Virus record (IMG/VR): IMGVR_UViG_3300034158_000001
Origin: an uncultured virus (IMG/VR IMGVR_UViG_3300034158_000001)
Lineage: Duplodnaviria; Heunggongvirae; Uroviricota; Caudoviricetes
Direction: 5' to 3' (one strand)
DNA length: 64,000 bases
Shown: positions 1-64,000 of the stretch, in pieces
Layout of the letters: each line of letters opens with the position of its first letter
Position numbering within the stretch: position 1 is the stretch's first letter
The notes under the pieces: generated by a model
Databases searched by the model: none
Seen by the model: the letters and a program-made list of their open reading frames with translations, nothing else
What the model was told of the DNA's origin: nothing
Program-made: the position numbers and the translations under genes

Positions 1-378
1 ACCGAACAGACCGAACAGACCGCGTTTTGTTGCCTGACCTTTCAGACCTGCGATAGCATCTGCGAAATTGGTCCCACCGCCTGCACGAATACCGTGCTTA
101 CGGATGTAGGTGTGTGCATCATCTACAGTCATATCTGGTGTACGGTCAAATGAAGTGTTGAAGAAACCAATCTCCATTTTGCCATCATCATCAAATTTCA
201 TAGCTGCTGCCAGGAACAGGTCAAGTGTATCTTGAACCCAACCACAACTGAACTCGTCGTCCATTGAGCCAGATTTATCTACAGCCAGCTTCACTGACAT
301 AATGATTGGTGTGAAAATCTGAGCCTTCTCAAGGTTCAGTTCCAGAGCTTTGGTCAAGTCTAACATTGGCATACCCAT
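1..378 (-). CDS. vWA-domain protein (TerF/TerY-like), truncated at window edge
   Basis: Manual translation MGMPMLDLTK...LAVDKSGSMDDEF...GGGTNFADAI; DxSxS MIDAS motif; AAGGAGG RBS upstream; adjacent to TelA-like gene. Confidence 0.65.
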   Translation of the reverse strand, partial: MGMPMLDLTKALELNLEKAQIFTPIIMSVKLAVDKSGSMDDEFSCGWVQDTLDLFLAAAMKFDDDGKMEIGFFNTSFDRTPDMTVDDAHTYIRKHGIRAGGGTNFADAIAGLKGQATKRGLFGLFG

Positions 379-401
379 ATATCCTCCTTTGGTTTAATGT
401 G

Positions 402-1529
402 TTAAATATTACCGGATTGTTTTAGTGCTGTCAACAAACTTTTCTGTCCATTTGCCAGCTCTTTCGCATCTGTGGTGCAGCGAGCAACGTCATCTCGCTC
501 GATCTGACGTACCTCAGTTACAGTCTCCAGTACACGCTGACGCAATGTGCTCAGAGTCTCAGTAGAGATGGTCGCAGTACCCAATGCCTTAGCACTGTTG
601 ATAGCAGCGATCTTAGCACCTTCACTACCTTTGAGCAAGCTCTTTTCAGTGAGGTCACGCACATTACTTACAAGCTGGATGCTGCTGTTCACGTCCAGTG
701 TCTGTTTGAACAAAGCAAACTCCATCATGATTACTGGAATATTCATCATGATGCCTTTCAGCGTAGACACTGCTGTACGGCTTGACTCTTGCTGCTGGCG
801 AATCCGTGGACTGTTGATTTCAGTCATAGTTTTCAGACGCAGCAGGGTGTCCAGCTTCAACTTCAGACGGTGAATCTTAGACTCAGCATCACGCACCATC
901 TGAGCTTCCATTGCAGCGTTAGGACCACTCAGGTCAATCTCAGGCCATGCCGCCACTTGGGACTCACACATATCGATCAGACTCTGCACTTCACGCATCT
1001 CAGAGGTGATCTTACCATAGTGGTTGTAGTTCTCGCCATACAAACCTTCCATGTCAGTGATCCACTGTTGTTGAGTGGTGATGTTCACGGAGATTTTATT
1101 CTCCAGGTCACCAAACACTTGCTGTGCAGAAGATAGACGCATGGTTAGCGTGTTCTTCAGGTCACTGAATTTGTTCTGGAACCAGCCTACCACACCACCC
1201 TTCTGAAGGGAAGCAGGATCAAGCTTATCAGCTTCAGAGGCAATAACAGTCAGGATTGCACCTAGCTCTTCAAACTTGCCAACAGACATTTTGGTGATAA
1301 TCTTCTGAGTGGTGTTACCCAACTCACGAGAGACGTTTTCACCAATACGGTCAATGTCTTCGTCAGACACGACCAGATTACGTGATGGCAGGCCAGCTTC
1401 ACGAATTGTGGCAGGGAACGCCGAACTCCTGCCAACAGAGGTTTCGGCGATCACAACTGAAACCTCACCAGCCTTCAAGCCACCAGTTGGCGCTGGCTGA
1501 AGTCCCGCTCTAGCAAATACTTTACTCAT
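402..1529 (-). CDS. Toxic anion resistance (TelA-like) coiled-coil protein
   Basis: Helical protein with LDPASLQKGGVVGWF pattern typical of the TelA family; start moved to MSKVF, which has an AAGGAG RBS. Confidence 0.6.
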   Translation of the reverse strand: MSKVFARAGLQPAPTGGLKAGEVSVVIAETSVGRSSAFPATIREAGLPSRNLVVSDEDIDRIGENVSRELGNTTQKIITKMSVGKFEELGAILTVIASEADKLDPASLQKGGVVGWFQNKFSDLKNTLTMRLSSAQQVFGDLENKISVNITTQQQWITDMEGLYGENYNHYGKITSEMREVQSLIDMCESQVAAWPEIDLSGPNAAMEAQMVRDAESKIHRLKLKLDTLLRLKTMTEINSPRIRQQQESSRTAVSTLKGIMMNIPVIMMEFALFKQTLDVNSSIQLVSNVRDLTEKSLLKGSEGAKIAAINSAKALGTATISTETLSTLRQRVLETVTEVRQIERDDVARCTTDAKELANGQKSLLTALKQSGNI

Positions 1530-1536
1530 AGTGGGT

Positions 1537-1923
1537 TTACTCTCCTTTCTCAATTCGGCCAATTTCTGTAGGGGTGTCACTGTGTTTACCACTCCATTTT
1601 AGTGTGCGGCCATTCAGCCCGTGGAAGAGAATATACCCGTCTTTCGAGAACAGGTAAACACCTTTCGAGACATCTTCCCCGTAACGTGTTGGAACTTCAA
1701 ACCCCTCCAAGTCGTAAAAAGACCAGCGCTCGCCGCAGCACTCACACCAATAACGAGCATCATCTTTGTCGATCATATCTTGCATAATAGCAAACGCTTG
1801 ATCAACGTTCATAGCTTGTACGAATACAACATCTGCAACAAAATCACCACGCTCGTAGTAACCACCAGAGTTATTCTGGTCAAACTCGTACCACAAAGCA
1901 CCTTCAATTTTTACTGGAAGCAT
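1537..1923 (-). CDS. Hypothetical phage protein (QNNSGG motif, CxCC)
   Basis: ORF with GGAGAG RBS downstream of a promoter. Confidence 0.65.
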   Translation of the reverse strand: MLPVKIEGALWYEFDQNNSGGYYERGDFVADVVFVQAMNVDQAFAIMQDMIDKDDARYWCECCGERWSFYDLEGFEVPTRYGEDVSKGVYLFSKDGYILFHGLNGRTLKWSGKHSDTPTEIGRIEKGE

Positions 1924-1968
1924 TCTCTTCTCTCCGTTTGTTTGCACCCTTAAGTGCTGATGTGAGTG

Positions 1969-1997
1969 ATTCTACGCATCATGGTTATCGGTGTCAA
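1969..1997 (-). promoter_or_regulatory. sigma70-like promoter TTGACA-N17-TAGAAT
   Basis: Reverse complement reads TTGACA ccgataaccatgatgcg TAGAAT. Confidence 0.8.
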
Positions 1998-2012
1998 CAC
2001 TTTCTTTTAGGC

Positions 2013-2040
2013 AAAGAAAAGCCCGCACAAGGCGGGCTAT
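2013..2040 (-). terminator. Rho-independent terminator
   Basis: AGCCCGC/GCGGGCT hairpin followed by a U-tract on the minus strand. Confidence 0.8.
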
Positions 2041-2044
2041 TCGA

Positions 2045-2359
2045 TTAAGCAGGTAGCAACTCTGGAGTTGGTACTAGCAATGACGGATCAGCAGTTGGTA
2101 CTGCTGGACCGGACAACTTCTCTTGAGCGATAAACTCACGATCAGTTTTATAGCGTGCATGACCGCCATCTGCAAAGTACACGTGGTACTGAGACAGAAC
2201 ACCTTTGTGTGGTGCCACAATTGTGGCTTTCCAGGCAGCCACTCCAGCACTGCCTGTAGTAGTCACGTCAATCCAAAAGCTATCCAGAAGTGGACCAGCC
2301 CCGGCGTTGTCCATGATACCAACCCAAGCGATTGTGTAAATAATTACTCTTTGTGCCAT
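2045..2359 (-). CDS. Hypothetical protein
   Basis: 104-aa ORF in a tightly packed operon. Confidence 0.6.
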   Translation of the reverse strand: MAQRVIIYTIAWVGIMDNAGAGPLLDSFWIDVTTTGSAGVAAWKATIVAPHKGVLSQYHVYFADGGHARYKTDREFIAQEKLSGPAVPTADPSLLVPTPELLPA

Positions 2360-2362
2360 CTT

Positions 2363-2608
2363 TCATTTCCTTCTATTAGGGGAAGCAGAACCTACCTCCA
2401 CAGCGTATTGTAACACATCCATTAAGATGTGTATACCTCTATTGTAGGTTGGACCTACGAGCCAGCGAGAATCTTCAATCTTGTCAAGCAGGTACATTCG
2501 GTCGTCTTCATCGAGCAAAACCGCTGCTGATGCAACTCCCTTTGTAAGGTTGTCAAGGTATTCAAGATACTCGACACCAGCCTCTCTAGTCATCCCACCA
2601 TGAGCCAT
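2363..2608 (-). CDS. Hypothetical protein
   Basis: 81-aa ORF, GGAGG RBS. Confidence 0.6.
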   Translation of the reverse strand: MAHGGMTREAGVEYLEYLDNLTKGVASAAVLLDEDDRMYLLDKIEDSRWLVGPTYNRGIHILMDVLQYAVEVGSASPNRRK

Positions 2609-2609
2609 A

Positions 2610-3182
2610 CTACATACCTCCGATCCACTTGCTTATTCGTTCAAAGTCTTCAGCCTTGTTCAAGTTGAAGGTGTCTATGCCGTTTTCTTTAGCAAGGTTG
2701 ATTGCCGTAGCAGTCCCGCCTTTAGGATTACCAGCTTTATCGAGACGTGTCCATGCTATCAGCATTTTTGAAGGTGCGTCAAGCATTTTCCCTAAGACTT
2801 GGAACACATTACGTGTGTGCATCTTCCTTGCACCAGTTTTACAGGCTGACCAAGCTGGGTGTATAGCCTCAGCCATACCCTCAGCAATGCGCTCGTCTGT
2901 GAGCTTTATATCGCTTGGGAGTATATTTAGCCCTCCATGAGAATACTTATAATGGTCCTCGTAGCCAGCCCATGGAAGGTAAATCTCTGCTGGAGTCCAA
3001 CTCCAAGGACCATCTAAACCAGCAAACCTGAACATTCCATTTTCAAAGGCTTGGTCAGCCCCCAAAGCACCTCCAGATCGTAAGGTCCACCCTTGAGAGG
3101 CCAGCTTGTGGCCGACCTCTTCCATCAGGGTTAGAATGTTAGCAGGCGTCTCGCGTGAGCCCACGCCTGTGTAGTACTTCAT
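2610..3182 (-). CDS. SLOG-superfamily (DprA/YpsA-like) nucleotide-binding protein
   Basis: YTGVGSRETP, LRSGGALGAD and GGTATAI motifs. Confidence 0.7.
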   Translation of the reverse strand: MKYYTGVGSRETPANILTLMEEVGHKLASQGWTLRSGGALGADQAFENGMFRFAGLDGPWSWTPAEIYLPWAGYEDHYKYSHGGLNILPSDIKLTDERIAEGMAEAIHPAWSACKTGARKMHTRNVFQVLGKMLDAPSKMLIAWTRLDKAGNPKGGTATAINLAKENGIDTFNLNKAEDFERISKWIGGM

Positions 3183-3487
3183 TACTTAACTTTCCAAGGC
3201 TCTGACTCAGACTTTGGAGTCTCTGGAGGCAGACCTACGTTAACCATAGCCAGGATGCTCACCTTAACGGCAGACAACGCATCGCCGATCATTCGGCATG
3301 GCAGGATGAAGAACCCAAACACAGCTTCGCCGCAAGCTTCCTTGAAGTCTCGGGTAGACACCCGGCGAACCTCTTTAAAGCGGATGCTGTAAAGAAAGTA
3401 GAAAACGTAAGTCACATAGAGGATTCCGTATGCGATTGCAAACTTAATCCAGTGTTCAAACAGAAAATCCATTGCAGACGAAAACAT
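3182..3487 (-). CDS. Hypothetical membrane protein
   Basis: N-terminal hydrophobic helix. Confidence 0.6.
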   Translation of the reverse strand: MFSSAMDFLFEHWIKFAIAYGILYVTYVFYFLYSIRFKEVRRVSTRDFKEACGEAVFGFFILPCRMIGDALSAVKVSILAMVNVGLPPETPKSESEPWKVK

Positions 3488-3488
3488 A

Positions 3489-3638
3489 TTAATTTCTCCC
3501 CGTTTCTTTACGCCATTTGGCGTCTAGTATTTTGATAAGAGCATCAAGCTCCTTGAATTTTTTGGCTTTGTAAAGCTCAAGGCATTGACTGCCCGGAGCC
3601 AGCCAAGTGTCTTTGTACTTAACTGCGTCTCTATACAC
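3489..3638 (-). CDS. Small hypothetical protein (49 aa, GTG start)
   Basis: Manual translation MYRDAVKYKDTWLAPGSQCLELYKAKKFKELD...; fills an operon gap. Confidence 0.5.
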   Translation of the reverse strand: MYRDAVKYKDTWLAPGSQCLELYKAKKFKELDALIKILDAKWRKETGRN

Positions 3639-3705
3639 TATTTATCCCGCTTTTCACAGAACCAGTAGGTAGCATAGCAAGCACAACCAATCACCAACAA
3701 CTCGA

Positions 3706-4230
3706 TCAGCATAAATCTTCCTCCCTCAGTACATATACCGTTACTGTAAAACGTTCGTCGAAGACACTATCAACAATCTCAGCAATTGTATCCCAGTCGC
3801 CGCCGCCAAGGCCAGCCCTAATCTTAGGGAAACCTACTTTAAAATAGTTAGGCTGATACTGTGTAGCAGTTAGGATGTCATTCCGCATGTGGGTCAAAGC
3901 CTCTTCAAGCTTACCATAATCAGTGTACCCCTTTGCGTCATAGCCGTAGTTGTATTGACCATAGAGGTTGTAGATCAACCCACAACTTCCGTCATCGCGG
4001 TCGTGAACACCAACAGAGCAGTCACCAAACTTACCAACGTCGCCTTTTTCAGTTTCCTGATCAGCGTACCAAGCATCAGGAAACTCCATCTTGATGGCTT
4101 TAGCCACACCAGAGTTCATAGTGCAGAAGCAGTTTGCCTGATGCCCAATAACACTCACCTCGCCAGATTTGAGGGCTTCAGTCAAGTCACCAACTTTGTA
4201 CTTAATCTTATTGTTATTGTACTTAGTCAT
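3706..4230 (-). CDS. Macrodomain (Appr-1-p / ADP-ribose processing) protein
   Basis: GDL, HQANCFCTMNSGVAKAI and FPKIRAGLGGGDW motifs. Confidence 0.85.
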   Translation of the reverse strand: MTKYNNNKIKYKVGDLTEALKSGEVSVIGHQANCFCTMNSGVAKAIKMEFPDAWYADQETEKGDVGKFGDCSVGVHDRDDGSCGLIYNLYGQYNYGYDAKGYTDYGKLEEALTHMRNDILTATQYQPNYFKVGFPKIRAGLGGGDWDTIAEIVDSVFDERFTVTVYVLREEDLC

Positions 4231-4339
4231 ATTTAGCCATCTCCCGCTCGTGCCACTTTTCATGCACTTCATCTGCAAATGCAACGATGACACAGAAAAT
4301 GAATAAACCAAAAAGCAGTTCCATAAAACCTCCTTAGAA

Positions 4340-4363
4340 AAGAAGCCCCTCCGAAGAGGGGCG
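4340..4363 (-). terminator. Rho-independent terminator
   Basis: GCCCCTC/GAGGGGC hairpin (TTCG loop on the minus strand) plus U-tract. Confidence 0.75.
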
Positions 4364-4368
4364 ATACA

Positions 4369-6120
4369 TCATGCCGAACGGGTACGAATTTCATCCAGTG
4401 TTACACGGCTCAGGAAGACACCGTCACGGTAGAACACTTTTAGGGCGTTACCCTCTTCTTCTTCCCACTCTTTGGTCACATTATCGTCAAGCTCAAAACC
4501 AGCCTCAGAGTGCATAACATACAAACGACCTTTGGCAGACTTCTTCTTGCTGTCAGTCTTCGGGTCTTTGAAGATTGCCACTTCGTCACCATTGATGACA
4601 GAGTTGGTTGCCTTCACAGCAAAGCCAAAGGTGTCACGGGTGTTACACTGGTAAGTGTAACTACCAACCCCGAAGACAACGTTTGCAGCAGCAAAGCCCT
4701 TCTTGGACAAACGGTCCAGAATTTCCAGGGCACGCTTTGTGGTAATACTGTCACCATAAATTAGGCCAATGTGCGAGTCAAGCAGTTTGTGACCAGTTTC
4801 GGTGAGAGTCCCACCGAAAGTGTCATACAGAACCTCGATTGCGCCTTTTACTTCTGCTTCAGTGATTTCAACCTGAACATAGTCGTAAAAATCACAACCA
4901 CGCCAGTCATCGTAACCCTCATAGCTGATTTCGTAGTACTTACCGTCAACACGAACGTAGTCATAGCCAAGGTCATGATACTCACCACGATCACTGTTAT
5001 TCTCAAGTGCTTCCTGAGTGGTATCAACCACACTGAAACCACAGATCACTTTAACAGGATCACCAGAGTCTGGACGCACCACCAGTTTACCCGGTTGTGG
5101 GCCAAAGCCTTCACGTGCCATGATCACGTCTTTCAGGTATGGATACCCACGAGTCAGCATACCCCAGAAGTCGTATGTATCCGATACGTTAGAGACGATG
5201 CCGTTAGGCACAATCTCAGTGATCAGGACGTAAACGAACATCACTTCAGCGATCAGACGGGTATTTTCGTCGTTGTAAAGCATCGCAGAGTAAATCTTGT
5301 ACTGCTCGTCGTTCAAGAACTCATACTCGCCAGCTAACAGCTCACGCTCAATCGAGATGATGTTGTTCGAAGTCACAGCGTGCTCGGTTGCTGGAACACT
5401 AATACCAATCAAACCTGTTGCATCGTAGTAACGCTTGGCGTAGGTGATAGCTGGCAGGGTGTCAGTGCCGATAAACTGAGTCAAGTGACCAATACCGCTG
5501 CGTGCTGCGTCTTCGATACCGCTCATACCACGCATCGAGAAGTCATGGCACATTACCGAAACAGTGAAGGCATCGTAGCAGCCAGTCAGCTTCGTGTAGT
5601 GTTCACAAATCTTACGATACTCACGTGCAATCGTTGCGTTGGTGGCTGTCTTCCAAGTAGAGGCGGACAGCGGAGTCTCTTGGTAGTTCACCAGCCAGAA
5701 AAACTCAGTCAGGGTGTTGGTGATGGTCAGTACAGGGATACCCATCGGAACCAAACTACCTTCAGGCAGCGAACGGAACTCAAGTGGCAGATAACCCAGG
5801 TCATGCAGCGCTTCCATCTGACCTACAGTAGGCAGTTCACGGCCAAGATAACCAAGCAGGAAGTCTGCGTATTCTTCGATCACTTGAGCCTTTGGCTGAG
5901 TGAAGAAAGTGCGTACCCAGTTCTCGTTCAGCTCTTGTACAGCAGCTTGACCACCAACCCAAACCAACTTGCCATCGTAGAACGCTGTGCAGTTTCGGCG
6001 ATGAATTTTGTCAGTACGCGGGGTCAGGTTACTGCCAACTTGAGTGGTGCCTTTACGGTACATCTGCCCGTGGCCCAGCTTGTAACCATCAGTAGCCAAG
6101 TGCATCAGGAAGTTGCTCAT
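4369..6120 (-). CDS. Nicotinamide phosphoribosyltransferase-like enzyme (likely Namat of NARP1)
   Basis: TDGYKLGH, HDFSMRG, SVPATEH, VSDTYD, VVRPDSGDP, GDSIT and KKSAKG motifs. Confidence 0.9.
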   Translation of the reverse strand: MSNFLMHLATDGYKLGHGQMYRKGTTQVGSNLTPRTDKIHRRNCTAFYDGKLVWVGGQAAVQELNENWVRTFFTQPKAQVIEEYADFLLGYLGRELPTVGQMEALHDLGYLPLEFRSLPEGSLVPMGIPVLTITNTLTEFFWLVNYQETPLSASTWKTATNATIAREYRKICEHYTKLTGCYDAFTVSVMCHDFSMRGMSGIEDAARSGIGHLTQFIGTDTLPAITYAKRYYDATGLIGISVPATEHAVTSNNIISIERELLAGEYEFLNDEQYKIYSAMLYNDENTRLIAEVMFVYVLITEIVPNGIVSNVSDTYDFWGMLTRGYPYLKDVIMAREGFGPQPGKLVVRPDSGDPVKVICGFSVVDTTQEALENNSDRGEYHDLGYDYVRVDGKYYEISYEGYDDWRGCDFYDYVQVEITEAEVKGAIEVLYDTFGGTLTETGHKLLDSHIGLIYGDSITTKRALEILDRLSKKGFAAANVVFGVGSYTYQCNTRDTFGFAVKATNSVINGDEVAIFKDPKTDSKKKSAKGRLYVMHSEAGFELDDNVTKEWEEEEGNALKVFYRDGVFLSRVTLDEIRTRSA

Positions 6121-6290
6121 ACTTTCTCTCCATTAACAGCCGCTTTGATTAGGAATGCCAGGTCTTCTGCATTCTTGTGGTCTACGAAAATAGCGGTATC
6201 ACCATCAACCGTGATCTGCACATAGCTGTTGTCTCGATACACATCGATATCGCCTAGGTTAGCAACGTGCGTTGATAATTTAGAACTCAT
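6117..6290 (-). CDS. Small hypothetical protein (57 aa)
   Basis: Manual translation MSSKLSTHVANLGDIDVY...; AAGGAG RBS; ATGA overlap with next gene. Confidence 0.6.
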   Translation of the reverse strand: MSSKLSTHVANLGDIDVYRDNSYVQITVDGDTAIFVDHKNAEDLAFLIKAAVNGEKV

Positions 6291-6326
6291 TGTGTCTCTC
6301 CTTTGTGTCTCTGTTTGTGTGGGGCC

Positions 6327-6354
6327 ATCTTACCAGACTGGCCCTCCATGTCAA
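6327..6354 (-). promoter_or_regulatory. Promoter TTGACA-N16-TAAGAT
   Basis: Direct reading; the -10 and leader segment is shared with the promoter at 8208. Confidence 0.75.
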
Positions 6355-6512
6355 CGTTTATTTTGCATCGCAGTGGACCACATCATCTGATCAATACGAT
6401 CATTGTAATTGCGGTTAGAGATATAAAATGCAATCCAAGCCACTACCCAAGGAAAGAACAGGATGGATAGGATCAAGTGACCAATGTGATTTGTTCTTCG
6501 TTTAGTTAACAT
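6351..6512 (-). CDS. Small membrane protein (53 aa)
   Basis: MLTKRRTNHIGHLILSILFFPWVVAWIAFYI...; GGAGG RBS. Confidence 0.6.
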   Translation of the reverse strand: MLTKRRTNHIGHLILSILFFPWVVAWIAFYISNRNYNDRIDQMMWSTAMQNKR

Positions 6513-7320
6513 TGTTGCCTCCGCAGTAAAATTGTGGGTTCATCATTAGCGGGGCATCTGGTGGCAAGAAGCACTGTGGCTGTTGCATCACTACAGGTGC
6601 TGCTACCGCTGGTTGACGTTGTTGCATCAAGAGCTGGTTTTGCATGTCCAGTTTATCTTCGATACGCTGGTCAGTCTTAGCTTGTTCAATCTGTGCAGCA
6701 GTGGCCCCGGAACTCGCCCCATAGTGGTGAGGAGTAGTGATTGCGTTATACAGCATCATACCACCCACTGCTCCAGCCGCCCCATACAGGAAGCTACTTC
6801 CACCAGAGTTATACCCACCGTAACCATAACCACCATAACCCCGATTATATCCATTGTAACCTCCATACGAATTTCCGTAGTAATTGCGTTGAATTACCGT
6901 GGTGCGTGGGCTGCTGTACACCGAACGATTGGAGCTATACCCGACAGGACTACTAACCTTACGCACAGCGGGTCGGTAAATTGGTGCAGGTGCGGAGCTT
7001 ACAGACTTCTTACCAAACCAACCCGTATTAACTGTCGATGTAGGACGGCTAGACGGTACGCTTGCACTTGGACGGCTTACCGTCTGGGTTGGTGCAGGCT
7101 TGGAGAAACCAAGTGCCTTTAGGCCAGGGTTGCTGCTTGTGGAACGGCTCGGAGCGGACACCGCTGGAGCCGAGTACTGCTTTGGGGCAGAGTAGCTGCT
7201 CCGAGACGAAGAGCTGTAGCTCGACCGAGAGGACGAAGAAACTCGACTTGCAGCATCAGCCTCGACAACAATCACACCCATCATCAGGAAGCCCATAACA
7301 CCAGCGATAATCTTTTTCAT
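6502..7320 (-). CDS. Exported low-complexity S/R/Y/G-rich protein
   Basis: Signal peptide (ADA|A), Ser-rich and GY-rich tracts, GAAGAVGG hydrophobic segment, Q-rich tail. Confidence 0.7.
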   Translation of the reverse strand: MKKIIAGVMGFLMMGVIVVEADAASRVSSSSRSSYSSSSRSSYSAPKQYSAPAVSAPSRSTSSNPGLKALGFSKPAPTQTVSRPSASVPSSRPTSTVNTGWFGKKSVSSAPAPIYRPAVRKVSSPVGYSSNRSVYSSPRTTVIQRNYYGNSYGGYNGYNRGYGGYGYGGYNSGGSSFLYGAAGAVGGMMLYNAITTPHHYGASSGATAAQIEQAKTDQRIEDKLDMQNQLLMQQRQPAVAAPVVMQQPQCFLPPDAPLMMNPQFYCGGNNVN

Positions 7321-7329
7321 GTGTAATCC

Positions 7330-8178
7330 TCAGTATTTCAGAACAGTGAGTTTTGGGTTAAGCCCTTGCGGTAACGAGTCAGTAGTGTACACGTGATCAA
7401 ACACATCTGTCAACACCTCGACACCCTTAGAGAAGATACCGTGTGTGACGGCCAACTCAAGGTACTCAACATAGCTGATGCACTTCACCAACTCTACGAA
7501 TGTACGCCCGCCATCACAAATATCATCGAGTACCAAATACTTACCGTCTGGGTCGACATCACCAATTGGTGCCATCCCTGTAATCTTACCTGTCGAAAGC
7601 TCACGATGCTTCTGGAAGTACACAACCGCCTTAGCCCCAACAGCTTTTGCGAACTCTTCGGTCTTCTTAGCAGCACCAGCATCAGGGGCAATGATAGTCC
7701 ACTCGCTCCAGTCGTCTTTGATGCCTTTGAACGCAGTGATCTGGTCAACTACGAAGCATCGGTCCAATGCAGCTACGAGAACGGGGCTGTGAGGGTCTAC
7801 AACAGTCACTGTGGCGTAGTTCTGCGAGTTAATGAGCGTAGCCATTACCTTGGCACTCAAAGCCTCCCCAGGGTTGCATACGCGGTCCTGGCGTGCATAC
7901 GGAAAGTATGGAATGTTCAGGTCAAGGCGTGCATTTGGGTAGACACGACGCAAAGCGTCTGTCGCAAGAAACATTGCCATCAACTGGTCGCTGTTTTGAA
8001 TCTTAGCAACAAGATCAATGGTATCAACGTAGTTGGATTCAGTGTCCAGCCAAGAAAGAGAGCCAGTGTTGATATTCACACCAACCTCGCCACCAGGGAA
8101 GGTCATTGTGCTGACAGAAATCCGTTGGGTGCGGAAGCCATTTACTGTGTAGTAAAGATTTTCGTTAAACTCGGTCAT
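7330..8178 (-). CDS. prs: Ribose-phosphate pyrophosphokinase-like enzyme (likely Adps of NARP1)
   Basis: FPGGE, PYFPYARQDR, DPHS, APDAGA and VLDDICDGGRTF motifs. Confidence 0.9.
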   Translation of the reverse strand: MTEFNENLYYTVNGFRTQRISVSTMTFPGGEVGVNINTGSLSWLDTESNYVDTIDLVAKIQNSDQLMAMFLATDALRRVYPNARLDLNIPYFPYARQDRVCNPGEALSAKVMATLINSQNYATVTVVDPHSPVLVAALDRCFVVDQITAFKGIKDDWSEWTIIAPDAGAAKKTEEFAKAVGAKAVVYFQKHRELSTGKITGMAPIGDVDPDGKYLVLDDICDGGRTFVELVKCISYVEYLELAVTHGIFSKGVEVLTDVFDHVYTTDSLPQGLNPKLTVLKY

Positions 8179-8207
8179 GATTGACCCTCCTTTGTTTGTG
8201 TGGGGCC

Positions 8208-8235
8208 ATCTTATCTAATGGCCCCATGTTGTCAA
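8208..8235 (-). promoter_or_regulatory. Promoter TTGACA-N16-TAAGAT
   Basis: Direct reading upstream of the prs-like gene. Confidence 0.75.
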
Positions 8236-8241
8236 CTGATT

Positions 8242-8634
8242 TTATAGAGAAACCTGAAATGCTGTACGCATGTTGTCTAACTCCTCTTGAGGAACATCAT
8301 GGACGTTGACTCCTCCACGACGATTCTCTACGACGATATAAGTCACACGGTAGCCATACTTCTCAGCCAGTTTGCGATAGTTCTTTAACGACTTCGCAGT
8401 TGGGAAGACGTTGGAGACAACGACAGGCTCACCTTCAGCCATCGTTTCCTCAATATCGAGCAGGCATTGACGGTAGGCGTAAGCCATACGACCTTCAGTC
8501 CACAGATACTCTCCTTCCTCCGTGTACAAATACTTGTCATGCTCAAAGTGATTGCAATCCAAGCCATACGCCAACTCTTGTGCGAAGGTCGACTTACCAG
8601 AACCCGGCAAGCCACGAATCAGATAAAGGTTCAC
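8242..8634 (-). CDS. P-loop kinase (AAA_33 / polynucleotide-kinase-like)
   Basis: LIRGLPGSGKST Walker A motif; VSNVF; HDVP. Confidence 0.8.
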   Translation of the reverse strand: MNLYLIRGLPGSGKSTFAQELAYGLDCNHFEHDKYLYTEEGEYLWTEGRMAYAYRQCLLDIEETMAEGEPVVVSNVFPTAKSLKNYRKLAEKYGYRVTYIVVENRRGGVNVHDVPQEELDNMRTAFQVSL

Positions 8635-9050
8635 TTGTTCAGAGCCATGATCAGCAACTCACGTGCCATCTCTGGAGTGATCACGCCTTGCAGGATACCT
8701 TTCAACTCGCTACGCAGTCGCGACTGCTCTGTTTGTACAGCCTGAGACACAAGTGATTGCACTTTCTCTGCCAGTGCCTTATCCATAGAGGCTTCGATAG
8801 TGGTTTTGACTACGTTATCAATCGCCTTCAGCATGTTCGGGTCTTTTACAGTGTAACGTGGGTTTGCCCAGTATCCATTGTCCTTCAGCATTTCATTGAC
8901 AGCACGCTTCACAGCGTCGTCAACGTTAGACTGCACAACATCAGAACGGATGTTCTTCAACACCTCGTTCCCAATCTCCACTTCCAACTCGGCGTTATCA
9001 GCAATCAACGCTCGCAAGCCAGCAGTGTCCAAACGCATCTTAATAGTCAT
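8631..9050 (-). CDS. Hypothetical protein
   Basis: 139-aa ORF overlapping its neighbours. Confidence 0.65.
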   Translation of the reverse strand: MTIKMRLDTAGLRALIADNAELEVEIGNEVLKNIRSDVVQSNVDDAVKRAVNEMLKDNGYWANPRYTVKDPNMLKAIDNVVKTTIEASMDKALAEKVQSLVSQAVQTEQSRLRSELKGILQGVITPEMARELLIMALNK

Positions 9051-9937
9051 TATTGAGTCTCCATTTCAAAGTATTTTTCGATAACCGCACGGCGATCACC
9101 TTCTGAGGTAGCTTTCCACTTCTCTTCATCCCACCAACGAGTGATATAATGAACGATGTCGTAGAACTCTTCATCCAGAGTTTTCAAGAACTCCTCTTTA
9201 TTGGTAAACATCTGAGTCACTTTCTTGTGGCCCATCCGCATCAAGAACTTCTTGCTCAGGTAGTGTGGAGATTTGATCTTCATGACAGTTTCCCGTGTAG
9301 CAGCATCAATCACCATCCAGCCTTCATGCTCACAGGTCTTCACTTGCTCCCACAGCTCACCGAAGGTTCCACGGAACGTCTCTGGTCGCAGAGATTTAAG
9401 GTAGTGTGCCTCTTGGTCTAGCCAAGCCTCTGTCATCATAGAGCCAGTGTTCATAGAACGCGCACCAATTAGCCAAGCACCCTCACCCTCTTCTACGATA
9501 TGTGGATCAGTCGGATCACAAATCTCAAACAGGTATGTTAGCTCTGCGTCCATTTCGGTATAAACCAGCTTCTCAATGTGAGATCGAGCCAGCACAGCGA
9601 AGTCCGAGTCCAGCGAGCCAGTTGTCGAAACAAGCAACTCGCCATTCCAATAACGACATGCTGCCATGAAGCCGTTCACCTTACGCGGAGCAACAATCTT
9701 TGTATCTGGAGTCAACTCAAGGCCAGCCCCATTCTCTTTGTAGTTGAACACCTTCGTGAAGGGCCAGATCACCTTGTTACCAGCATCGTCTAGCACAAGG
9801 CCACGTGCTTCCAACAGAAGAGGGTCAGTGTTCCAAAGTGCGTCATAGAACACATTTCGAGAGTACTTGAACACGGATAGACCGTTGTCGTAACGCTTCT
9901 GCTTTACTAGCCCAGCTTTAATCAATGCCGTAAACAT
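9050..9937 (-). CDS. RNA ligase 1 (T4 Rnl1-like)
   Basis: EARGLVLD, PFTKVFN, KVNG (motif I), TYLFEI, EGWMV and KIKS motifs. Confidence 0.85.
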   Translation of the reverse strand: MFTALIKAGLVKQKRYDNGLSVFKYSRNVFYDALWNTDPLLLEARGLVLDDAGNKVIWPFTKVFNYKENGAGLELTPDTKIVAPRKVNGFMAACRYWNGELLVSTTGSLDSDFAVLARSHIEKLVYTEMDAELTYLFEICDPTDPHIVEEGEGAWLIGARSMNTGSMMTEAWLDQEAHYLKSLRPETFRGTFGELWEQVKTCEHEGWMVIDAATRETVMKIKSPHYLSKKFLMRMGHKKVTQMFTNKEEFLKTLDEEFYDIVHYITRWWDEEKWKATSEGDRRAVIEKYFEMETQ

Positions 9938-10129
9938 CTATTCCTCCAGTTTCTTATGATGGATGACGTAGGACGTGTCACCGTCCTCAATCTCACGTTC
10001 CTTCTCTTCGAAGGGTCTATCGTCACCCCAGTAGCAGGATTCTACAGCCTTTCGGTAGTCGGTGTAAACCCCACAAACGCAATCCCAGCCCATTTCAGTG
10101 CTAGTTACAACGTACACAAATTGTGCCAT
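9938..10129 (-). CDS. Hypothetical protein
   Basis: ORF starting MAQFVYVV with GGAG RBS. Confidence 0.6.
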   Translation of the reverse strand: MAQFVYVVTSTEMGWDCVCGVYTDYRKAVESCYWGDDRPFEEKEREIEDGDTSYVIHHKKLEE

Positions 10130-10130
10130 G

Positions 10131-10352
10131 TTATTGCTCCAAAGTGATCTTGCCGTCAAAAACACTGAATTCCGTTACAATCCATTGCTCACCATACGCA
10201 CCATCCTCAAGGGAGACACCCGGAAATTCATCACCCATTACGATACCAGTTGCCATTACTACGAATGGCGGAATGTCTTGGTGAATCATCAGTGTACCAG
10301 GCTTTACCTCTGGCAGCACCTTCATTTCTGTGTCAATTGTGATCCTAGCCAT
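10131..10352 (-). CDS. Hypothetical protein
   Basis: 73-aa operon ORF. Confidence 0.6.
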   Translation of the reverse strand: MARITIDTEMKVLPEVKPGTLMIHQDIPPFVVMATGIVMGDEFPGVSLEDGAYGEQWIVTEFSVFDGKITLEQ

Positions 10353-10921
10353 TACTCACGCTCCCCTGTGTGGTGGTCATTTACGACAAATTCTTGCTTA
10401 GCCATATGAATCTTTACTTCTGCCAGCGAGAATACCTGTCGATCAGGATGGTTGTCAATACCTACGTCAAGACGTTTGCCACGTGGAGGCAGCGAACCGT
10501 GACAGTGACCATGAAGATGCCATGCACCGTGGTGTGCCTTGTTCCAAGTCTCGAATGGGTAGTGACACATCACGACCTTAGTGCGGTCGATTGTAATCTC
10601 CTTATAATGACACACTTCGATAACGTGGGCCAGATTAGCCTTTTCAATCTCTTCCCAGAGCCCCTCTTGGCAGTGGTTTCCTTTGATGAAGGTAATCTGC
10701 CCGTTCAGGCTTTTAATCAGCTCAATCATTGCACCAGCCTTCTTGCGGCCAGCGAAGGTGAAGTCACCAAGATGGAACACTTGATCCATCAAGCCGACGC
10801 GGGAGTTCCAACGCTTTACAATCTCAGCGTCTTGTTCCTCATAGGTCCAAGGTCGGTTGCAATATTCGATGATGTTCTTGTGACCAAAATGCAGGTCACT
10901 TGTAAACCAAATCTCACTCAT
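10352..10921 (-). CDS. Calcineurin-like metallophosphoesterase
   Basis: SDLHFGH, LGDF, GNH and LHGHCH motifs. Confidence 0.9.
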   Translation of the reverse strand: MSEIWFTSDLHFGHKNIIEYCNRPWTYEEQDAEIVKRWNSRVGLMDQVFHLGDFTFAGRKKAGAMIELIKSLNGQITFIKGNHCQEGLWEEIEKANLAHVIEVCHYKEITIDRTKVVMCHYPFETWNKAHHGAWHLHGHCHGSLPPRGKRLDVGIDNHPDRQVFSLAEVKIHMAKQEFVVNDHHTGERE

Positions 10922-11096
10922 AGTAGTCTTTCTCCATATCGATGTTCAGGTGCTGGATGATGGTACACATCCGGTGTGCGATGTGTTGCAGACGCGCGTG
11001 CAGGTCTTCCCTTGACTCTAGTAGTTGCAGGTTGTCCTCAAGGATAGCCAACTCTCCGTTAGCATTCTCAATCTTCTGTCGCAGGTAGTCCATCAC
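10914..11096 (-). CDS. Hypothetical protein
   Basis: 60-aa ORF overlapping both neighbours. Confidence 0.55.
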   Translation of the reverse strand: MMDYLRQKIENANGELAILEDNLQLLESREDLHARLQHIAHRMCTIIQHLNIDMEKDYYE

Positions 11097-11611
11097 TCGT
11101 CCCCTTTGTTAAACAGCAATTCTCCAGCCCAGACACCAGCAGTGAGGATAGCCAGTTGCTTTGGATACTTCAGCATGCCCTTTTCACCTTTTGCTCGCTC
11201 TGCTGGATTTGCAGAGCCTGAGCTTTCAAAGCTCTGAGCCAAGTTAGCCATCGTATCACAGATTTTTACCTCACGTGCAATAGCTGACACAATACAGCCA
11301 GCAAGGTAGTGCTCATACTCCATAACTTTTGTCTTGGTTAGACGATTCACAGCATCAGCGACAGCTAGGCCAAATTCATCCTGAATTTGCTTGAAGGTGA
11401 TGCCACAGTCTTCCATCGTGTCATGCAGCCAAGCCACGGCAACGTAAATATGAAGAAGTGGATCACCCTTCATACGGATCATCACATTGGCGACGACCTT
11501 CTCCAGATGGTAACTATAGGGCTTGTCGCCATACATTTGATCACCATGTGCCTTCAGTGCAAAGTTCTTGGCTTTAGCCATAAGGATCACAGTAGGCGTA
11601 AGTTCAATCAT
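11093..11611 (-). CDS. HD-domain hydrolase, SpoT/Mesh1 (small alarmone hydrolase) type
   Basis: AHGDQ..PY..H, LHDTMED, LTK and VKICDTMANL motifs. Confidence 0.8.
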   Translation of the reverse strand: MIELTPTVILMAKAKNFALKAHGDQMYGDKPYSYHLEKVVANVMIRMKGDPLLHIYVAVAWLHDTMEDCGITFKQIQDEFGLAVADAVNRLTKTKVMEYEHYLAGCIVSAIAREVKICDTMANLAQSFESSGSANPAERAKGEKGMLKYPKQLAILTAGVWAGELLFNKGDE

Positions 11612-11640
11612 GTGTCACTCCTTAAAATCTAGCGATAGAG

Positions 11641-11664
11641 AAGCCCTCCTTGTGGGAGGGCTTA
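11641..11664 (-). terminator. Rho-independent terminator
   Basis: AAGCCCTCC/GGAGGGCTT hairpin. Confidence 0.7.
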
Positions 11665-11668
11665 AGAG

Positions 11669-12103
11669 TTATAGGCCGATAAGCCCTTCAACGGTCTTGT
11701 TCAGCGGTACAACCATCACATCAAGTGTCAGCACATTGCCATTCTTGCTCAGCGACAGTTTAACCTGCTTAACGAGCTTAGACGCCTGTGCGAGCTTAAC
11801 ACCTAAAGTGCTGAACCCGTTCACAAGATTTACGCAAGCTGGCTTAACTTCACCAGTGTCTTCATTGACAGACCAGTATTCATCAGCAAGGTTATGCAAT
11901 TTTGCAGCGGTGCTGAAACTCAAGTACTTGTTACCCTTGAATGTACGATCCTTTGTTACAAACCGTCCAGATGTTGATTCATCGTCAAGAGCGTAGCCAA
12001 GTGCGTACATGAAGTTCAGCACAGAGCGTACTTGTACAACGGTTGTGTCCAACACTTCGAATTCTTTTACATCAGTCATATCTTTCTCCTTATTCATAAT
12101 CAC
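11669..12103 (-). CDS. Hypothetical protein
   Basis: ORF of up to 144 aa; real start may be MTDVK. Confidence 0.6.
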   Translation of the reverse strand: MIMNKEKDMTDVKEFEVLDTTVVQVRSVLNFMYALGYALDDESTSGRFVTKDRTFKGNKYLSFSTAAKLHNLADEYWSVNEDTGEVKPACVNLVNGFSTLGVKLAQASKLVKQVKLSLSKNGNVLTLDVMVVPLNKTVEGLIGL

Positions 12104-13262
12104 GAATCACAACACCAGTAGGGAATTGCGGCAGTTTAGTCTTCTTGTAGCGAGACTGGTATCTTACCGTAATCATCTTGCCAATGTAAAGCTCTTTGTT
12201 AGCCAGATATTCAGCTCGTTGAGCCATAGAGCCCAGTGTAACAGTGAAGGTCCGGTCATTCAAGTTGTTTCTCACAACAAAGCATGAACCATCGTCCTTG
12301 GCTTCAATAACGTCAAGGATTTCAAACTCAGCATCAACAAACTCCTTGTACTTCTGAAGATCAGCAGAACGCTTGCCGCTCTCGTACAAACCCTTGAAGT
12401 TACGCAGCATCAGGCCTTCATAGCCACGGTCAACAGAATCATCGTGCTTAACCTTCATGTCAGCTTCATCAGCAACCCAAACGTACTGGGTGATCTGAAT
12501 GCAAGGAGACACAACTGGGATGCCAGTTAGCTCGTCAAGGTCTTTTACACGCTCTGAGAACTCTTTATCAGAGTAGATGTCAAAGATGTGGAACTCCAGC
12601 TTAGGGCGAATCTCATGGATCAGGTAAGCCTCTTCCACTTCATCACAAGCAAGCTTATGCTTCTCAGCATTGTAAGGGACAGCATACCGGGCCTTCTCAG
12701 CCTTCTTTACAGCAGCATCAATCTTAGCTTGAGTATCAGTACGACCTACAGCAGAGGTAATATCTTGTAGGCATTCTCCATGCAGATAGATTTCACCATC
12801 CCAGATATCTCCATCACGCATATGGATGGATAGGGCAGCATGGATATGTGGAAGGTTATAAGTCTGCGATGTGCGAGACTCAATGGTAACAACACCATTA
12901 CGTTTCTTCGCCAGGGCACGCACGCCGTCATATTTATCAGAACCGAAGCATGGATATACAACACTCTTACCACGCTTACGGTAGTCAGCGGCAAGCATAG
13001 CCAAGATGTCAAGGTTTTCAAGATCAACCTTGTTCTCGCGGTAGTTCTTATCTTCTTGCTTCTTTATGCGAGCACGTGCCTCAAGATCAGCTTGCTCTCC
13101 AAGTGTACGGCCTTGTTTGCCTTCACTAATATGCTCGTTCTTGATGGTTATCTTACCACCAAGCTTGCCGTGACTGATAGTGATTTCACCAGCTTCAGAT
13201 GTGGTAATCGTCCAAACCTTGAAGCCACCTTTCTTGTCAAGCCCGTAAAGTGTCTTAATCAT
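12090..13262 (-). CDS. ATP-dependent DNA ligase
   Basis: KYDGVR, WDGEIY, FHIFDI, EGLMLR, KYK and QFP motifs. Confidence 0.92.
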   Translation of the reverse strand: MIKTLYGLDKKGGFKVWTITTSEAGEITISHGKLGGKITIKNEHISEGKQGRTLGEQADLEARARIKKQEDKNYRENKVDLENLDILAMLAADYRKRGKSVVYPCFGSDKYDGVRALAKKRNGVVTIESRTSQTYNLPHIHAALSIHMRDGDIWDGEIYLHGECLQDITSAVGRTDTQAKIDAAVKKAEKARYAVPYNAEKHKLACDEVEEAYLIHEIRPKLEFHIFDIYSDKEFSERVKDLDELTGIPVVSPCIQITQYVWVADEADMKVKHDDSVDRGYEGLMLRNFKGLYESGKRSADLQKYKEFVDAEFEILDVIEAKDDGSCFVVRNNLNDRTFTVTLGSMAQRAEYLANKELYIGKMITVRYQSRYKKTKLPQFPTGVVIRDYE

Positions 13263-13495
13263 TCGTCGTCTCCCATCTCATTGATTCGTTTCCAGAGTTC
13301 ACGTTCCCACTCCCCAACGTCTTCATCACTGTAGAGAACATTTACAGTGGCGCTGCTAACCCACGCAAGTTCCTCTCCCAAGTCTTTTTCAACAAGGTCA
13401 ACAAAATCCTCCACACCATCTACCTGATCATAGGTAAATAGGTAGTCATCTCCAGACTCAGTTTTAAGATGTACAGAAACGATTGTCACGCTCAT
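13259..13495 (-). CDS. Hypothetical acidic protein
   Basis: 78-aa operon ORF. Confidence 0.6.
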   Translation of the reverse strand: MSVTIVSVHLKTESGDDYLFTYDQVDGVEDFVDLVEKDLGEELAWVSSATVNVLYSDEDVGEWERELWKRINEMGDDE

Positions 13496-13887
13496 AGCTT
13501 TTCCACCTCCACGTTATACTTTCTTAGGTAATTAATGCCAGTTGTCAAGCGATATTCATCCCTATAAACGACGCGCCTGATCCCTGCCCTAACCAGCAAC
13601 TTGGAGCACTCCAAGCAAGGTGAGAGAGTAACATACATTGTCGCCCCTTTGGTTGATAGTCCCTGCTCCAGGCATTTCCCTAACGAATTAAGTTCGGCAT
13701 GTACAACCTCTGGATTCCCGTCAGGTGAGAATTCCCATTCATTAGGTCCACCACTTGCATGCCCGTTGAATCCACCCGATACGACTCCTGACGCCAGTAC
13801 GAGAGCACAGCCCACATGCGTGCGGGGGCAATGAGATTCATTTGCGTAGGCTTCTGCCGTTGCCATGTGCATTTTGTCATACTTCAC
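13492..13887 (-). CDS. dCMP deaminase
   Basis: HAELN and SPCLEC zinc-binding motifs. Confidence 0.9.
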   Translation of the reverse strand: MKYDKMHMATAEAYANESHCPRTHVGCALVLASGVVSGGFNGHASGGPNEWEFSPDGNPEVVHAELNSLGKCLEQGLSTKGATMYVTLSPCLECSKLLVRAGIRRVVYRDEYRLTTGINYLRKYNVEVEKL

Positions 13888-14078
13888 ATAACCTCCTTAT
13901 GTCTAAAAGTTATCTGGTATATCTCGTAAGGCAACTCATGCAGTGTCTGCCTCCAGCTAAGAATCCAGACATTGTGATTTAGCACAGAATACACTTCACC
14001 GTCCCAGCCACCCATCTTCTCGCGTGGCTTCTCTTTGTACGCACACCAAGTGCCACACGGATGTTGGGCGATCCACAT
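13884..14078 (-). CDS. Hypothetical protein
   Basis: 64-aa operon ORF. Confidence 0.55.
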   Translation of the reverse strand: MWIAQHPCGTWCAYKEKPREKMGGWDGEVYSVLNHNVWILSWRQTLHELPYEIYQITFRHKEVM

Positions 14079-14299
14079 TATGGATAGACCACGATCACAG
14101 GTTGGAACTCTTCGCCGTACTCTTCAGCCTCAGCCAGAGAGTCAACGGTTGATTGGAGGTCTTCACTCACATATGTGAAGTCTGCTCCACGAATCATGTC
14201 ATACGAGTTACCTTCTTGATCGGCTTGCCCAATAACAGTCAGATCACCGTGTTCAGCAATCATGGTTGCAAGTTGTACCATCAGTTGACTAGCTTTCAT
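14078..14299 (-). CDS. Hypothetical protein
   Basis: 73-aa ORF, DQEGN motif. Confidence 0.6.
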   Translation of the reverse strand: MKASQLMVQLATMIAEHGDLTVIGQADQEGNSYDMIRGADFTYVSEDLQSTVDSLAEAEEYGEEFQPVIVVYP

Positions 14300-14640
14300 C
14301 GTTTTTGTCCTCTTCGTGTGTCGGTTCCGAAGGCAGGTTTGCTGTCTTCACCAAGTGGTTTGCCCTTCTGTAGGCGGCTCGTATTTACGGAGTATCTACC
14401 TTTACCATACTCGCTGTCAATCCAATCTTGAGCCACCTGCCGCTTTGCAGTGTGCACAAACACGTAGTTCCCGGCTGCGTCTTTGATAAAGAATGTGGCA
14501 GGAGGGATAAACTCCCAAGCGGCGAACTCAGCGTAGCTTACAAGGGTAATCTTCTGCTTGTCAACCCTGTAAGCCTTATAAATGTTCTCCTTGGCGTGCA
14601 TGGCCTCAACAACTTGATCCATCAGACTAGCTTTACTCAT
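14296..14640 (-). CDS. Hypothetical protein
   Basis: Start at MSKASL with GGAGG RBS. Confidence 0.65.
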   Translation of the reverse strand: MSKASLMDQVVEAMHAKENIYKAYRVDKQKITLVSYAEFAAWEFIPPATFFIKDAAGNYVFVHTAKRQVAQDWIDSEYGKGRYSVNTSRLQKGKPLGEDSKPAFGTDTRRGQKR

Positions 14641-14705
14641 AAACCCTCCAAGCAGACATAAAAATGGCCGGCTGTCCAAAGGACGACCGGCTCATGGGGT
14701 GAATC

Positions 14706-15317
14706 TTACTTAACGAAGTCAGGTGTGTCAAGACCTTCTTCTGACTCTCTTGCGTAGGCTTCACGTAGCGCCTCACGGTACTCAGAGAAGGCCGTCAGTC
14801 GGTCTGCCAGCTCGTCTCCCTCAAAGTACAACTCCTTGCCATCAATCACACGCTCAATCTCTTCCTCAGAAAGGAAACCAGCATAGGTTGAACGTACAAA
14901 ACGAGCAATCATTTTGTCGTTGTGATCAACGTTTGCCTTAACGTGAGGAGCGATACCAGCGTAGCCATAGCTAGCTGTGTGTACCATGAAAGATGACATT
15001 TCGTCAATCTCCCATTCGTCGCACGCAAGGGCAATTGCTGTAGCAGCACTAGCACACGTTGGTCCGATGTAAGCAACTGTGTGGGCTGCTGTACTGGTGA
15101 TAGCACGACAGATTAAATGACCTGTGTCCAAACTACCACCCGGAGAAATAATCTCGATATTAATCACGTCACGCTCGCCAGCGGCAGCAAAGAGTTGAAA
15201 CTCTTCTTCGAAGTCATCAGGTTCTGTGATTGCACGAGCTAGTCTTAGTCTATACTCGTTTACAACGTGCTGGTTAACCATAATGCGGTTAGGTTTATTT
15301 CCAATTTCCTCACTCAT
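14706..15317 (-). CDS. ClpP-like serine protease
   Basis: ISPGGS, CASAAT (catalytic Ser) and FMVH motifs. Confidence 0.8.
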   Translation of the reverse strand: MSEEIGNKPNRIMVNQHVVNEYRLRLARAITEPDDFEEEFQLFAAAGERDVINIEIISPGGSLDTGHLICRAITSTAAHTVAYIGPTCASAATAIALACDEWEIDEMSSFMVHTASYGYAGIAPHVKANVDHNDKMIARFVRSTYAGFLSEEEIERVIDGKELYFEGDELADRLTAFSEYREALREAYARESEEGLDTPDFVK

Positions 15318-16071
15318 GTTTCTTTCCCTCCCGTTCGTCCTTCTCAAATGCGATGATCCAATCCTTGCAGGCTTGGCTACGCTCGATGTCATTTACATGG
15401 TTGAAGTCGATAAAACCAATTTCAAGATGTGAGTGGCGTGAAGCCATATCTGTCAGCATCTTTAAACCGCTGTGGGATTTAAGGGCACTTTGGCTAACAT
15501 CACCAGAGATAACCATCTTACAGTCCTTACCCTGGCGGGTAACAATGTTCTTGGCTTCCTCTTGGTTAATGTCTTCGCCTTCGTCAACAATAAAGAAACA
15601 CTTCTCAGCACTAAAACCTTTCAACACTTCAAGTGGCACATACTGAATGTTTCCATTTTCAATGGCTGTCTCAAGTCCACCAGGCGTTAGGCGATCCTTC
15701 AAGATATTGATTACTGGCATCAGCCACATCTCCATCTTCTCAAGTGCACTCCCCTTGAACATCCCAAGACTCTTTGAGTTAGAAACGTTGGGACGCACGA
15801 ACACAATCTTGTCGATTTCACCTTTAAGGTAGGCATCACACGCCATGACTGTTGGGATATACGTCTTAGACGTGCCCGCGTAGCCTGTGGCGATTGTTAG
15901 AGGGTTTTCGTTGATGCTCTGAATGTAGGCACGTTGCTTCTCGTTGCGAGGCGTCAGAGGCTTTGTGTTAGCTGCACGTTGTTCAACAAACTTAGACTGA
16001 ACCTCACGTCCCTTTTCTTCCTTTACTTCCCAGCGTTTACCGAGAACCTTTGCTTGGTTTCTTTTAGCCAT
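15310..16071 (-). CDS. phoH: PhoH-family ATPase
   Basis: GYAGTSKT, RP, IVDEGED, TRQG and GDVSQS motifs. Confidence 0.9.
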   Translation of the reverse strand: MAKRNQAKVLGKRWEVKEEKGREVQSKFVEQRAANTKPLTPRNEKQRAYIQSINENPLTIATGYAGTSKTYIPTVMACDAYLKGEIDKIVFVRPNVSNSKSLGMFKGSALEKMEMWLMPVINILKDRLTPGGLETAIENGNIQYVPLEVLKGFSAEKCFFIVDEGEDINQEEAKNIVTRQGKDCKMVISGDVSQSALKSHSGLKMLTDMASRHSHLEIGFIDFNHVNDIERSQACKDWIIAFEKDEREGKKHE

Positions 16072-16110
16072 TATGCACCTCCATGAAAATGGGGCCGAAA
16101 CCCCTGAAAA

Positions 16111-16464
16111 TCATTCTGCTTCTTCAGCCTCTGGAATCATAGCCATAAGAATTCGGATACGTTCATCGTGAACGGCCTCACTAACTTGGTGAGAGACGAA
16201 GATAACTTTGTTGAATTCTTCGCTTTTCATAATCTTGTCGACACGCTTGATTGTTGCGAAATCAACACTCTCCAAGAAAGCCTTACCGATAATCTCGGTG
16301 TACGCATCAAGGTCAACCATCGCAAGAAGTTGCTCGGCCAGCTCTGGAGTAAGTGTGAGCCCTTGTGCATCTAGGATAGGGAAGAGTGCGTTACCAAGAT
16401 CATTCTTTGCAAACTCGTAGAAGAATTCACGTTGTGCTTTTGTCAGTTTTGTAGCTTTTGTCAT
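16111..16464 (-). CDS. Hypothetical protein
   Basis: 117-aa ORF with GGAG RBS. Confidence 0.65.
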   Translation of the reverse strand: MTKATKLTKAQREFFYEFAKNDLGNALFPILDAQGLTLTPELAEQLLAMVDLDAYTEIIGKAFLESVDFATIKRVDKIMKSEEFNKVIFVSHQVSEAVHDERIRILMAMIPEAEEAE

Positions 16465-16466
16465 AA

Positions 16467-16661
16467 TCAGGCTCCTAAAAGTTCAATATCGAAAAGTCGT
16501 TCACGTGTCTCAGGGTCACGTTCAGAGGGCATAATAAGTCCACTCCGCTGTCCAGTTTGTATCTCTCTAAGCAAATTTTTGTAGTGCTCTAAGACTTCTT
16601 TATCTTCTACACTCGCGTCTCTACGCAAATATCGTTGTGGCATTCTCAGTATAAGCAACAT
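16467..16661 (-). CDS. Hypothetical protein
   Basis: 64-aa operon ORF. Confidence 0.55.
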   Translation of the reverse strand: MLLILRMPQRYLRRDASVEDKEVLEHYKNLLREIQTGQRSGLIMPSERDPETRERLFDIELLGA

Positions 16662-17086
16662 TATTCACCTCCAATCTCTTCAATAGTCTGTTCTGCTTTT
16701 AGGGATTTCTTTGCCTGAGTTTTCTTCACAGGTTTAGATGCAGCATCCTCAGTAGGCTTCAGACGCATCTGGACGCTCTTGAAGCTGCGTTCATCGAAGA
16801 AGTGTGCACCGTATAAGTCAAACTCGTAACCAGCCTCCACGAAGCTCTCAAGCAGTTTGAGGAAAGGCAACGCCTCGTAGTGCTCTACCCTTCCATTTGA
16901 GTCGGCAGGAATGTCTACCAAGGTTCCGCGAGGTTCTTTAAAGAGTCGTACCTGATGATGGTATGCACCAAAAAATGGCACACCCTCGTTTGTGTTACGG
17001 ACTGCGTATCCTTCAGATAATTTTTCACAAACTGTATTGACGAAACCGATAGGGTTGTGGTCAACTACATCAACAAATTCTACCAC
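16661..17086 (-). CDS. Hypothetical protein
   Basis: GTG start after AAGGAG, downstream of the promoter at 17119-17146. Confidence 0.6.
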   Translation of the reverse strand: MVEFVDVVDHNPIGFVNTVCEKLSEGYAVRNTNEGVPFFGAYHHQVRLFKEPRGTLVDIPADSNGRVEHYEALPFLKLLESFVEAGYEFDLYGAHFFDERSFKSVQMRLKPTEDAASKPVKKTQAKKSLKAEQTIEEIGGE

Positions 17087-17118
17087 CTTGTTCTCCTTGT
17101 GTTCTTGAATAAGTTCTG

Positions 17119-17146
17119 ATAGTATCACGGTATCTCCAATTGTCAA
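17119..17146 (-). promoter_or_regulatory. Promoter TTGACA-N16-TACTAT (leftward)
   Basis: Direct reading; one half of a divergent pair. Confidence 0.7.
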
Positions 17147-17159
17147 GCTATGATTTATA

Positions 17160-17188
17160 TTGACTTTCGGAGTTTGTGGTGGTAGGAT
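17160..17188 (+). promoter_or_regulatory. Promoter TTGACT-N17-TAGGAT driving ncRNA copy 1
   Basis: Direct reading; predicted TSS ~17195 coincides with the first RNA stem. Confidence 0.7.
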
Positions 17189-17195
17189 GTAAAAG

Positions 17196-17481
17196 CTGAT
17201 GGAGAGAAATGTCGAATGCACTCACCGGCCATCAGGATCAAGCCTATGAAGAGGAAGCTACTGGGCAAGCTGAGTTCTAATCTGATTAAAGCGTAGCGAC
17301 GACACCGAAAGGTGGAATGATCAGAATCTGACGCACCCGCGTCTCCAGCCTGTGCTGGCCGAATGCAATCTCAATCTACGAGGTGCAGGGAAGATAGAAC
17401 CAAGGAAGGTCTAGGCGACTAATAATCGTATGGCTTTCCTTGGGACAGTTCTATCTTCCGATACAAAACTCATCTACGAGA
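17196..17481 (+). ncRNA. Putative large structured ncRNA, copy 1 (family unknown to me)
   Basis: Homologous to 50040-50323, with conserved single-stranded motifs and compensatory stem changes. Confidence 0.75.
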
Positions 17482-17577
17482 TAGATCAAGAGCATATAAC
17501 AAACACATACAACCATACTTAACATACTAATACTTAAGGAGATTGTGTGAAATAATACTTTACAGAAGGAACATAAT

Positions 17578-17775
17578 ATGAGTCGATGCAAGTGCTGCGA
17601 CGTACCACTGAGTAATAATGACAGTCCTGCGTGGAATAAGCTGGCGAATAAAGAGGAAGACCTCTGTAGCTGGTGCAGGAATCTTGTGTATAATTCGTAC
17701 ACAGAGCGTGAGTACGTGTGCGGAAGGTATCCAGTTGATGGGTTGACTGGACCGACACCAGTACAAAGTCAATAA
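17578..17775 (+). CDS. Small zinc-binding protein
   Basis: CKCC...CSWC motif; AAGGA RBS. Confidence 0.65.
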   Translation: MSRCKCCDVPLSNNDSPAWNKLANKEEDLCSWCRNLVYNSYTEREYVCGRYPVDGLTGPTPVQSQ

Positions 17776-17801
17776 AATATAAAATAAACCCGATAAAGGG
17801 G

Positions 17802-17829
17802 TTGACATACTGTGCAATCATGATAGAAT
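17802..17829 (+). promoter_or_regulatory. Promoter TTGACA-N16-TAGAAT
   Basis: Direct reading. Confidence 0.75.
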
Positions 17830-17929
17830 AACTGTACTTAGGCACTAAAGCCATACAAGTTATGTGAGTGGAGCATACCTGTTTCCTCCTCCTTTCGGGT
17901 TGTAAGTCTACCACTCACACCTATTTAGA

Positions 17930-18262
17930 ATGGAGAATGCGATGGAACAGAGAAATAAAGGTGGTCGTCCTACGAAGGCAGAAGTCGCTGCCCGTGGAAT
18001 CACAAAGACAGAACTAGAAACAGGGTTGAAAATCCTCAAAAGAATTTTTGGATCAGCTCTTGACACAATGATTGAAATAAGCGACAATGCTGAACTTGGA
18101 ATAAAAGACAGATTCAAGATGAAACAAGAGTTGGTGAATATGTACATCAACCTAGTCAAGTCTGATCAGGCTCTTAAGATACAGCTAAGTAAAGGTACTG
18201 ATGGCGAAATTGATGAACCTACTGACAAGCCTTTGGCACCAGTATTCAATTTCGCAAAGTAA
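17930..18262 (+). CDS. Probable terminase small subunit
   Basis: N-terminal NKGGRPTK motif, helical core, size and position upstream of TerL. Confidence 0.5.
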   Translation: MENAMEQRNKGGRPTKAEVAARGITKTELETGLKILKRIFGSALDTMIEISDNAELGIKDRFKMKQELVNMYINLVKSDQALKIQLSKGTDGEIDEPTDKPLAPVFNFAK

Positions 18263-18268
18263 AGACAT

Positions 18269-18344
18269 GAGACGCAGACCGATCGGTGTAGGTATCGACC
18301 TTTTAAGTCGAGTTTGCTTGGTTCGATTCCAAGGCGTCCCACCA
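18269..18344 (+). tRNA. tRNA-Lys(TTT), atypical
   Basis: TCGAC ct TTT aa GTCGA arm; GTTCGATTC T-loop; CCA; A2-C71 mismatch. Confidence 0.8.
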
Positions 18345-18349
18345 AATAT

Positions 18350-18439
18350 AGCGGATTGGCAGAGAGGCTTAATGCAACGCTTTGCTAAAGCGTCGGCCCA
18401 GAAATGGGTCCGTAGGTTCGAATCCTACATCCGCTACCA
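18350..18439 (+). tRNA. tRNA-Ser(GCT)
   Basis: ACGCT tt GCT aa AGCGT arm; long variable arm; CCA. Confidence 0.9.
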
Positions 18440-18561
18440 GAATGATCGTGTCGCTCACGGTATGACAAACACTAGACAGTGAGGGTTCTGCTGTCTCTTC
18501 ATGGAGTGGTATTGAGGCCATTCATTGGGGTAAGAGTCCCCACAGGCAACCTCTAAATTTT

Positions 18562-18655
18562 GGGTAGTAATGCAGCGGGGTTGGTCCTGCGACTAGTCTT
18601 GAAAACTAGGTTCTGGCGTGAGCCGGATGGGGTTCGACTCCTCTGCTGCCCGCCA
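18562..18655 (+). tRNA. tRNA-Ser(TGA), 8/4 fold
   Basis: CTAGT ct TGA aa ACTAG arm; 8-bp acceptor, 4-bp T stem; G73; CCA. Confidence 0.85.
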
Positions 18656-18673
18656 AACATTGAAGGAGATACA

Positions 18674-19231
18674 ATGATTTATCTTAAGTGGTTTGTACTG
18701 GCTATCTTGGATTTACTGCTGACACTCACTGTATTGGTTGCCGCACCTATCATTGCACTCTTCACAAGGGAACAGGCTTATGGAAAGCCTGAGTATACTT
18801 GGGGCTGGCTGTGGGGCACATACGACAACCCACCTCAAGGTGACGAAGGTTATGTAGCTAAGCGTGCAATGTTCTTAAACGCGACAACAGGGATCAAAGG
18901 TTATGTGAACCGTGTAATGTGGATGTTCAGAAACCCTCTTTATGGGTTCTCTCGACGTGCAGCATTGTCTTACAGAGACACATACACAATCGTAACAACT
19001 GGAAATCCTGATATCAGCGACAAGTACAAGATTCCAGGAAGTATGACAACAAAACTGTATGACGGCAAGAAGCTTATCGGCTTTGAGTACTACCTTATCA
19101 AGCCTTGGTCTGAGACAAAAGACCTTCGTATGAGACTCGGATGGAAGATCACAACAGAGAAGTTTGCCTTAAACGGTTTCGCTCCTCTGGTTGTTACTGC
19201 CAATCCGCTTGATGGCTACGGTAATGACTGA
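18674..19231 (+). CDS. Hypothetical membrane-anchored protein within the tRNA cluster
   Basis: AAGGAG RBS, N-terminal TM helix, W..TYDNP..GD and WMFRNP motifs. Confidence 0.75.
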   Translation: MIYLKWFVLAILDLLLTLTVLVAAPIIALFTREQAYGKPEYTWGWLWGTYDNPPQGDEGYVAKRAMFLNATTGIKGYVNRVMWMFRNPLYGFSRRAALSYRDTYTIVTTGNPDISDKYKIPGSMTTKLYDGKKLIGFEYYLIKPWSETKDLRMRLGWKITTEKFALNGFAPLVVTANPLDGYGND

Positions 19232-19336
19232 CAGAATACTCCTGAAGCTTCAAGCGCCTTGGGAATATGTCGTATAACCAACATACGACTTGACGCTCAG
19301 GAGACAGCGTGCTATAAATGTCTCCCACGAATTAAG

Positions 19337-19411
19337 GGGTCTTGATTGTGATAGCAGCATGCTGGCCTCCAAAGCCATGCGGACTGGGAGCGTAACCTAG
19401 ATGGCCCGCCA
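19337..19411 (+). tRNA. tRNA-Trp(CCA), atypical T-loop
   Basis: TGGC ct CCA aa GCCA arm; CTGGG agcgtaa CCTAG T-arm; GCCA end. Confidence 0.7.
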
Positions 19412-19417
19412 AACAAT

Positions 19418-19492
19418 GCTGGTATGGTGTATTGGATGCACAAGGGTCTTCTAAGCCCTCAAGGGTTGGTTCGAATCCAACTACCAGCACCA
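19418..19492 (+). tRNA. tRNA-Arg(TCT)
   Basis: AGGGT ct TCT aa GCCCT arm; canonical T-arm; CCA. Confidence 0.9.
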
Positions 19493-19582
19493 TATGTGCA
19501 AATAGTTTTAAATAAACGCTTGACAGATTAGATTTGTCGTGTTTTAATACTCATATGAATCAAACACAAAGGAGAGATACAG

Positions 19583-19705
19583 ATGGCAAAGTATTACGAT
19601 GCAACTAAAGAACACGCTCCGGTTGACAAGACACGCTTGAAAGACAGCAAAGGTCGTCACCCAAACAAGAATAAACAGGGCAAGCCACCAAGCGTGGTAA
19701 GCTAA
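19583..19705 (+). CDS. Small basic protein (40 aa)
   Basis: MAKYYDATKEHAPVDKTRLKDSKGRHPNKNKQG...; AAGGAG RBS; TTGACA promoter at 19520. Confidence 0.6.
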   Translation: MAKYYDATKEHAPVDKTRLKDSKGRHPNKNKQGKPPSVVS

Positions 19706-19747
19706 ATGAGACAAGAAATTGATCTTGGCTTCGTATAAAGATTTAAT

Positions 19748-19824
19748 GCACCACTCGTCTACGAGGTTTAGGATATGAGGTTTTCACCCTCATGAACGGG
19801 GTTCGAGTCCCCGGTGGTGTACCA
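19748..19824 (+). tRNA. tRNA-Glu(TTC)
   Basis: TGAGG tt TTC ac CCTCA arm; CCA. Confidence 0.9.
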
Positions 19825-19939
19825 CATTTGAATGATAAATACGTCCAGCTAATCGGCGGAAGGAACAACTCAACAGCCCATTGAAATAGATGGTATTGAG
19901 CCTAAGATGAAAGTCACCGATATTCATTCAAAGCTACAT

Positions 19940-20015
19940 GGCTTATGTTTCCTCTGGGAAGGAAGGCACACTGTCTATGTGTCAGTTGAGGGTTCGAATC
20001 CCTTATAGGTCGCCA
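19940..20015 (+). tRNA. tRNA-Asp(GTC)
   Basis: GCACA ct GTC ta TGTGT arm; G73; CCA. Confidence 0.85.
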
Positions 20016-20019
20016 ATTT

Positions 20020-20093
20020 GCCCTTTTAGTATATTGGTATTACTCGGCCTTTGTAACGCTGAAAACGCAGTTCGATTCTGTGATGGGGCACCA
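20020..20093 (+). tRNA. tRNA-Thr(TGT)
   Basis: Loop tt TGT aa; GCC.../...GGC acceptor; CCA. Confidence 0.8.
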
Positions 20094-20192
20094 AATTTGA
20101 CAGCACCAACGCCTTATGGTATTGTCCGTCACTTAGCTAGGCTTGGCTTATCAGGTAGAAGCCCGTACCTCCAAAACCTGATATAAATTTTT

Positions 20193-20267
20193 AGTTGCTT
20201 GGCCGATTGGATTAGGCAAAGGTCTACGAAGCCTTTTAGAGTGGTTCGATCCCACTAGTGACTACCA
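20193..20267 (+). tRNA. tRNA-Arg(ACG)
   Basis: AAGGT ct ACG aa GCCTT arm; CCA. Confidence 0.88.
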
Positions 20268-20273
20268 AACAAT

Positions 20274-20347
20274 TGCTCGTTAGCATAGTGGTAATGCAGT
20301 CGGCTGATAACCGTCTTAGGGGTGTTCAATTCACTCACGAGCAACCA
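20274..20347 (+). tRNA. tRNA-Ile(GAT)
   Basis: CGG ct GAT aa CCG arm; TGCTCGT/ACGAGCA acceptor; CCA. Confidence 0.85.
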
Positions 20348-20478
20348 AATTCTGCGTAAACCAGAAACAAGATTCCTTTTACGGCTTTTAGAAGGGATCG
20401 GGAAACAAAGGGGTAAGAACTTTAGCGAGTTCGAATGTCTCAGACTAAGCCGTTGAAAGACAACGCGAATACTACAGG

Positions 20479-20554
20479 TGCGGTCAGGTGAACTGGTGGA
20501 CACAGCAGCCTCATAAGCTGAATAAGGTGAGTTCGATTCTCACGTCCGCAACCA
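20479..20554 (+). tRNA. tRNA with CAT anticodon (Met or Ile2)
   Basis: CAGC ct CAT aa GCTG arm; CCA. Confidence 0.85.
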
Positions 20555-20623
20555 AACACCGTGCTCCCCACGGGTACAGCCAGATAGAGTGTGCTGTATA
20601 AATATAGTCTCTATCAGAATTAT

Positions 20624-20700
20624 AGGTAATGATCTCACCGGGCGTGGGTCGCTGGCTGTTAACCAGCAGATGGGAGGTTCGAGTCCTCTATTACCTGCCA
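20624..20700 (+). tRNA. tRNA-Asn(GTT)
   Basis: GCTGG ct GTT aa CCAGC arm; G73; CCA; unusual D-arm. Confidence 0.85.
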
Positions 20701-20706
20701 AACAAA

Positions 20707-20795
20707 GCGTCGTGATTTATGGGGACTGGGATTCCCGCTGGGCTGTAAACCCGGTGTCCAAGACTGCGTGGTTCGATTCCGACCATGACGCACCA
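20707..20795 (+). tRNA. tRNA-Tyr(GTA), atypical
   Basis: CTGGG ct GTA aa CCCGG arm; long variable arm; CCA. Confidence 0.8.
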
Positions 20796-20816
20796 ATTAA
20801 GATGTAGAAGATTTAA

Positions 20817-20890
20817 CTAGATGAAGCGTTACGGTAGCGTACTGGCTTTGGAAGCCTGTGGCGGTGGTTCGACTCCACCCATCTAGACCA
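20817..20890 (+). tRNA. tRNA-Pro(TGG)
   Basis: Loop tt TGG aa; CTAGATG/CATCTAG acceptor; CCA. Confidence 0.88.
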
Positions 20891-20894
20891 ATTT

Positions 20895-20968
20895 GGGCTT
20901 GTGGTAAAACGGGAATACGCGGTCTTTGCAAGTCCGAGTTCAGGGTTCGACTCCCTGCTGGTCCACCA
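20895..20968 (+). tRNA. tRNA-Ala(TGC)
   Basis: Loop tt TGC aa; G3:U70 identity pair; CCA. Confidence 0.85.
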
Positions 20969-20985
20969 AATAAGGAGTGCTTAAT

Positions 20986-21141
20986 ATGAGAGTCCGAGTA
21001 AAACAAACCAAGAAGAAGTTTGCTATGATGCCCTGCGGGTGTTGTGAGAGGGTTTATTACAAGGAGAAGAGTCTGGATAAGCAGACCCTCAAAGAAGCAC
21101 TTGAAGAAATAAGCAATACGCTTGACTGTGACGTCGTGTAG
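20986..21141 (+). CDS. Small protein (51 aa) overlapping the 5' end of tRNA-His
   Basis: TAAGGAG RBS; MRVRVKQTKKKFAMMPCGCCERVYY... Confidence 0.55.
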   Translation: MRVRVKQTKKKFAMMPCGCCERVYYKEKSLDKQTLKEALEEISNTLDCDVV

Positions 21142-21201
21142 TCTGGGACTACCTTCCGGTTGTGACCCGGTTGTTAGAGATCGAAACTCTGCGTCACCCC
21201 A
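21128..21201 (+). tRNA. tRNA-His(GTG), atypical
   Basis: CCGG tt GTG ac CCGG arm; C73; CCA; no encoded G-1. Confidence 0.75.
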
Positions 21202-21207
21202 AATTAT

Positions 21208-21292
21208 GGGCCAGTGGTGGAACTGGTATACACAGCAGTCTTAGAAACTGCCGCCGAAAGGATTGAGGGATCGTGACCCTCTTGGCCCACCA
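21208..21292 (+). tRNA. tRNA-Leu(TAG)
   Basis: GCAGT ct TAG aa ACTGC arm; variable arm; CCA. Confidence 0.9.
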
Positions 21293-21299
21293 AATTATG

Positions 21300-21374
21300 T
21301 CCTTCTTGCCTGAGCGGCTAGGGTGCTGATTGCAAACCAGTAATAGATCGGTTCAACTCCGATAGAAGGCTCCA
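21300..21374 (+). tRNA. tRNA-Cys(GCA)
   Basis: Loop tt GCA aa; U73; CCA. Confidence 0.8.
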
Positions 21375-21379
21375 AACAT

Positions 21380-21455
21380 GCGTGATTCGTATAGAGGTCT
21401 AATACTCTCGGCTTCCACCCGAGTAACCAGGGTTCGACTCCCTGATCCCGCACCA
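21380..21455 (+). tRNA. tRNA-Gly(TCC)
   Basis: CTCGG ct TCC ac CCGAG arm; CCA. Confidence 0.88.
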
Positions 21456-21540
21456 ATTTTGAAGATGGTGGTTAAATCCCAACCCCAAGCGGTTAAATGC
21501 ACCGGCTTGCGATTCAGTGAGAGTATCTTCAATCTCTTTT

Positions 21541-21616
21541 GCATTCTAAGCTAACTAGGTAGAAGCACTGGCTTGAAACCCCAGATGACGTGGATCGATA
21601 CCACGAGAATGCACCA
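21541..21616 (+). tRNA. tRNA-Phe(GAA)
   Basis: Loop tt GAA ac; GCATTCT/AGAATGC acceptor; CCA. Confidence 0.85.
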
Positions 21617-21622
21617 ATAAAA

Positions 21623-21701
21623 TTAGTCACATGTTGGTTCGATTCCAACCTCAGCGCCCTGGTGTGTTAGAGTAGCATTGATGGTTCATGCAGGCTAACC
21701 A
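21623..21701 (+). ncRNA. Circularly permuted tRNA-like RNA (YrlA-like topology)
   Basis: T-arm precedes a loop-closed acceptor-like stem and a D-arm; ends pair as TTAGTC/GGCTAA, followed by CCA. Confidence 0.65.
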
Positions 21702-21764
21702 AACACAGACAACTGACCCACCCTTACATAGCTGCGTGCTATCATCTCAGTCTGTCTTGTCAGA

Positions 21765-21788
21765 TTACCCTCCCAGTGAGGGTTTTCC
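21765..21788 (+). terminator. Terminator ending the tRNA operon
   Basis: ACCCTC ccagt GAGGGT followed by TTT. Confidence 0.65.
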
Positions 21789-21831
21789 TGTTTCTGCCAT
21801 TCCGGCACAATAAAACACAAGAGGAATAAAA

Positions 21832-22053
21832 ATGCTTTCTATTGACGACCAATACAAACTTGTTGCAAAGCTTGGCCTTATTGAAGGCATCAAAGCTGGT
21901 GCATTCGCTGACTCAACAGCTAGCAAAGCCGCTCTAGCAGCACTAGTCGCTGTAACATCCCCAAACGCTACTGACCTTCCAACAGCTCTGACTCTTGTAA
22001 ATGAAATCAAGACTAAGTTGAATGCTGTTATCGCAGCTCTAAAAACTGCTTGA
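21832..22053 (+). CDS. Small Ala-rich protein, possibly virion-associated
   Basis: 73 aa, GAGGA RBS, C-terminal amphipathic helix (LNAVIAALK). Confidence 0.6.
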   Translation: MLSIDDQYKLVAKLGLIEGIKAGAFADSTASKAALAALVAVTSPNATDLPTALTLVNEIKTKLNAVIAALKTA

Positions 22054-22085
22054 CATGTATTTTCAATAAATGTTATGCTTAGGGG

Positions 22086-22113
22086 TTGACAACTGTCAAT
22101 TCCAATGTACAAT
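22086..22113 (+). promoter_or_regulatory. Promoter TTGACA-N16-TACAAT upstream of terL
   Basis: Direct reading. Confidence 0.75.
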
Positions 22114-22199
22114 AACATACATAGAGGGCAATCCTCTAGCAGGAAACAGGGATGTGGCTTCGGCCACGCCCTTTAATTTCATTAAAATGAGGACAGGCA

Positions 22200-23669
22200 A
22201 TGGCTGACGATATGGTCTTTGACTTGGACCCTAACGTTATCGGGCCAAAGTCGAAAAAGCAATATGACTTCATGCACAGCGAAGCAGACATCACCGTGTT
22301 CGGTGGAGCGGCTGGAGCTGGCAAGAGTTATCTGGGTGTTATGGACTTCCTTAAACATATCCAGTATCCAAATTTCCGTGGTTGTATGGTAAGACGTACA
22401 ACTCCACAGTTGAAAGGTCCAGGCGGTCTCCAAGAGAAAGCAGAAGAACTTTTCAGACTGATCGATCCAAAGGTAAGATGGCGTGATAAAGAACACCACT
22501 TCCTCTTCTCTAACGGAGCTAAGATTTACCTCCGTCACTTTGAAAACCCTAAAGACACTGAGAACTTCCAAGGCTGGGAAGTAAACCACTTCCTTGTGGA
22601 CGAAGGCCAGCAATTCGAAGAGATGATGGTTGAATACCTAACCTCTCGTATGCGTAACCCAAAGTGTCCAGAAGTTAAACCTCACATGAAGATCACTTGC
22701 AACCCTGACTATGGTAGTTTCCTTCGTCATTGGTTGGAGTGGTGGCTCGACCCAGACACTGGAATCCCTATTCCAGAGCGTGATGGAGTTGTCCGCTACT
22801 TCCTAAAGCTAGATGGTAAGATGGTTTGGGGCTCTTCTAAGGCAGAGTTGATTGAGAAGTACGGTAAGCCAAACTTATCCGCTGATCATAAAAACCAAGT
22901 TAAACCGCTCAGCTTCAAATTCATTGCAGCCAACGTTTACGACAACCCAGTACTTTGTAATGCACAACCAGAATATGTTGGTTGGCTAGAAGGCTTGGGT
23001 CGTGTTGAGAAAGAACGTCTACTTTATGGTAGCTGGCTGGCACGTGCTGAGGGTACTGGTTACTTCAAATCTCAATGGTGCAACATGGTAACTCAACGTG
23101 ACATTGCTTCTGTGAAGCGTGTACGTGCATGGGATATCAGTGGCTCCGTTCCCTCTGAAACCAATCGTAACCCTGACTGGACTGCTGGAGTTCTAATGAG
23201 CCGCAGTAAGTTGGGAACCTATACAGTTGAAGATGTTGTTCGTGATCGTCGCCGTCATGGTGGTGTGTTTGAACTCATTCTGGAAACTGCAAGGCACGAT
23301 GGTGATGACGTTCAAATTATCATTCCTTGTGACCCTGGTGCTGCCGGTAAGGCTTACGCTGCTCAACTCATTCGTGACTTGGCAGATCATGGGTTCTACG
23401 CAAGAATGAAACAAACAAACAAATCGAAGGTGACTCGGTTCGCCCCGTTTGCTGCTATTGCAGAAGCTGGTAGTGTGGAGATTATCGAGGCTGACTGGAC
23501 TAAAGACTTTCTGTTGGAACTTGAACGCTTCGACGGTAGCAAGAATATTAAGGATGACCAAGTGGACGCCACATCTGATGCCTTCCACGCACTATCATCT
23601 GAACAATACTTGCCTGACTTCTCTCTTCCAGTAATGACCCAGACAAACCCTTTCGCATTTTATAGATAA
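22200..23669 (+). CDS. terL: Terminase large subunit
   Basis: GGAAGAGKS Walker A, LVDEGQQ Walker B, TCNP, RAWD nuclease and DDQVDA motifs. Confidence 0.95.
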   Translation: MADDMVFDLDPNVIGPKSKKQYDFMHSEADITVFGGAAGAGKSYLGVMDFLKHIQYPNFRGCMVRRTTPQLKGPGGLQEKAEELFRLIDPKVRWRDKEHHFLFSNGAKIYLRHFENPKDTENFQGWEVNHFLVDEGQQFEEMMVEYLTSRMRNPKCPEVKPHMKITCNPDYGSFLRHWLEWWLDPDTGIPIPERDGVVRYFLKLDGKMVWGSSKAELIEKYGKPNLSADHKNQVKPLSFKFIAANVYDNPVLCNAQPEYVGWLEGLGRVEKERLLYGSWLARAEGTGYFKSQWCNMVTQRDIASVKRVRAWDISGSVPSETNRNPDWTAGVLMSRSKLGTYTVEDVVRDRRRHGGVFELILETARHDGDDVQIIIPCDPGAAGKAYAAQLIRDLADHGFYARMKQTNKSKVTRFAPFAAIAEAGSVEIIEADWTKDFLLELERFDGSKNIKDDQVDATSDAFHALSSEQYLPDFSLPVMTQTNPFAFYR

Positions 23670-23678
23670 GGAGCAATA

Positions 23679-25148
23679 ATGGCTAAGCGCAGTAAAGTTG
23701 AAAAAGTAGCCACTCCTATCCCAAGACTACGACTTGGTGAAATTGGGTCAGTTGGCCTAAGACAGTACAATGGCACTATCGCTGAGGAAATGAGACGTGA
23801 GTTACGTTTCCCAGAAGCATGCCGTACATATCGAACAATGGGACAGGACGCTACAATCCGCTCTGCAATCTCCCTGGTCGAGATGATGATCAGCCGAGTT
23901 GAGTGGACAATTGATCTTGGCATCGAACCTGATGAAGCTATGAAAGCTCGTGGAAAATTCTTAGAAGAAGTTAAGGATGACATGGAGCATAGCTTCGAAG
24001 ACTTCATTCGTGAAGTTACAAGTATGTACACATACGGGTTCTGTGTTAACGAGAAAGTGTATCGTCGCAGGACGTTTGAGTCTGGCTCCTCGTACAACGA
24101 CAACAAGATTGGTATCAGAAAGCTCCCTGTTCGCTCTCAGGACACGATCTTCCGCTGGGTATATAGCGATGACGGTAGAGACCTAATCGGCCTTGAGCAG
24201 AATCTGGCGGGCATTCAGGGTGGTGAGCGTTACGCTAACATCATCAGCCTTGGCAGCAATGGCCTAGTTCCAATCCCTCGTAAGAAGTTCATGCTGTTCC
24301 GTGTAGACGCTAAGAGAGACAACCCAGAAGGCAATAGCCCTCTACGTGGTTGCTACAACGCTTGGCTATTCCGTAGACAGATTGAAGAACAAGAATCGAT
24401 TGGTATCACACGTGATATGAACGGTATGCCAACCTTGTATCTTCCACCACGTTATATGAGTGAAGACGCATCTGATAGTGAGAAGGCAATCTTCGAATAC
24501 TACAAGAACGTTATCAGAAACATCCAAATGAACGAGCAGTCTGGTTTGATCTTGCCACAGGCATTTGACCCAGAGAGCCGTCAACCACTCTTCAAGTTTG
24601 AACTGACTTCCACTCAAGGTGGGAAGATGTACGACACTGACACAATCATCAAGCGTTGGGACAACAAAATCCTAATGGTGCTGTTTGCTGACATGTTGAA
24701 GATGGGTCAGGATCAAGTAGGTTCCTACTCCCTAGCTGGTGCAAAAACAAACATTATGGCGATGGCTATTGAAGCCAGACTTAGAGAAATTCAAGACGTT
24801 CTCAACAACGACCTAGTTCCACAACTGTTCGCACTTAACGGTGAAGCTGCTCCTAGTAAGCAACTGCCTAAGTTCAAATATGGCGACCTAGACGAAGTTG
24901 ACTTGGACGAATTCTCTAAAGCAATTCAACGTATGGGTAGTGTTGGTGGCATTGAACTTGACCGTGATATGGCTAACAAAATCCGAGAGGCTTTAAACGT
25001 TACACCTAAGAAAGCTGATGAACCAGTTGACAAAGAAGAAATCATGGGTGGCGATAGCCAGTCTGGTGACGGAATGGCTGCTGGTGGTGGCAATGGTGCT
25101 AGCAAGACTGCCTCTACACGTGATAACGCTGCCGCAAACAACGCATAA
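23679..25148 (+). CDS. Portal protein
   Basis: 489 aa directly after TerL; NPEGNSPLRG and GSYSLA motifs. Confidence 0.9.
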   Translation: MAKRSKVEKVATPIPRLRLGEIGSVGLRQYNGTIAEEMRRELRFPEACRTYRTMGQDATIRSAISLVEMMISRVEWTIDLGIEPDEAMKARGKFLEEVKDDMEHSFEDFIREVTSMYTYGFCVNEKVYRRRTFESGSSYNDNKIGIRKLPVRSQDTIFRWVYSDDGRDLIGLEQNLAGIQGGERYANIISLGSNGLVPIPRKKFMLFRVDAKRDNPEGNSPLRGCYNAWLFRRQIEEQESIGITRDMNGMPTLYLPPRYMSEDASDSEKAIFEYYKNVIRNIQMNEQSGLILPQAFDPESRQPLFKFELTSTQGGKMYDTDTIIKRWDNKILMVLFADMLKMGQDQVGSYSLAGAKTNIMAMAIEARLREIQDVLNNDLVPQLFALNGEAAPSKQLPKFKYGDLDEVDLDEFSKAIQRMGSVGGIELDRDMANKIREALNVTPKKADEPVDKEEIMGGDSQSGDGMAAGGGNGASKTASTRDNAAANNA

Positions 25149-25157
25149 GGAGTTACC

Positions 25158-25655
25158 ATGAGCCTTAAAAGTATCAAGGAAGCACTTACCAATGCAATCA
25201 CAAATGTACTCGTAAAATCGTTTGGAGACACCTCTCAGGAACCAAAGCCTGAAGTTGTCTCTGAGCAGATGGTGAGTTATGAGATTGTATACGAGCCTCT
25301 AGTTAAAGATGCTCATGGAGAGTGGATGTCTGAGGAAACTCTGCAACAAGCTTGCGAGAACTTCAACGCCAACCTCCAGAAAGGTATTGTGCAGCCAAAC
25401 TTGTTCCACATGAAAAACACAGACACATTCACAATTGAAGACACTTGGATTCAAAAGGAATTTGATGTTGTTGTTGATGGGACAGGTGAAAAGATTAAAG
25501 CTGGGGCTTGGATTTGTAAGATCAAGTATCACGATGAAGACCTGTGGACTCTCAAGAAAGAGGGAGTTATCGGAGGTGTAAGTATCGGTGGTAAAGGTTC
25601 TATCAATAAAGAGACTGGCGAAATTACTAATGTAACATTTGACGGAGAAGATTGA
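25158..25655 (+). CDS. Prohead maturation protease (XkdF-like)
   Basis: VYEP..KDAHGEW, H, GAW and GGVSIGG motifs. Confidence 0.8.
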   Translation: MSLKSIKEALTNAITNVLVKSFGDTSQEPKPEVVSEQMVSYEIVYEPLVKDAHGEWMSEETLQQACENFNANLQKGIVQPNLFHMKNTDTFTIEDTWIQKEFDVVVDGTGEKIKAGAWICKIKYHDEDLWTLKKEGVIGGVSIGGKGSINKETGEITNVTFDGED

Positions 25656-26614
25656 TGGGACTTGTAATCAAATCTGAAGACGACGATAAAGTCACACCGC
25701 ATCTGGCAATGACACACAATGAACTGCAAGGTGGTGCGGCCAATGGTCGTAACATCTCTCTGTTGATGAAAAGTGCTGAAATGTCCGAAGCGATTGAAAA
25801 AGCTCTTGAAGGTCTTGGCCTTAAGGGTGATGTTGTGAAAGCCGCCTACTACGGCCAGATTCGTAGCGTATTGCAAACTGCCGTAACTGAACAGTTCGGT
25901 GGGGACGATTGGGACGACTGGAGTTATGTAGAAGACTTTGACGATTCTAATGTTGTGTTCTGTACATGTGATGGCTTGTTCATTACTAGCTATCAGATCA
26001 GCGACAATGGAACAGTTGCAACACTTGGCGATGAAGCCACTCCTGTTACAGCTTCTGTAACATACACAGAAACAAATGGCGACATTATGTTGTCTGATGA
26101 TGCAGAGGATAAACTTGAAGAGGGTGTCTATACACTTGTCAAGTCCTGCACAACAAATCCTTCCACTGTTGAACACTTGAAGAAGATGTTCGAACACAAA
26201 CAATCCGAGGTCATTAAAATGCAAGAAGAAATCACCAAGGCAGTTGACGCTGCTGTTGCTCTAGAGAAAGCGGCATTCGCTGAACAAGCCGTTCTATTGA
26301 AAGCTGCCACTGATAAACTAGCTGAATTTGAAGCTGCTGCTGTAGCTGCAAAAGTTGAAGTTCGTAAATCTGATCTGACCGCTGCAAAAGTACCTGCTGA
26401 CAAACTGGAAGCTGTTCTTAAATCTCTGTCTGCACTAGATGATGAATCTTTTGCAATGCAGGTTGATCTTTTGAAAGCAATGTCTTCTGCTGTTGACAGT
26501 TCAGATTTGATGCAAGAAACAGGTGTTCAAGGTACTGGTGATGCCAGTGCAGAAGAAGAAGACCGCACAACCGCAATCCTGAAAGCTAAGTACGCTCCAA
26601 AAGCTGCTAAGTAA
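25652..26614 (+). CDS. Scaffold / head assembly protein
   Basis: Acidic, Ala-rich coiled-coil C-terminus; lies between protease and capsid genes. Confidence 0.7.
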   Translation: MMGLVIKSEDDDKVTPHLAMTHNELQGGAANGRNISLLMKSAEMSEAIEKALEGLGLKGDVVKAAYYGQIRSVLQTAVTEQFGGDDWDDWSYVEDFDDSNVVFCTCDGLFITSYQISDNGTVATLGDEATPVTASVTYTETNGDIMLSDDAEDKLEEGVYTLVKSCTTNPSTVEHLKKMFEHKQSEVIKMQEEITKAVDAAVALEKAAFAEQAVLLKAATDKLAEFEAAAVAAKVEVRKSDLTAAKVPADKLEAVLKSLSALDDESFAMQVDLLKAMSSAVDSSDLMQETGVQGTGDASAEEEDRTTAILKAKYAPKAAK

Positions 26615-26640
26615 TACAACTCTAATAGGAGATTCAAACA

Positions 26641-27027
26641 ATGGCACAATACGCTGCTGATGTACAACGTCTAAGTAACTGGCTCTTCTTCGAAGCGTTC
26701 CCAGGAACTGGCGTAACACGTGAAGTTCTGGCTAAGTCTGCCGTGAACGCAACCATCACTGGTTCTGTTCTTGACAGCACTGGTAAGCTTGTAGTTGCTG
26801 CAACTCTGGCCGATGCTACTTACATTCTGATTGACGACCTGACCCGTCCAGCCGCTGCTGAATACTCAAGCGTGTTGGTGCTGGCTCGTGGTATGGCAAA
26901 AGTTGGTAAAGCTGCACTTGTATTTGGTTCGGATGTTACTACAGACGTTCAACGCAAGACGGCCACTGACAAATTGGCTCTGAAGAATATCTTCGCAGTT
27001 GACCAACTTACCTACAACAACGTTTAA
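26641..27027 (+). CDS. Head decoration protein
   Basis: 128 aa immediately upstream of the major capsid gene. Confidence 0.7.
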   Translation: MAQYAADVQRLSNWLFFEAFPGTGVTREVLAKSAVNATITGSVLDSTGKLVVAATLADATYILIDDLTRPAAAEYSSVLVLARGMAKVGKAALVFGSDVTTDVQRKTATDKLALKNIFAVDQLTYNNV

Positions 27028-27039
27028 TAGGAGGACATA

Positions 27040-28098
27040 ATGTCTAACCAAGTACAACTAGCTAAACAGGCTGTCCGTAGTTTCGGTAACAACAACTACG
27101 AGTACACCGACCTGTCGGCTCCGCTGATGATTGTTCCTAACGACTGGTTCCTTGGAGAACAACTGGGTCTCTTCACAAAAGAAACTATCAGCCAAGAAAC
27201 AGTTACAATCGAAGAAATCACAACTGGTTACGGTCTGATCAAAGACGTACACCGTGGTGCACGTCACCAAGTGATCAGCGACCCTACTCGCAAAATGCAA
27301 GCCTTCGCGGTTCCTCACTTCACCCTAGACGCCTCGATCACTCCACGTGATATCCAAGGTAAGCGTGCTTTCGGTGTTGACCAACTGGAAACCATTGCTG
27401 CCGTGCGTGCACGTAAGCTGGAAGTTCTGCGTAAGAGTTGGGCTGCAACACACGAAGCTGCTGTATGGCACACCATCACAACTGGTACTGCCTACGCTCC
27501 AAACGGAAACGTTACATACGACTGGTACACTCAGTTCGGTGCAACACGTACCATTATCGACTTCGCTCTGAACACCCCTACTACTGACATTATCGTCAAG
27601 ACAGAACAAGTGTTCGCTGCAATGCAAGACAACGCTCACGATGGTAACATCTACGGCGAAATCTGGGCTGTTGCATCGCCAGAGTTCTTCCAGAAGCTGA
27701 CCTCTCACCCAAGCGTTAAAGCGCTCTGGATGGCGTACAGCCAGTCTCCACAGATCCTTCGTGATCGTATGAAGGCTCAAGGCTACGACGCTCGTTACCG
27801 TGAATTCACAATCGGTAACATCACTTACATCGAATACCGTGGTATCGATCCAGAAGGCAACCGCTTCATTCCAGCCGGAGAAGTTTACTTCCTGCCTGCG
27901 GATATGGGTGCTGACAACTTCGTTCAATACTTCGGTCCAGCGGATCACTTTGACTACGTTAACACACAAGGTCAAGAGCTGTACGCATTCGAGTTCGGTG
28001 ATAACCGTGGTCAGATGATCGAAATCCAAACAGAGTCCAACTTCCTGAACGTGCTTCGCCGTCCACAGTTGGTAATCAAAGGCATCGTTGGTGCCTAA
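27040..28098 (+). CDS. Major capsid protein
   Basis: 352 aa, lambda gpE-like features, strong codon bias, followed by a terminator. Confidence 0.9.
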   Translation: MSNQVQLAKQAVRSFGNNNYEYTDLSAPLMIVPNDWFLGEQLGLFTKETISQETVTIEEITTGYGLIKDVHRGARHQVISDPTRKMQAFAVPHFTLDASITPRDIQGKRAFGVDQLETIAAVRARKLEVLRKSWAATHEAAVWHTITTGTAYAPNGNVTYDWYTQFGATRTIIDFALNTPTTDIIVKTEQVFAAMQDNAHDGNIYGEIWAVASPEFFQKLTSHPSVKALWMAYSQSPQILRDRMKAQGYDARYREFTIGNITYIEYRGIDPEGNRFIPAGEVYFLPADMGADNFVQYFGPADHFDYVNTQGQELYAFEFGDNRGQMIEIQTESNFLNVLRRPQLVIKGIVGA

Positions 28099-28106
28099 TT
28101 AGAACT

Positions 28107-28130
28107 GGGGAGCTAAGCTCCCCTTTCTTT
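28107..28130 (+). terminator. Rho-independent terminator
   Basis: GGGGAGC taa GCTCCCC TTTCTTT. Confidence 0.85.
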
Positions 28131-28147
28131 GCTTAGGAGTCTGACAA

Positions 28148-28630
28148 ATGCCTTATACGAATAATCCAGCTAACAGTGCTACAGACCGCGTTCGTTTGAA
28201 CGTTGGTGACATCTGGCCTGATATGGAGTTCCTGCATGATGAAGACTACAGATACTTTATCGACAAGTATAATGGAAATGAGAACAGGGCCACGTTAGAC
28301 GTTGCTCGATCAATCTTGTTTTCACTAGCTAGATACACCCGTGAAAGAACAGGTGATATTGAAGTATATGGTGGAGATATTTATAACAACTACTACAAAG
28401 CATTGGAACTTCTTCTGAAAGATCCAAATGCGGCGATCAGTCTTGCTATGCCATATGCTGGCGGTATCGATAGAATCGACATGCACAAAAATAGACTTGA
28501 CCGTAATAATAACTCTGTTCTTATTCCGACTCAACGTCCACAATTCATGCTTGGTTGCGGCAACTGGCAGTACAACTACGACCTACTATACAACTGTGGG
28601 GTTGGTGCTGGTCATGGCTTTGCATATTAA
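28148..28630 (+). CDS. Head-tail adaptor
   Basis: DRVRLNVGD...FLHDEDY motif; position. Confidence 0.7.
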   Translation: MPYTNNPANSATDRVRLNVGDIWPDMEFLHDEDYRYFIDKYNGNENRATLDVARSILFSLARYTRERTGDIEVYGGDIYNNYYKALELLLKDPNAAISLAMPYAGGIDRIDMHKNRLDRNNNSVLIPTQRPQFMLGCGNWQYNYDLLYNCGVGAGHGFAY

Positions 28631-29075
28631 GTATGAAAGTAAGATCCCAGCCCTCTTAAAGAGGCTGGACAAATTACAAGGTACTGAAGTTGAGGTTGGG
28701 TTCTTTGAAGAAGACCGATACGGCCCAGAGAACGATAACCTACCAGTGGCAACTGTCGCTGCGTATAACGAGTTCGGTACTATACACAACCCACAAAGAC
28801 CTTTCATGTCTGATGCCTTCACTGACACAATGTCTCAGAACAAAATGGCAAGTTTAATGAGTGAAGTTTTCTGCGGAGCTATTAAGAATGGGATGGCTAC
28901 CAAGAGACTTCTAAATGTCCTTGGTAGGATCACTGGCGAGCTTATTGAAATCAGTATTCAGCAATACGCTGCAACTGGTGGAAACTCTCCAGCAACAATT
29001 AAGGCCAAAGGAAGAGATACACCACTTATTGACACAGGCAAAATGATTGAGTCTGTGAGGTTCCAAATTAACTGA
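28614..29075 (+). CDS. Neck / virion morphogenesis protein
   Basis: NEFGT..PQRPF and PLIDTG motifs. Confidence 0.75.
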   Translation: MALHIKYESKIPALLKRLDKLQGTEVEVGFFEEDRYGPENDNLPVATVAAYNEFGTIHNPQRPFMSDAFTDTMSQNKMASLMSEVFCGAIKNGMATKRLLNVLGRITGELIEISIQQYAATGGNSPATIKAKGRDTPLIDTGKMIESVRFQIN

Positions 29076-29087
29076 TAGGAGTCAAAA

Positions 29088-29456
29088 ATGCTAAATCCGC
29101 CACTGCTCCTAACAGGGCACACAACTCTTGATATCATCAGGAGAGAGTCAGACACACTATTCAGAGGTCGCCCGCAGCCGGGTGCTGAGACTGTAGTTCA
29201 AGTTGTCTGTAACGTGCAACCCATTTTAAAATCAACAGACACAATGTTGCTTCCAGAAGCTGACAGGTCAAAAGCAGCCTTGAAAGTTTACACTAAGGGT
29301 GCTGCCATGAGACAGAGAAAAGAGGGTCCATCTGGATACGCCGCTGACAGGTTTTACTGGAAGGGCGACTTGTTTGAAGTTATGAAAGTCATCGACTACG
29401 AGATGGGTGTGTTAAATCACTATAAAGCCATCTGCATGAGAGTTGAACTTACATGA
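29088..29456 (+). CDS. Head closure / stopper protein
   Basis: NVQP, LPEADR and AD..YW.G motifs; position. Confidence 0.7.
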   Translation: MLNPPLLLTGHTTLDIIRRESDTLFRGRPQPGAETVVQVVCNVQPILKSTDTMLLPEADRSKAALKVYTKGAAMRQRKEGPSGYAADRFYWKGDLFEVMKVIDYEMGVLNHYKAICMRVELT

Positions 29457-30019
29457 ATATATATCAAGACCTTGAGAACTCTCTCTACAATATTGTTGAA
29501 GGTCTTCACCCAGAGTGGACAACGATCTTCGCTTACACAAACGCATCTGAGCCTTCCAGCCCTTATCTAGCGATTGACGTTAGGAAGATATCTCAGACTG
29601 GCAGTGAGTACAGTTCAACCCCAACTGTCGGGGCTGATGGAGTTAAGTTGATTCAAACGACATACCAAAACTATGTCACTGATGTTAGGTTTGAGTTTAT
29701 TGGAAAGTATGATGACCAAACCTCTGTAGCAGATATGGCCCATGCGCTCCAACTAGAACTTAGATCGGACAAAGGTTACGACTTGCAGAGAGAGAACAGG
29801 CTATCGCTATTTCACCTCACATCGTTGAGAAGACTCCCTCTGAGACGCGAGACTGAGATGTACATGATCTACCAACTTGATGTTGACTTCGCCTATATGG
29901 GCATGGTGACAACAGAACAAGACTACGCCGCAGGTCTTCAAGGTGGCGGATTCTACCACGATGCAAACAGGCCACCAGACTATGTTCTGGAAACCGAATT
30001 TGAAATCAACTACCCTTAA
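29453..30019 (+). CDS. Tail terminator / completion protein
   Basis: Position before the sheath gene; size. Confidence 0.65.
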   Translation: MNIYQDLENSLYNIVEGLHPEWTTIFAYTNASEPSSPYLAIDVRKISQTGSEYSSTPTVGADGVKLIQTTYQNYVTDVRFEFIGKYDDQTSVADMAHALQLELRSDKGYDLQRENRLSLFHLTSLRRLPLRRETEMYMIYQLDVDFAYMGMVTTEQDYAAGLQGGGFYHDANRPPDYVLETEFEINYP

Positions 30020-30033
30020 TCAGGAGAAAACGT

Positions 30034-31317
30034 ATGACCGTTCTTACGGATATTATCGAAATCAACATCAGCCGCGAAACTGCTGCTGTTGCCCAAACCA
30101 ACTTCAACGTGCCCCTGTTCGTTTCCGCTCACACAAAGTTTGCTGAAAGAGCACGATCGTACTCAAGCCTTGCCGCTGTTGGTGAAGACTTCGAACCTAC
30201 TGACAGTGCTTACATTGCTGCTCAGAAGTTGTTCGGACAAGCTCTTACACCAGCTCGCATTAAAATCGGACGCAGACTAGTTCCAAGCTCCACTGTTAAC
30301 GTAAGCACAGTTGCTACCGGTCCCTACACTCTGACCATCAACGACACACCTTTCTCGTATGTAGCTAGCGGAAGCGACACTGCAATCTTGATCGCTGCTG
30401 GACTTAAAACTGCCTACAACGTAACCCCTATCACTGGTGTTACAGTAACTGACAACCTTGATGGCTCTCTGACTGTAGCTTCTGCAATTGGCTACTCTTT
30501 GAAAGTGTCTACAAACATGTCTCAAGCTAACAGCCCGTCTGTAGAATCTTGGGCAACAACAATCAACGAAATTACCCTAGTGGACAACACTTGGTATGCT
30601 GTGATGATTGAGTCTCACCTTGAGGCTGACATTCTGACTGTAGCTGCTCAGATTGAAGGAATGAAGAAAGTATTCGCTACATCTTCTCAGGCTTCTGCCG
30701 TTAAGACAACAGGAACAACTGACATCTTCTCTCAATTGAAAGCTCTGGCTTACCAGCGTACATTTGGTATCTACTCTGCAACCGCAGACACTGAATTCCC
30801 AGAAGCTGCTTGGGTTGGCTACCAACTTCAAGAACAACCGGGTTCCAACACCTGGGCGTACAAAGCTCTGTCTGGTGTCACTGTTAGCGTTCTGAGCGAT
30901 ACAGAGTCGACAAACGTGCACAACAAGAGTGCCACAACATACGAAACCGTTGGTGGCCTAAGAAGCACAATCGGAGCGAAGATGTTTGGTGGTGAGTGGA
31001 TCGACGTTATGATCTTTGTTGACTGGCTAGAACAGCGTATGAAGGAACGTCTGTGGAGCCGTATGGCGAACAGCAAGAAAATCCCTTACACATCTGCTGG
31101 TACTGCCATTATCGAAGCTGAGATTCGTGCACAGCTCAATGACGGTATTCGTGTTGGTGGTCTGGCTAACAGTCCTTCCCCAACTGTATCCGTTCCTGAC
31201 GTGCTGTCTGTTTCACAAGTTGCACGTGCTAACCGTATCTTCGAAGGCATTACATTCGAAGCACGTCTGGCTGGAGCTATCCACTTCGTCAAAATCGCAG
31301 GGACTGTAACCGTTTAA
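30034..31317 (+). CDS. Tail sheath protein (DUF3383-like)
   Basis: PGSNTWAYK, GEWID..DWL, KIPYT and LAGAIH motifs. Confidence 0.9.
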   Translation: MTVLTDIIEINISRETAAVAQTNFNVPLFVSAHTKFAERARSYSSLAAVGEDFEPTDSAYIAAQKLFGQALTPARIKIGRRLVPSSTVNVSTVATGPYTLTINDTPFSYVASGSDTAILIAAGLKTAYNVTPITGVTVTDNLDGSLTVASAIGYSLKVSTNMSQANSPSVESWATTINEITLVDNTWYAVMIESHLEADILTVAAQIEGMKKVFATSSQASAVKTTGTTDIFSQLKALAYQRTFGIYSATADTEFPEAAWVGYQLQEQPGSNTWAYKALSGVTVSVLSDTESTNVHNKSATTYETVGGLRSTIGAKMFGGEWIDVMIFVDWLEQRMKERLWSRMANSKKIPYTSAGTAIIEAEIRAQLNDGIRVGGLANSPSPTVSVPDVLSVSQVARANRIFEGITFEARLAGAIHFVKIAGTVTV

Positions 31318-31349
31318 TACGGTTACACCCTTATAACAGGAGATAAACA

Positions 31350-31874
31350 ATGTCTACACAACGTCTTGCTACCTTTGCTCCGAATGATGTGAGTGTAATT
31401 ATCACTCAATCTAGCACTGGTATCTCCCACCTAGTAAGTGGATACTCTGAGGACTCCATCGTAAACATCGAATGGACTAGCCCTCGTTATGCACTATACA
31501 CTGGTGCAGACAACACAGGTACACGTGTCTTCAACGCAAGTAACTCTGCTACCCTGACACTGAGCCTACAACAAACTTCTGCATCTAACGATGTATTGTC
31601 TCAGCTTTTTGCAAACGATGGTCGTAACACTGATGGTCTATTCTCTGTTCAAGTGAAAGACTCGTCTGGCCGTTCGATTTACTTCTCTGACGACGCTTAC
31701 ATTGGTGTACGTCCTAACGCTGGTTTCTCTAACAGCATGCAGACACGTGAGTGGGCTATTCAAGCGTTCAACCTTGCCGGTTACGCGGGTGGTAACGCAA
31801 TCGTAACACCAGAAGATCAAGGAACAATCGAAACCCTTGGTGGCACTCTAGCTGCTAAATGGCTTCAATCGTAA
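31350..31874 (+). CDS. Tail tube protein (DUF3277-like)
   Basis: F.P.DV, L.QTS.SN, KD.SG and REW motifs. Confidence 0.8.
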   Translation: MSTQRLATFAPNDVSVIITQSSTGISHLVSGYSEDSIVNIEWTSPRYALYTGADNTGTRVFNASNSATLTLSLQQTSASNDVLSQLFANDGRNTDGLFSVQVKDSSGRSIYFSDDAYIGVRPNAGFSNSMQTREWAIQAFNLAGYAGGNAIVTPEDQGTIETLGGTLAAKWLQS

Positions 31875-31884
31875 TACATTCGTT

Positions 31885-31920
31885 AAGGGGCTTCCATTCG
31901 TGGCGGCCCCTTTTCTTTTT
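31885..31920 (+). terminator. Rho-independent terminator
   Basis: AAGGGGC...GCCCCTT followed by a T-tract. Confidence 0.75.
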
Positions 31921-31933
31921 ATGGAGGCACTGA

Positions 31934-32437
31934 ATGTCTAGTCTACGCAGTTATTCCCCAAGTGATGTAACAATTACTGTCGCAGGTTTGTACTCTGTTA
32001 CAGGCTATGCAGAAGGTACATTCGTAAAGATCACGAAGGACACACAACAAATTAGTACAATACGAGCTATGGATGGAACAGTATCTCGTATTAAATCTCC
32101 AGACACTGGATGGAAAATAGAACTGACATTGGCTCAGTCTTCCAGTGGAAACGACATTCTGTCTACGCTATGGAACGTTGACAAAGTTACTGGTATGGGA
32201 AAATTCCCACTCATGATTAAAGATGGAAGCGGAAGCACTATGTTCATGGCGGCGTCTGCCTGGATTGAGGATATTCCAGATATCGTATTCTCGAATCAAT
32301 TGGAGACACGTACTTGGGGCTTCAGAGCTACAGACGTGATTGCAAACATTGGTGGCAACGGAGATGGAGACTTGAGTTCTATTCTAGGTCTAAGTTCCTC
32401 TGTGCTGTCGATCCTAAAAAACTTCACAACAATTTAA
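31934..32437 (+). CDS. Tail tube-like paralogue 2
   Basis: YSPSDV, LAQSSSGN, KDGSG and RTW motifs. Confidence 0.7.
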   Translation: MSSLRSYSPSDVTITVAGLYSVTGYAEGTFVKITKDTQQISTIRAMDGTVSRIKSPDTGWKIELTLAQSSSGNDILSTLWNVDKVTGMGKFPLMIKDGSGSTMFMAASAWIEDIPDIVFSNQLETRTWGFRATDVIANIGGNGDGDLSSILGLSSSVLSILKNFTTI

Positions 32438-32446
32438 GGAGCTTTT

Positions 32447-32980
32447 ATGTCTGGTAGCGTATTGACGTATGACCCAAGCAGTGTTATCATCAGTGTTGCA
32501 GGTTGGATTGTACCCGGAGTTGTGAGCGTCTCTCTCAACTGGAAGTCAGAGGTATTTTCTGTTAGAAAGGGTATTCGTGGAATCCATACTAGAATCTACA
32601 ACCCTGACAGACAAGCTACCCTTGTTCTGGAAATCTTACCAACCTCTATCGCGAATGACGTGTTCACAAGTATTGTACTTCAAGACGCTAACTCTCATGC
32701 GGGTCTTCTCGACCCTGTTATGCTTAAAGACTCTTCTGGTACATCACGCTTTACAACAAGTCAGGCGTATATCCACACATTCCCAGATTTGACATTCAAC
32801 GCTGATGGTATCACCACACGTAAATGGGAAATAGAAATCCTGTCCTTTGTTTCCGGGTCCGGTAACATTGGGGGCAACGCCTCTAACGGTGTTGATATTA
32901 ACGACATTCTATCTGGTGCACTGTCAAGCGCTAAAGGTCTTGCAGAAGACGGACTGGCAGCAGTATCCAGCTACTTTTAA
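32447..32980 (+). CDS. Tail tube-like paralogue 3
   Basis: YDPSSV, PTSIAN, KDSSG and RKW motifs. Confidence 0.7.
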   Translation: MSGSVLTYDPSSVIISVAGWIVPGVVSVSLNWKSEVFSVRKGIRGIHTRIYNPDRQATLVLEILPTSIANDVFTSIVLQDANSHAGLLDPVMLKDSSGTSRFTTSQAYIHTFPDLTFNADGITTRKWEIEILSFVSGSGNIGGNASNGVDINDILSGALSSAKGLAEDGLAAVSSYF

Positions 32981-32995
32981 TTCAAGGAGTACATA

Positions 32996-33358
32996 ATGGC
33001 TATTCAACAAAAAGAAGTGACAATTAACGGCGAAGTTTTCTTGCTGACTCAACTGCCAGGTATGACTGGTTTGAAGCTTGGTAAGCAGCTTATCAAGACT
33101 CTTGGCCCGTCCCTGGCAGTGATGCAGGGTGAGGGAGCGTCAGTAGGTGCAGCTCTTAACGTCCTGTTCGAAAACCTTGATGACAATGCAGAAGCACTGA
33201 TCATCGCACTCGTATCTGGTGCAACCAAGGGCAACATGGCTATCAACTTCAACATGGAGTTTGCTGGTCAGTACGATAAACTCTTCCTGCTTGTTAAAGA
33301 GATTGTGGAGTTTAACTACGGATCGGTTTTTCAGATGCTAGGTTCCGGCGTCCTGTAA
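32996..33358 (+). CDS. Tail assembly chaperone (G)
   Basis: Lies between tube genes and tape measure; slippery G GTT TTT near its 3' end. Confidence 0.75.
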   Translation: MAIQQKEVTINGEVFLLTQLPGMTGLKLGKQLIKTLGPSLAVMQGEGASVGAALNVLFENLDDNAEALIIALVSGATKGNMAINFNMEFAGQYDKLFLLVKEIVEFNYGSVFQMLGSGVL

Positions 33359-33600
33359 ACTCTAACGCGGAGCCACAGACAACCCACCCTCGCCTGAAAA
33401 GGGTTGAGGCTGGGTATACTCAAGACTGGGAAATCTTCAGGATCATGACAAGTAAGATTAAAGGTTTACCGAGTTATATTGAGTTGCAAACTGTCTGCAA
33501 CGTAGAGGACATTTACAATATTCTTGAAATGCTTGACGCAAAGTCTGAAATGGACGAAGTGGCACGTATACAACAAGCCCAGCAAGCTCAGAACAAATAA
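33325..33600 (+). CDS. Tail assembly chaperone extension (T), probably via -1 frameshift
   Basis: -1 frame open from GGTTTTT (33325-33331) to TAA at 33600. Confidence 0.65.
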   Translation, partial: GFSDARFRRPVNSNAEPQTTHPRLKRVEAGYTQDWEIFRIMTSKIKGLPSYIELQTVCNVEDIYNILEMLDAKSEMDEVARIQQAQQAQNK

Positions 33601-33613
33601 ATAGTGAGGCCGT

Positions 33614-35968
33614 ATGCTACAAGAGGAAATTGCTCGCCTAACGGGTAAACTTGTATTCCAAGTTGACAACCGTCCACTGGCTACCTTTGAAAAGAAACTC
33701 AGCGGCGTAATGAGCATGCTGAAAGAGTTCCAAGGTATCGCCAACAAGAAATTTACAGTTAAGGTTGCTCTTGATAGCAGATCACTTCGCAGCCAGATTG
33801 AGAAAGCGACTAAGACAAAGATCAGTCTTAGCAATGTTGATATTTCTCAAGAGGCTTTGCATACCCAAAGTAAGAGAATTCAAGAGTACCTTAACAGAAC
33901 TACAATCAACCTTAACAATGTAAGGATTGATATTAGCAAGCTGGTTGAACAGAAGAGGTTTGTAAAAACACTTCTTGGTCAGATGACTATCGACGTTCCT
34001 GCTAAGATCGGTCTTACACAGATGGAAGCTGAACTCAAAAGAGACTTGAAAACAATCTCTGAGAGAAACCCGCTAAAAATCAAAGTTGACCTGAACAACA
34101 ACAATCTTGCAATCAAACTACGCCGTGCAATGATTGAAGCACAGAAGCGTATGGGCGAGTTGAAGATTCGTGTTGCTAACCCACAGGTACAGTTGAAGAT
34201 TGACAAACAACACCTTATCGAAGAGATTCGTGCAGCCTTAGCTAGCTCTGAGTTTAAGATTAGAGTTGGGGCGACAAGATCATCTTCTGACTATAATAGA
34301 AGAGATGGACAACGCCACTCTGGACGCAGCCCTATAGATCGTGGGCTAAGTTCTGCCATGGGGTTCGCAAGAGGAGCCCTACCGGGCCTTGGAGCAGCTT
34401 TCGCTTTCAGTAAGATGAACGACATAAACCAGAAGGTTACTGCTGCTACAAACAGCTTAGAGGCCGTCTCTGGAAGTGAAGCAAACTTCAAGTCTAACGA
34501 TAATTACCTGAAGAACCTGACAAGAGAGATGGGACTGAACTACAGAGATGTAGCCCCACAGTTCTCAAGTATCTACCAAGCTGCCTCTCCTAAAATTGGA
34601 GTAAAAGGCACTCAGGATATGTTCCGTGGTATTATGCAGTATGGTACTGTTCACGGGCTCAGCAAAGAGTCTATGAAGGGTAGCATGGTGGCGTTAAGCC
34701 AAATGTTTGGTAAGGGTAAGATTCAGTCAGAAGAAGCTCGTCAACAGTTCTCTGAAAGAATGCCTAATGGTATGGCAATGTTGGCTCAGGCCGCGTTCGA
34801 TACAAAACAGATTAAAACAAACTCTGTCGCTGCGTTTGGCGATCTTATGCAGAAAGGTACGGCTGATCCTAACATAATCCTCCCACAACTCGCAAAGAAC
34901 ATGAAGATTGCTTCTGAGGCAAATGATGCCTATAAGAAGTCTCTTGATACGACACGAGTTGCACAGGGCAGAATGAACACAGAGTTTGAAGCCTCTGTAG
35001 TACTCTTCGCCAAAGGCGGGTTTGACAAAGGCATGGGCCACTTCTTCAATACACTGGGGGAAAGCATGAGAGATGCTGCCCCACTTATTGAAGCTCTTGG
35101 TGGTGCCTTTGAGATACTGATCATGCCGATCAACTCTGTGATCAAACTCATTGGTGCTTTAGGTGCGGCCTGGCCTGATATCGCAGCTACCTTTGGACTC
35201 ACAAGCAAGGAGCTTGCTACTCTTGCCATTGGTATTGGAGTGTTCATGCTTCCATTTGGTGGTTTGATCGTATCACTAGGTCTTGCTGCAATTGCATTTG
35301 ATGATCTTGTCACTTACATGAGAGGCGGGGATTCTGTATTCGGTGATTGGGTTAAGAACACCAAAGGTGCACAGGATGCGATTGACTCTATCAACCAGTC
35401 GATGGACGGACTAAAACAGGCTTGGTCTGATCTTAAAGAGACGTTCAAAGACAGTGGAAACCCTTTCAAAGATTGGAGTATCGACTCCGTTCTTATTGAT
35501 AACCTTAAGTATATCAGTACACTTATTAATAGCCTTTCTGCAACCATCAGAGCCTTCGCTTTAATTAAAGAGGGTAGGTATGCTGATGCTGCTAAGAGTG
35601 TTGGTGGTGGACTGGCTGATGTAGTTACAAATAACCCTGGAGTAAACTTATACAAAAAGATTCCTGAGTTTTACTCTGGAGTGGTAGGGGATGTTGCAGG
35701 CGCTGGTAAAGACTGGCTTCAAAACTACAGGTCTGGTCATGAGGGTATGCCCACTCCTGGCACATCTATGATGCCTATGCAGGGCCAAGAGGCTGGACAG
35801 ACTCAACAGACTATCAACCTTGGAGGCTTGACCATCAATGCTCAAACATCAGATGGCACTGACCCAAGAGCTGCTGCTGAGAAACTTGCACCACACATCC
35901 AAGAACTTACACGCTCTGCTCTTCGTGATGCACTTGGAGCTGTAAGAGCACAACAAGCTGAGAGGTAA
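33614..35968 (+). CDS. Tape measure protein
   Basis: 784 aa helical; ALSQMFGKGKIQSEE tape-measure domain; TM segments. Confidence 0.9.
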   Translation: MLQEEIARLTGKLVFQVDNRPLATFEKKLSGVMSMLKEFQGIANKKFTVKVALDSRSLRSQIEKATKTKISLSNVDISQEALHTQSKRIQEYLNRTTINLNNVRIDISKLVEQKRFVKTLLGQMTIDVPAKIGLTQMEAELKRDLKTISERNPLKIKVDLNNNNLAIKLRRAMIEAQKRMGELKIRVANPQVQLKIDKQHLIEEIRAALASSEFKIRVGATRSSSDYNRRDGQRHSGRSPIDRGLSSAMGFARGALPGLGAAFAFSKMNDINQKVTAATNSLEAVSGSEANFKSNDNYLKNLTREMGLNYRDVAPQFSSIYQAASPKIGVKGTQDMFRGIMQYGTVHGLSKESMKGSMVALSQMFGKGKIQSEEARQQFSERMPNGMAMLAQAAFDTKQIKTNSVAAFGDLMQKGTADPNIILPQLAKNMKIASEANDAYKKSLDTTRVAQGRMNTEFEASVVLFAKGGFDKGMGHFFNTLGESMRDAAPLIEALGGAFEILIMPINSVIKLIGALGAAWPDIAATFGLTSKELATLAIGIGVFMLPFGGLIVSLGLAAIAFDDLVTYMRGGDSVFGDWVKNTKGAQDAIDSINQSMDGLKQAWSDLKETFKDSGNPFKDWSIDSVLIDNLKYISTLINSLSATIRAFALIKEGRYADAAKSVGGGLADVVTNNPGVNLYKKIPEFYSGVVGDVAGAGKDWLQNYRSGHEGMPTPGTSMMPMQGQEAGQTQQTINLGGLTINAQTSDGTDPRAAAEKLAPHIQELTRSALRDALGAVRAQQAER

Positions 35969-35970
35969 TA

Positions 35971-36723
35971 ATGGCTATCGTACTCCGTAGAGCGAACGGT
36001 GACATTATCTGGTTTGACGCGATCACAGAGTACAATACAACGTACTCTGCCTCTGTAACTAAACATCCCGTCGCTACAGGCGGGTATGTTGCAGACCACG
36101 TAACAACAGATAACGTTGTCCTTCAGATTAGTGGCATCTTCTCCGACGCTGACTTCAACCTATCAAGGCAACTTGTAGAGGTTAGGAGTGCAGATGGTAC
36201 GGCGTTGACGCCAAACAAACAGTTTCAGAATAACACTCAAACTGTGTACCCAGTTACAATCACAGACACAGGTAGTATCAACAAGTACCTGCCTGAAGTC
36301 ATTGCACAGTTCACAAAAGACAGTATCCCTACTGCGTATGTAACCCCGCAAGATAAGGCTAAAGCAGCCTTGGTTGTTAAATCTGATCTTATCAAGATGT
36401 GGAAAGATCGTGAGGAGTTTCAAGTTCTCGATATTTCTGGTAACAACGTAGCAGAAGAATTCAGCCCTTGTGTGTTTACTAACGTATCATTCAGAGAGGA
36501 CGAATCAACTGGAGAGGGTGTCTTCCCTGTAATGACTATCGAACAAGTAGTGTTTACAGATGTTAAAGAGATTAGCGTAAAGATTAAAACTTCGAACAAA
36601 GGTAGAAAGTCTGGAACAGCCACAACAAAGCCTGTTGAAGTTCCACCAGACAACGAAGTAAAGTCTTTTACAAAACTGTCAGCAAGTGAGCTTAAGAGCA
36701 CCACGACAACAGGAGGTCAATAA
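35971..36723 (+). CDS. Baseplate / tube initiator protein
   Basis: TKHPV..G..VADH motif after the tape measure gene. Confidence 0.7.
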   Translation: MAIVLRRANGDIIWFDAITEYNTTYSASVTKHPVATGGYVADHVTTDNVVLQISGIFSDADFNLSRQLVEVRSADGTALTPNKQFQNNTQTVYPVTITDTGSINKYLPEVIAQFTKDSIPTAYVTPQDKAKAALVVKSDLIKMWKDREEFQVLDISGNNVAEEFSPCVFTNVSFREDESTGEGVFPVMTIEQVVFTDVKEISVKIKTSNKGRKSGTATTKPVEVPPDNEVKSFTKLSASELKSTTTTGGQ

Positions 36724-37064
36724 TGGCGGCTACAATCAACATTGAAATGCCCCTATACTCTGACCTGAAGTATCGTTATGGTATTGCATTAGAAGGAGTC
36801 TCTTGGCAGTTTACATTCTACTGGAATGATCGCTGCTCTCAGTGGCAGTTCGATTTGAGACAAGAAGACCAGACCCCAATTCTCCTTGGCTACGCTTTAG
36901 TGCCCCAGTATCCTATGTGCGTAGACTACAACCTAGAAGACTACGGGCTAACAGGGTATTTTGTCTTACTACCAATTAACGCAACAATCTCAAGTAAAAT
37001 AACAGAAGGCTCCAGCATTATGCCTGAGTTCTTCTCACTTTTCTATGTATACAACACGGAGTAA
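36723..37064 (+). CDS. Baseplate protein
   Basis: WN.R..W motif; position. Confidence 0.65.
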   Translation: MAATINIEMPLYSDLKYRYGIALEGVSWQFTFYWNDRCSQWQFDLRQEDQTPILLGYALVPQYPMCVDYNLEDYGLTGYFVLLPINATISSKITEGSSIMPEFFSLFYVYNTE

Positions 37065-37069
37065 TATTT

Positions 37070-37993
37070 ATGGCTCAGAAGGATAGAGTATTCTCCCTAA
37101 AGATTGGAGACTACAAAACAGGTAATGGGATTCTTATCGAGAACCCAAAAATCAACAGTGACGGAACCTCTAGTAACAACCCTTGGGAAATTACATTCGA
37201 TGTTTCGAAGAGTTCAGACAACAAGAGAAACAATGGAAACTCTACAACAGTCGAAATCTACAACCTATCCGATGACCAAATTAAACTCCTTGAGAGTGAT
37301 TACCTTGAGTTGGAATTCTCTGTCGGTTATAAGTCAACCGGCTCGCATGTACTTGCTATTGGAAACGTGACGGAGTTTTCCACTGTTAAGAGTGGGAATG
37401 ATTATGTCACCCAGCTTAGAATTGGTGAAGGCTATACTGCACTTAACCACCAGACTCTTGCGTCTGTAGTGAGCCCTGGAAAGAAGGTGTCTGATGTTCT
37501 TGAAGAGATTCGACAGCAGATGCCAGGTGTTGCCAGAGGAGCCTATACAGGCACAAACTTGAACAACCCTATTGTGTTTGGCTGGAGACTTAAGGGCAGT
37601 CCACGTGAAATGCTTATGAAGCTCTGTGAGGCGAATAACCTTGAGTACAATATAAACTCTGGTGTGCTCAACGTCTCAGAAGAGAACGGTTTACTGTCAA
37701 AGGATAGGACGCTCGCCCCAGTGCTCAGCCCCTCTACTGGCTTGATTGACCTCCCGTTCCAAACAACTGACACAGGAAGAAAGCCAAAGGGAGATAAGAG
37801 ACGTAGAAGAGGTGTTCAATTCAAAGCCCTACTCAACACAGACATTGTGCCAGGAAAGATTGTTAAGCTTGAATCAAAGTGGATTACAGGCTTCTACAGA
37901 GTAAACACTGCAAGATTCTCTGGCGATACTCGCGGGAACCCCTGGTATGTTGAGTGCTTCTGTTCTGAGATTGCAGCGGAGGAACTTGTATGA
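37070..37993 (+). CDS. Baseplate hub protein
   Basis: VEIYNLS, TGLI..P and GDTRG..W motifs. Confidence 0.75.
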   Translation: MAQKDRVFSLKIGDYKTGNGILIENPKINSDGTSSNNPWEITFDVSKSSDNKRNNGNSTTVEIYNLSDDQIKLLESDYLELEFSVGYKSTGSHVLAIGNVTEFSTVKSGNDYVTQLRIGEGYTALNHQTLASVVSPGKKVSDVLEEIRQQMPGVARGAYTGTNLNNPIVFGWRLKGSPREMLMKLCEANNLEYNINSGVLNVSEENGLLSKDRTLAPVLSPSTGLIDLPFQTTDTGRKPKGDKRRRRGVQFKALLNTDIVPGKIVKLESKWITGFYRVNTARFSGDTRGNPWYVECFCSEIAAEELV

Positions 37994-38754
37994 TTTTTGA
38001 GGATTTCACTGATATTGTTAGAACACAGTTCAGGATTGACATGGCTGAGGTGCACACAGCCTTGCCATGTAAAGTTGTTAACGTTTACAACGACAATATG
38101 CAACAGAAGGTTGATGTAATCCCATCTGTTAACCGTCTCCTTAAATCTGGAGAAGGCGACCCAGCAATGCAGATTCTTGGCGTTCCAGTTATCTTTCCGG
38201 GTAGCTCTGCTTCTTTGATCAGCTTCCCGATCAATGTTGGAGATACTGTCTTGTGTATCTTTGCTCAATCTTCTACTGACAACTTTAAGATTGGTAATGG
38301 TGAACCAACAACTGCCAACGATATGAGAATGTTCAGCGACCAAGATGCTGTAGCCATTCCTGGGCTGTTCCCTTTTGGTAAGAGCTTAAACAACCCTGCC
38401 GTCCGTAAGTTTCCAATGACTGCAAACAGAGACTTGTGTATCGCACATAACATTGCTTCTGGTACAGAGGTTAATATCATCCTAAAACAGAACGGTGAGC
38501 TTGTGATTAACACAGCAGAGACAGTTACAGTAAATTGTAAGACTGGTGTGATGAACGCAACTGAGTCCTATACGATAAATACACCAACACTGAATATAAA
38601 CGCTGGTACAACAAACTGGACTGGCAACATTATCCACAGCGGAAATTATACAATGACCGGACAAGCTCGCTTCAATGGGCGTCTATTCGACACTCACACA
38701 CACGCTGGCGTTACTCCGGGTAGTGGTACTTCTGGCGCTGTCAACGGAGTTTAA
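37990..38754 (+). CDS. Baseplate central spike (gp138/gpV-like)
   Basis: HTALP, OB-fold region, beta-helix repeats, C-terminal HTH iron-binding motif (THTHAGV). Confidence 0.85.
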   Translation: MIFEDFTDIVRTQFRIDMAEVHTALPCKVVNVYNDNMQQKVDVIPSVNRLLKSGEGDPAMQILGVPVIFPGSSASLISFPINVGDTVLCIFAQSSTDNFKIGNGEPTTANDMRMFSDQDAVAIPGLFPFGKSLNNPAVRKFPMTANRDLCIAHNIASGTEVNIILKQNGELVINTAETVTVNCKTGVMNATESYTINTPTLNINAGTTNWTGNIIHSGNYTMTGQARFNGRLFDTHTHAGVTPGSGTSGAVNGV

Positions 38755-38755
38755 T

Positions 38756-39124
38756 ATGGACTTGCTTATCAACGCTACAACTGGCGACCTGTCTTTTACA
38801 AATGGCTCTTGCCCTGTAACACAACTTCAAGCAGACATTGTAGCCCAACGTCTGCGTATTGCGCTCTACACATTTTATGGTGAGTGGTTCTTGGACTCCA
38901 CAATTGGTGTCCCATACATTCAGCAAGTATTCTCTAAGGTTCGTAAGAAGAGTACTATCGACTTAATCTTCCAAGGAATTATTACTGCTGACGAAGGTGT
39001 TATAGAGCTTGTTACATTTATTTCTGAGATTGACACTTCACGTGGGTACGTCCTTACATTCTCTGTGAGAGTGGCCGACAACTCAACATCTCTACCAATC
39101 ACAATTTCTCTTGGAGGTAATTAA
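38756..39124 (+). CDS. Baseplate wedge (gp25/W-like)
   Basis: GEWFLD..G.PY motif. Confidence 0.75.
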   Translation: MDLLINATTGDLSFTNGSCPVTQLQADIVAQRLRIALYTFYGEWFLDSTIGVPYIQQVFSKVRKKSTIDLIFQGIITADEGVIELVTFISEIDTSRGYVLTFSVRVADNSTSLPITISLGGN

Positions 39125-40581
39125 TGGCCGGTGTATCTCGCCAAGGTCTTGAAATCAAAACACTAGATGATGTTTTGACAGACTATAAAACAAACGCTGC
39201 ATCCATCTTCTCAGACCTTGTTGCCGCAGGTGACGTTGTTGACACAGGCAGTGGAAGTGCACTTGGACGTATGATTGGGGTTATCGCCCCTGCTGAAGCA
39301 TCGCTGTGGGAGGCTCTACAACAAGTATTCAACAGTTTTAATCCAGCCACTGCTATCGGCGTGTCTCTTGATAACATCGTAGCCCTGAGCGGTATCACAA
39401 GACTTCCGGCTCAATCGACAAGAGCACAAGTTTTACTTGAAGGTGATTTGAACATAATCATCAGCTCTCCACAAGGTAAGGCTTACAGCTCAAGCACACA
39501 ACGTGTATTCAGCCTCATGAGCCCAGTAACTCTTAATCTCAAGTCTGCATCAGGGATTGGTGTTTACCCTACGAGCATCGCTAATAGCACTGCATACAGG
39601 TTCAGCTACAGCACGGATGGAGTTAACTTTCTAGACGCAGTATACACATCACCATCATCTGGAACTACAGCTCAGGTCATTTTGGACGGTGTTCAACAAA
39701 AAGTTGAAGATTTGTTCGCAAGTACCTTTACAACTTACCAATCTAATGGTAGACTGTATATTGTTAGGACTGATCCGTTCCAAGTAGCAGATTTCACTAC
39801 AAGTGTTGGACTTTCTGTCCAGAAGGTTAGAAAGCTGGGTATTGCTGTAGACGATGTTGCGGGCGTGTATCCGCAGGAAGCCTTGTCCATCGATACAATC
39901 TCTGTACCAATCTCTGGTTGGGACTCTGTAATAAACCCTGTAGAAGCCACAACAGGCCGTCTTACAGAGACAGATGAAGAATTGCGTGAGAGGTTTAGAA
40001 ACAGTAAGTTCTTCCAGTCTCAGAACATCATTGAGTCTCTACTGGATGCCTTGAAGAACGTTTCCGGTGTATCTGATGTTGTTGTCTATGAAAATGACAC
40101 AGCCTTTGTTGACTCTCTTGGAGTGCCCGCCCACAGTTTCCTGCCAATCGTACTTGGTGGGCTTCCTTCTGAAATTGGTGCCGCTATCTGGGAAAATAAG
40201 CCAACAGGTATTCCTTCGGTAGGCGACACAACTGTACAGGTAGCAGACAGCCAGGGGCTTTTGCATAGTATCTCGTACAAACAACCAACTGAAGTTCAGG
40301 TCTATGTGACAATGAGTATCACCGACCAAGGCACAATGCCTGGTGATGCTGGTGCACAAATAAGACAAAAGCTCGCTGACTACTCTGATGCAAACTTGTT
40401 TATTGGTGATGATGTTATCTACTCTAGACTATACACTCCAATCAACAGCATCGCCGGTTTCGCAGTAAACTCTCTTACAATCGGAACAACTCCCAGCCCG
40501 ACAGGAATGTCAAACATTGTTGTAGACTTCGACCAAGTTGCAACAATTTCGGCTGAAAATATTACAGTAACAGTAGCATAA
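39124..40581 (+). CDS. Baseplate J-like protein
   Basis: A.GVSLD, ETDEELRER and VYENDT motifs. Confidence 0.85.
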   Translation: MAGVSRQGLEIKTLDDVLTDYKTNAASIFSDLVAAGDVVDTGSGSALGRMIGVIAPAEASLWEALQQVFNSFNPATAIGVSLDNIVALSGITRLPAQSTRAQVLLEGDLNIIISSPQGKAYSSSTQRVFSLMSPVTLNLKSASGIGVYPTSIANSTAYRFSYSTDGVNFLDAVYTSPSSGTTAQVILDGVQQKVEDLFASTFTTYQSNGRLYIVRTDPFQVADFTTSVGLSVQKVRKLGIAVDDVAGVYPQEALSIDTISVPISGWDSVINPVEATTGRLTETDEELRERFRNSKFFQSQNIIESLLDALKNVSGVSDVVVYENDTAFVDSLGVPAHSFLPIVLGGLPSEIGAAIWENKPTGIPSVGDTTVQVADSQGLLHSISYKQPTEVQVYVTMSITDQGTMPGDAGAQIRQKLADYSDANLFIGDDVIYSRLYTPINSIAGFAVNSLTIGTTPSPTGMSNIVVDFDQVATISAENITVTVA

Positions 40582-40592
40582 ACGGAGGATTT

Positions 40593-41327
40593 GTGTCTGA
40601 TCTAAATCCATTTGAAAGCGTAGAGTTCTTGAATGTGGCACGTTCTCGTGTCACTGAGCAGTTCAAGGATAAAAGAATCTACGACAAGTATTTACAGATG
40701 CTGCTTAGCGGTAAAGTTGAACTACAGAATGTCATAAAAGACACAATGCAACTACGTTCTATTGACACTGCTGTTGGAGTCCAGTTGGACGTTATTGGTG
40801 AGATTGTAGGCCGCTCTCGCGGCCTAGTAACATCTGAAATCTTCACCTACTTCGGGTTTGACGGAGCCCTGCAAGCTGACTCATTCTCTTCGACCACAGA
40901 CCCAACTGTTGGCGGTCAGTGGTACAGTTTAAATGCTCCAGTTGGAATTAGCCGTGAACCGTCAGACGACGAGTACAGACTAATTCTGAAGGCTAAGATT
41001 ATTAAGAACAGAACAATGGCAAGGCCGGAAGATGTTATTTCGGCCTATAAGTTTCTGTTCGGGGCATCACAAGTAACAATTGAAGAGATTTCACCTGCTG
41101 AAGTTCGTATCGGAATTGGTAAGATTCTGAACAACGTTGAACGTGGACTCCTATTTGATCTTGGTGGTGCAGGTCAATTACTACCAAAACCCGCTGGCGT
41201 TAGTTACTCTTACACAGAGTTCCAAGCAGGCAGGGTATTTGCTACAGATGGGTTTCCCGGTGCAAGGGGCACTGGTGATCTGAGTGATCCATCTGTTGGT
41301 GGATTCCTATCCAACCTAATTTCATAA
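40593..41327 (+). CDS. Baseplate protein (DUF2612-like)
   Basis: TAVGVQLDVIGEIVG, DDEYR and LPKPAGV motifs. Confidence 0.8.
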   Translation: MSDLNPFESVEFLNVARSRVTEQFKDKRIYDKYLQMLLSGKVELQNVIKDTMQLRSIDTAVGVQLDVIGEIVGRSRGLVTSEIFTYFGFDGALQADSFSSTTDPTVGGQWYSLNAPVGISREPSDDEYRLILKAKIIKNRTMARPEDVISAYKFLFGASQVTIEEISPAEVRIGIGKILNNVERGLLFDLGGAGQLLPKPAGVSYSYTEFQAGRVFATDGFPGARGTGDLSDPSVGGFLSNLIS

Positions 41328-41337
41328 AGGAACTAAA

Positions 41338-42894
41338 ATGGCTGACATTATTAAATATGACATGACAGATATTTGGGCCACAGCCGGTGACGTTGTAGCT
41401 CCAGACTCTGCAAAGATCAAAGCTGGCTGGGGAGTTGAAGTTGTCCCACGTCAGTGGTGGAACTGGTTTGAAAATAGACAAGACCAGAACATCGCGTATA
41501 TGCTTCAAAAAGGCTTCCCAGAGTGGGACGCAACAACTGAGTACATCATTAACAAGTCTTACGTCCAGCGTAATGGTGTTGTCTATAAAGCAACAGCGAC
41601 AAGTACAAACTCTGACCCAGTTCTTCTAACAAGCTGGGTAAAGGCGTTTGTTGACTCCACTCCGTACCTTGAAGCAATTAAGACCCTTGCAGTAACACCT
41701 AACACACAGTCCTACATTGACGGTGCTGGTGTTGCACAGAATGCAGCCTCCAGCAGCTTTGGACGCCAGATTGGTAACGTTGCTGATGCATCTGCTGCAA
41801 GGGCTTTGATTTCTGCTCAACTTGCCAACGCAAACTTGACAGGCTTGTCTGGTGTTTCTGGTTCTTCCAACAACTTGCCATACTTTGTTGGTGCTGGTGC
41901 GATGGCTGTTACAACCTTCACTGGTTTTGCGCGTACCCTGCTAGATGACGCTGACGCTGCTGCTATGCGTGCCACACTTGGAGTTGATAGTGCTGTTGAT
42001 GTATCTGCCGCCTTGTCTGCTGGTCTTGCTACAAAGCAACCACTTGACGCAACCCTGACAGCTCTTGCTGGAACAACTACAGCTAACAACACACTTTCTT
42101 ACTGGACTGGTGTAGATACAACAACTACAACACCTCTTACATCGTTCGCTCGTACTCTTCTTGATGACAGTGACGCTGCTACAGCAAGAACCACTCTTAG
42201 TGTGTACAGTACAACAGAAAGTGATACAAACCTAACAAACGGTTTGGCTACCAAGCAACCTCTGAATACGTTGCTCACAAGTATTTCTACACTTAACCCA
42301 GCAGCCAACCAGATGATCTACTACACAGCAACCAACACAGGCGCTACAACAGCCCTGACAGCGTTTGCCCGTAGTATGCTTGATGACCCTGATGCTGCCA
42401 CAGTTCGTGCAACAATCGGCTCTAACGATGCTGCAAACTTGACAACTGGTACATTGCCTCTTGCACGCCTACCCTCCACATTGACTGGTATCAACGCTGC
42501 TACAGCGACAGCTCTTCAAACTCCACGCACAATTCAAGGTGTAGCATTTGACGGAACTGCAAACATTACCCTGTCTGTGGTTGATAAAGATTCTTCGGTT
42601 GGTGCTGCTGCTATCCCTGCTGGTACAACTGCCCAAAGACCATCTAACGGTGCGGGTAAGTTCAGGTTCAACACAGATACAAGTCGTGCTGAAATCAACA
42701 ATGGAACAGCATGGGGTTCTCTAGGTGGTGCGTCTGGTGGTGGTAACGATTCGGTCTTCTATTTGAATGATCAGAACGTAACAGCAAACTTCACAGTTCC
42801 AGTAGGACAGAATGCAATGTCTGCTGGTCCGATCACAATCGCAAACGGTGTTACAGTAACTGTTTCTAACGGTTCTGTTTGGACAATCGTTTAA
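41338..42894 (+). CDS. Tail fibre protein 1
   Basis: Baseplate-binding N-terminus (WA..G..P..K..GW..NW..NRQD), repeated FARTLLDD.DA shaft units. Confidence 0.85.
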   Translation: MADIIKYDMTDIWATAGDVVAPDSAKIKAGWGVEVVPRQWWNWFENRQDQNIAYMLQKGFPEWDATTEYIINKSYVQRNGVVYKATATSTNSDPVLLTSWVKAFVDSTPYLEAIKTLAVTPNTQSYIDGAGVAQNAASSSFGRQIGNVADASAARALISAQLANANLTGLSGVSGSSNNLPYFVGAGAMAVTTFTGFARTLLDDADAAAMRATLGVDSAVDVSAALSAGLATKQPLDATLTALAGTTTANNTLSYWTGVDTTTTTPLTSFARTLLDDSDAATARTTLSVYSTTESDTNLTNGLATKQPLNTLLTSISTLNPAANQMIYYTATNTGATTALTAFARSMLDDPDAATVRATIGSNDAANLTTGTLPLARLPSTLTGINAATATALQTPRTIQGVAFDGTANITLSVVDKDSSVGAAAIPAGTTAQRPSNGAGKFRFNTDTSRAEINNGTAWGSLGGASGGGNDSVFYLNDQNVTANFTVPVGQNAMSAGPITIANGVTVTVSNGSVWTIV

Positions 42895-42904
42895 GGAGAT
42901 TTAA

Positions 42905-43495
42905 ATGACACAAATCATCAACGGGAACGGCCCACAGATTTTTACTGCTGGTAGTTCTCTTGTCTCTGCTCCTGCTCAAACAGCTAATGGACTGGAGCTT
43001 GCAACAATGAGTAACGTGAAAGCTCAAGCACAGTCTCAACTTGTGCTAAGCAGTGTTCAGCCCAGCACGTCTGGAACGTTCATCGACTTCACGGCCATTC
43101 CAGCAGGCGTAAAGAGAATCACCTTGGTACTGAACTTGGTGAGTACGAACAGCACATCCCACTTCTTGGCACAACTCGGCTCTGGGTCTGTAGAGACTTC
43201 TGGATACGTTGGTCAAGCCAACTCTGGTGGTGCACTCGGAACAAACTCCACAGCAGGTTTCCTAGTAAGCACCAACCAAGCAGCAGCAGCCTCTTACACT
43301 GGACTGGTGACATTTGTCAACATCTCTGGAAACACTTGGGTTGAAGCTGGTTATGTTGGTGCCTCCACTCTGATTGGGACAACTTCTTCTGGAAGTAAAA
43401 CTCTATCAGGCACTCTAGACAGAGTGAGACTGACAACTGTTATCGGTACAGACGTGTTCGATGCTGGTTCCGTAAACATTCTAATGGAGTTTTAA
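42905..43495 (+). CDS. Tail fibre-associated / receptor-binding module
   Basis: S/T/G-rich beta protein; SGTFIDFTAIPAGVKRIT...TLDRVRLTT. Confidence 0.65.
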   Translation: MTQIINGNGPQIFTAGSSLVSAPAQTANGLELATMSNVKAQAQSQLVLSSVQPSTSGTFIDFTAIPAGVKRITLVLNLVSTNSTSHFLAQLGSGSVETSGYVGQANSGGALGTNSTAGFLVSTNQAAAASYTGLVTFVNISGNTWVEAGYVGASTLIGTTSSGSKTLSGTLDRVRLTTVIGTDVFDAGSVNILMEF

Positions 43496-43496
43496 T

Positions 43497-43958
43497 ATGA
43501 GCGTAGTCACAAATAACGTACAACTTGGGTCGTCTGTAACGGCGACTCAAAACTTTACAATCACAGCAGAAGCTGCTGATGGGACAATGAAGCTAGCCCG
43601 TGGAAACGCGGGCGCTACAACACAAGACATCTTCACAGTTGATGCTTCTGGGAACGTTACATTTATTGGAAACGTTACAGGTGCTGGGCTTGGCAGTGGA
43701 CAGACTTGGCAGGATGTAACAGTCAGTAGAGCTATCGGAACAACCTACACTAACAGCACTGGCAAGCCTATTCTTGTTTCTGTTAACGGTGTGAGTGGTG
43801 CCACAGCTACCTTGACTGTGGCTGGCGTTCAAGTCGCAAGATGCTCTCAGAGCACAGGGGGACTAGGTTGGCAACTGTCGGCGGTCGTGCCAGCTGATGC
43901 AACTTATGTCTATAACACTTCAGCAGGTAACCTTGCTAACTGGGCGGAGCTTAGATAA
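43497..43958 (+). CDS. Tail fibre tip module
   Basis: GQTWQDV..R..GTTYTNSTGKPI...WAELR C-terminal domain. Confidence 0.7.
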   Translation: MSVVTNNVQLGSSVTATQNFTITAEAADGTMKLARGNAGATTQDIFTVDASGNVTFIGNVTGAGLGSGQTWQDVTVSRAIGTTYTNSTGKPILVSVNGVSGATATLTVAGVQVARCSQSTGGLGWQLSAVVPADATYVYNTSAGNLANWAELR

Positions 43959-44260
43959 TGAAACACTACATTGATAGAAAAACAAATGAAATTTTTGCGT
44001 ATGAACTAGATGGCTCTCAAGACTCTTACATCGCAAGTCACCTTGAGTTGATGTCTGAAGAAGAGTTTAATTCGTACAAAGAGTCTCAGAAACCCACAAC
44101 ACAACAACTCAACGAGTTGGCTGACTTCCAACGTCAACTCGCTTACGCAGCAGAAGCTGATCCACTGTTCTTTAAATGGCAACGCAAGGAAGCCACAAAG
44201 AGAGATTGGATAGACAAGATTGCTGAAATCAAATCACGATTCCCTAAAACGGAGGAATAA
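43958..44260 (+). CDS. Tail fibre assembly chaperone
   Basis: EIFAYE.DGSQD and AY..EADPLFF...W...IK.RFP motifs. Confidence 0.7.
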   Translation: MKHYIDRKTNEIFAYELDGSQDSYIASHLELMSEEEFNSYKESQKPTTQQLNELADFQRQLAYAAEADPLFFKWQRKEATKRDWIDKIAEIKSRFPKTEE

Positions 44261-44263
44261 TAT

Positions 44264-45127
44264 ATGTCTAGTTCTTTGAGAGCAGACGCCTCTGGTATCC
44301 TAGGGGCACTTACAATCAATGGTGTTGACTCTGTAACATTTGACGCTGCTGGTATCACTGGCGGGATGGAACACCCATTGAAGTCTATCGTGGCCTCCGT
44401 AGCTTCCAACGCACTTACAGTTGGCCTTGCAGCAACCACACTTGAATTCCGTAGTGCCACATTGTCTATTGGTGCCACAACTCGTTTGGTTACTCCATCT
44501 CTGACAATGACAATTCCTACAGGAGCGACCCTTGGTTCTGTAAGTGGTGTGTCGTCCCGCGTACTCATCCTAGCCATTAACGCTTCTGGTGTTGTAGAGC
44601 TTGCAGTTGTTAACCAGACAGGTGCAGCAGCTACAAGTTTGGACGAGTCTGGTTTGATCAGTACGACAGCCCTTACAACAGGCTCTACATCTGCAAACGT
44701 TGTCTACTCCACAACAGCACGAACTAACGTTCCATTCCGTGTTGTTGGGTCTGTTGACTCCACACAAGCCACAGCAGGGACATGGGCAACAACCCCATCC
44801 CTAGTTACGCCTTGTGGTGGTAACGCACTGACTTCGATGGCAAGCCTCGGTTATGGTCAATTCTGGCAAACAATGACAGGAAGCCGAGTAGCCAACACCA
44901 ACTACACAAACACAACAGGAAGGCCAATTGTGGTTGCTGCCACTATTACAGGTAGCGGCGGTGCAATCACCGCAATCCTTAAAGTTGATGGAAAAGACAT
45001 TTGCACTACCTACCCAAGCACAGCAGGTTCTCCCTACGTTACAGTCTCTGCCATCGTTCCACACGGCTCTGTATACCAAATCTTTACAGCAAGTGCAACT
45101 CTTAGCGCAGTGTATGAGCTGAGATAA
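44264..45127 (+). CDS. Tail fibre tip module (longer)
   Basis: GQFWQ...R..NTNYTNTTGRPI...YELR C-terminal domain. Confidence 0.7.
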   Translation: MSSSLRADASGILGALTINGVDSVTFDAAGITGGMEHPLKSIVASVASNALTVGLAATTLEFRSATLSIGATTRLVTPSLTMTIPTGATLGSVSGVSSRVLILAINASGVVELAVVNQTGAAATSLDESGLISTTALTTGSTSANVVYSTTARTNVPFRVVGSVDSTQATAGTWATTPSLVTPCGGNALTSMASLGYGQFWQTMTGSRVANTNYTNTTGRPIVVAATITGSGGAITAILKVDGKDICTTYPSTAGSPYVTVSAIVPHGSVYQIFTASATLSAVYELR

Positions 45128-45155
45128 TTAAGCTACCTCTACACAGGATAATCTA

Positions 45156-46595
45156 ATGCCTAACATTACAAAACCAACCGGCCTGAGTAACATCTGGGCC
45201 AACGGTGGAACAAAGATTGATCCCGGTGCGACTAAGGTTAACATCGGGTGGGTTGTCCAACTTCCACCATACGAATACCAAAACTGGGTTGACAACCGTC
45301 AAGATCGTGCCATTGCTCACATTAACCAGCATGGTGTTGCAGAGTGGGACGCTACAACTGAATACCAAGGACTTCTTAGCTACACGCAAGGAAGCGATGG
45401 TGTCATTTACAAGTGCCTGCAAACAAACACGAACAAAGACCCGTCTAACACACTTAACAACTTGTTCTGGGCTGTGGCTTTCGAGCAGTACGGAAGCGTA
45501 GCTGTTGTATCCACTACACTAGCTGCACACATCACAAACTACCAAACTCTGGCTGGCATCGGTAACCTATCGGCAGCACGTGCGAACCTTTCTGTTTATT
45601 CGAAAGTTGAAAGCGACACAAGATTTGCTGGTTTGAACGGAAGCCCTAGTCAAGTGTTCTCTATTGCTGTTGCAACTCAACCAGAGCATGCTGTACGTCT
45701 TGGTCAGGTTGCTGGATTGCTTACACAAGCAACAGAATCCACACTTGGTGTTGTTAAACTCGCCACAACAGGCTCCACTGAAGCTGGTGTTGATGACCTG
45801 ACAGCCATCACGCCTCTAAAGGGTAACGCCGTTTACGTCAAGAAGTCTGGAAACCTCGCTGGTCTGGCTAACTACGCAACAGCACGTTCCAACCTTGGAC
45901 TTGGTACAGCAGCGGTTCAGAACGTAGAGCTGTTCGCTCAAGTGGCAAACAACCTCAGTGACCTTGCAAGCCCTTCTGCTGCACGTTCTAACCTTGGCCT
46001 AACCAGCACAGCGACTCAGCCAGAGAACTACTTCCTGAGAGCGTCCCAGAACCTCTCGGACTTGGCTAACGTTTCTCTGTCTCGTTCTAACCTTGGATTG
46101 ACGACCACTGCCACAACACCACTGTCCAGCATTATGCTTAAAGCTGATAACTTGGCAGGGCTTGCTGACGTTGCACAGGCTCGTACAAACCTTGGATTGG
46201 GCTCTGCTGCTACACAGGCAACTAACACTTTCCTACAGCGTGCTAACAACCTGTCTGACCTAAGTAACGTTCAAGCAGCGAGAAACAGTTTGGATGTGTA
46301 CTCCCGTGCAGAGGTTAACACCTTGGCTATCGGGGTTGGGCAAACTTGGCAGGATGTTAGAGGCATTCGTACTCCGGGTGTGACTTACACGAACAACACA
46401 AGTGGTCCAATCATGGTAATCATGCAGTTTTATGGGCTGAACTCTACTTACATCTTCTACTTGAACGGGCGTTCTATTACCTATTCTCACTCTGGAGCTG
46501 TTACTGGTGTTACTGGAGCATTTAGTTGTATCATCCCTGTTGGAGACACTTACGCCTTTAACGCCATTCCACAAGTTCTAATGGAATTGAGATAA
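45156..46595 (+). CDS. Tail fibre protein 2
   Basis: N-terminus paralogous to fibre 1; NLSDLA..ARSNLGL repeats; GQTWQDV...MELR tip. Confidence 0.85.
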   Translation: MPNITKPTGLSNIWANGGTKIDPGATKVNIGWVVQLPPYEYQNWVDNRQDRAIAHINQHGVAEWDATTEYQGLLSYTQGSDGVIYKCLQTNTNKDPSNTLNNLFWAVAFEQYGSVAVVSTTLAAHITNYQTLAGIGNLSAARANLSVYSKVESDTRFAGLNGSPSQVFSIAVATQPEHAVRLGQVAGLLTQATESTLGVVKLATTGSTEAGVDDLTAITPLKGNAVYVKKSGNLAGLANYATARSNLGLGTAAVQNVELFAQVANNLSDLASPSAARSNLGLTSTATQPENYFLRASQNLSDLANVSLSRSNLGLTTTATTPLSSIMLKADNLAGLADVAQARTNLGLGSAATQATNTFLQRANNLSDLSNVQAARNSLDVYSRAEVNTLAIGVGQTWQDVRGIRTPGVTYTNNTSGPIMVIMQFYGLNSTYIFYLNGRSITYSHSGAVTGVTGAFSCIIPVGDTYAFNAIPQVLMELR

Positions 46596-47149
46596 TGGGA
46601 ATTAAACAGAGACTGGCAGCCGCTGGGCTGACAGCTTCTCTGATCCTTGCCGGGGGCACTTTGATTGCCCCTTGGGAGGGAAAGGAGAATGTAGCGTACA
46701 AAGACATTGTTGGAGTTTGGACACAGTGCTATGGAAACACTAACAACGTTGACCGCAGTAAACCAAAGACAGATGACCAGTGTACCGACGAACTTGCAAG
46801 AGAGGTCGTCAACTACAACGCAAAGATGAAGAAGTATGTGAAAGTTGAAATGACCGTTGGTCAAGAGGCTGCATTCACTTCCTTTGTGTACAACGTAGGT
46901 GAAGGAACTTGGCAAAGAGGCACTCCGCTTAAACTGTTGAACTCTGGCAAGTACACAGAAGCATGCCAGTACCTAATGAGATACAACAAAGCTGGTGGTA
47001 AGGCCGTTGCTGGTCTTACAAATAGAAGAAAGGCAGAGATGGAGGTTTGTCTCGGAAACAACAAACAAGCCATTGACGAAGCGAACAGGATTTTCGAATC
47101 GTATAAAGATGGCGACTATATCGACATTATGTCGGGAGGTAAGCTGTGA
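46595..47149 (+). CDS. SAR endolysin (GH24 lysozyme)
   Basis: N-terminal Gly/Ala-rich SAR helix; E-x8-D-x5-T catalytic triad; GLTNRRKAE. Confidence 0.9.
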   Translation: MGIKQRLAAAGLTASLILAGGTLIAPWEGKENVAYKDIVGVWTQCYGNTNNVDRSKPKTDDQCTDELAREVVNYNAKMKKYVKVEMTVGQEAAFTSFVYNVGEGTWQRGTPLKLLNSGKYTEACQYLMRYNKAGGKAVAGLTNRRKAEMEVCLGNNKQAIDEANRIFESYKDGDYIDIMSGGKL

Positions 47150-47376
47150 GTATAAAAACACACCTAAAGCATAACTACAAAACCTACATCATGGCAACTA
47201 ATGCAATGATTGCAGTAGCTACAGCGGCTTTTGCAGTTCTAGGTATTTTCTCTGGCTCACTTACAACTCCAGTTCTTGTTGGAAACACCGCCGTCTTCGG
47301 AGTAATCTGGGCTGTTGGTAAGTTTGGAAATGAGCAACTTGAGGATATGGAGCACGAGGGTTACTGTCATGTTTAA
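47146..47376 (+). CDS. Holin (pinholin candidate)
   Basis: 76 aa with two TM helices, adjacent to the endolysin. Confidence 0.6.
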   Translation: MSIKTHLKHNYKTYIMATNAMIAVATAAFAVLGIFSGSLTTPVLVGNTAVFGVIWAVGKFGNEQLEDMEHEGYCHV

Positions 47377-47791
47377 CTACTTGATCGGCATTCTGCTCGC
47401 CATTACCGTTGCCTGTAGTGGGTTCGCCTACTACGAGTACAACCAAGTGCAGAGACTGTCTGTTGAGGTTGGTACTTATAAGAGTGCCGCTGCTGCAAAC
47501 CTGAAAGCCAAAGAAGACTCGGATGCCTCTTGTTTAGTCACAGTAGACACCTTGAATGGATACTACAATCGAAAGGCTGAAACTGAGGCTGTCTCTAAAG
47601 CTATCCAAAGCTCGATTGACAGCTTGCCAACCCTGACTATCAAGGAGAAAGCTAATGAAGCTCCTACAAAGAGCCAGACACCTTCTACAAGGTACTCTGA
47701 TGATGATCGTCTTAGCCCTGACCTTATGCGCTTGCTCGACAACGCATACTGTAACGGTAGAGAAGACAATTGTACTTCGCCCACCAAGTGA
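47369..47791 (+). CDS. i-spanin (Rz-like)
   Basis: N-terminal TM helix plus periplasmic coiled coil. Confidence 0.7.
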   Translation: MFNYLIGILLAITVACSGFAYYEYNQVQRLSVEVGTYKSAAAANLKAKEDSDASCLVTVDTLNGYYNRKAETEAVSKAIQSSIDSLPTLTIKEKANEAPTKSQTPSTRYSDDDRLSPDLMRLLDNAYCNGREDNCTSPTK

Positions 47792-47969
47792 GTATTTGGT
47801 GACATGTATACCTGAACGTGTTAAGGAAGACACAGTTCGTGCGTTGGCTCACGCTTATGTGACCAACACAACCGAAGTATGGACTTGCAATAACAGAATC
47901 CAGTCCTATAAAGAGTGGCTGGAGCGACAGGAGAAGATTTATGGCGACGGCAACAGCCACAGCAAATGA
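47655..47969 (+). CDS. o-spanin (Rz1-like lipoprotein)
   Basis: Lipobox LCAC, Pro/Cys-containing; overlaps the i-spanin 3' end in another frame; AAGGAG RBS. Confidence 0.7.
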   Translation: MKLLQRARHLLQGTLMMIVLALTLCACSTTHTVTVEKTIVLRPPSEYLVTCIPERVKEDTVRALAHAYVTNTTEVWTCNNRIQSYKEWLERQEKIYGDGNSHSK

Positions 47970-48243
47970 TATGCTCAAATCTGTTTTGAGCTACATTGCA
48001 GGCGCACTGCTTATGGTCGTAATGGCGGTTGTTGGTTTCCAGCAACAGCAGATTGGAAAGCTTGACGATAAGATTTACACTCTTCAGGCAACGACTGTAA
48101 CAGAAGATAAACTTAACACAGCAATTAATAGACTCTCTGTAGAGATTGACACTAAGATTAGTGGTATCAAGAACGAGCAGCAAATCACGAACAAGTGGCT
48201 TGAGCGAGTTGTTCTAGACAGAGGGGCATCTGGAAGAAAGTAA
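47941..48243 (+). CDS. Membrane protein (TM plus coiled coil)
   Basis: Single N-terminal TM helix; end of the lysis operon. Confidence 0.65.
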   Translation: MATATATANDMLKSVLSYIAGALLMVVMAVVGFQQQQIGKLDDKIYTLQATTVTEDKLNTAINRLSVEIDTKISGIKNEQQITNKWLERVVLDRGASGRK

Positions 48244-48253
48244 GGGGAACTTT

Positions 48254-48577
48254 ATGGCAAGGAATACAGATTGGACGTTGGTATCTGCTGTTGGCGCCCT
48301 TCTGATTGCCCTCCTTGTTTGCATTTGTCTTCTGGCTTTCCCCTCATACAACAATAAAACAAGCCAGATGGAATTAGAGGTAGCGAAACAGGACTACCAA
48401 AGACAGTTGATGGCTATCGACAGGAAGTACGAAACAAAGATCAACAACCTCCAAGAGCAGATAAGTGCTCTGCAATTCGTAGGAAACAAGCGCTATGAGT
48501 TGATGGATGATGACGTTAAAAGGAATAAACGTGATATTGATGACCTTAGAGAAAGAATGAAGGCCCGTACTCGGTAG
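48254..48577 (+). CDS. Membrane protein (TM plus coiled coil)
   Basis: Single N-terminal TM helix; end of the lysis operon. Confidence 0.65.
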   Translation: MARNTDWTLVSAVGALLIALLVCICLLAFPSYNNKTSQMELEVAKQDYQRQLMAIDRKYETKINNLQEQISALQFVGNKRYELMDDDVKRNKRDIDDLRERMKARTR

Positions 48578-48592
48578 AGTCGGGCCTTTTGT
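48560..48592. terminator. Terminator between convergent units (possibly bidirectional)
   Basis: AAGGCCCG.ACTC ggta GAGT CGGGCCTTTT. Confidence 0.75.
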
Positions 48593-48604
48593 TTGTCTAC
48601 AACT

Positions 48605-48793
48605 TTACTTCCAGCGGCTTACATAAGTCTGCTTGCCACAACTTGGGCAGGTGATGCGATACCAACTATCCCCTCCACCCCCATAATCTCTGGAGAAGCC
48701 TTCTGTGATGTCATGATATCCGTACTCAAGTTTTGCTTGACAGGTCTGACATACACACTGTTTAGTTGCAGCTTGTTCAACTACACGTACCAT
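48605..48793 (-). CDS. Small zinc-ribbon protein
   Basis: CQTC...CPSC motif. Confidence 0.65.
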   Translation of the reverse strand: MVRVVEQAATKQCVCQTCQAKLEYGYHDITEGFSRDYGGGGDSWYRITCPSCGKQTYVSRWK

Positions 48794-49941
48794 TATTCCT
48801 CCTTCAGCAAGTATGCGTTGCTGATAGCTTTGAACGAGAAGTCACGCTTAGTGCTCTTGTAGACGGAGCCTTCACGGAACTTACCTTTGACGCCACTTGG
48901 ACCTTCAGCACGAAGCAGAAGCTCAGCAACAGTCGGAGCTTTGAGCACGCCAGTGTAGTTGACTGGGACGTGTTTAACACCCTGGTCAGTACAGAATTTG
49001 ATGCGTTCAGCAGTAAGCATGTAGCGCTGTTCATCAATCAGGAAAACGTCGTAGCAGAAGAATGTGTTATTGTCCAGACCTTCAAAGTTCTTCTGGATAG
49101 ACGGACCACACATTTCACCCTGAATGGCGATGTTACGGCCATCACGGCGAATAGCTTCAATCAGTCCAGCTTCTGTCACCATCTGAGTGAAGGCATTGTC
49201 GTCCTTCTTGATCACACGCTCCCACTTGCAGCGATGTACAGCCATGCCGCGATTCCACCACTGATCAAACCAGCTACGAATAGTAGAAACCAGAGAACGT
49301 TTTTCGTCCTCCATCCGAAAGCCCACGTTACGGCTAGCCACACCAGCCACCCCGTCACGAACAAACGCAGTGAGAGAGCTTCCGTCCAGCTTAAAAGATT
49401 CTTCAAATTCTTCTCCATCGGCTACAGCCTTCAAGTATAGGTTAGTGATGTTCTGTACGCGAGTCTGATCAGTCTTTGGTACAAACTTAGGGAAACCCAA
49501 TGCAGACTTACCAGTCTTGACGCCAGTGCCACCAGTGTTATTCATGCTGGCTTCTTCAGCCTTCTCATACTTGACAACACCCAAGAAGTCTGTCATGTCA
49601 TAGCCAACCTCTGCGTTAAGGCCAGTTACAGACAATGGGATCAAGTAGCCTTGAGAAAGTTGCTTACGCAGCTTCATGGTTTTTACACGAGCGTGGGTAC
49701 GTCCATCTACGTTGTGGAGCAGTTTAGAACTCCAGTTGGCTGCATCAGCGAAATAAGGACGCTCTGTGTCTAGCAGAGAATCTACCTCAAAATATACAGC
49801 TTTGGTGAGTGCGGGCTCGTACAAACCCTTCTGCACGACCACCTGCCAGCCGCCAATGAGAGCCAGCTCAATGCGGTCAGCACCTTCAATAGGAAGTAGT
49901 TGATCGATCAGTACGATACGAGCGAGGGAACGTTCAGCCAT
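48793..49941 (-). CDS. RNA ligase, Rnl2/DRB0094 family
   Basis: N-terminal OB module (PIEGADRIE..GWQVVV), KTDQTRVQN, KLDGSS, QGE, REGSVYK and FKAISN.YL motifs. Confidence 0.88.
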   Translation of the reverse strand: MAERSLARIVLIDQLLPIEGADRIELALIGGWQVVVQKGLYEPALTKAVYFEVDSLLDTERPYFADAANWSSKLLHNVDGRTHARVKTMKLRKQLSQGYLIPLSVTGLNAEVGYDMTDFLGVVKYEKAEEASMNNTGGTGVKTGKSALGFPKFVPKTDQTRVQNITNLYLKAVADGEEFEESFKLDGSSLTAFVRDGVAGVASRNVGFRMEDEKRSLVSTIRSWFDQWWNRGMAVHRCKWERVIKKDDNAFTQMVTEAGLIEAIRRDGRNIAIQGEMCGPSIQKNFEGLDNNTFFCYDVFLIDEQRYMLTAERIKFCTDQGVKHVPVNYTGVLKAPTVAELLLRAEGPSGVKGKFREGSVYKSTKRDFSFKAISNAYLLKEE

Positions 49942-49972
49942 TTTTAAATCTCCTTGTGTTTTGATGTGGTGG

Positions 49973-50032
49973 AGTCTACAGGATGTTGGAATCGTGTCAA
50001 CCACTTGACAGAAAAACTTTTCATGGTAATCT
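49973..50032. promoter_or_regulatory. Back-to-back promoters: leftward TTGACA-N16-TAGACT and rightward TTGACA-N16-TAATCT
   Basis: Direct reading; rightward TSS ~50039 coincides with the first stem of ncRNA copy 2. Confidence 0.7.
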
Positions 50033-50039
50033 GCACACA

Positions 50040-50323
50040 TCGCAGGAGAGACATGTCGGGCGAAAGCCTCCCTCACCGGCCTGCGGGAGTACACCCCATG
50101 AAGAGGATGCTGTAGGGGTCACTGAGGTTGAATGAGAGAACAGTGCAGCGATGACCTCTATAGAGGGAAGGCTCTCAATCTATAGCGTCCCATGACGCCG
50201 ACTTGCGATCTCAATTTTGGATAGCAAAGGATAAACCTCAAGGCATGTCGAGGCGATTCAGTTCGTATGGCAAGCCTTGGGATAGGTTTATCTCGACAAT
50301 ACGAAACTCATTTTGGATAGGAG
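50040..50323 (+). ncRNA. Putative large structured ncRNA, copy 2
   Basis: Homologous to 17196-17481, with compensatory changes. Confidence 0.75.
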
Positions 50324-50330
50324 CAAAGAT

Positions 50331-50633
50331 ATGTGTCAAGTGGTAAATAGGAACCACATGTCTGTGAACATGAATGATCCTGACATTGTGTATATAGGAA
50401 GGGGCAGCATCTGGGGCAATCCTTTCCACATAGGTGGCTCTGGCAGACGTACTCGTGAACAGGTGATAGAAATGTACAGAAAATATCTGTGGGAGCGCCT
50501 ACGTGTTGGGTATTTCACACTTGATATGCTGAAAGCTCTTGACGGGAAGCGACTTGCTTGCTATTGTGCTCCTAAGCAATGTCATGGCGACATTATAAAA
50601 CGAGCCGTCCGGTGGGCGAAGGAGCAACAGTGA
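50331..50633 (+). CDS. DUF4326-like protein
   Basis: VYIGRGSIWGNPF, L.GKRLACYCAPKQCHGD motifs. Confidence 0.8.
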   Translation: MCQVVNRNHMSVNMNDPDIVYIGRGSIWGNPFHIGGSGRRTREQVIEMYRKYLWERLRVGYFTLDMLKALDGKRLACYCAPKQCHGDIIKRAVRWAKEQQ

Positions 50634-50758
50634 AAAACTTCGTACTGACAACCCTATTATGTACATGCCTTCTCTTAGGCTGTACTCAGAAAGATAGCTC
50701 TGATGGTCACAACAAGACCCTCGGCGACTATATCATTGAAGACCTTATGGACGACTGA
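50630..50758 (+). CDS. Small lipoprotein (42 aa)
   Basis: MKNFVLTTLLCTCLLLGCTQ...; lipobox LLGC; AAGGAG RBS. Confidence 0.6.
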   Translation: MKNFVLTTLLCTCLLLGCTQKDSSDGHNKTLGDYIIEDLMDD

Positions 50759-50760
50759 CA

Positions 50761-50973
50761 ATGAGATTTACAATGGGTTTAGCTGTATTTGCTTTCACCA
50801 TGTTTGGTTCTATGTTCTTTGTGATGGGCAGTCACTTTGACGCAGAGAAAATGGCTTGCATTAGGGCTGGTGGTGATGGTAAGATTATCCACAGTGAACT
50901 TGGGATGCCAATCGGATACAAGTGTATGAGAATGCACTTAGTCATGAAATATAAAAATGGAGAGTACAGATGA
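50761..50973 (+). CDS. Small membrane protein
   Basis: N-terminal TM helix. Confidence 0.55.
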   Translation: MRFTMGLAVFAFTMFGSMFFVMGSHFDAEKMACIRAGGDGKIIHSELGMPIGYKCMRMHLVMKYKNGEYR

Positions 50974-51164
50974 ACAATGAGCTAATGGCAGCATTTAAGT
51001 CGTTGCGGGTTTCTGAGCGAACAACTGTACTACAAGACCTGGGCTATAGCATGCACCCAGCAGTCCATGAAACTGGTGCAGAGTTCGCCACACGTGTCCT
51101 ACGTCAAGTGAGTAGTGATGGAGTTGTACGCGAGCTTGAGAACGCTATGCGGAGGTTTCAGTAG
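50970..51164 (+). CDS. Hypothetical protein
   Basis: 64-aa operon ORF. Confidence 0.6.
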   Translation: MNNELMAAFKSLRVSERTTVLQDLGYSMHPAVHETGAEFATRVLRQVSSDGVVRELENAMRRFQ

Positions 51165-51520
51165 TGGAGCATAGATTCGAGATTGACCACACACGGAATA
51201 TCGATCCCTGGGCACGTACAGACTTCATGATGGCTAAACCAAAGGTGATAGCTGTTGACTTTGATGAAACGATCAGCGACAATGAGAGTGCGTGGCTGCT
51301 ACTGATGCTGATACTTGAGCGTCATGGCTACCATGTGGTAGTCTGTACATGGAGAAAACCTACAACCTATCCAGAAGATTTACAATTTCTGGTTGACAAG
51401 GGCTTCAAGGTGTATTACACTTCAGGCCAAGCAAAACAAACATACATGGAAAAGCAGGGTGTGAAAGTCTCCATCTGGATTGACGATAACCCTTTCTCTA
51501 TCCTTAACAGCTCCAATTAG
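51164..51520 (+). CDS. HAD-family phosphatase (Pnkp 3'-phosphatase-like)
   Basis: IAVDFDETI, VCTWR, K and IWIDD motifs. Confidence 0.75.
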   Translation: MEHRFEIDHTRNIDPWARTDFMMAKPKVIAVDFDETISDNESAWLLLMLILERHGYHVVVCTWRKPTTYPEDLQFLVDKGFKVYYTSGQAKQTYMEKQGVKVSIWIDDNPFSILNSSN

Positions 51521-51528
51521 GAGGTTTT

Positions 51529-51927
51529 ATGTACGGTGCAATTCATCTTGACGAACTGATCAACTGCGGTGATGTAAACCTTGTGAAGGAGTTCTTCGGT
51601 GACTCTAGCTGGCGAATCCTGCCACTAGATGCTAGGCCAGAAGACAAGTTTGTTGCTGAGATGGTATTCGGGAGACTGGATCACGATATGTTCCCAGGCA
51701 GTACTGTGGCCCACGGCCATATCTACAATGACCCTCGTGGAATCTTTCGTGACGGGGACAGGGTTCGTACATCTGTTGTGAAGCAGATCGTTGAGATCGG
51801 TGGAGAGCTGTACATCGAAACCCGTAACACAATGTACAAACTGATTGAGGCTCCTGCACGTCAGTCACCTATTCGCATTGACACAATCATGCGTGATCAT
51901 GACGAACGTGGTTTTCAACCTAAATAA
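51529..51927 (+). CDS. Hypothetical protein
   Basis: G.IY.D.RG.F.DG..VRTS...ETRNTMY motif. Confidence 0.65.
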   Translation: MYGAIHLDELINCGDVNLVKEFFGDSSWRILPLDARPEDKFVAEMVFGRLDHDMFPGSTVAHGHIYNDPRGIFRDGDRVRTSVVKQIVEIGGELYIETRNTMYKLIEAPARQSPIRIDTIMRDHDERGFQPK

Positions 51928-51940
51928 GTGAGGTGTTTAA

Positions 51941-52180
51941 ATGTCTAAAGGTCTTGAGTACCAATTCTGCACTGGTTGGGAAAGCTGGGATGAGGTAGAC
52001 ACCTTCTGCCTTCAGTTCACTGAGGCGAGACTTCGTCCTGAAATTGCGGCTATTGTTGGTTGGGACGTTGCTGAAGTCATGGCGATTGACTGTTCTAGCA
52101 ATATTGTATCGTTTTACTTGGCAGACGGTAGTGAGCAAGAATACCCGTTTACTGCACAATTAGTGGTTGACAAGGCGTAA
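51941..52180 (+). CDS. Hypothetical protein
   Basis: 79 aa, GAGG RBS. Confidence 0.6.
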   Translation: MSKGLEYQFCTGWESWDEVDTFCLQFTEARLRPEIAAIVGWDVAEVMAIDCSSNIVSFYLADGSEQEYPFTAQLVVDKA

Positions 52181-52194
52181 AAACCTGTTACAAT
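52167..52194 (+). promoter_or_regulatory. Promoter TTGACA-N16-TACAAT
   Basis: Direct reading, upstream of the coiled-coil gene and RNA unit. Confidence 0.8.
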
Positions 52195-52226
52195 GACCAA
52201 ATCAAATATCAAAGGAGAGAATCAAA

Positions 52227-52844
52227 ATGGCACAGATTTCAATTACACGCGCTTTGGCTGAAGTAAAATCCCTGAATGACCGTATCGAGAAAGCCACTCG
52301 ACAAGGCGTCTTCCTAACTGTTACTGTTGGGGGCAAGACCACTAATGGCGTTGCACTCCAGGACGCTCAGAACCAGTTGAAGTCCAACCTTCAATCGATC
52401 CAAGACCTGATTGCTCGTCGCCAAGCAGTCAAGACTGCAATTATCCGTTCGAACTCTGTGGCTACTGTCACAATCAACGGTAAAGAGCTTACTGTGGCTG
52501 AGGCCATTGAGCGTAAAGGCTCCATCGACAAAGAGCGTGCTCTGATGGCTGTAATGCAGCAGCAACTGGCCCAGGCACGTTCAGTTGTAGAACGTAATAA
52601 CGTTCAGATGCAAGGCCGTATCGACACAATGCTCCAGGCTGCTGTTGGTAAGGAGCGTAAGGCTACCGAAGAAGAACTGGAAGCCATCAGCAAACCGTAC
52701 ACTGCTTCTAACGTCACTGCCACACTGGACCCTAACGGGCTGGAAGCCGTGATCGCTAAGCTTGAGGCTGAAATCAACGGCTTCTTGTTTGAGGTTGATT
52801 TCGCTCTGTCTGAGGCTAACGCCAAGACTCTGATCGAGGCGTAA
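52227..52844 (+). CDS. Coiled-coil protein (possibly DIP1984/DUF6847-related)
   Basis: All-helical; ITRALAEVK, AIIRSN..T.ING..LTVAEAI and ALSEANA.T.I segments; highly biased codons. Confidence 0.75.
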   Translation: MAQISITRALAEVKSLNDRIEKATRQGVFLTVTVGGKTTNGVALQDAQNQLKSNLQSIQDLIARRQAVKTAIIRSNSVATVTINGKELTVAEAIERKGSIDKERALMAVMQQQLAQARSVVERNNVQMQGRIDTMLQAAVGKERKATEEELEAISKPYTASNVTATLDPNGLEAVIAKLEAEINGFLFEVDFALSEANAKTLIEA

Positions 52845-52855
52845 CAAAAGTTTAC

Positions 52856-53163
52856 TCATGCTGCGACGAATTGCCTAAATTCACGCAACCCATTCCTCGG
52901 GGGTATATCCGGGGAGCCTATTAAGAATGGTATTCTAACCAAATCTAAGCATAGATTGCGGGTCGTTGTACCCGCTACGCATTGACTAAGATCAAAGTTC
53001 AAATAGGAAAGCTGCAAAGCTAAAAGATTAAGGGCTTTAGAGCCATCTCAACCTTTTAAAGCTTTAACCAGTATCGATACAAAGCTTCTCCAAATCTTGG
53101 ATACACGTTGAGACGTATCTGCGTGACGGACGCTGGCAATGCACCGAGCTGTCGTTAGCATGA
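52856..53163 (+). ncRNA. Putative ~310-nt structured RNA with an AAAG(C/T)T-repeat loop
   Basis: Nested long-range stems join the two ends; several hairpins; no ORF; followed by a terminator. Confidence 0.7.
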
Positions 53164-53171
53164 ACCCCATT

Positions 53172-53202
53172 AAAGCCCTGACCAGAGATGGTTGGGGTTT
53201 TT
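53172..53202 (+). terminator. Rho-independent terminator
   Basis: AAAGCCCTGACC agagat GGTTGGGGTTTT. Confidence 0.8.
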
Positions 53203-53222
53203 CTCATTTATAAGGAGACGCA

Positions 53223-53681
53223 ATGTACTACGTGTATGTAGGGTGGCTAGGTGATAAAATTATGTACATCGGTAAGGGTAAGAACGACAGAGACTTGCAC
53301 CTAAACTCTGGTTGTAGCCACGTCTACGAAGCCAACAGACTGCACTTCTTAGGCGGGCGCCTTGACGTTGAAAGGATTGCTGAAAACCTTGAAGAACTTG
53401 ACGCATTCGAACTTGAGACGCACTTAGTGCATGAGGCTAAACCAGCCTGGAACAAGCAGGCAGTTGGAAATTCACACAAGAAGAGTACAGCAACAAGTGA
53501 GTATCTTGGCGTGAGCTTCTACAAAAACAAGGCAGTAAAGCCTTGGAGGGCTTGGTACAAAACATCAAATAAGAAGCACCATATCGGGTACTTCAATACA
53601 GAATTGGAAGCTGTTCTGGCAAGGGATAACTACTTGAAAGATAACGGAATTATAGGCAGAATCAACAGCCCCTTGGCCTGA
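53223..53681 (+). CDS. GIY-YIG plus AP2-domain putative homing endonuclease
   Basis: YVY...YIGKG...R, E...P.WN; C-terminal SEYLGVSF...WRA...IGYF.TELEA.LARD. Confidence 0.75.
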   Translation: MYYVYVGWLGDKIMYIGKGKNDRDLHLNSGCSHVYEANRLHFLGGRLDVERIAENLEELDAFELETHLVHEAKPAWNKQAVGNSHKKSTATSEYLGVSFYKNKAVKPWRAWYKTSNKKHHIGYFNTELEAVLARDNYLKDNGIIGRINSPLA

Positions 53682-53710
53682 CGGTCTTGGGGCTTTTCTC
53701 ATTTCAGGGG

Positions 53711-53738
53711 TTGACAAAGGGTGTGGATAGTGTAGAAT
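53711..53738 (+). promoter_or_regulatory. Promoter TTGACA-N16-TAGAAT
   Basis: Direct reading, just after a terminator hairpin at 53667-53698. Confidence 0.8.
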
Positions 53739-53768
53739 CGCCACATAGACAAACAACGGAGAGTCACC

Positions 53769-53858
53769 ATGTACTTCAAATGTAAGAAATGCGGAACGTC
53801 TGGGTTTGCATGCTTCGGCCCTGCAACCGTATGTCCATTTTGCAGGGAGCCTTTGTAA
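53769..53858 (+). CDS. 29-aa zinc-finger micro-protein
   Basis: MYFKCKKCGTSGFACFGPATVCPFCREPL; GGAGAG RBS; TAATG coupling to next gene. Confidence 0.6.
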   Translation: MYFKCKKCGTSGFACFGPATVCPFCREPL

Positions 53859-54205
53859 TGAAAACGTTCAATAACCAGCTTGAGATTGGTAAACCTGCCA
53901 TGATCATTAACACCCGATTGCCAGAGAATCTGTTCCTAGTTGGCGGGATCGTAACTGTTGAGGAGTTTGCATCAGTTGGCTCTGATGTGTCCAAGTACTT
54001 TGATCTTTCAAATGGATCAACCATGAACAAAAATAAACACCCTAACCTTGTAGTTGTTAGTGGGTGTAAGCTCACTGGTAAAAGTGAGGGAGGCAATATC
54101 TCAATGCTTCCTAGCTACGCACTCTTCAGTGCTAAAAACCTGATGCCTCTTCCACCGCTAGAAGAGAAAGAAATCCAAAAAGAAAAGGAGCTTGAGTTCT
54201 CATGA
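53858..54205 (+). CDS. Hypothetical protein
   Basis: Start at MKTFNNQL via TAATG. Confidence 0.65.
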   Translation: MKTFNNQLEIGKPAMIINTRLPENLFLVGGIVTVEEFASVGSDVSKYFDLSNGSTMNKNKHPNLVVVSGCKLTGKSEGGNISMLPSYALFSAKNLMPLPPLEEKEIQKEKELEFS

Positions 54206-54420
54206 TCACTGAACATCAGATGTTTGACATGCTTGATGAATTGGAGCGGAGAGTAAGAGTGCGTGACTCCTCACAGAGTGTACGTCTGCAAGAAGCTAAG
54301 GGTCCACACGGGACAGTCTACATCGTACACATTGAGAACGCTCTGATGCACGATCAGTACGAAATCGATGCAGTGACCAAATCCTGGATTCGCAAGATTA
54401 TTGTACCGGAGCCGGTATGA
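54202..54420 (+). CDS. Hypothetical protein
   Basis: 72-aa operon ORF. Confidence 0.6.
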   Translation: MITEHQMFDMLDELERRVRVRDSSQSVRLQEAKGPHGTVYIVHIENALMHDQYEIDAVTKSWIRKIIVPEPV

Positions 54421-54533
54421 TCCCAAGAAATCCCTTGGCAGGTCCGAACAGACGTGTTAATGTACCGAAGGTAGAACGTGACCGTACAAAGTATCGTCGA
54501 AAACGAAAGCATAAAAGGAGAGAAGAATCATGA
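54417..54533 (+). CDS. 38-aa basic micro-protein, ArfA-like
   Basis: MIPRNPLAGPNRRVNVPKVERDRTKYRRKRKHKRREES; ATGA overlaps on both sides. Confidence 0.6.
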   Translation: MIPRNPLAGPNRRVNVPKVERDRTKYRRKRKHKRREES

Positions 54534-54712
54534 AATTTGACATCGGTGATCGCGTAACTGTTATCGGGGAAGACTTGACAGAATGGGTTGGTACTGTGAA
54601 GAAGTTGTTCTCGGCTGGCAGTAAACCAGCTTACTCCGTCGACCTCGATGAAGGTGGCGGAGTTGATATGAGTGGCTTGTATTTCGAAGAACACGAACTG
54701 GAGAAAATCTGA
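54530..54712 (+). CDS. Small SH3/KOW-like protein
   Basis: KFDIGDRV...GTV...Y.V...F.E.ELE pattern. Confidence 0.6.
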   Translation: MKFDIGDRVTVIGEDLTEWVGTVKKLFSAGSKPAYSVDLDEGGGVDMSGLYFEEHELEKI

Positions 54713-55044
54713 TGACACTTCTGCCACCAACACTGAATGGCAACATCATCACTGTAAATCTGGAAGGTCTGCACAATGTGTTTGCACTTGTTCAGCAAGG
54801 CTCCTGTAAGCAGTTCTCAGTCGTTCCAGGCGCGGTAGGGTATCTGTTGTCAACTCCAGTGACAGAGGCGTTCCAAGAGCGTTTCATTGGGATGGTTCAT
54901 GGAGCTAGAGCACGTGCGTCTGAAAAGCCTGACCCAAAACCACCAACTGGGGGTGGCAGTCCTGATGGAACTCCGCCAGGAGGAGGCACGCCGGGTAGCA
55001 CGTCTGTGTGGCAACAAACTTATACGGAGGCAAGAGCAGCATGA
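54712..55044 (+). CDS. Hypothetical protein with G/P-rich tail
   Basis: 110 aa, PDPKPPTGGGSPDGTPPGGGTPG. Confidence 0.6.
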   Translation: MTLLPPTLNGNIITVNLEGLHNVFALVQQGSCKQFSVVPGAVGYLLSTPVTEAFQERFIGMVHGARARASEKPDPKPPTGGGSPDGTPPGGGTPGSTSVWQQTYTEARAA

Positions 55045-55232
55045 GTATTTCATTGTTTGTTATAGTGAAAGACAAAACTACCTATGGCAATAGCATTTCC
55101 ACAGCCATTACCTCCCATGTGATTAAGTTCGAAAATCGTGCTGAAGCCCTTGAAGCTCAACAAGAGTTGCAAGATCACTACGAAAGCAGTAAGATGGTCA
55201 TAAAAGTTACATTACTGGAGGGAACTGCTTGA
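55041..55232 (+). CDS. Hypothetical protein
   Basis: Start MSISLF, GGAGG RBS. Confidence 0.55.
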   Translation: MSISLFVIVKDKTTYGNSISTAITSHVIKFENRAEALEAQQELQDHYESSKMVIKVTLLEGTA

Positions 55233-57106
55233 CATCTATTGAAATTGCAGAGAAGTATGGGATCGACCTGTACCACTATGGTAAGGTCGAGTGCCCTAAG
55301 TGTGCTGAGAAAGGCATGGACCGAAGTGGTGATAACCTAATGGTGTATGGCACAGATACTGATGGCCGTCACAAAGGTGCTCACTGCTTCGGTGGTTGTG
55401 GTGGTTTCACTATTCCGTCTGAGGAATGGCTGGAAGAAAATGGTGTGGTTGAAGAGCAGGAGTACAATATCGTGGGAGCAGAGTTTAACGAAGATATTCA
55501 CAACAAGATGAAGGAAGTGACAACCCTTGACTCTAAAGGTTATCGCGGGATCAAGAAGGAGACTACTAGCTTCTTTGGTGTACGTCATGAAATCAACACA
55601 TCAAGTGGTGATGTTGCTGTCCAGTACTACCCTTGCACAATGGAAGACGAAAACGATGCGGGGTTTATGCTCACAGGTTACAAGCGTCGCCAACACCCAA
55701 AAGACTTTAAAGGAGCACTTGGTGAGACTGGGCGTGAGTGTCAATTGTTTGGGCAATTCAGATTCCTGCGTCAACGCGGTAAGTACTGCCTGATTGTTGG
55801 TGGCGAAGTTGATCAGCTCTCTGCGTACCAGATGTTGGCCGATCAGAACGCACGAAGTAACGCACAGAAGGGTACAGCATACGACCCAACTCCAGTTGTA
55901 TCCCCAACCATCGGTGAGACTGGATGTGAAAAGCAGATCGTGATGCAATACGAGTGGTTTAACCGCTTCGAACGAATCATCGTCTGTATGGACAACGACG
56001 AAGCCGGTCGTAAAGCCACTGAGCTAGTTTGTAAAGCTCTACCGAAGGGTAAGGCATACGTCATGGAAATGTCCATGAAAGACCCAAACAGCTACATCTG
56101 GGACAAAGATAAAGGAGTTCCTGTAAACAAGGAGTTCAACTTCGTTCAAGAGTTCTACAAGGCAGTGCCATACACGCCGAGTGGTATTGTTGGTTCGGGT
56201 AGCTTGATGGGGCTGATGAAGGCAGCAGCGGTCATCCCTAAGATTCCTTTGCCAAGGTACATGCACCGAGTGCAAGACATGATGGGTGGTGGTATCCCTC
56301 TGAAGGTTATCGTCAACCTGGGTTCTGCATCTGGTACTGGTAAGTCCACGCACGTTGATGAATGTGTCTACCACTGGATTTTCAACAGTCCTCATAAGCC
56401 GGGTGTCCTGTCGCTTGAAAGCGATTGTGCACAGTACGGTAACAAGATGCTCTCTCGCCACATCGGCAAGAAGATCGACTTGATGACGGACCAACAGAAG
56501 ATTGCATTCTTCAACTCTCAAGAGGCTGAGGACGCTGCACAAGACTTGTTCTTCAAGGAGGATGGCAGTCACCGCTGGCATTTGATTGAGGAGCGTGATG
56601 GCTCTCTGGATGACATCAAAGAGAAGATCATGAACCTGATCATTGCATGTGAGTGCAAAGTGATCATCATTGACCCTCTTCAAGACATCATGGACGGTAT
56701 GAGCAATGAAGAGCAGGCTGTCTTCATGAAGTGGCTGAAAGGCATGGTGAAGAGCCATGACGTGAGCTTCATTCTGATCAACCACGTTCGTAAGAGCGCT
56801 GGTGGCAGCAAGGCAAACTCTGCTGGTGCTGACCTGTTCGAAGAAGACTTCCAAGGGTCATCTGCAATCTTTAAATCGGCTGCATGCAACCTGTTGTTCA
56901 CACGTAACAAAGAGTCTCCTAACGAGGTAGAGCGCAACATCACCAAGATGAAGATGACCAAGTGTCGTTGGACTGGTAATACAAGCCCTAACGCAGGTAT
57001 GTACTACTACGATAACGCCACTCACACTGTTCATGATCTTGATGACTTCCTTGACAGAAACCCAGCTATGAAGGCTGAGTATGAGGCACGTGACCGAGAG
57101 GAGTGA
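55229..57106 (+). CDS. DNA primase-helicase (T7 gp4-like)
   Basis: Zn finger CPKC, TOPRIM (GGEVD, DNDEAG), SF4 helicase (ASGTGKST, IIIDP, NHVRK, GSSAI, KCR). Confidence 0.92.
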   Translation: MTSIEIAEKYGIDLYHYGKVECPKCAEKGMDRSGDNLMVYGTDTDGRHKGAHCFGGCGGFTIPSEEWLEENGVVEEQEYNIVGAEFNEDIHNKMKEVTTLDSKGYRGIKKETTSFFGVRHEINTSSGDVAVQYYPCTMEDENDAGFMLTGYKRRQHPKDFKGALGETGRECQLFGQFRFLRQRGKYCLIVGGEVDQLSAYQMLADQNARSNAQKGTAYDPTPVVSPTIGETGCEKQIVMQYEWFNRFERIIVCMDNDEAGRKATELVCKALPKGKAYVMEMSMKDPNSYIWDKDKGVPVNKEFNFVQEFYKAVPYTPSGIVGSGSLMGLMKAAAVIPKIPLPRYMHRVQDMMGGGIPLKVIVNLGSASGTGKSTHVDECVYHWIFNSPHKPGVLSLESDCAQYGNKMLSRHIGKKIDLMTDQQKIAFFNSQEAEDAAQDLFFKEDGSHRWHLIEERDGSLDDIKEKIMNLIIACECKVIIIDPLQDIMDGMSNEEQAVFMKWLKGMVKSHDVSFILINHVRKSAGGSKANSAGADLFEEDFQGSSAIFKSAACNLLFTRNKESPNEVERNITKMKMTKCRWTGNTSPNAGMYYYDNATHTVHDLDDFLDRNPAMKAEYEARDREE

Positions 57107-57118
57107 TATTATAGGTGA

Positions 57119-57146
57119 TTGACAAAGGGGTGTGCTTCGGTACACT
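57119..57146 (+). promoter_or_regulatory. Promoter TTGACA-N16-TACACT
   Basis: Direct reading upstream of the polymerase gene. Confidence 0.75.
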
Positions 57147-57175
57147 CCCTTTAATTGTTTATGGAGGAGAGTTTT

Positions 57176-59440
57176 GTGAAACAAATTATCAACTGGCGGC
57201 AAGCGTCCATCGCTGACTTTGAGGCCGATGGCCTTCTTGATACAGTTACTCAAATGCACGTAATGTCTTACCAAATCCGCGAGATGAATGGAGACCTTTC
57301 AAAGGTATTTACGATTCGTCGCGACGATAAAAATTACATCCAACGTGTAGCGAAATTCTTTCAATATCACATTGACAAAAAGATTCCAGTTGTAATGCAC
57401 AACGGTATCGGCTATGACGTTAAAATGGTTGAGAAGATTCTCGGTCTTGACTTGTCTGAGCTTATGGTGGTGGACACACTGATACTTTCTTGGTATCTGA
57501 GCCCTGAGCGTAATATGCACGGCCTGGATTCGTTTTTTGACGACTACGGAATTGCAAAGCCAGTTATTGATAGCTGGGAGCAAGGAGAAGAGGAGACCCT
57601 TGAAGAATTCCTTGACCGCATGCAAAATCGTTGCCAAGAGGACGTGAAGATCAACGTTGCTTTGTGGGAAGACCACATGGCTCGCCTGACTGACATGTAC
57701 ACACTGGCTCAAGGTTTTATTGACTTTGGTCAGGAAGTTAAAAACACCAAGACAGGTGAAGTTGAAAAGGTTTTGAACGTTGGAGGAACTCGTATCTCCA
57801 GTGACGAGTGGATTCCTATTGATGACATGGTTGGTCAGGAAGTAGACACAGCAATCGACAAGATTCTTACATTCCTGATGTTCAAGATGGATTGTGCCGC
57901 TCTGCAAGAGTCCACTCGATGGGAAGTTGATGTTGACCACTGCCGTGAAGCTCTTGAGAAGCTTGAGGCTATCGTGCTTATCGCTCGTAGCGGCTTATCA
58001 GAGGTAATGCCGAAGGTTCCAAAGTATGTGAAGAAGGCTGAGCCAAAGGCTGATAAGTTTAAGAAGAATGGTGATCGCAACTCTCACTGGGTGAAGTGGG
58101 ACGAGGTTATGGAGAAGCTCAACTCTGGAGAAGTTGACGAAGAGACTGGTGCTCCGTTGGTCTTCATAAACCAAGAAGATGCACCGATTGAAGGGAAGCA
58201 AGCCTACCGTGTATGGCACCATAACGAAGAGCCTAATCCGGGTTCACCGGGTCAAGTAAAAGACTTCCTGTTCAGCAAGGGTTGGGTTCCTCAGACATTC
58301 AAGTATGAGAAGGACGAGGTAGCGTTCGACGCATGGATTGCTTCGAAGCCACAAGGAAAGGCTGACCACAGGCAGTGGGAACGTTGGAAAAATGCTCGAC
58401 CTGCTGAGCGGGCTATCCCACAAATCTCTGTTGGTGGTGATGACGGTAAAGAGTTGTGCCCGAGCCTGCTAGACTTGGCTGAAGAGGTTCCAGCGATTAA
58501 GGTGTACGCTGACTACAAGGTGGCAGAGAACCGCCGTAATGTGCTCCTGGGGTTCTTCCGTGACATGACAGACGGGAAGTATTTGAAGGCTCGTATCGGC
58601 GGGCTGACAAACACTCTCCGAGTTAAGCACCGTGAGTTGGTTAACCTTCCAGGCACTGACAAGCCTTACGGTTACGACATTCGTGGTAGTTTGATTGCAG
58701 GCGTTAGGCGTATTCTAGTTGGTTCTGATATGTCCTCTCTTGAAGATCGTGTAAAGCACCACTTTATGCTGCCTCATGACCCTGAGTATGTAGCAACAAT
58801 GCAAGCCCCAGATTTTGACCCACACATACTCATGGCGTTGACAGCTATGATGATCAGTGAGTCGGAGTTCAAGGCATTTAAAGCTGATCCGAAAGACAAG
58901 CACCCTGCCCACGTGAAGAAAGGCCGTAAGGATGGCAAGACTACAAACTATGCTTCCGTGTATAACGCTGGCCCTGCTAAGATCGCCCAGGCTGCTGGTG
59001 TCGACCTTGAGACAGGTAAGATGTTGCACACAGCCTACTGGGAGCTGAACTGGTCCGTAAAGACTATTGCAGAGGAGCAAGTTGTCTTCAAAGATGCACG
59101 CGGCATGAAGTGGCTGATCAATCCGATCAACGGTTTCTGCTACAGCCTGCGCTCTGAAGCTGACCGATTCTCTACCCTGGCTCAGGGCACTGGTAGCTAC
59201 TTTTTTGATATGTGGGTTGATAACATCTTGACTGAGCTGGTGCGTGTATTTGGTCTTAAGACTCTTACAGGCAGCTTTCACGACGAATGTATCATCTGCA
59301 TGGGGGATAGCCCAGCGAACCGTGAGAAGGTCGCCAAAATCATCAAGGACTCTGTCTATAAGGTAAATGATGATTTTGGACTACGCCGTAAGCTGGACTG
59401 TGATACCCAGTTCGGCCAAAGGTACAGTGATATTCACTGA
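57176..59440 (+). CDS. DNA polymerase, family A
   Basis: Exonuclease DFEAD/HNGIGYD; motif A DMSSLEDR, motif B RKDGKTTNYASVY, motif C FHDE; GTG start after GGAGG. Confidence 0.93.
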   Translation: MKQIINWRQASIADFEADGLLDTVTQMHVMSYQIREMNGDLSKVFTIRRDDKNYIQRVAKFFQYHIDKKIPVVMHNGIGYDVKMVEKILGLDLSELMVVDTLILSWYLSPERNMHGLDSFFDDYGIAKPVIDSWEQGEEETLEEFLDRMQNRCQEDVKINVALWEDHMARLTDMYTLAQGFIDFGQEVKNTKTGEVEKVLNVGGTRISSDEWIPIDDMVGQEVDTAIDKILTFLMFKMDCAALQESTRWEVDVDHCREALEKLEAIVLIARSGLSEVMPKVPKYVKKAEPKADKFKKNGDRNSHWVKWDEVMEKLNSGEVDEETGAPLVFINQEDAPIEGKQAYRVWHHNEEPNPGSPGQVKDFLFSKGWVPQTFKYEKDEVAFDAWIASKPQGKADHRQWERWKNARPAERAIPQISVGGDDGKELCPSLLDLAEEVPAIKVYADYKVAENRRNVLLGFFRDMTDGKYLKARIGGLTNTLRVKHRELVNLPGTDKPYGYDIRGSLIAGVRRILVGSDMSSLEDRVKHHFMLPHDPEYVATMQAPDFDPHILMALTAMMISESEFKAFKADPKDKHPAHVKKGRKDGKTTNYASVYNAGPAKIAQAAGVDLETGKMLHTAYWELNWSVKTIAEEQVVFKDARGMKWLINPINGFCYSLRSEADRFSTLAQGTGSYFFDMWVDNILTELVRVFGLKTLTGSFHDECIICMGDSPANREKVAKIIKDSVYKVNDDFGLRRKLDCDTQFGQRYSDIH

Positions 59441-59458
59441 TTTATTCTAGAGTGGGGG

Positions 59459-59486
59459 TTGACAGCAGCCCCCATTCCTGTAGAAT
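59459..59486 (+). promoter_or_regulatory. Promoter TTGACA-N16-TAGAAT
   Basis: Direct reading. Confidence 0.8.
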
Positions 59487-59517
59487 ACGTCAACACAAAC
59501 AAGCAAAGGAGGTACAC

Positions 59518-59694
59518 ATGGGCCGTATTATGAACTTCGTTGATCATCATGGTGACGTTGTTGAATTTGATTTGCTGGATGATGGCATGATGTTCGTCAG
59601 TACAAACGAACGTGATCAAGTTCTGGTGAGCGTCTCTGACGTTGCTGAGCTGTACCACGCTCTGTCTTACATCGTACCTAAAGACTTGAAATAA
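59518..59694 (+). CDS. Hypothetical protein
   Basis: Start MGRIMN, AAGGAGG RBS. Confidence 0.6.
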   Translation: MGRIMNFVDHHGDVVEFDLLDDGMMFVSTNERDQVLVSVSDVAELYHALSYIVPKDLK

Positions 59695-59704
59695 GGAGAA
59701 TAGT

Positions 59705-59992
59705 ATGGAACGCAATGAACCAACGGTAGGCACCGCATCCTCTTCGGCATTTGATTTTACTGGAATCTTTTCCAGTAAGAAGGGTAAGACTCCAGAGCAA
59801 CTGATGAACGAAGCTTTGGCTGGCTTCACTCAGGCTCAAGCTAACCTTGAAACCGCTCAAGCATCTATTGCTGTTCAGGTGGCTGAGCACGAAGCTGAAA
59901 TCGAGAAGCGTCAAAAGGCTCTTGTCACAGCCAACGAATCCCACTCTCGCCTTGGTCGAGTAGCTGAACGATTCAAAGAACTTCTGGCTTAA
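59705..59992 (+). CDS. Coiled-coil hypothetical protein
   Basis: 95 aa, TAAGGAG RBS. Confidence 0.65.
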   Translation: MERNEPTVGTASSSAFDFTGIFSSKKGKTPEQLMNEALAGFTQAQANLETAQASIAVQVAEHEAEIEKRQKALVTANESHSRLGRVAERFKELLA

Positions 59993-60045
59993 CAAGTATC
60001 CAAACTGTAGTATCATGAATATTCAAAATATGAAGGAGGATTCAC

Positions 60046-60438
60046 ATGAGTGAGGTAGTTAAAGCTGGCGTACAGGTTGTAGTCAAAAGCAAAGATCTTG
60101 AGCACGACTTTGAAAAAGGCGATGTAGTGACCTCAACTGGTCGTGATTTTGGTCCGCACCCAGATGGCGTATGGACTCAGTTCATCAATGCTGAGGGTCA
60201 TACCCAGTACTTGCTTGACAAGCACTATGACGTCACCACTAAACCTGTGCCTAAGAAGGCAAAAACAGTTTCTGCTGATTTGCCAACAAAAGCAACGTAT
60301 GCAGTAGTTGACGCTGCTGGTTCGATCGTCGCAACAGCGGAAGATCGTGACTATGCTCGTGAGCTGAAAGCAGCGCTCGGCGGTAAGCGTAAAGGTATTC
60401 GTATCTTTCAATATACCGCAGAAAAAGAGATTCGTTGA
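60046..60438 (+). CDS. Hypothetical protein
   Basis: 130 aa, AAGGAGG RBS. Confidence 0.65.
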   Translation: MSEVVKAGVQVVVKSKDLEHDFEKGDVVTSTGRDFGPHPDGVWTQFINAEGHTQYLLDKHYDVTTKPVPKKAKTVSADLPTKATYAVVDAAGSIVATAEDRDYARELKAALGGKRKGIRIFQYTAEKEIR

Positions 60439-60522
60439 TTAGCTAACAACGTTCTCAAACTCAAAGGGGCCGAACTGGCCCTCATGACCACAAGATGGTC
60501 CACTATATAGGAGATTCAAATC

Positions 60523-61539
60523 ATGGCTTTTAAAGCAACTGGTAGCACACAGACCTCTGGCGGTGACCGCAAGCAGGTTGACTACAACGCAATGAACCTG
60601 GAGGTTGTAGAAGCCGCTGGCACTCAGAATAAGACTCGCTCTATTCCAGGCGTCATTTCTGGCATTTACGACCTTGGCGAGCAGGCGCTTGACGACGCAG
60701 CAATCCCGGTTACTGATCCAGAGTGGCTGAAACGCAACCCATCGTTTGATGGTTCTGATGCTGCCAAGGAAGCAATCATCGCTGCTGCACGTCAGTCCAA
60801 TGCACGCTTTGAAGAGTTTGACGGTGTAGAGTGCTTCCGCTACGAACAGAAACCTGTTCAACAAGTGGCTGTGACTGTTGACTTCGCTCAGATCATGGTT
60901 GACAAAGGTAAGCACTACGGCGAATCGAAGCCGCTTCCTCTGCGACTGCTCTTGAACCGTGAGTTCAACAAGGTTGTTTCGCATCCTTACAACATCCGCG
61001 AAATGAATCACAACCAAGGCAAGCCTGGTAAAGCTGTATGGGCGTTCGCTAAGAACAATGGTCTGCATAAACTTGCAGAAGCTGTTGGCATTCTGGATGA
61101 ACAAGGTCTGTTCAAGAAAGAACGCATCGACGAACTGTTGGGCAAAGTTGCACAGTTCCAAGTTCGTGTTTACATGAAAGAGAACAAAGGTAAGAGTTTC
61201 TACACTGAGGAAGTTCGTCTGGCTGGTATCGTTCCAGAAGGCGTTCCACATCCAGTTCTGCCTGATGATGTTGTTCTTGCTTCTGTCGGTATGTGGGACG
61301 AAGGCAACGACAAGGACGCTGTTCTGCAAGCTCGTGCCTCGATCAAGAATACTCAGCGTAAAGCACTGAACTTCGTTGATCCAGAGACTGGTGCAGACTC
61401 GCCTGTTAAGGCTTTGATCGGCGAGGGCTACAACCCTGACGCTCCGAAGGAAGATGAAGCTCCAAAGGCTAAGCCACAGGGTATCACCCCTAAAGCTCCT
61501 GAGCCAGACGCTGACTTCGACGATGACGTCCCGTTCTAA
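60523..61539 (+). CDS. Probable single-stranded DNA-binding protein
   Basis: Acidic C-terminal tail DADFDDDVPF; in the replication module; strong codon bias. Confidence 0.65.
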   Translation: MAFKATGSTQTSGGDRKQVDYNAMNLEVVEAAGTQNKTRSIPGVISGIYDLGEQALDDAAIPVTDPEWLKRNPSFDGSDAAKEAIIAAARQSNARFEEFDGVECFRYEQKPVQQVAVTVDFAQIMVDKGKHYGESKPLPLRLLLNREFNKVVSHPYNIREMNHNQGKPGKAVWAFAKNNGLHKLAEAVGILDEQGLFKKERIDELLGKVAQFQVRVYMKENKGKSFYTEEVRLAGIVPEGVPHPVLPDDVVLASVGMWDEGNDKDAVLQARASIKNTQRKALNFVDPETGADSPVKALIGEGYNPDAPKEDEAPKAKPQGITPKAPEPDADFDDDVPF

Positions 61540-61555
61540 AATGTGAAATAAGGGG

Positions 61556-61584
61556 TTGACAAGTTCAGCCCCTTTCACTAGAAT
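61556..61584 (+). promoter_or_regulatory. Promoter TTGACA-N17-TAGAAT overlapping a hairpin
   Basis: Direct reading; AGGGGTTGA/TCAGCCCCT inverted repeat overlaps the -35 box. Confidence 0.7.
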
Positions 61585-61612
61585 ACGCCAAAGTTAATCA
61601 AAGGAGTAACAC

Positions 61613-61945
61613 ATGACTACTGCAATCCTCAAGAAGTTCGACGCTCTTATGTCCCACCTGAACTCGGAAGAGAATGAAATGGCGGAGGAGTTTCGTGAGC
61701 TGTTGAGCGACACAAAGAACCTTTACGTTCTGGTCTCCAACGGTGGAGACGGTAGCTGCTATCCCCACTACACTATGAATGAAGCGTTTATCAAGAGTTT
61801 GGAAGAAAAGGAAGAAAACGGGCAACTTGATTGTGAAGACTTAGGCTGTGATGGCGACGGTTTCCACTACGACACGCTTCGGGTTCCTGCTTTCCTGACT
61901 TTGGAAGATATGGGTGACAGTGACTGTGCCTCACAAGACGAATAA
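61613..61945 (+). CDS. Hypothetical acidic protein
   Basis: 110 aa, NGGDGS motif. Confidence 0.6.
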   Translation: MTTAILKKFDALMSHLNSEENEMAEEFRELLSDTKNLYVLVSNGGDGSCYPHYTMNEAFIKSLEEKEENGQLDCEDLGCDGDGFHYDTLRVPAFLTLEDMGDSDCASQDE

Positions 61946-61956
61946 GGAGTGACAAA

Positions 61957-62529
61957 ATGAGTAATCCAAACGCTGTACAGATTATCTTCGTTCTCGATGA
62001 ATCGGGCTCGATGTACCACCTTACCTCTGACGTTATCGGCGGTTTCAATTCGCTGATTGAAGAGCAAAAGGAAGTAGAAGGTGCGGCCAACGTGAGCCTG
62101 TATACTTTCTCCAATGAAGTGAAACGTCGCCTGAACAAGGTAGAGCTTGACGAAGTGGAGGCACTGACCACCACCAGCTACCGACCAAACGGTATGACTG
62201 CAATGAACGATGCCATTGGCACGGCTCTGCGTGAGGTTTTGAACGACGCACCAAACAAAGCCATTATCAACATCTTTACAGATGGTCAGGAGAACTCTTC
62301 GAAGGAGTTTAGCTCCGCCGCTGTTAAAGACTTGGTAGAACAGGCCGAAGCCAAGGGTTATCAGATTGTTTTCCTAGCCGCAAACATCGACGAACAGGCG
62401 GTAGGAAAGTCGTTTGGCTTGCAAGCTAGTGCAACACGTAGTTTTGTTGCTGACTCTTTCGGGCTTGAGGGTGCCTACCTGATGGCATCTGCGTCCACTA
62501 CCAACTACCGCACTGGAGGTGTCCAATGA
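61957..62529 (+). CDS. vWA-domain protein
   Basis: FVLDESGSM, G.TAMNDAIG and FTDGQENSS motifs. Confidence 0.85.
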   Translation: MSNPNAVQIIFVLDESGSMYHLTSDVIGGFNSLIEEQKEVEGAANVSLYTFSNEVKRRLNKVELDEVEALTTTSYRPNGMTAMNDAIGTALREVLNDAPNKAIINIFTDGQENSSKEFSSAAVKDLVEQAEAKGYQIVFLAANIDEQAVGKSFGLQASATRSFVADSFGLEGAYLMASASTTNYRTGGVQ

Positions 62530-62819
62530 CCGATTTCTACAAAGAAGAAAGCACTCACGTACAAATGAGTGAGCAGGAATTGTTTGAAGCCCTGGTTGAT
62601 CTGATGACCATTCAACTCTCGACAGCAGACCAAATCTCTGCCTTGAAGAAGGCTCAAAAGTTCAACAAGAAAACCAACCCAGGTGGTATCCCCTCTGAGG
62701 ACGTGGCACTTGTTGCAGGAGCAGCTAAACTTGAAGCTGCGGCCAACTACGAAGAGTACAGCGAAAAGACCTACGCTTTGAAGACGAAGTTTGAAGAGCT
62801 GACAGGCTACAACGTTTAA
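62526..62819 (+). CDS. Hypothetical helical protein
   Basis: 97 aa, followed by a terminator. Confidence 0.6.
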   Translation: MTDFYKEESTHVQMSEQELFEALVDLMTIQLSTADQISALKKAQKFNKKTNPGGIPSEDVALVAGAAKLEAAANYEEYSEKTYALKTKFEELTGYNV

Positions 62820-62823
62820 ATGA

Positions 62824-62848
62824 AAGGGGAGCTAAAAGCTCCCCTTTT
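62824..62848 (+). terminator. Rho-independent terminator
   Basis: AAGGGGAGCT aaa AGCTCCCCTTTT. Confidence 0.8.
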
Positions 62849-62868
62849 CACATCTGGAGGAAATAAAT

Positions 62869-63906
62869 TTGAGAGAGGACATTCTAATTTTTGATGCCGA
62901 CAGTATTGCCTACAAGGCTGCTGCTGCAAACGAAGACAAGAGCATTACAAGTGAGCATATTGAGAAGGGTGTAGTGGAAAGCTGGCCCAACAGAACAGCC
63001 TTCAGAGCTTATATCGCTGAGACCACTCACACAGAGGATATGTACATCATCAAGGACGTACAGGAGCCACGCCACTCAAGTTATGGCAAAACCCTGATTC
63101 GTGACATGATCAAGGGATATCACACAAGGACAGGAGTTAATAAGGGTGAGATTTATATTGGTGGTTCTGACAACTTCCGAGACTCTATTCCTCTTCCGAT
63201 GACTTGGGTAGCAACTTGCGGTAAATGGGCTGGCAAGAGTAGACTTGGCGGGAAGTATAAAGAAAACCGAGAAGACAACATCCGACCTGTTCAACTTAAA
63301 GAGTTGCGTAACTTCATGGTAAAAGAGCTTGGTGCTATCGTTGTCGATTACCAAGAGGTTGATGACATGTCGTCTATCCGTGCATTTGAAGGTTTCAAGT
63401 CTGACACCGGACGTGTGATCCAAGTGACTGAGGATAAGGATGCACTTCAATGTAGTGGGTGGCTGTTCAACCCTGCCAAGATGATCAAACCTGTGCTGGT
63501 TAAAGGCTTTGGGGAGCTGCACAAGGACGGTAAAGGAGTCAAGGGTACTGGTAGGCTGTGGTTGTACTACCAAGCGCTCTACGGTGATTCTGTGGACAAC
63601 TACCACGGCTGTGACCTATGGAAGATCGCACAGGATAAGTCTGGTAAGAGTGTAACGTTTGGCGAAGTGGCAGCATATAACCTGCTGAAAGATTCAACCA
63701 ACGATAAAGAGGCTCTGACAGCACTTTATAATCAGTATAGAAGCTGGTATCCTGAGCCGGTAACGTATATGGCCCATGATGGTATTCTCCACACCAAAGA
63801 TGCTGTCGAAATCATACAGATGTATTTTGACTGTGCACATATGAGACGTTGGGAGGATGACCGTATCGATGTTGCAGCCATGCTTGATAAGTTGGGGGTG
63901 ACTTAA
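62869..63906 (+). CDS. 5'-3' exonuclease (T7 gp6 / flap endonuclease-like)
   Basis: DADSIAY, NFR, YKENR, EVDD, DKD and GDSVDNY motifs. Confidence 0.85.
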   Translation: MREDILIFDADSIAYKAAAANEDKSITSEHIEKGVVESWPNRTAFRAYIAETTHTEDMYIIKDVQEPRHSSYGKTLIRDMIKGYHTRTGVNKGEIYIGGSDNFRDSIPLPMTWVATCGKWAGKSRLGGKYKENREDNIRPVQLKELRNFMVKELGAIVVDYQEVDDMSSIRAFEGFKSDTGRVIQVTEDKDALQCSGWLFNPAKMIKPVLVKGFGELHKDGKGVKGTGRLWLYYQALYGDSVDNYHGCDLWKIAQDKSGKSVTFGEVAAYNLLKDSTNDKEALTALYNQYRSWYPEPVTYMAHDGILHTKDAVEIIQMYFDCAHMRRWEDDRIDVAAMLDKLGVT

Positions 63907-64000
63907 TGAAGTTTGGAGTTGAACCTTCAAGGGAATATATACAACAGTGGGCTGAAGGCGTGTACAACGTCTACCAGCCTCTGGCTTGGCAGTATGCAGC
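63906..64000 (+). CDS. Start of next gene (truncated)
   Basis: TAATG coupling; MKFGVEPSREYIQQWAEG... open to the window end. Confidence 0.5.
   Translation, partial: MKFGVEPSREYIQQWAEGVYNVYQPLAWQYA

What the first reader, a model, noticed from the sequence alone, without database searches (positions are those of the whole stretch)
52167..53202. Self-contained unit: coiled-coil protein plus ~310-nt RNA with a repeat-laden loop (candidate RNP system)
Seen: a promoter (52167-52194), a 205-aa all-helical gene with highly biased codons, 310 nt with no ORF, then a terminator (53172-53202). The ends of the non-coding part pair through nested stems: TCATGCT.CGAC/GTCG..AGCATGA, ATTGCC/GGCAAT and TCACGCA/TGCGTGA. 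Side arms are CCATTC/GAATGG, AATCTA/TAGATT, GCGGGT/ACCCGC and GATAC.ACGT/ACGT.ATC. A CTAAGAT/ATCTTGG stem closes a ~100-nt A-rich loop with quasi-periodic units: AAAGTTC AAATAGG AAAGCTGC AAAGCT AAAAGATT AAGGGCTTT AGAGCC...AAAGCTTT...AAAGCTTC, including five exact AAAG(C/T)T. Inference: the layout suggests an RNA that binds many copies of one protein, most simply the adjacent coiled-coil protein (which resembles the DIP1984/DUF6847 family), forming a ring or filament RNP, a decoy or an RNA antitoxin. I know of no described function for this pairing.
Basis: partly seen in the sequence, partly recalled or inferred. Interest (0 to 1): 0.87.

Follow-up and report, generated by a model that had tools for sequence, protein, structure and literature searches.

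The report
Phage RNA-protein cassette, RNA likely circular
In this Pseudomonas phage a gene for a small helical protein is followed by a 318-base intricately folded RNA; the same pair recurs in very different phages, and in environmental RNA samples the RNA appears joined end to end, so it looks like an undescribed phage RNA-protein device.

Summary
A near-consensus promoter (52167-52194), a 205-aa gene (52227-52844), about 320 non-coding bases and a terminator (53172-53201) form one unit.

The non-coding part is a structured RNA. On 19 relatives, 21 of 62 pairs show compensatory changes, against 7.7 in shuffles. The three nested closing stems hold.

The gene+RNA cassette recurs in about 15 phage lineages, including T5-like, FelixO1-like, Vibrio and Bacillus phages. 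A covarying "AAAU-helix...helix-CUG" module stands in 62 of 68 distinct 3' flanks, against 20 of 1360 shuffles. No Rfam 15 family matches, and none of eight literature searches found a description.

In metatranscriptome contigs the RNA has sharp ends near 52851-52855 and 53167/53168. Two studies carry a head-to-tail joint. One 359-nt contig fits a closed 329-nt cycle, so the RNA is probably circular.

The protein folds like PDB 3kdq (the DIP1984-type fold) and is predicted to dimerise.

Function is unknown. My best guess is a stable circular RNP, scaffold or sponge, acting early in infection.

Earlier agents of this scan had already flagged the T5-like copy of this RNA. The pseudoknots, the processing and the circle evidence are new here.

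The parts
52167..52194 (+). sigma-70-type promoter of the cassette (TTGACA, 16 nt, TACAAT, with TG extension)
   Evidence: 11 of 12 matches. A contig of run X2 matches the window only from 52180 onward; its letters before that point lie on nothing in the stretch.
52227..52844 (+). Gene for a 205-aa protein. PHROG 1491 names it 'tail fiber protein', a name for which I saw no evidence. It has a DIP1984/3kdq-like fold and is a predicted homodimer.
   Evidence: phrog_1491, E 1.9e-72; pLDDT 94.7, pTM 0.72; 3kdq; dimer score 0.64 against best control 0.00; 2206 clusters at 50% identity with E <= 0.001
52851..53168 (+). Excised structured RNA, about 318 nt. The ends are known only to within a few bases: 5' end at 52851-52855, 3' end at 53167/53168. 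It is joined head-to-tail in two RNA libraries.
   Evidence: contigs begin at 52855 with 2-3 extra T and end at 53167/53168. Joints 53168>52855 (X7) and 53167>52855 (X3); relatives read TTT-CTCATG where the window reads TTTA-CTCATG.
52856..52868 (+). P1 5' strand. Pairs with 53150-53163 and brings the two RNA ends together.
   Evidence: 13 pairs, 7 with compensatory changes, 98.4% of cells paired. A P1 is present in distant lineages.
53150..53163 (+). P1 3' strand
52870..52875 (+). P2 5' strand (ATTGCC). Pairs with 53135-53140 (GGCAAT).
   Evidence: 6 pairs, 1 compensatory, 100% paired
52881..52887 (+). P3 5' strand (TCACGCA). Pairs with 53120-53126 (TGCGTGA).
   Evidence: 7 pairs, 5 compensatory
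52888..52915 (+). H-type pseudoknot. ACCC (52888-91) pairs with GGGT (52901-04) in the loop of hairpin P4 (TCCTCGG 52894-900 with CCGGGGA 52909-15).
   Evidence: P4: 2 of 7 pairs compensatory. PK1: 1 of 4 counted. A second compensatory change, in phage Bitten, is visible in alignment A4 but was not counted because of register.
52978..53095 (+). A-rich central region with five AAAG(C/T)T (at 52994, 53008, 53016, 53058, 53081) and a variable hairpin. Candidate multi-site binding platform.
   Evidence: Related repeats such as TCAAAG, TCAGAG and GTTACT occur in other lineages, but the k-mer test reaches p below 0.05 in only 3 of 19 sequences.
53096..53100 (+). Px 5' strand (CTTGG, preceded by conserved AAAT). 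Pairs with 53144-53148 (CCGAG, followed by CTG). The helix crosses P2 and P3, so it is a pseudoknot, and it is the family's signature.
   Evidence: 5 pairs, 100% of cells paired. (19 different helix versions across lineages). (62 of 68 flanks against 20 of 1360 shuffles).
53144..53148 (+). Px 3' strand
53172..53201 (+). Intrinsic terminator of the cassette. It is not part of the accumulated RNA.
   Evidence: RNA contigs stop at 53167/53168.

Best explanation
This is a two-part phage cassette that moves as a unit.

(1) One promoter drives an mRNA for a dimeric protein of DIP1984-type fold. The 3' UTR of that mRNA is a roughly 318-nt RNA of a widespread, uncatalogued family.

(2) The RNA folds into a stack of three nested helices (P1-P3) locked by two pseudoknots, with an A-rich arm that carries short AAAG-type repeats.

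(3) P1 holds the two ends side by side. The RNA is cut out about 6 nt after the stop codon and 3 nt before the terminator. It then exists as a separate species, apparently more abundant than the mRNA.

(4) The two ends are joined into a covalent circle.

(5) Inferred: the circle acts together with the co-encoded protein as a long-lived RNP, either a scaffold or a sponge for a host factor, early in infection.

Inferred candidates for the enzymes: a single-strand endonuclease such as RNase E for the cuts, and for the joining step this phage's own DraRnl-type RNA ligase (48793-50094, minus strand) or a host ligase.

How far each step is supported: (1) and (2) are shown. (3) has indirect support. 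(4) is probable, about 0.65. (5) is a guess, about 0.4.
For: STRUCTURE. 62 pairs, 96.3% of cells paired, 21 pairs with compensatory changes against 7.7 +/- 1.6 in shuffles (0 of 500 reach it). Sliding the partners gives 4-9 such pairs and 33-43% paired.

FAMILY AND LINKAGE.
- 52 phage records match the whole unit at 72-86% nucleotide identity.
- 744 phage records hold the protein.
- All 6 distant records inspected have an unannotated gap of 335-488 nt right after the gene.
- A profile of the Pseudomonas RNA hits T5-like flanks at E 2.8e-8 to 7e-5 and L055 at 4e-8. A T5-like profile hits the window only at 52960-53067, E 1.8e-6.
- The AAAU-helix...helix-CUG module stands in 62 of 68 distinct flanks. 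Controls: 20 of 1360 shuffles, 1 of 68 reverse complements, 2 of 68 upstream stretches. The helix comes in 19 compensating versions.
- A closing P1 follows 'CUG' in 16 of 18 representatives as computed; for the other 2 I found it by eye.

PROCESSING AND CIRCLE (4 metatranscriptome runs from 4 studies).
- Contigs begin at 52855 and end at 53167/53168 in X2 and X3.
- Contigs over the RNA have k-mer depth 1554-2490 (X2) and 1705-5367 (X3). Contigs over the CDS have 3.7-142 and 205-1910.
- Low-depth contigs bridge CDS into RNA: 52446-52884 in X1 and 52460-52884 in X2. Gene and RNA are therefore contiguous on one molecule.
- Head-to-tail joints occur in 2 of 4 runs: X7 (53168>52855 plus TTT) and X3 (53167>52855 plus TT, depth 251).
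- The X7 contig of 359 nt starts and ends in mid-RNA. Using the sequence of phage 16Q (L021), its two ends overlap by 30 nt, which leaves a 329-nt cycle equal to that phage's RNA length.
- None of the fetched genomic loci has a tandem copy. A junction pattern found 0 metagenome contigs, while 7 contigs hold the gene.

LIGASE. The ORF at 48793-50094 matches TIGR02306 RNA_lig_DRB0094 at 173.8 bits, cut-off 151.

PROTEIN DIMER. Score 0.64 against best of 3 controls 0.00. That mark was reached by 20 of 30 proteins solved as pairs of one chain and by 1 of 23 solved as single chains. The runs agree in at least 98% of contacts, and partner pLDDT is at least 88. A relative, 3kdq, is solved with several chains, so the pass may partly reflect likeness to it.
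Against: - Only contigs were available, laid at 85% likeness, with no raw reads. The tool warns that contig depth cannot rank genes and that joints laid at under 95% likeness often come from other organisms.
- 2 of 4 runs (X1, X2) show no joint.
- In X3 the joint's depth (251) is about 7% of the body's depth (3600-3900).
- Template switching by reverse transcriptase on an RNA whose ends are held together could mimic a joint.
- No DNA run was laid for comparison.
- An RNA ligase is not universal. 3 of 5 other carrier phages have PF09414 above cut-off and 1 has RtcB. The weak hit in T5 is its NAD-dependent DNA ligase.
- Nothing shows that the protein binds the RNA. The protein family is not basic: median pI 6.0, n = 60.
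- The repeat signal is weak in most lineages. The k-mer test reaches p below 0.05 in 3 of 19 sequences, and p is 0.053 in the window.
Confidence: 0.5

Rival explanations
1. A stable linear non-coding RNA that works on its own, as an RNA-only assembly or scaffold like the phage-associated ROOL and GOLLD RNAs. On this reading the neighbouring gene merely shares a promoter, and the head-to-tail joints are library or assembly artefacts.
For: Strong structure, and no protein-binding evidence. Often next to phage tRNA genes, as I recall for ROOL and GOLLD. 2 of 4 runs show no joint. Another agent of this scan saw a head-to-tail joint on an unrelated phage RNA, so such joints may be a recurrent artefact, or else a recurrent biology.
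Against: Gene and RNA stay adjacent, in the same order and on the same strand, in about 15 lineages while every other neighbour differs. That is hard to explain by a shared promoter alone. The X7 contig is a closed cycle with no branch at the junction. No match to the ROOL or GOLLD Rfam models.
Confidence: 0.2
2. A cis-acting 3' UTR element that stabilises the upstream mRNA or is the operator through which the protein regulates its own synthesis.
For: Gene and RNA appear co-transcribed: there is no terminator between them, and contigs bridge 52446-52884. The RNA starts 6 nt after the stop codon.
Against: RNA-library contigs end precisely at the RNA's borders, and contigs over the RNA have far higher depth than contigs over the CDS. 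In one lineage the RNA starts 242 nt after the gene. About 300 nt with two pseudoknots is far more than a stabiliser needs.
Confidence: 0.1
3. A new self-processing ribozyme that cuts itself out and ligates its own ends.
For: 94 invariant positions, many in unpaired stretches, and a pseudoknotted core. Apparent circularisation without a universal ligase gene.
Against: The ends lie at the far end of P1, 10-19 bp from the conserved core, and P1 length varies. The flanks do not repeat the sequences at the RNA ends. No known self-cleaving motif at E <= 10.
Confidence: 0.07
4. An RNA antitoxin or decoy of the type III toxin-antitoxin kind, with the protein as the toxin.
For: A protein gene beside a repeat-bearing RNA.
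Against: The RNA is downstream rather than upstream of the gene. The repeats are 6-8 nt motifs in a large fold, not tandem units of about 36 nt. The protein is a helical 3kdq-like dimer with no nuclease match. The cassette sits in lytic phages among early genes.
Confidence: 0.03
5. A DNA-level element, such as a replication origin, packaging site or iterons, in front of the primase/helicase region.
For: A-rich short repeats, and a position about 2 kb upstream of the primase/helicase gene.
Against: Strand-specific compensatory changes including G-U pairs. The module is absent on the reverse complement, 1 of 68. The genomic context differs in other phages. RNA-library contigs match the borders of the folded unit.
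Confidence: 0.02

Closest known systems
ROOL and GOLLD large ornate RNAs of phages and prophages (Rfam families; recalled; cryo-EM preprint 10.1101/2024.12.08.627333 seen only as a search listing with the start of its abstract)
   Same: Large, highly structured, phage-borne RNAs, often beside tRNA genes, of unknown function.
   Different: No match to their Rfam models. This RNA is much smaller (about 290-390 nt). It has a strictly linked protein gene. It shows head-to-tail joints.
PDB 3kdq, 'functionally unknown conserved protein' of Corynebacterium diphtheriae (I recall this as DIP1984; CDD 'septicolysin-like' in one phage record)
   Same: Best structural match of the 205-aa protein: VIA-align Z 10.1 with 151 of 152 residues aligned, Foldseek probability 1.0.
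   Different: 14-17% identity. The phage protein is about 50 residues longer. No Pfam or NCBIfam model matches. The profile against PDB sequences gives only E 0.082. The function of 3kdq is unknown as well.
Ro60-Y RNA and OLE RNPs (bacterial structured RNAs with dedicated protein partners; recalled)
   Same: A non-coding RNA whose paired 5' and 3' ends form a long stem, encoded next to its protein partner. Ro/Y modules sit next to RtcB ligase genes (recalled).
   Different: No sequence or model match: YrlA scores only as a weak hit inside a tRNA array. The protein folds are unrelated.
Natural and engineered circular RNAs made by end-joining across a stem: archaeal circular RNAs, permuted tRNA genes, the 'Tornado' design (all recalled), and DucS of Bacillus altitudinis (PMC10504365, seen only as a search listing with the start of its abstract)
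   Same: A terminal stem brings the two ends together for ligation, and the product is a stable circle.
   Different: No bulge-helix-bulge motif or flanking ribozymes were found. The RNA is encoded by lytic DNA phages. It carries a large conserved pseudoknotted fold and a partner gene.
Type III toxin-antitoxin systems (ToxIN; recalled)
   Same: A protein gene beside a repeat-bearing RNA, and a link to phage biology.
   Different: Gene order, repeat architecture and protein fold all differ (see membership test).
phi29 prohead RNA (recalled)
   Same: A phage-encoded structured RNA that acts with phage proteins.
   Different: That RNA is 174 nt, restricted to phi29-like phages and forms a packaging-motor ring. 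There is no sequence or context similarity, and the gene here lies among early genes.

Membership tests
Any Rfam 15 family (including ROOL, GOLLD, tmRNA, RNase P, group I/II introns, 6S, Y RNA, self-cleaving ribozymes) | Match to the family's covariance model | tested here: not met
   Window 51000-54500 at E <= 10: only 4 chance-level hits of 13-19 bits, none inside the RNA. Six distant loci at E <= 0.1: tRNAs and chance hits only, none in the 3' gaps.
tmRNA | tRNA-like domain with a tag reading frame, detectable by ARAGORN; SmpB partner | tested here: not met
   ARAGORN finds nothing at 52845-53202. The 'smpB' label on the upstream gene in phage Pyxpy01 rests on 15 bits against a cut-off of 130, and the window's ORF has no hit.
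DIP1984 / DUF6847 protein family | Fold like PDB 3kdq | tested here: met
   VIA-align Z 10.1, rmsd 6.3, 151 of 152 residues aligned, with the next entries at Z <= 8.0. Foldseek E 0.01, probability 1.0. The tool warns that helical models often reach Z 7-13 by chance.
DIP1984 / DUF6847 protein family | Match to the Pfam or NCBIfam sequence model | tested here: not met
   No such hit for the window protein at E <= 0.1 (Pfam) or E <= 1 (NCBIfam). No such hit for any of 60 family members at E <= 0.01. Only a language-model lead: a cluster at score 0.88 in which 16% of members carry PF20935.
Type III toxin-antitoxin (ToxIN-like) | Tandem direct repeats of about 30-40 nt upstream of an endoribonuclease toxin gene (recalled definition) | tested here: not met
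   The RNA lies downstream, is a single copy, and has only 6-8-nt motifs. The protein has no nuclease family match. PADLOC was not searched.
Viroid-like or retrozyme circular RNAs | Self-cleaving ribozyme motifs and RNA-templated rolling-circle replication | tested here: not met
   No hammerhead, twister, HDV, hairpin or similar motif at E <= 10. The RNA is encoded once in double-stranded DNA phage genomes.
Covalently circular RNA (as a physical class) | Head-to-tail junction in RNA that is absent from DNA, and resistance to exonuclease | tested here: inconclusive
   Junction contigs in 2 of 4 RNA runs, one of them a closed 329-nt cycle. 0 junctions in metagenome contigs, 7 of which hold the gene. 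No raw reads, no matched DNA run and no biochemistry.
DraRnl-type (Rnl5) ATP-dependent RNA ligase, for ORF 48793-50094 | Match above cut-off to TIGR02306, with an N-terminal OB domain and a nucleotidyltransferase domain | tested here: met
   TIGR02306 at 173.8 bits against cut-off 151. PF21189 OB domain plus PF09414. A role for this ligase in joining this RNA was not tested.

The most novel reading that the evidence does not exclude
Lytic DNA phages of hosts from Bacillus to Pseudomonas make a covalently circular, doubly pseudoknotted RNA from the 3' UTR of the mRNA of its own partner protein. This would be a natural circular RNP of phages. In phages such as this one, the 'orphan' nick-sealing RNA ligase (DraRnl/Rnl5 type), whose natural substrate is unknown as far as I recall, closes the circle. 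The circle's lineage-specific short repeats are the docking sites of the dimeric DIP1984-fold protein.
Probability: 0.35. Interest if true: 0.95.

Novelty: categorically new. Interest (0 to 1): 0.88.

Why it matters
- If it holds, this is a new, very widespread class of phage RNA. The protein family alone has 2206 clusters at 50% identity and occurs in 744 deposited phage genomes, including the model phage T5 (gene T5.085). Its partner protein has until now been mislabelled 'tail fiber'.
- It would be, to my knowledge, the first conserved circular RNA encoded by DNA phages.
- It would give a biological role to a fold of unknown function (3kdq/DIP1984), and perhaps a substrate for phage RNA ligases.
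- It is directly testable in T5 with E. coli K-12.
- Large conserved RNAs with invariant pseudoknotted cores have repeatedly turned out to be ribozymes or central RNP machines.
- A stable circular RNA scaffold from phages would also be of practical interest for making circular RNA in bacteria.

Tried and rejected
- RFAM AND ARAGORN. Neither gave anything for the RNA.
- 'SMPB' LEAD. The label in phage Pyxpy01 is spurious: 15 bits against a cut-off of 130.
- T5 'RNAX'. This annotated stable RNA 2 kb away is unrelated; neither nhmmer profile hits it.
- PROQ/FINO GENE. It is adjacent to the cassette only in the FelixO1-like phage, 1 of 5 records.
- PHAGE RNA LIGASE AS A UNIVERSAL PARTNER. Rejected. 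PF09414 is above cut-off in 3 of 5 other carriers and RtcB is present in 1. T5's weak hit is its NAD-dependent DNA ligase.
- COVARIANCE MODEL. I used nhmmer profiles and a scripted module search instead.
- LOCUS SEARCH WITH ALIGNMENT A3. It failed because no stretch was conserved enough. I searched with single proteins instead.
- JUNCTION PATTERN IN METAGENOME CONTIGS. 0 hits. The control pattern for the gene gave only 7 contigs, so this is weak evidence.
- UNBIASED 5-MER REPEAT TEST. Significant (p below 0.05) in only 3 of 19 sequences from different lineages.
- A CONSERVED SMALL ORF IN THE A-RICH REGION, READ BY EYE. Rejected. Stop positions are not conserved, and nucleotides including third positions are invariant.
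- RUNS X1 AND X2. They showed no head-to-tail joint.
- LITERATURE. Eight searches were run, on DIP1984; septicolysin with phage; T5 stable RNAs; phage structured RNAs; circular RNA with phage (three wordings); and 'T5.085'. None found a description of this RNA or this pairing. I read passages of PMC10690425, which has 0 mentions of tail fiber, phage T5, Pseudomonas or Felix. I read passages of 10.1101/2022.07.19.500677, which has 0 mentions of phage and deliberately avoids DNA-encoded circles. Their supplements were not examined. The catalogue of about 8,500 candidate viral RNAs in the first paper may contain this RNA unnamed.
Full report
WHAT THE WINDOW IS.
The 64-kb window is a lytic Pseudomonas syringae-type myophage of the Otagovirus/Flaumdravirus kind. 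52 GenBank phage records match 52100-53300 at 72-86% identity. It carries 16 tRNA genes at 18.3-21.5 kb, a primase/helicase gene at 55229-57106 and an RNA ligase gene at 48793-50094 on the minus strand.

THE OBSERVATION.
The promoter (52167-52194, 11 of 12 consensus matches), the 205-aa ORF (52227-52844) and the terminator (53172-53201) are as described. The 358 nt after the stop codon fold better than all 100 shuffles, z = -3.87. They match no Rfam family even at E <= 10.

Codon bias of the gene is moderate: ENC 43.8, rank 12 of 66 ORFs.

Five AAAG(C/T)T motifs lie in 124 nt where 0.13 are expected. 0 of 5000 shuffles reach five.

THE RNA IS REAL AND STRUCTURED.
All 21 fetched loci of close relatives (L001-L019, L021, L022) carry the same non-coding stretch, and the more distant phage Bitten (L020) keeps short conserved blocks of it. 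The alignment shows blocks of invariant sequence separated by stretches of varying sequence and length.

On 19 distinct sequences, a structure of 62 pairs has 96.3% of cells paired and 21 pairs with compensatory changes. Shuffles give 7.7 +/- 1.6, and 0 of 500 reach the observed value. Sliding the partners by 1-3 columns gives 4-9 such pairs and 33-43% paired.

So are the hairpins at 52939-52972, but only as a variable region.

Two pseudoknots take their place:
- ACCC (52888-91) pairs with GGGT in the loop of hairpin P4.
- CTTGG (53096-53100) pairs with CCGAG (53144-48). This helix (Px) crosses P2 and P3.

THE CASSETTE IS WIDESPREAD.
The protein is PHROG 1491, named 'tail fiber protein' there. 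It has homologues in 744 phage records and in 2206 clusters at 50% identity, nearly all about 205-215 aa long. No Pfam family covers it.

In every distant record I opened, the gene is followed on the same strand by an unannotated gap, while all other neighbours differ:
- T5-like SP15 and T5 itself (gene T5.085).
- FelixO1-like pSal-SNUABM-01.
- Bacillus phage BM15.
- Erwinia phage pEp_SNUABM_01.
- Vibrio phage Chester.
- Pseudomonas phage Bitten.

The gaps are about 335-490 nt.

Sequence profiles link the groups in both directions. The Pseudomonas profile hits T5-like flanks at E 2.8e-8 to 7e-5 and an intermediate contig (L055) over model positions 2-251. The T5-like profile hits the window only inside the RNA, E 1.8e-6.

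The signature 'AAAU - 5-6-bp helix - about 50 nt - complementary strand - CUG' stands in 62 of 68 distinct 3' flanks. Controls give 20 of 1360 shuffles, 1 of 68 reverse complements and 2 of 68 upstream stretches. Many of the 68 flanks are close relatives. By my informal grouping they represent about 15 lineages, of which 12 pass the strict test and the rest pass with a variant tail or only 4 pairs.

The helix occurs in 19 mutually compensating versions, for example CTTGG/CCGAG, CCTAGA/TCTAGG, CCACTG/TAGTGG, CTCTG/CAGAG and CTTCG/CGAAG.

Directly after 'CUG' comes the 3' strand of a closing helix P1 of 10-19 bp. Its 5' partner lies just after the gene and is usually followed by GAAA. The RNAs are about 290-390 nt long.

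T5-like RNAs fold with the same closing helix.

Earlier agents of this scan had already flagged the T5-like copy as a large unannotated RNA travelling with this protein (e1-196896, e1-120037, e1-136072). I reached the same conclusion from the Pseudomonas side with independent tests.

EXPRESSION, PROCESSING AND THE HEAD-TO-TAIL JOINT.
Thirteen runs on record as RNA hold parts of the stretch. I laid four metatranscriptome runs from four studies on 51500-54000. Only contigs were available, so the tool's cautions about depth apply.
- In X2 and X3, contigs begin at 52855 (with 2-3 extra T) and end at 53167/53168.
- Contigs over the RNA have k-mer depths of 1554-2490 (X2) and 1705-5367 (X3). Contigs over the CDS have 3.7-142 and 205-1910.
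- Low-depth contigs bridge CDS and RNA (52446-52884 in X1, 52460-52884 in X2). The two are therefore contiguous on one molecule, and there is no terminator between them.
- Two runs carry a joint that 'goes back 314': 53168 to 52855 with TTT between (X7), and 53167 to 52855 with TT between (X3, depth 251).

Relatives read TTT-CTCATG where the window reads TTTA-CTCATG. The extra T's are therefore genome-encoded, and the 5' end is near 52851.

The X7 contig is 359 nt, begins and ends in mid-RNA, and matches phage 16Q's RNA (L021). With that sequence its two ends overlap by 30 nt, which is k-1 for 31-letter words. That leaves a 329-nt cycle, exactly the length of that phage's RNA from TTT to CCCC. 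This is my arithmetic.

A closed cycle with no branch at the junction is what a circular or concatemeric RNA gives. No genomic locus has a tandem copy. A junction pattern found 0 metagenome contigs, while only 7 hold the gene.

Caveats:
- No raw reads and no matched DNA run.
- Likeness threshold of 85%.
- No joint in 2 of 4 runs.
- Possible template switching by reverse transcriptase.

I put the circle at about 0.65.

HOW THE ENDS MIGHT BE MADE (INFERENCE ONLY).
Both borders lie in short unpaired stretches at the far end of P1 and are followed by U/A-rich triplets (G|UUU and C|AUU). As I recall, this resembles the RNase E preference.

RNase E leaves a 5'-phosphate and a 3'-OH, the substrate of ATP-dependent RNA ligases. 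The phage encodes a DraRnl-type ligase (TIGR02306, 173.8 bits).

Of five other carrier phages:
- Three have a PF09414 ligase above cut-off.
- BM15 has RtcB.
- T5 has none; its weak hit is the NAD-dependent DNA ligase.

 A phage ligase therefore cannot be the general answer.

The distance of the ends from the conserved core, and the variable length of P1, argue against self-processing by the core.

THE PROTEIN.
AlphaFold gives a confident model: pLDDT 94.7, pTM 0.72. It consists of long helices capped by a small sheet.

The best structural match by both methods is 3kdq, an uncharacterised C. diphtheriae protein. VIA-align gives Z 10.1 with 151 of 152 residues aligned. Foldseek gives E 0.01. A profile against PDB sequences gives E 0.082.

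A homodimer is predicted. The score is 0.64 against a best of 3 controls of 0.00. That mark was reached by 20 of 30 proteins solved as pairs of one chain and 1 of 23 solved as single chains. The runs agree in at least 98% of contacts, and pLDDT is at least 88. Since 3kdq is solved with several chains, part of this pass may be likeness.

The family is not basic (median pI 6.0), but R8, K14, R19, R65, K69 and K97 are conserved.

Nothing here shows RNA binding.

THE REPEATS.
Other lineages carry related short repeats in the same central region:
- TCAAAG in Bacillus and several metagenomic phages.
- TCAGAG in L065.
- GTTACT in L080.

 An unbiased 5-mer test reaches p below 0.05 in only 3 of 19 sequences.

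If real, lineage-specific repeat units favour a partner that co-evolves with the RNA, such as the phage's own protein, over a universal host factor. That is inference.

VERDICT.
Its core claim stands and extends to a very large phage-wide family absent from Rfam 15 and from the papers I could search. That core claim is a self-contained gene plus structured RNA with no described function.

The detailed fold needed correction. The 'many copies, ring or filament, antitoxin' ideas remain untested.

The new and most surprising element is the evidence that the RNA is excised and joined head-to-tail.

Noticed in passing
window 53223-53681 (+): A free-standing homing-endonuclease-like ORF of 152 aa. 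It has an N-terminal GIY-YIG-like motif (read by eye) and an AP2-type DNA-binding region matching 'HNH endonuclease' PHROGs. It sits directly after the cassette's terminator. Relatives lack it: an RNA-library contig joins 53181 to 53686, skipping 504 nt, and KIL1 and Pyxpy01 have other genes there.
   Followed up: partly
window 48793-50094 (-): DraRnl-type ATP-dependent RNA ligase: TIGR02306 at 173.8 bits against cut-off 151, with a PHA02142 OB domain plus the RNA_ligase domain. It lies 2 kb from the RNA and is a candidate for closing the circle. Its natural substrate is unknown as far as I recall.
   Followed up: partly
window 20873-21640 (+): ARAGORN calls a permuted 'tmRNA*' spanning several tRNA genes inside the 16-tRNA cluster (18269-21455). 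It overlaps seven called tRNAs and is most likely a false positive.
   Followed up: no
L023 1774-2502 (Salmonella phage pSal-SNUABM-01): In this FelixO1-like phage a ProQ/FinO-domain gene (PF04352, 31.5 bits against cut-off 27) overlaps the start of the cassette's protein gene. An RNA chaperone gene therefore sits beside the RNA cassette. It was seen in 1 of 5 carrier records searched.
   Followed up: partly
L090 1349-2067 (phage T5, record positions 40848-41566): T5 annotates a 719-nt 'RNAX, stable RNA with unknown functions' next to tRNA-Arg, 2 kb from T5.085. It is unrelated to the RNA studied here (no nhmmer hit), but it is another uncharacterised T5 RNA.
   Followed up: partly
L001 2278-2502 (phage Pyxpy01) and L002 3351-3379 (phage KIL1): Two doubtful public annotations. 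The 'smpB / SsrA-binding protein' label on a 74-aa ORF upstream of the cassette rests on 15 bits against a cut-off of 130. A predicted promoter is annotated inside the structured RNA of KIL1.
   Followed up: yes
L057, L058, L061, L063, L080, L026 (3' of the RNA): In several lineages a tRNA gene (annotated in L026) or, by eye, a tRNA-like T-arm follows the RNA within a few tens of bases. In BM15 and Chester the cassette directly follows a tRNA array. tRNA-processing enzymes may therefore define the RNA's ends there.
   Followed up: no
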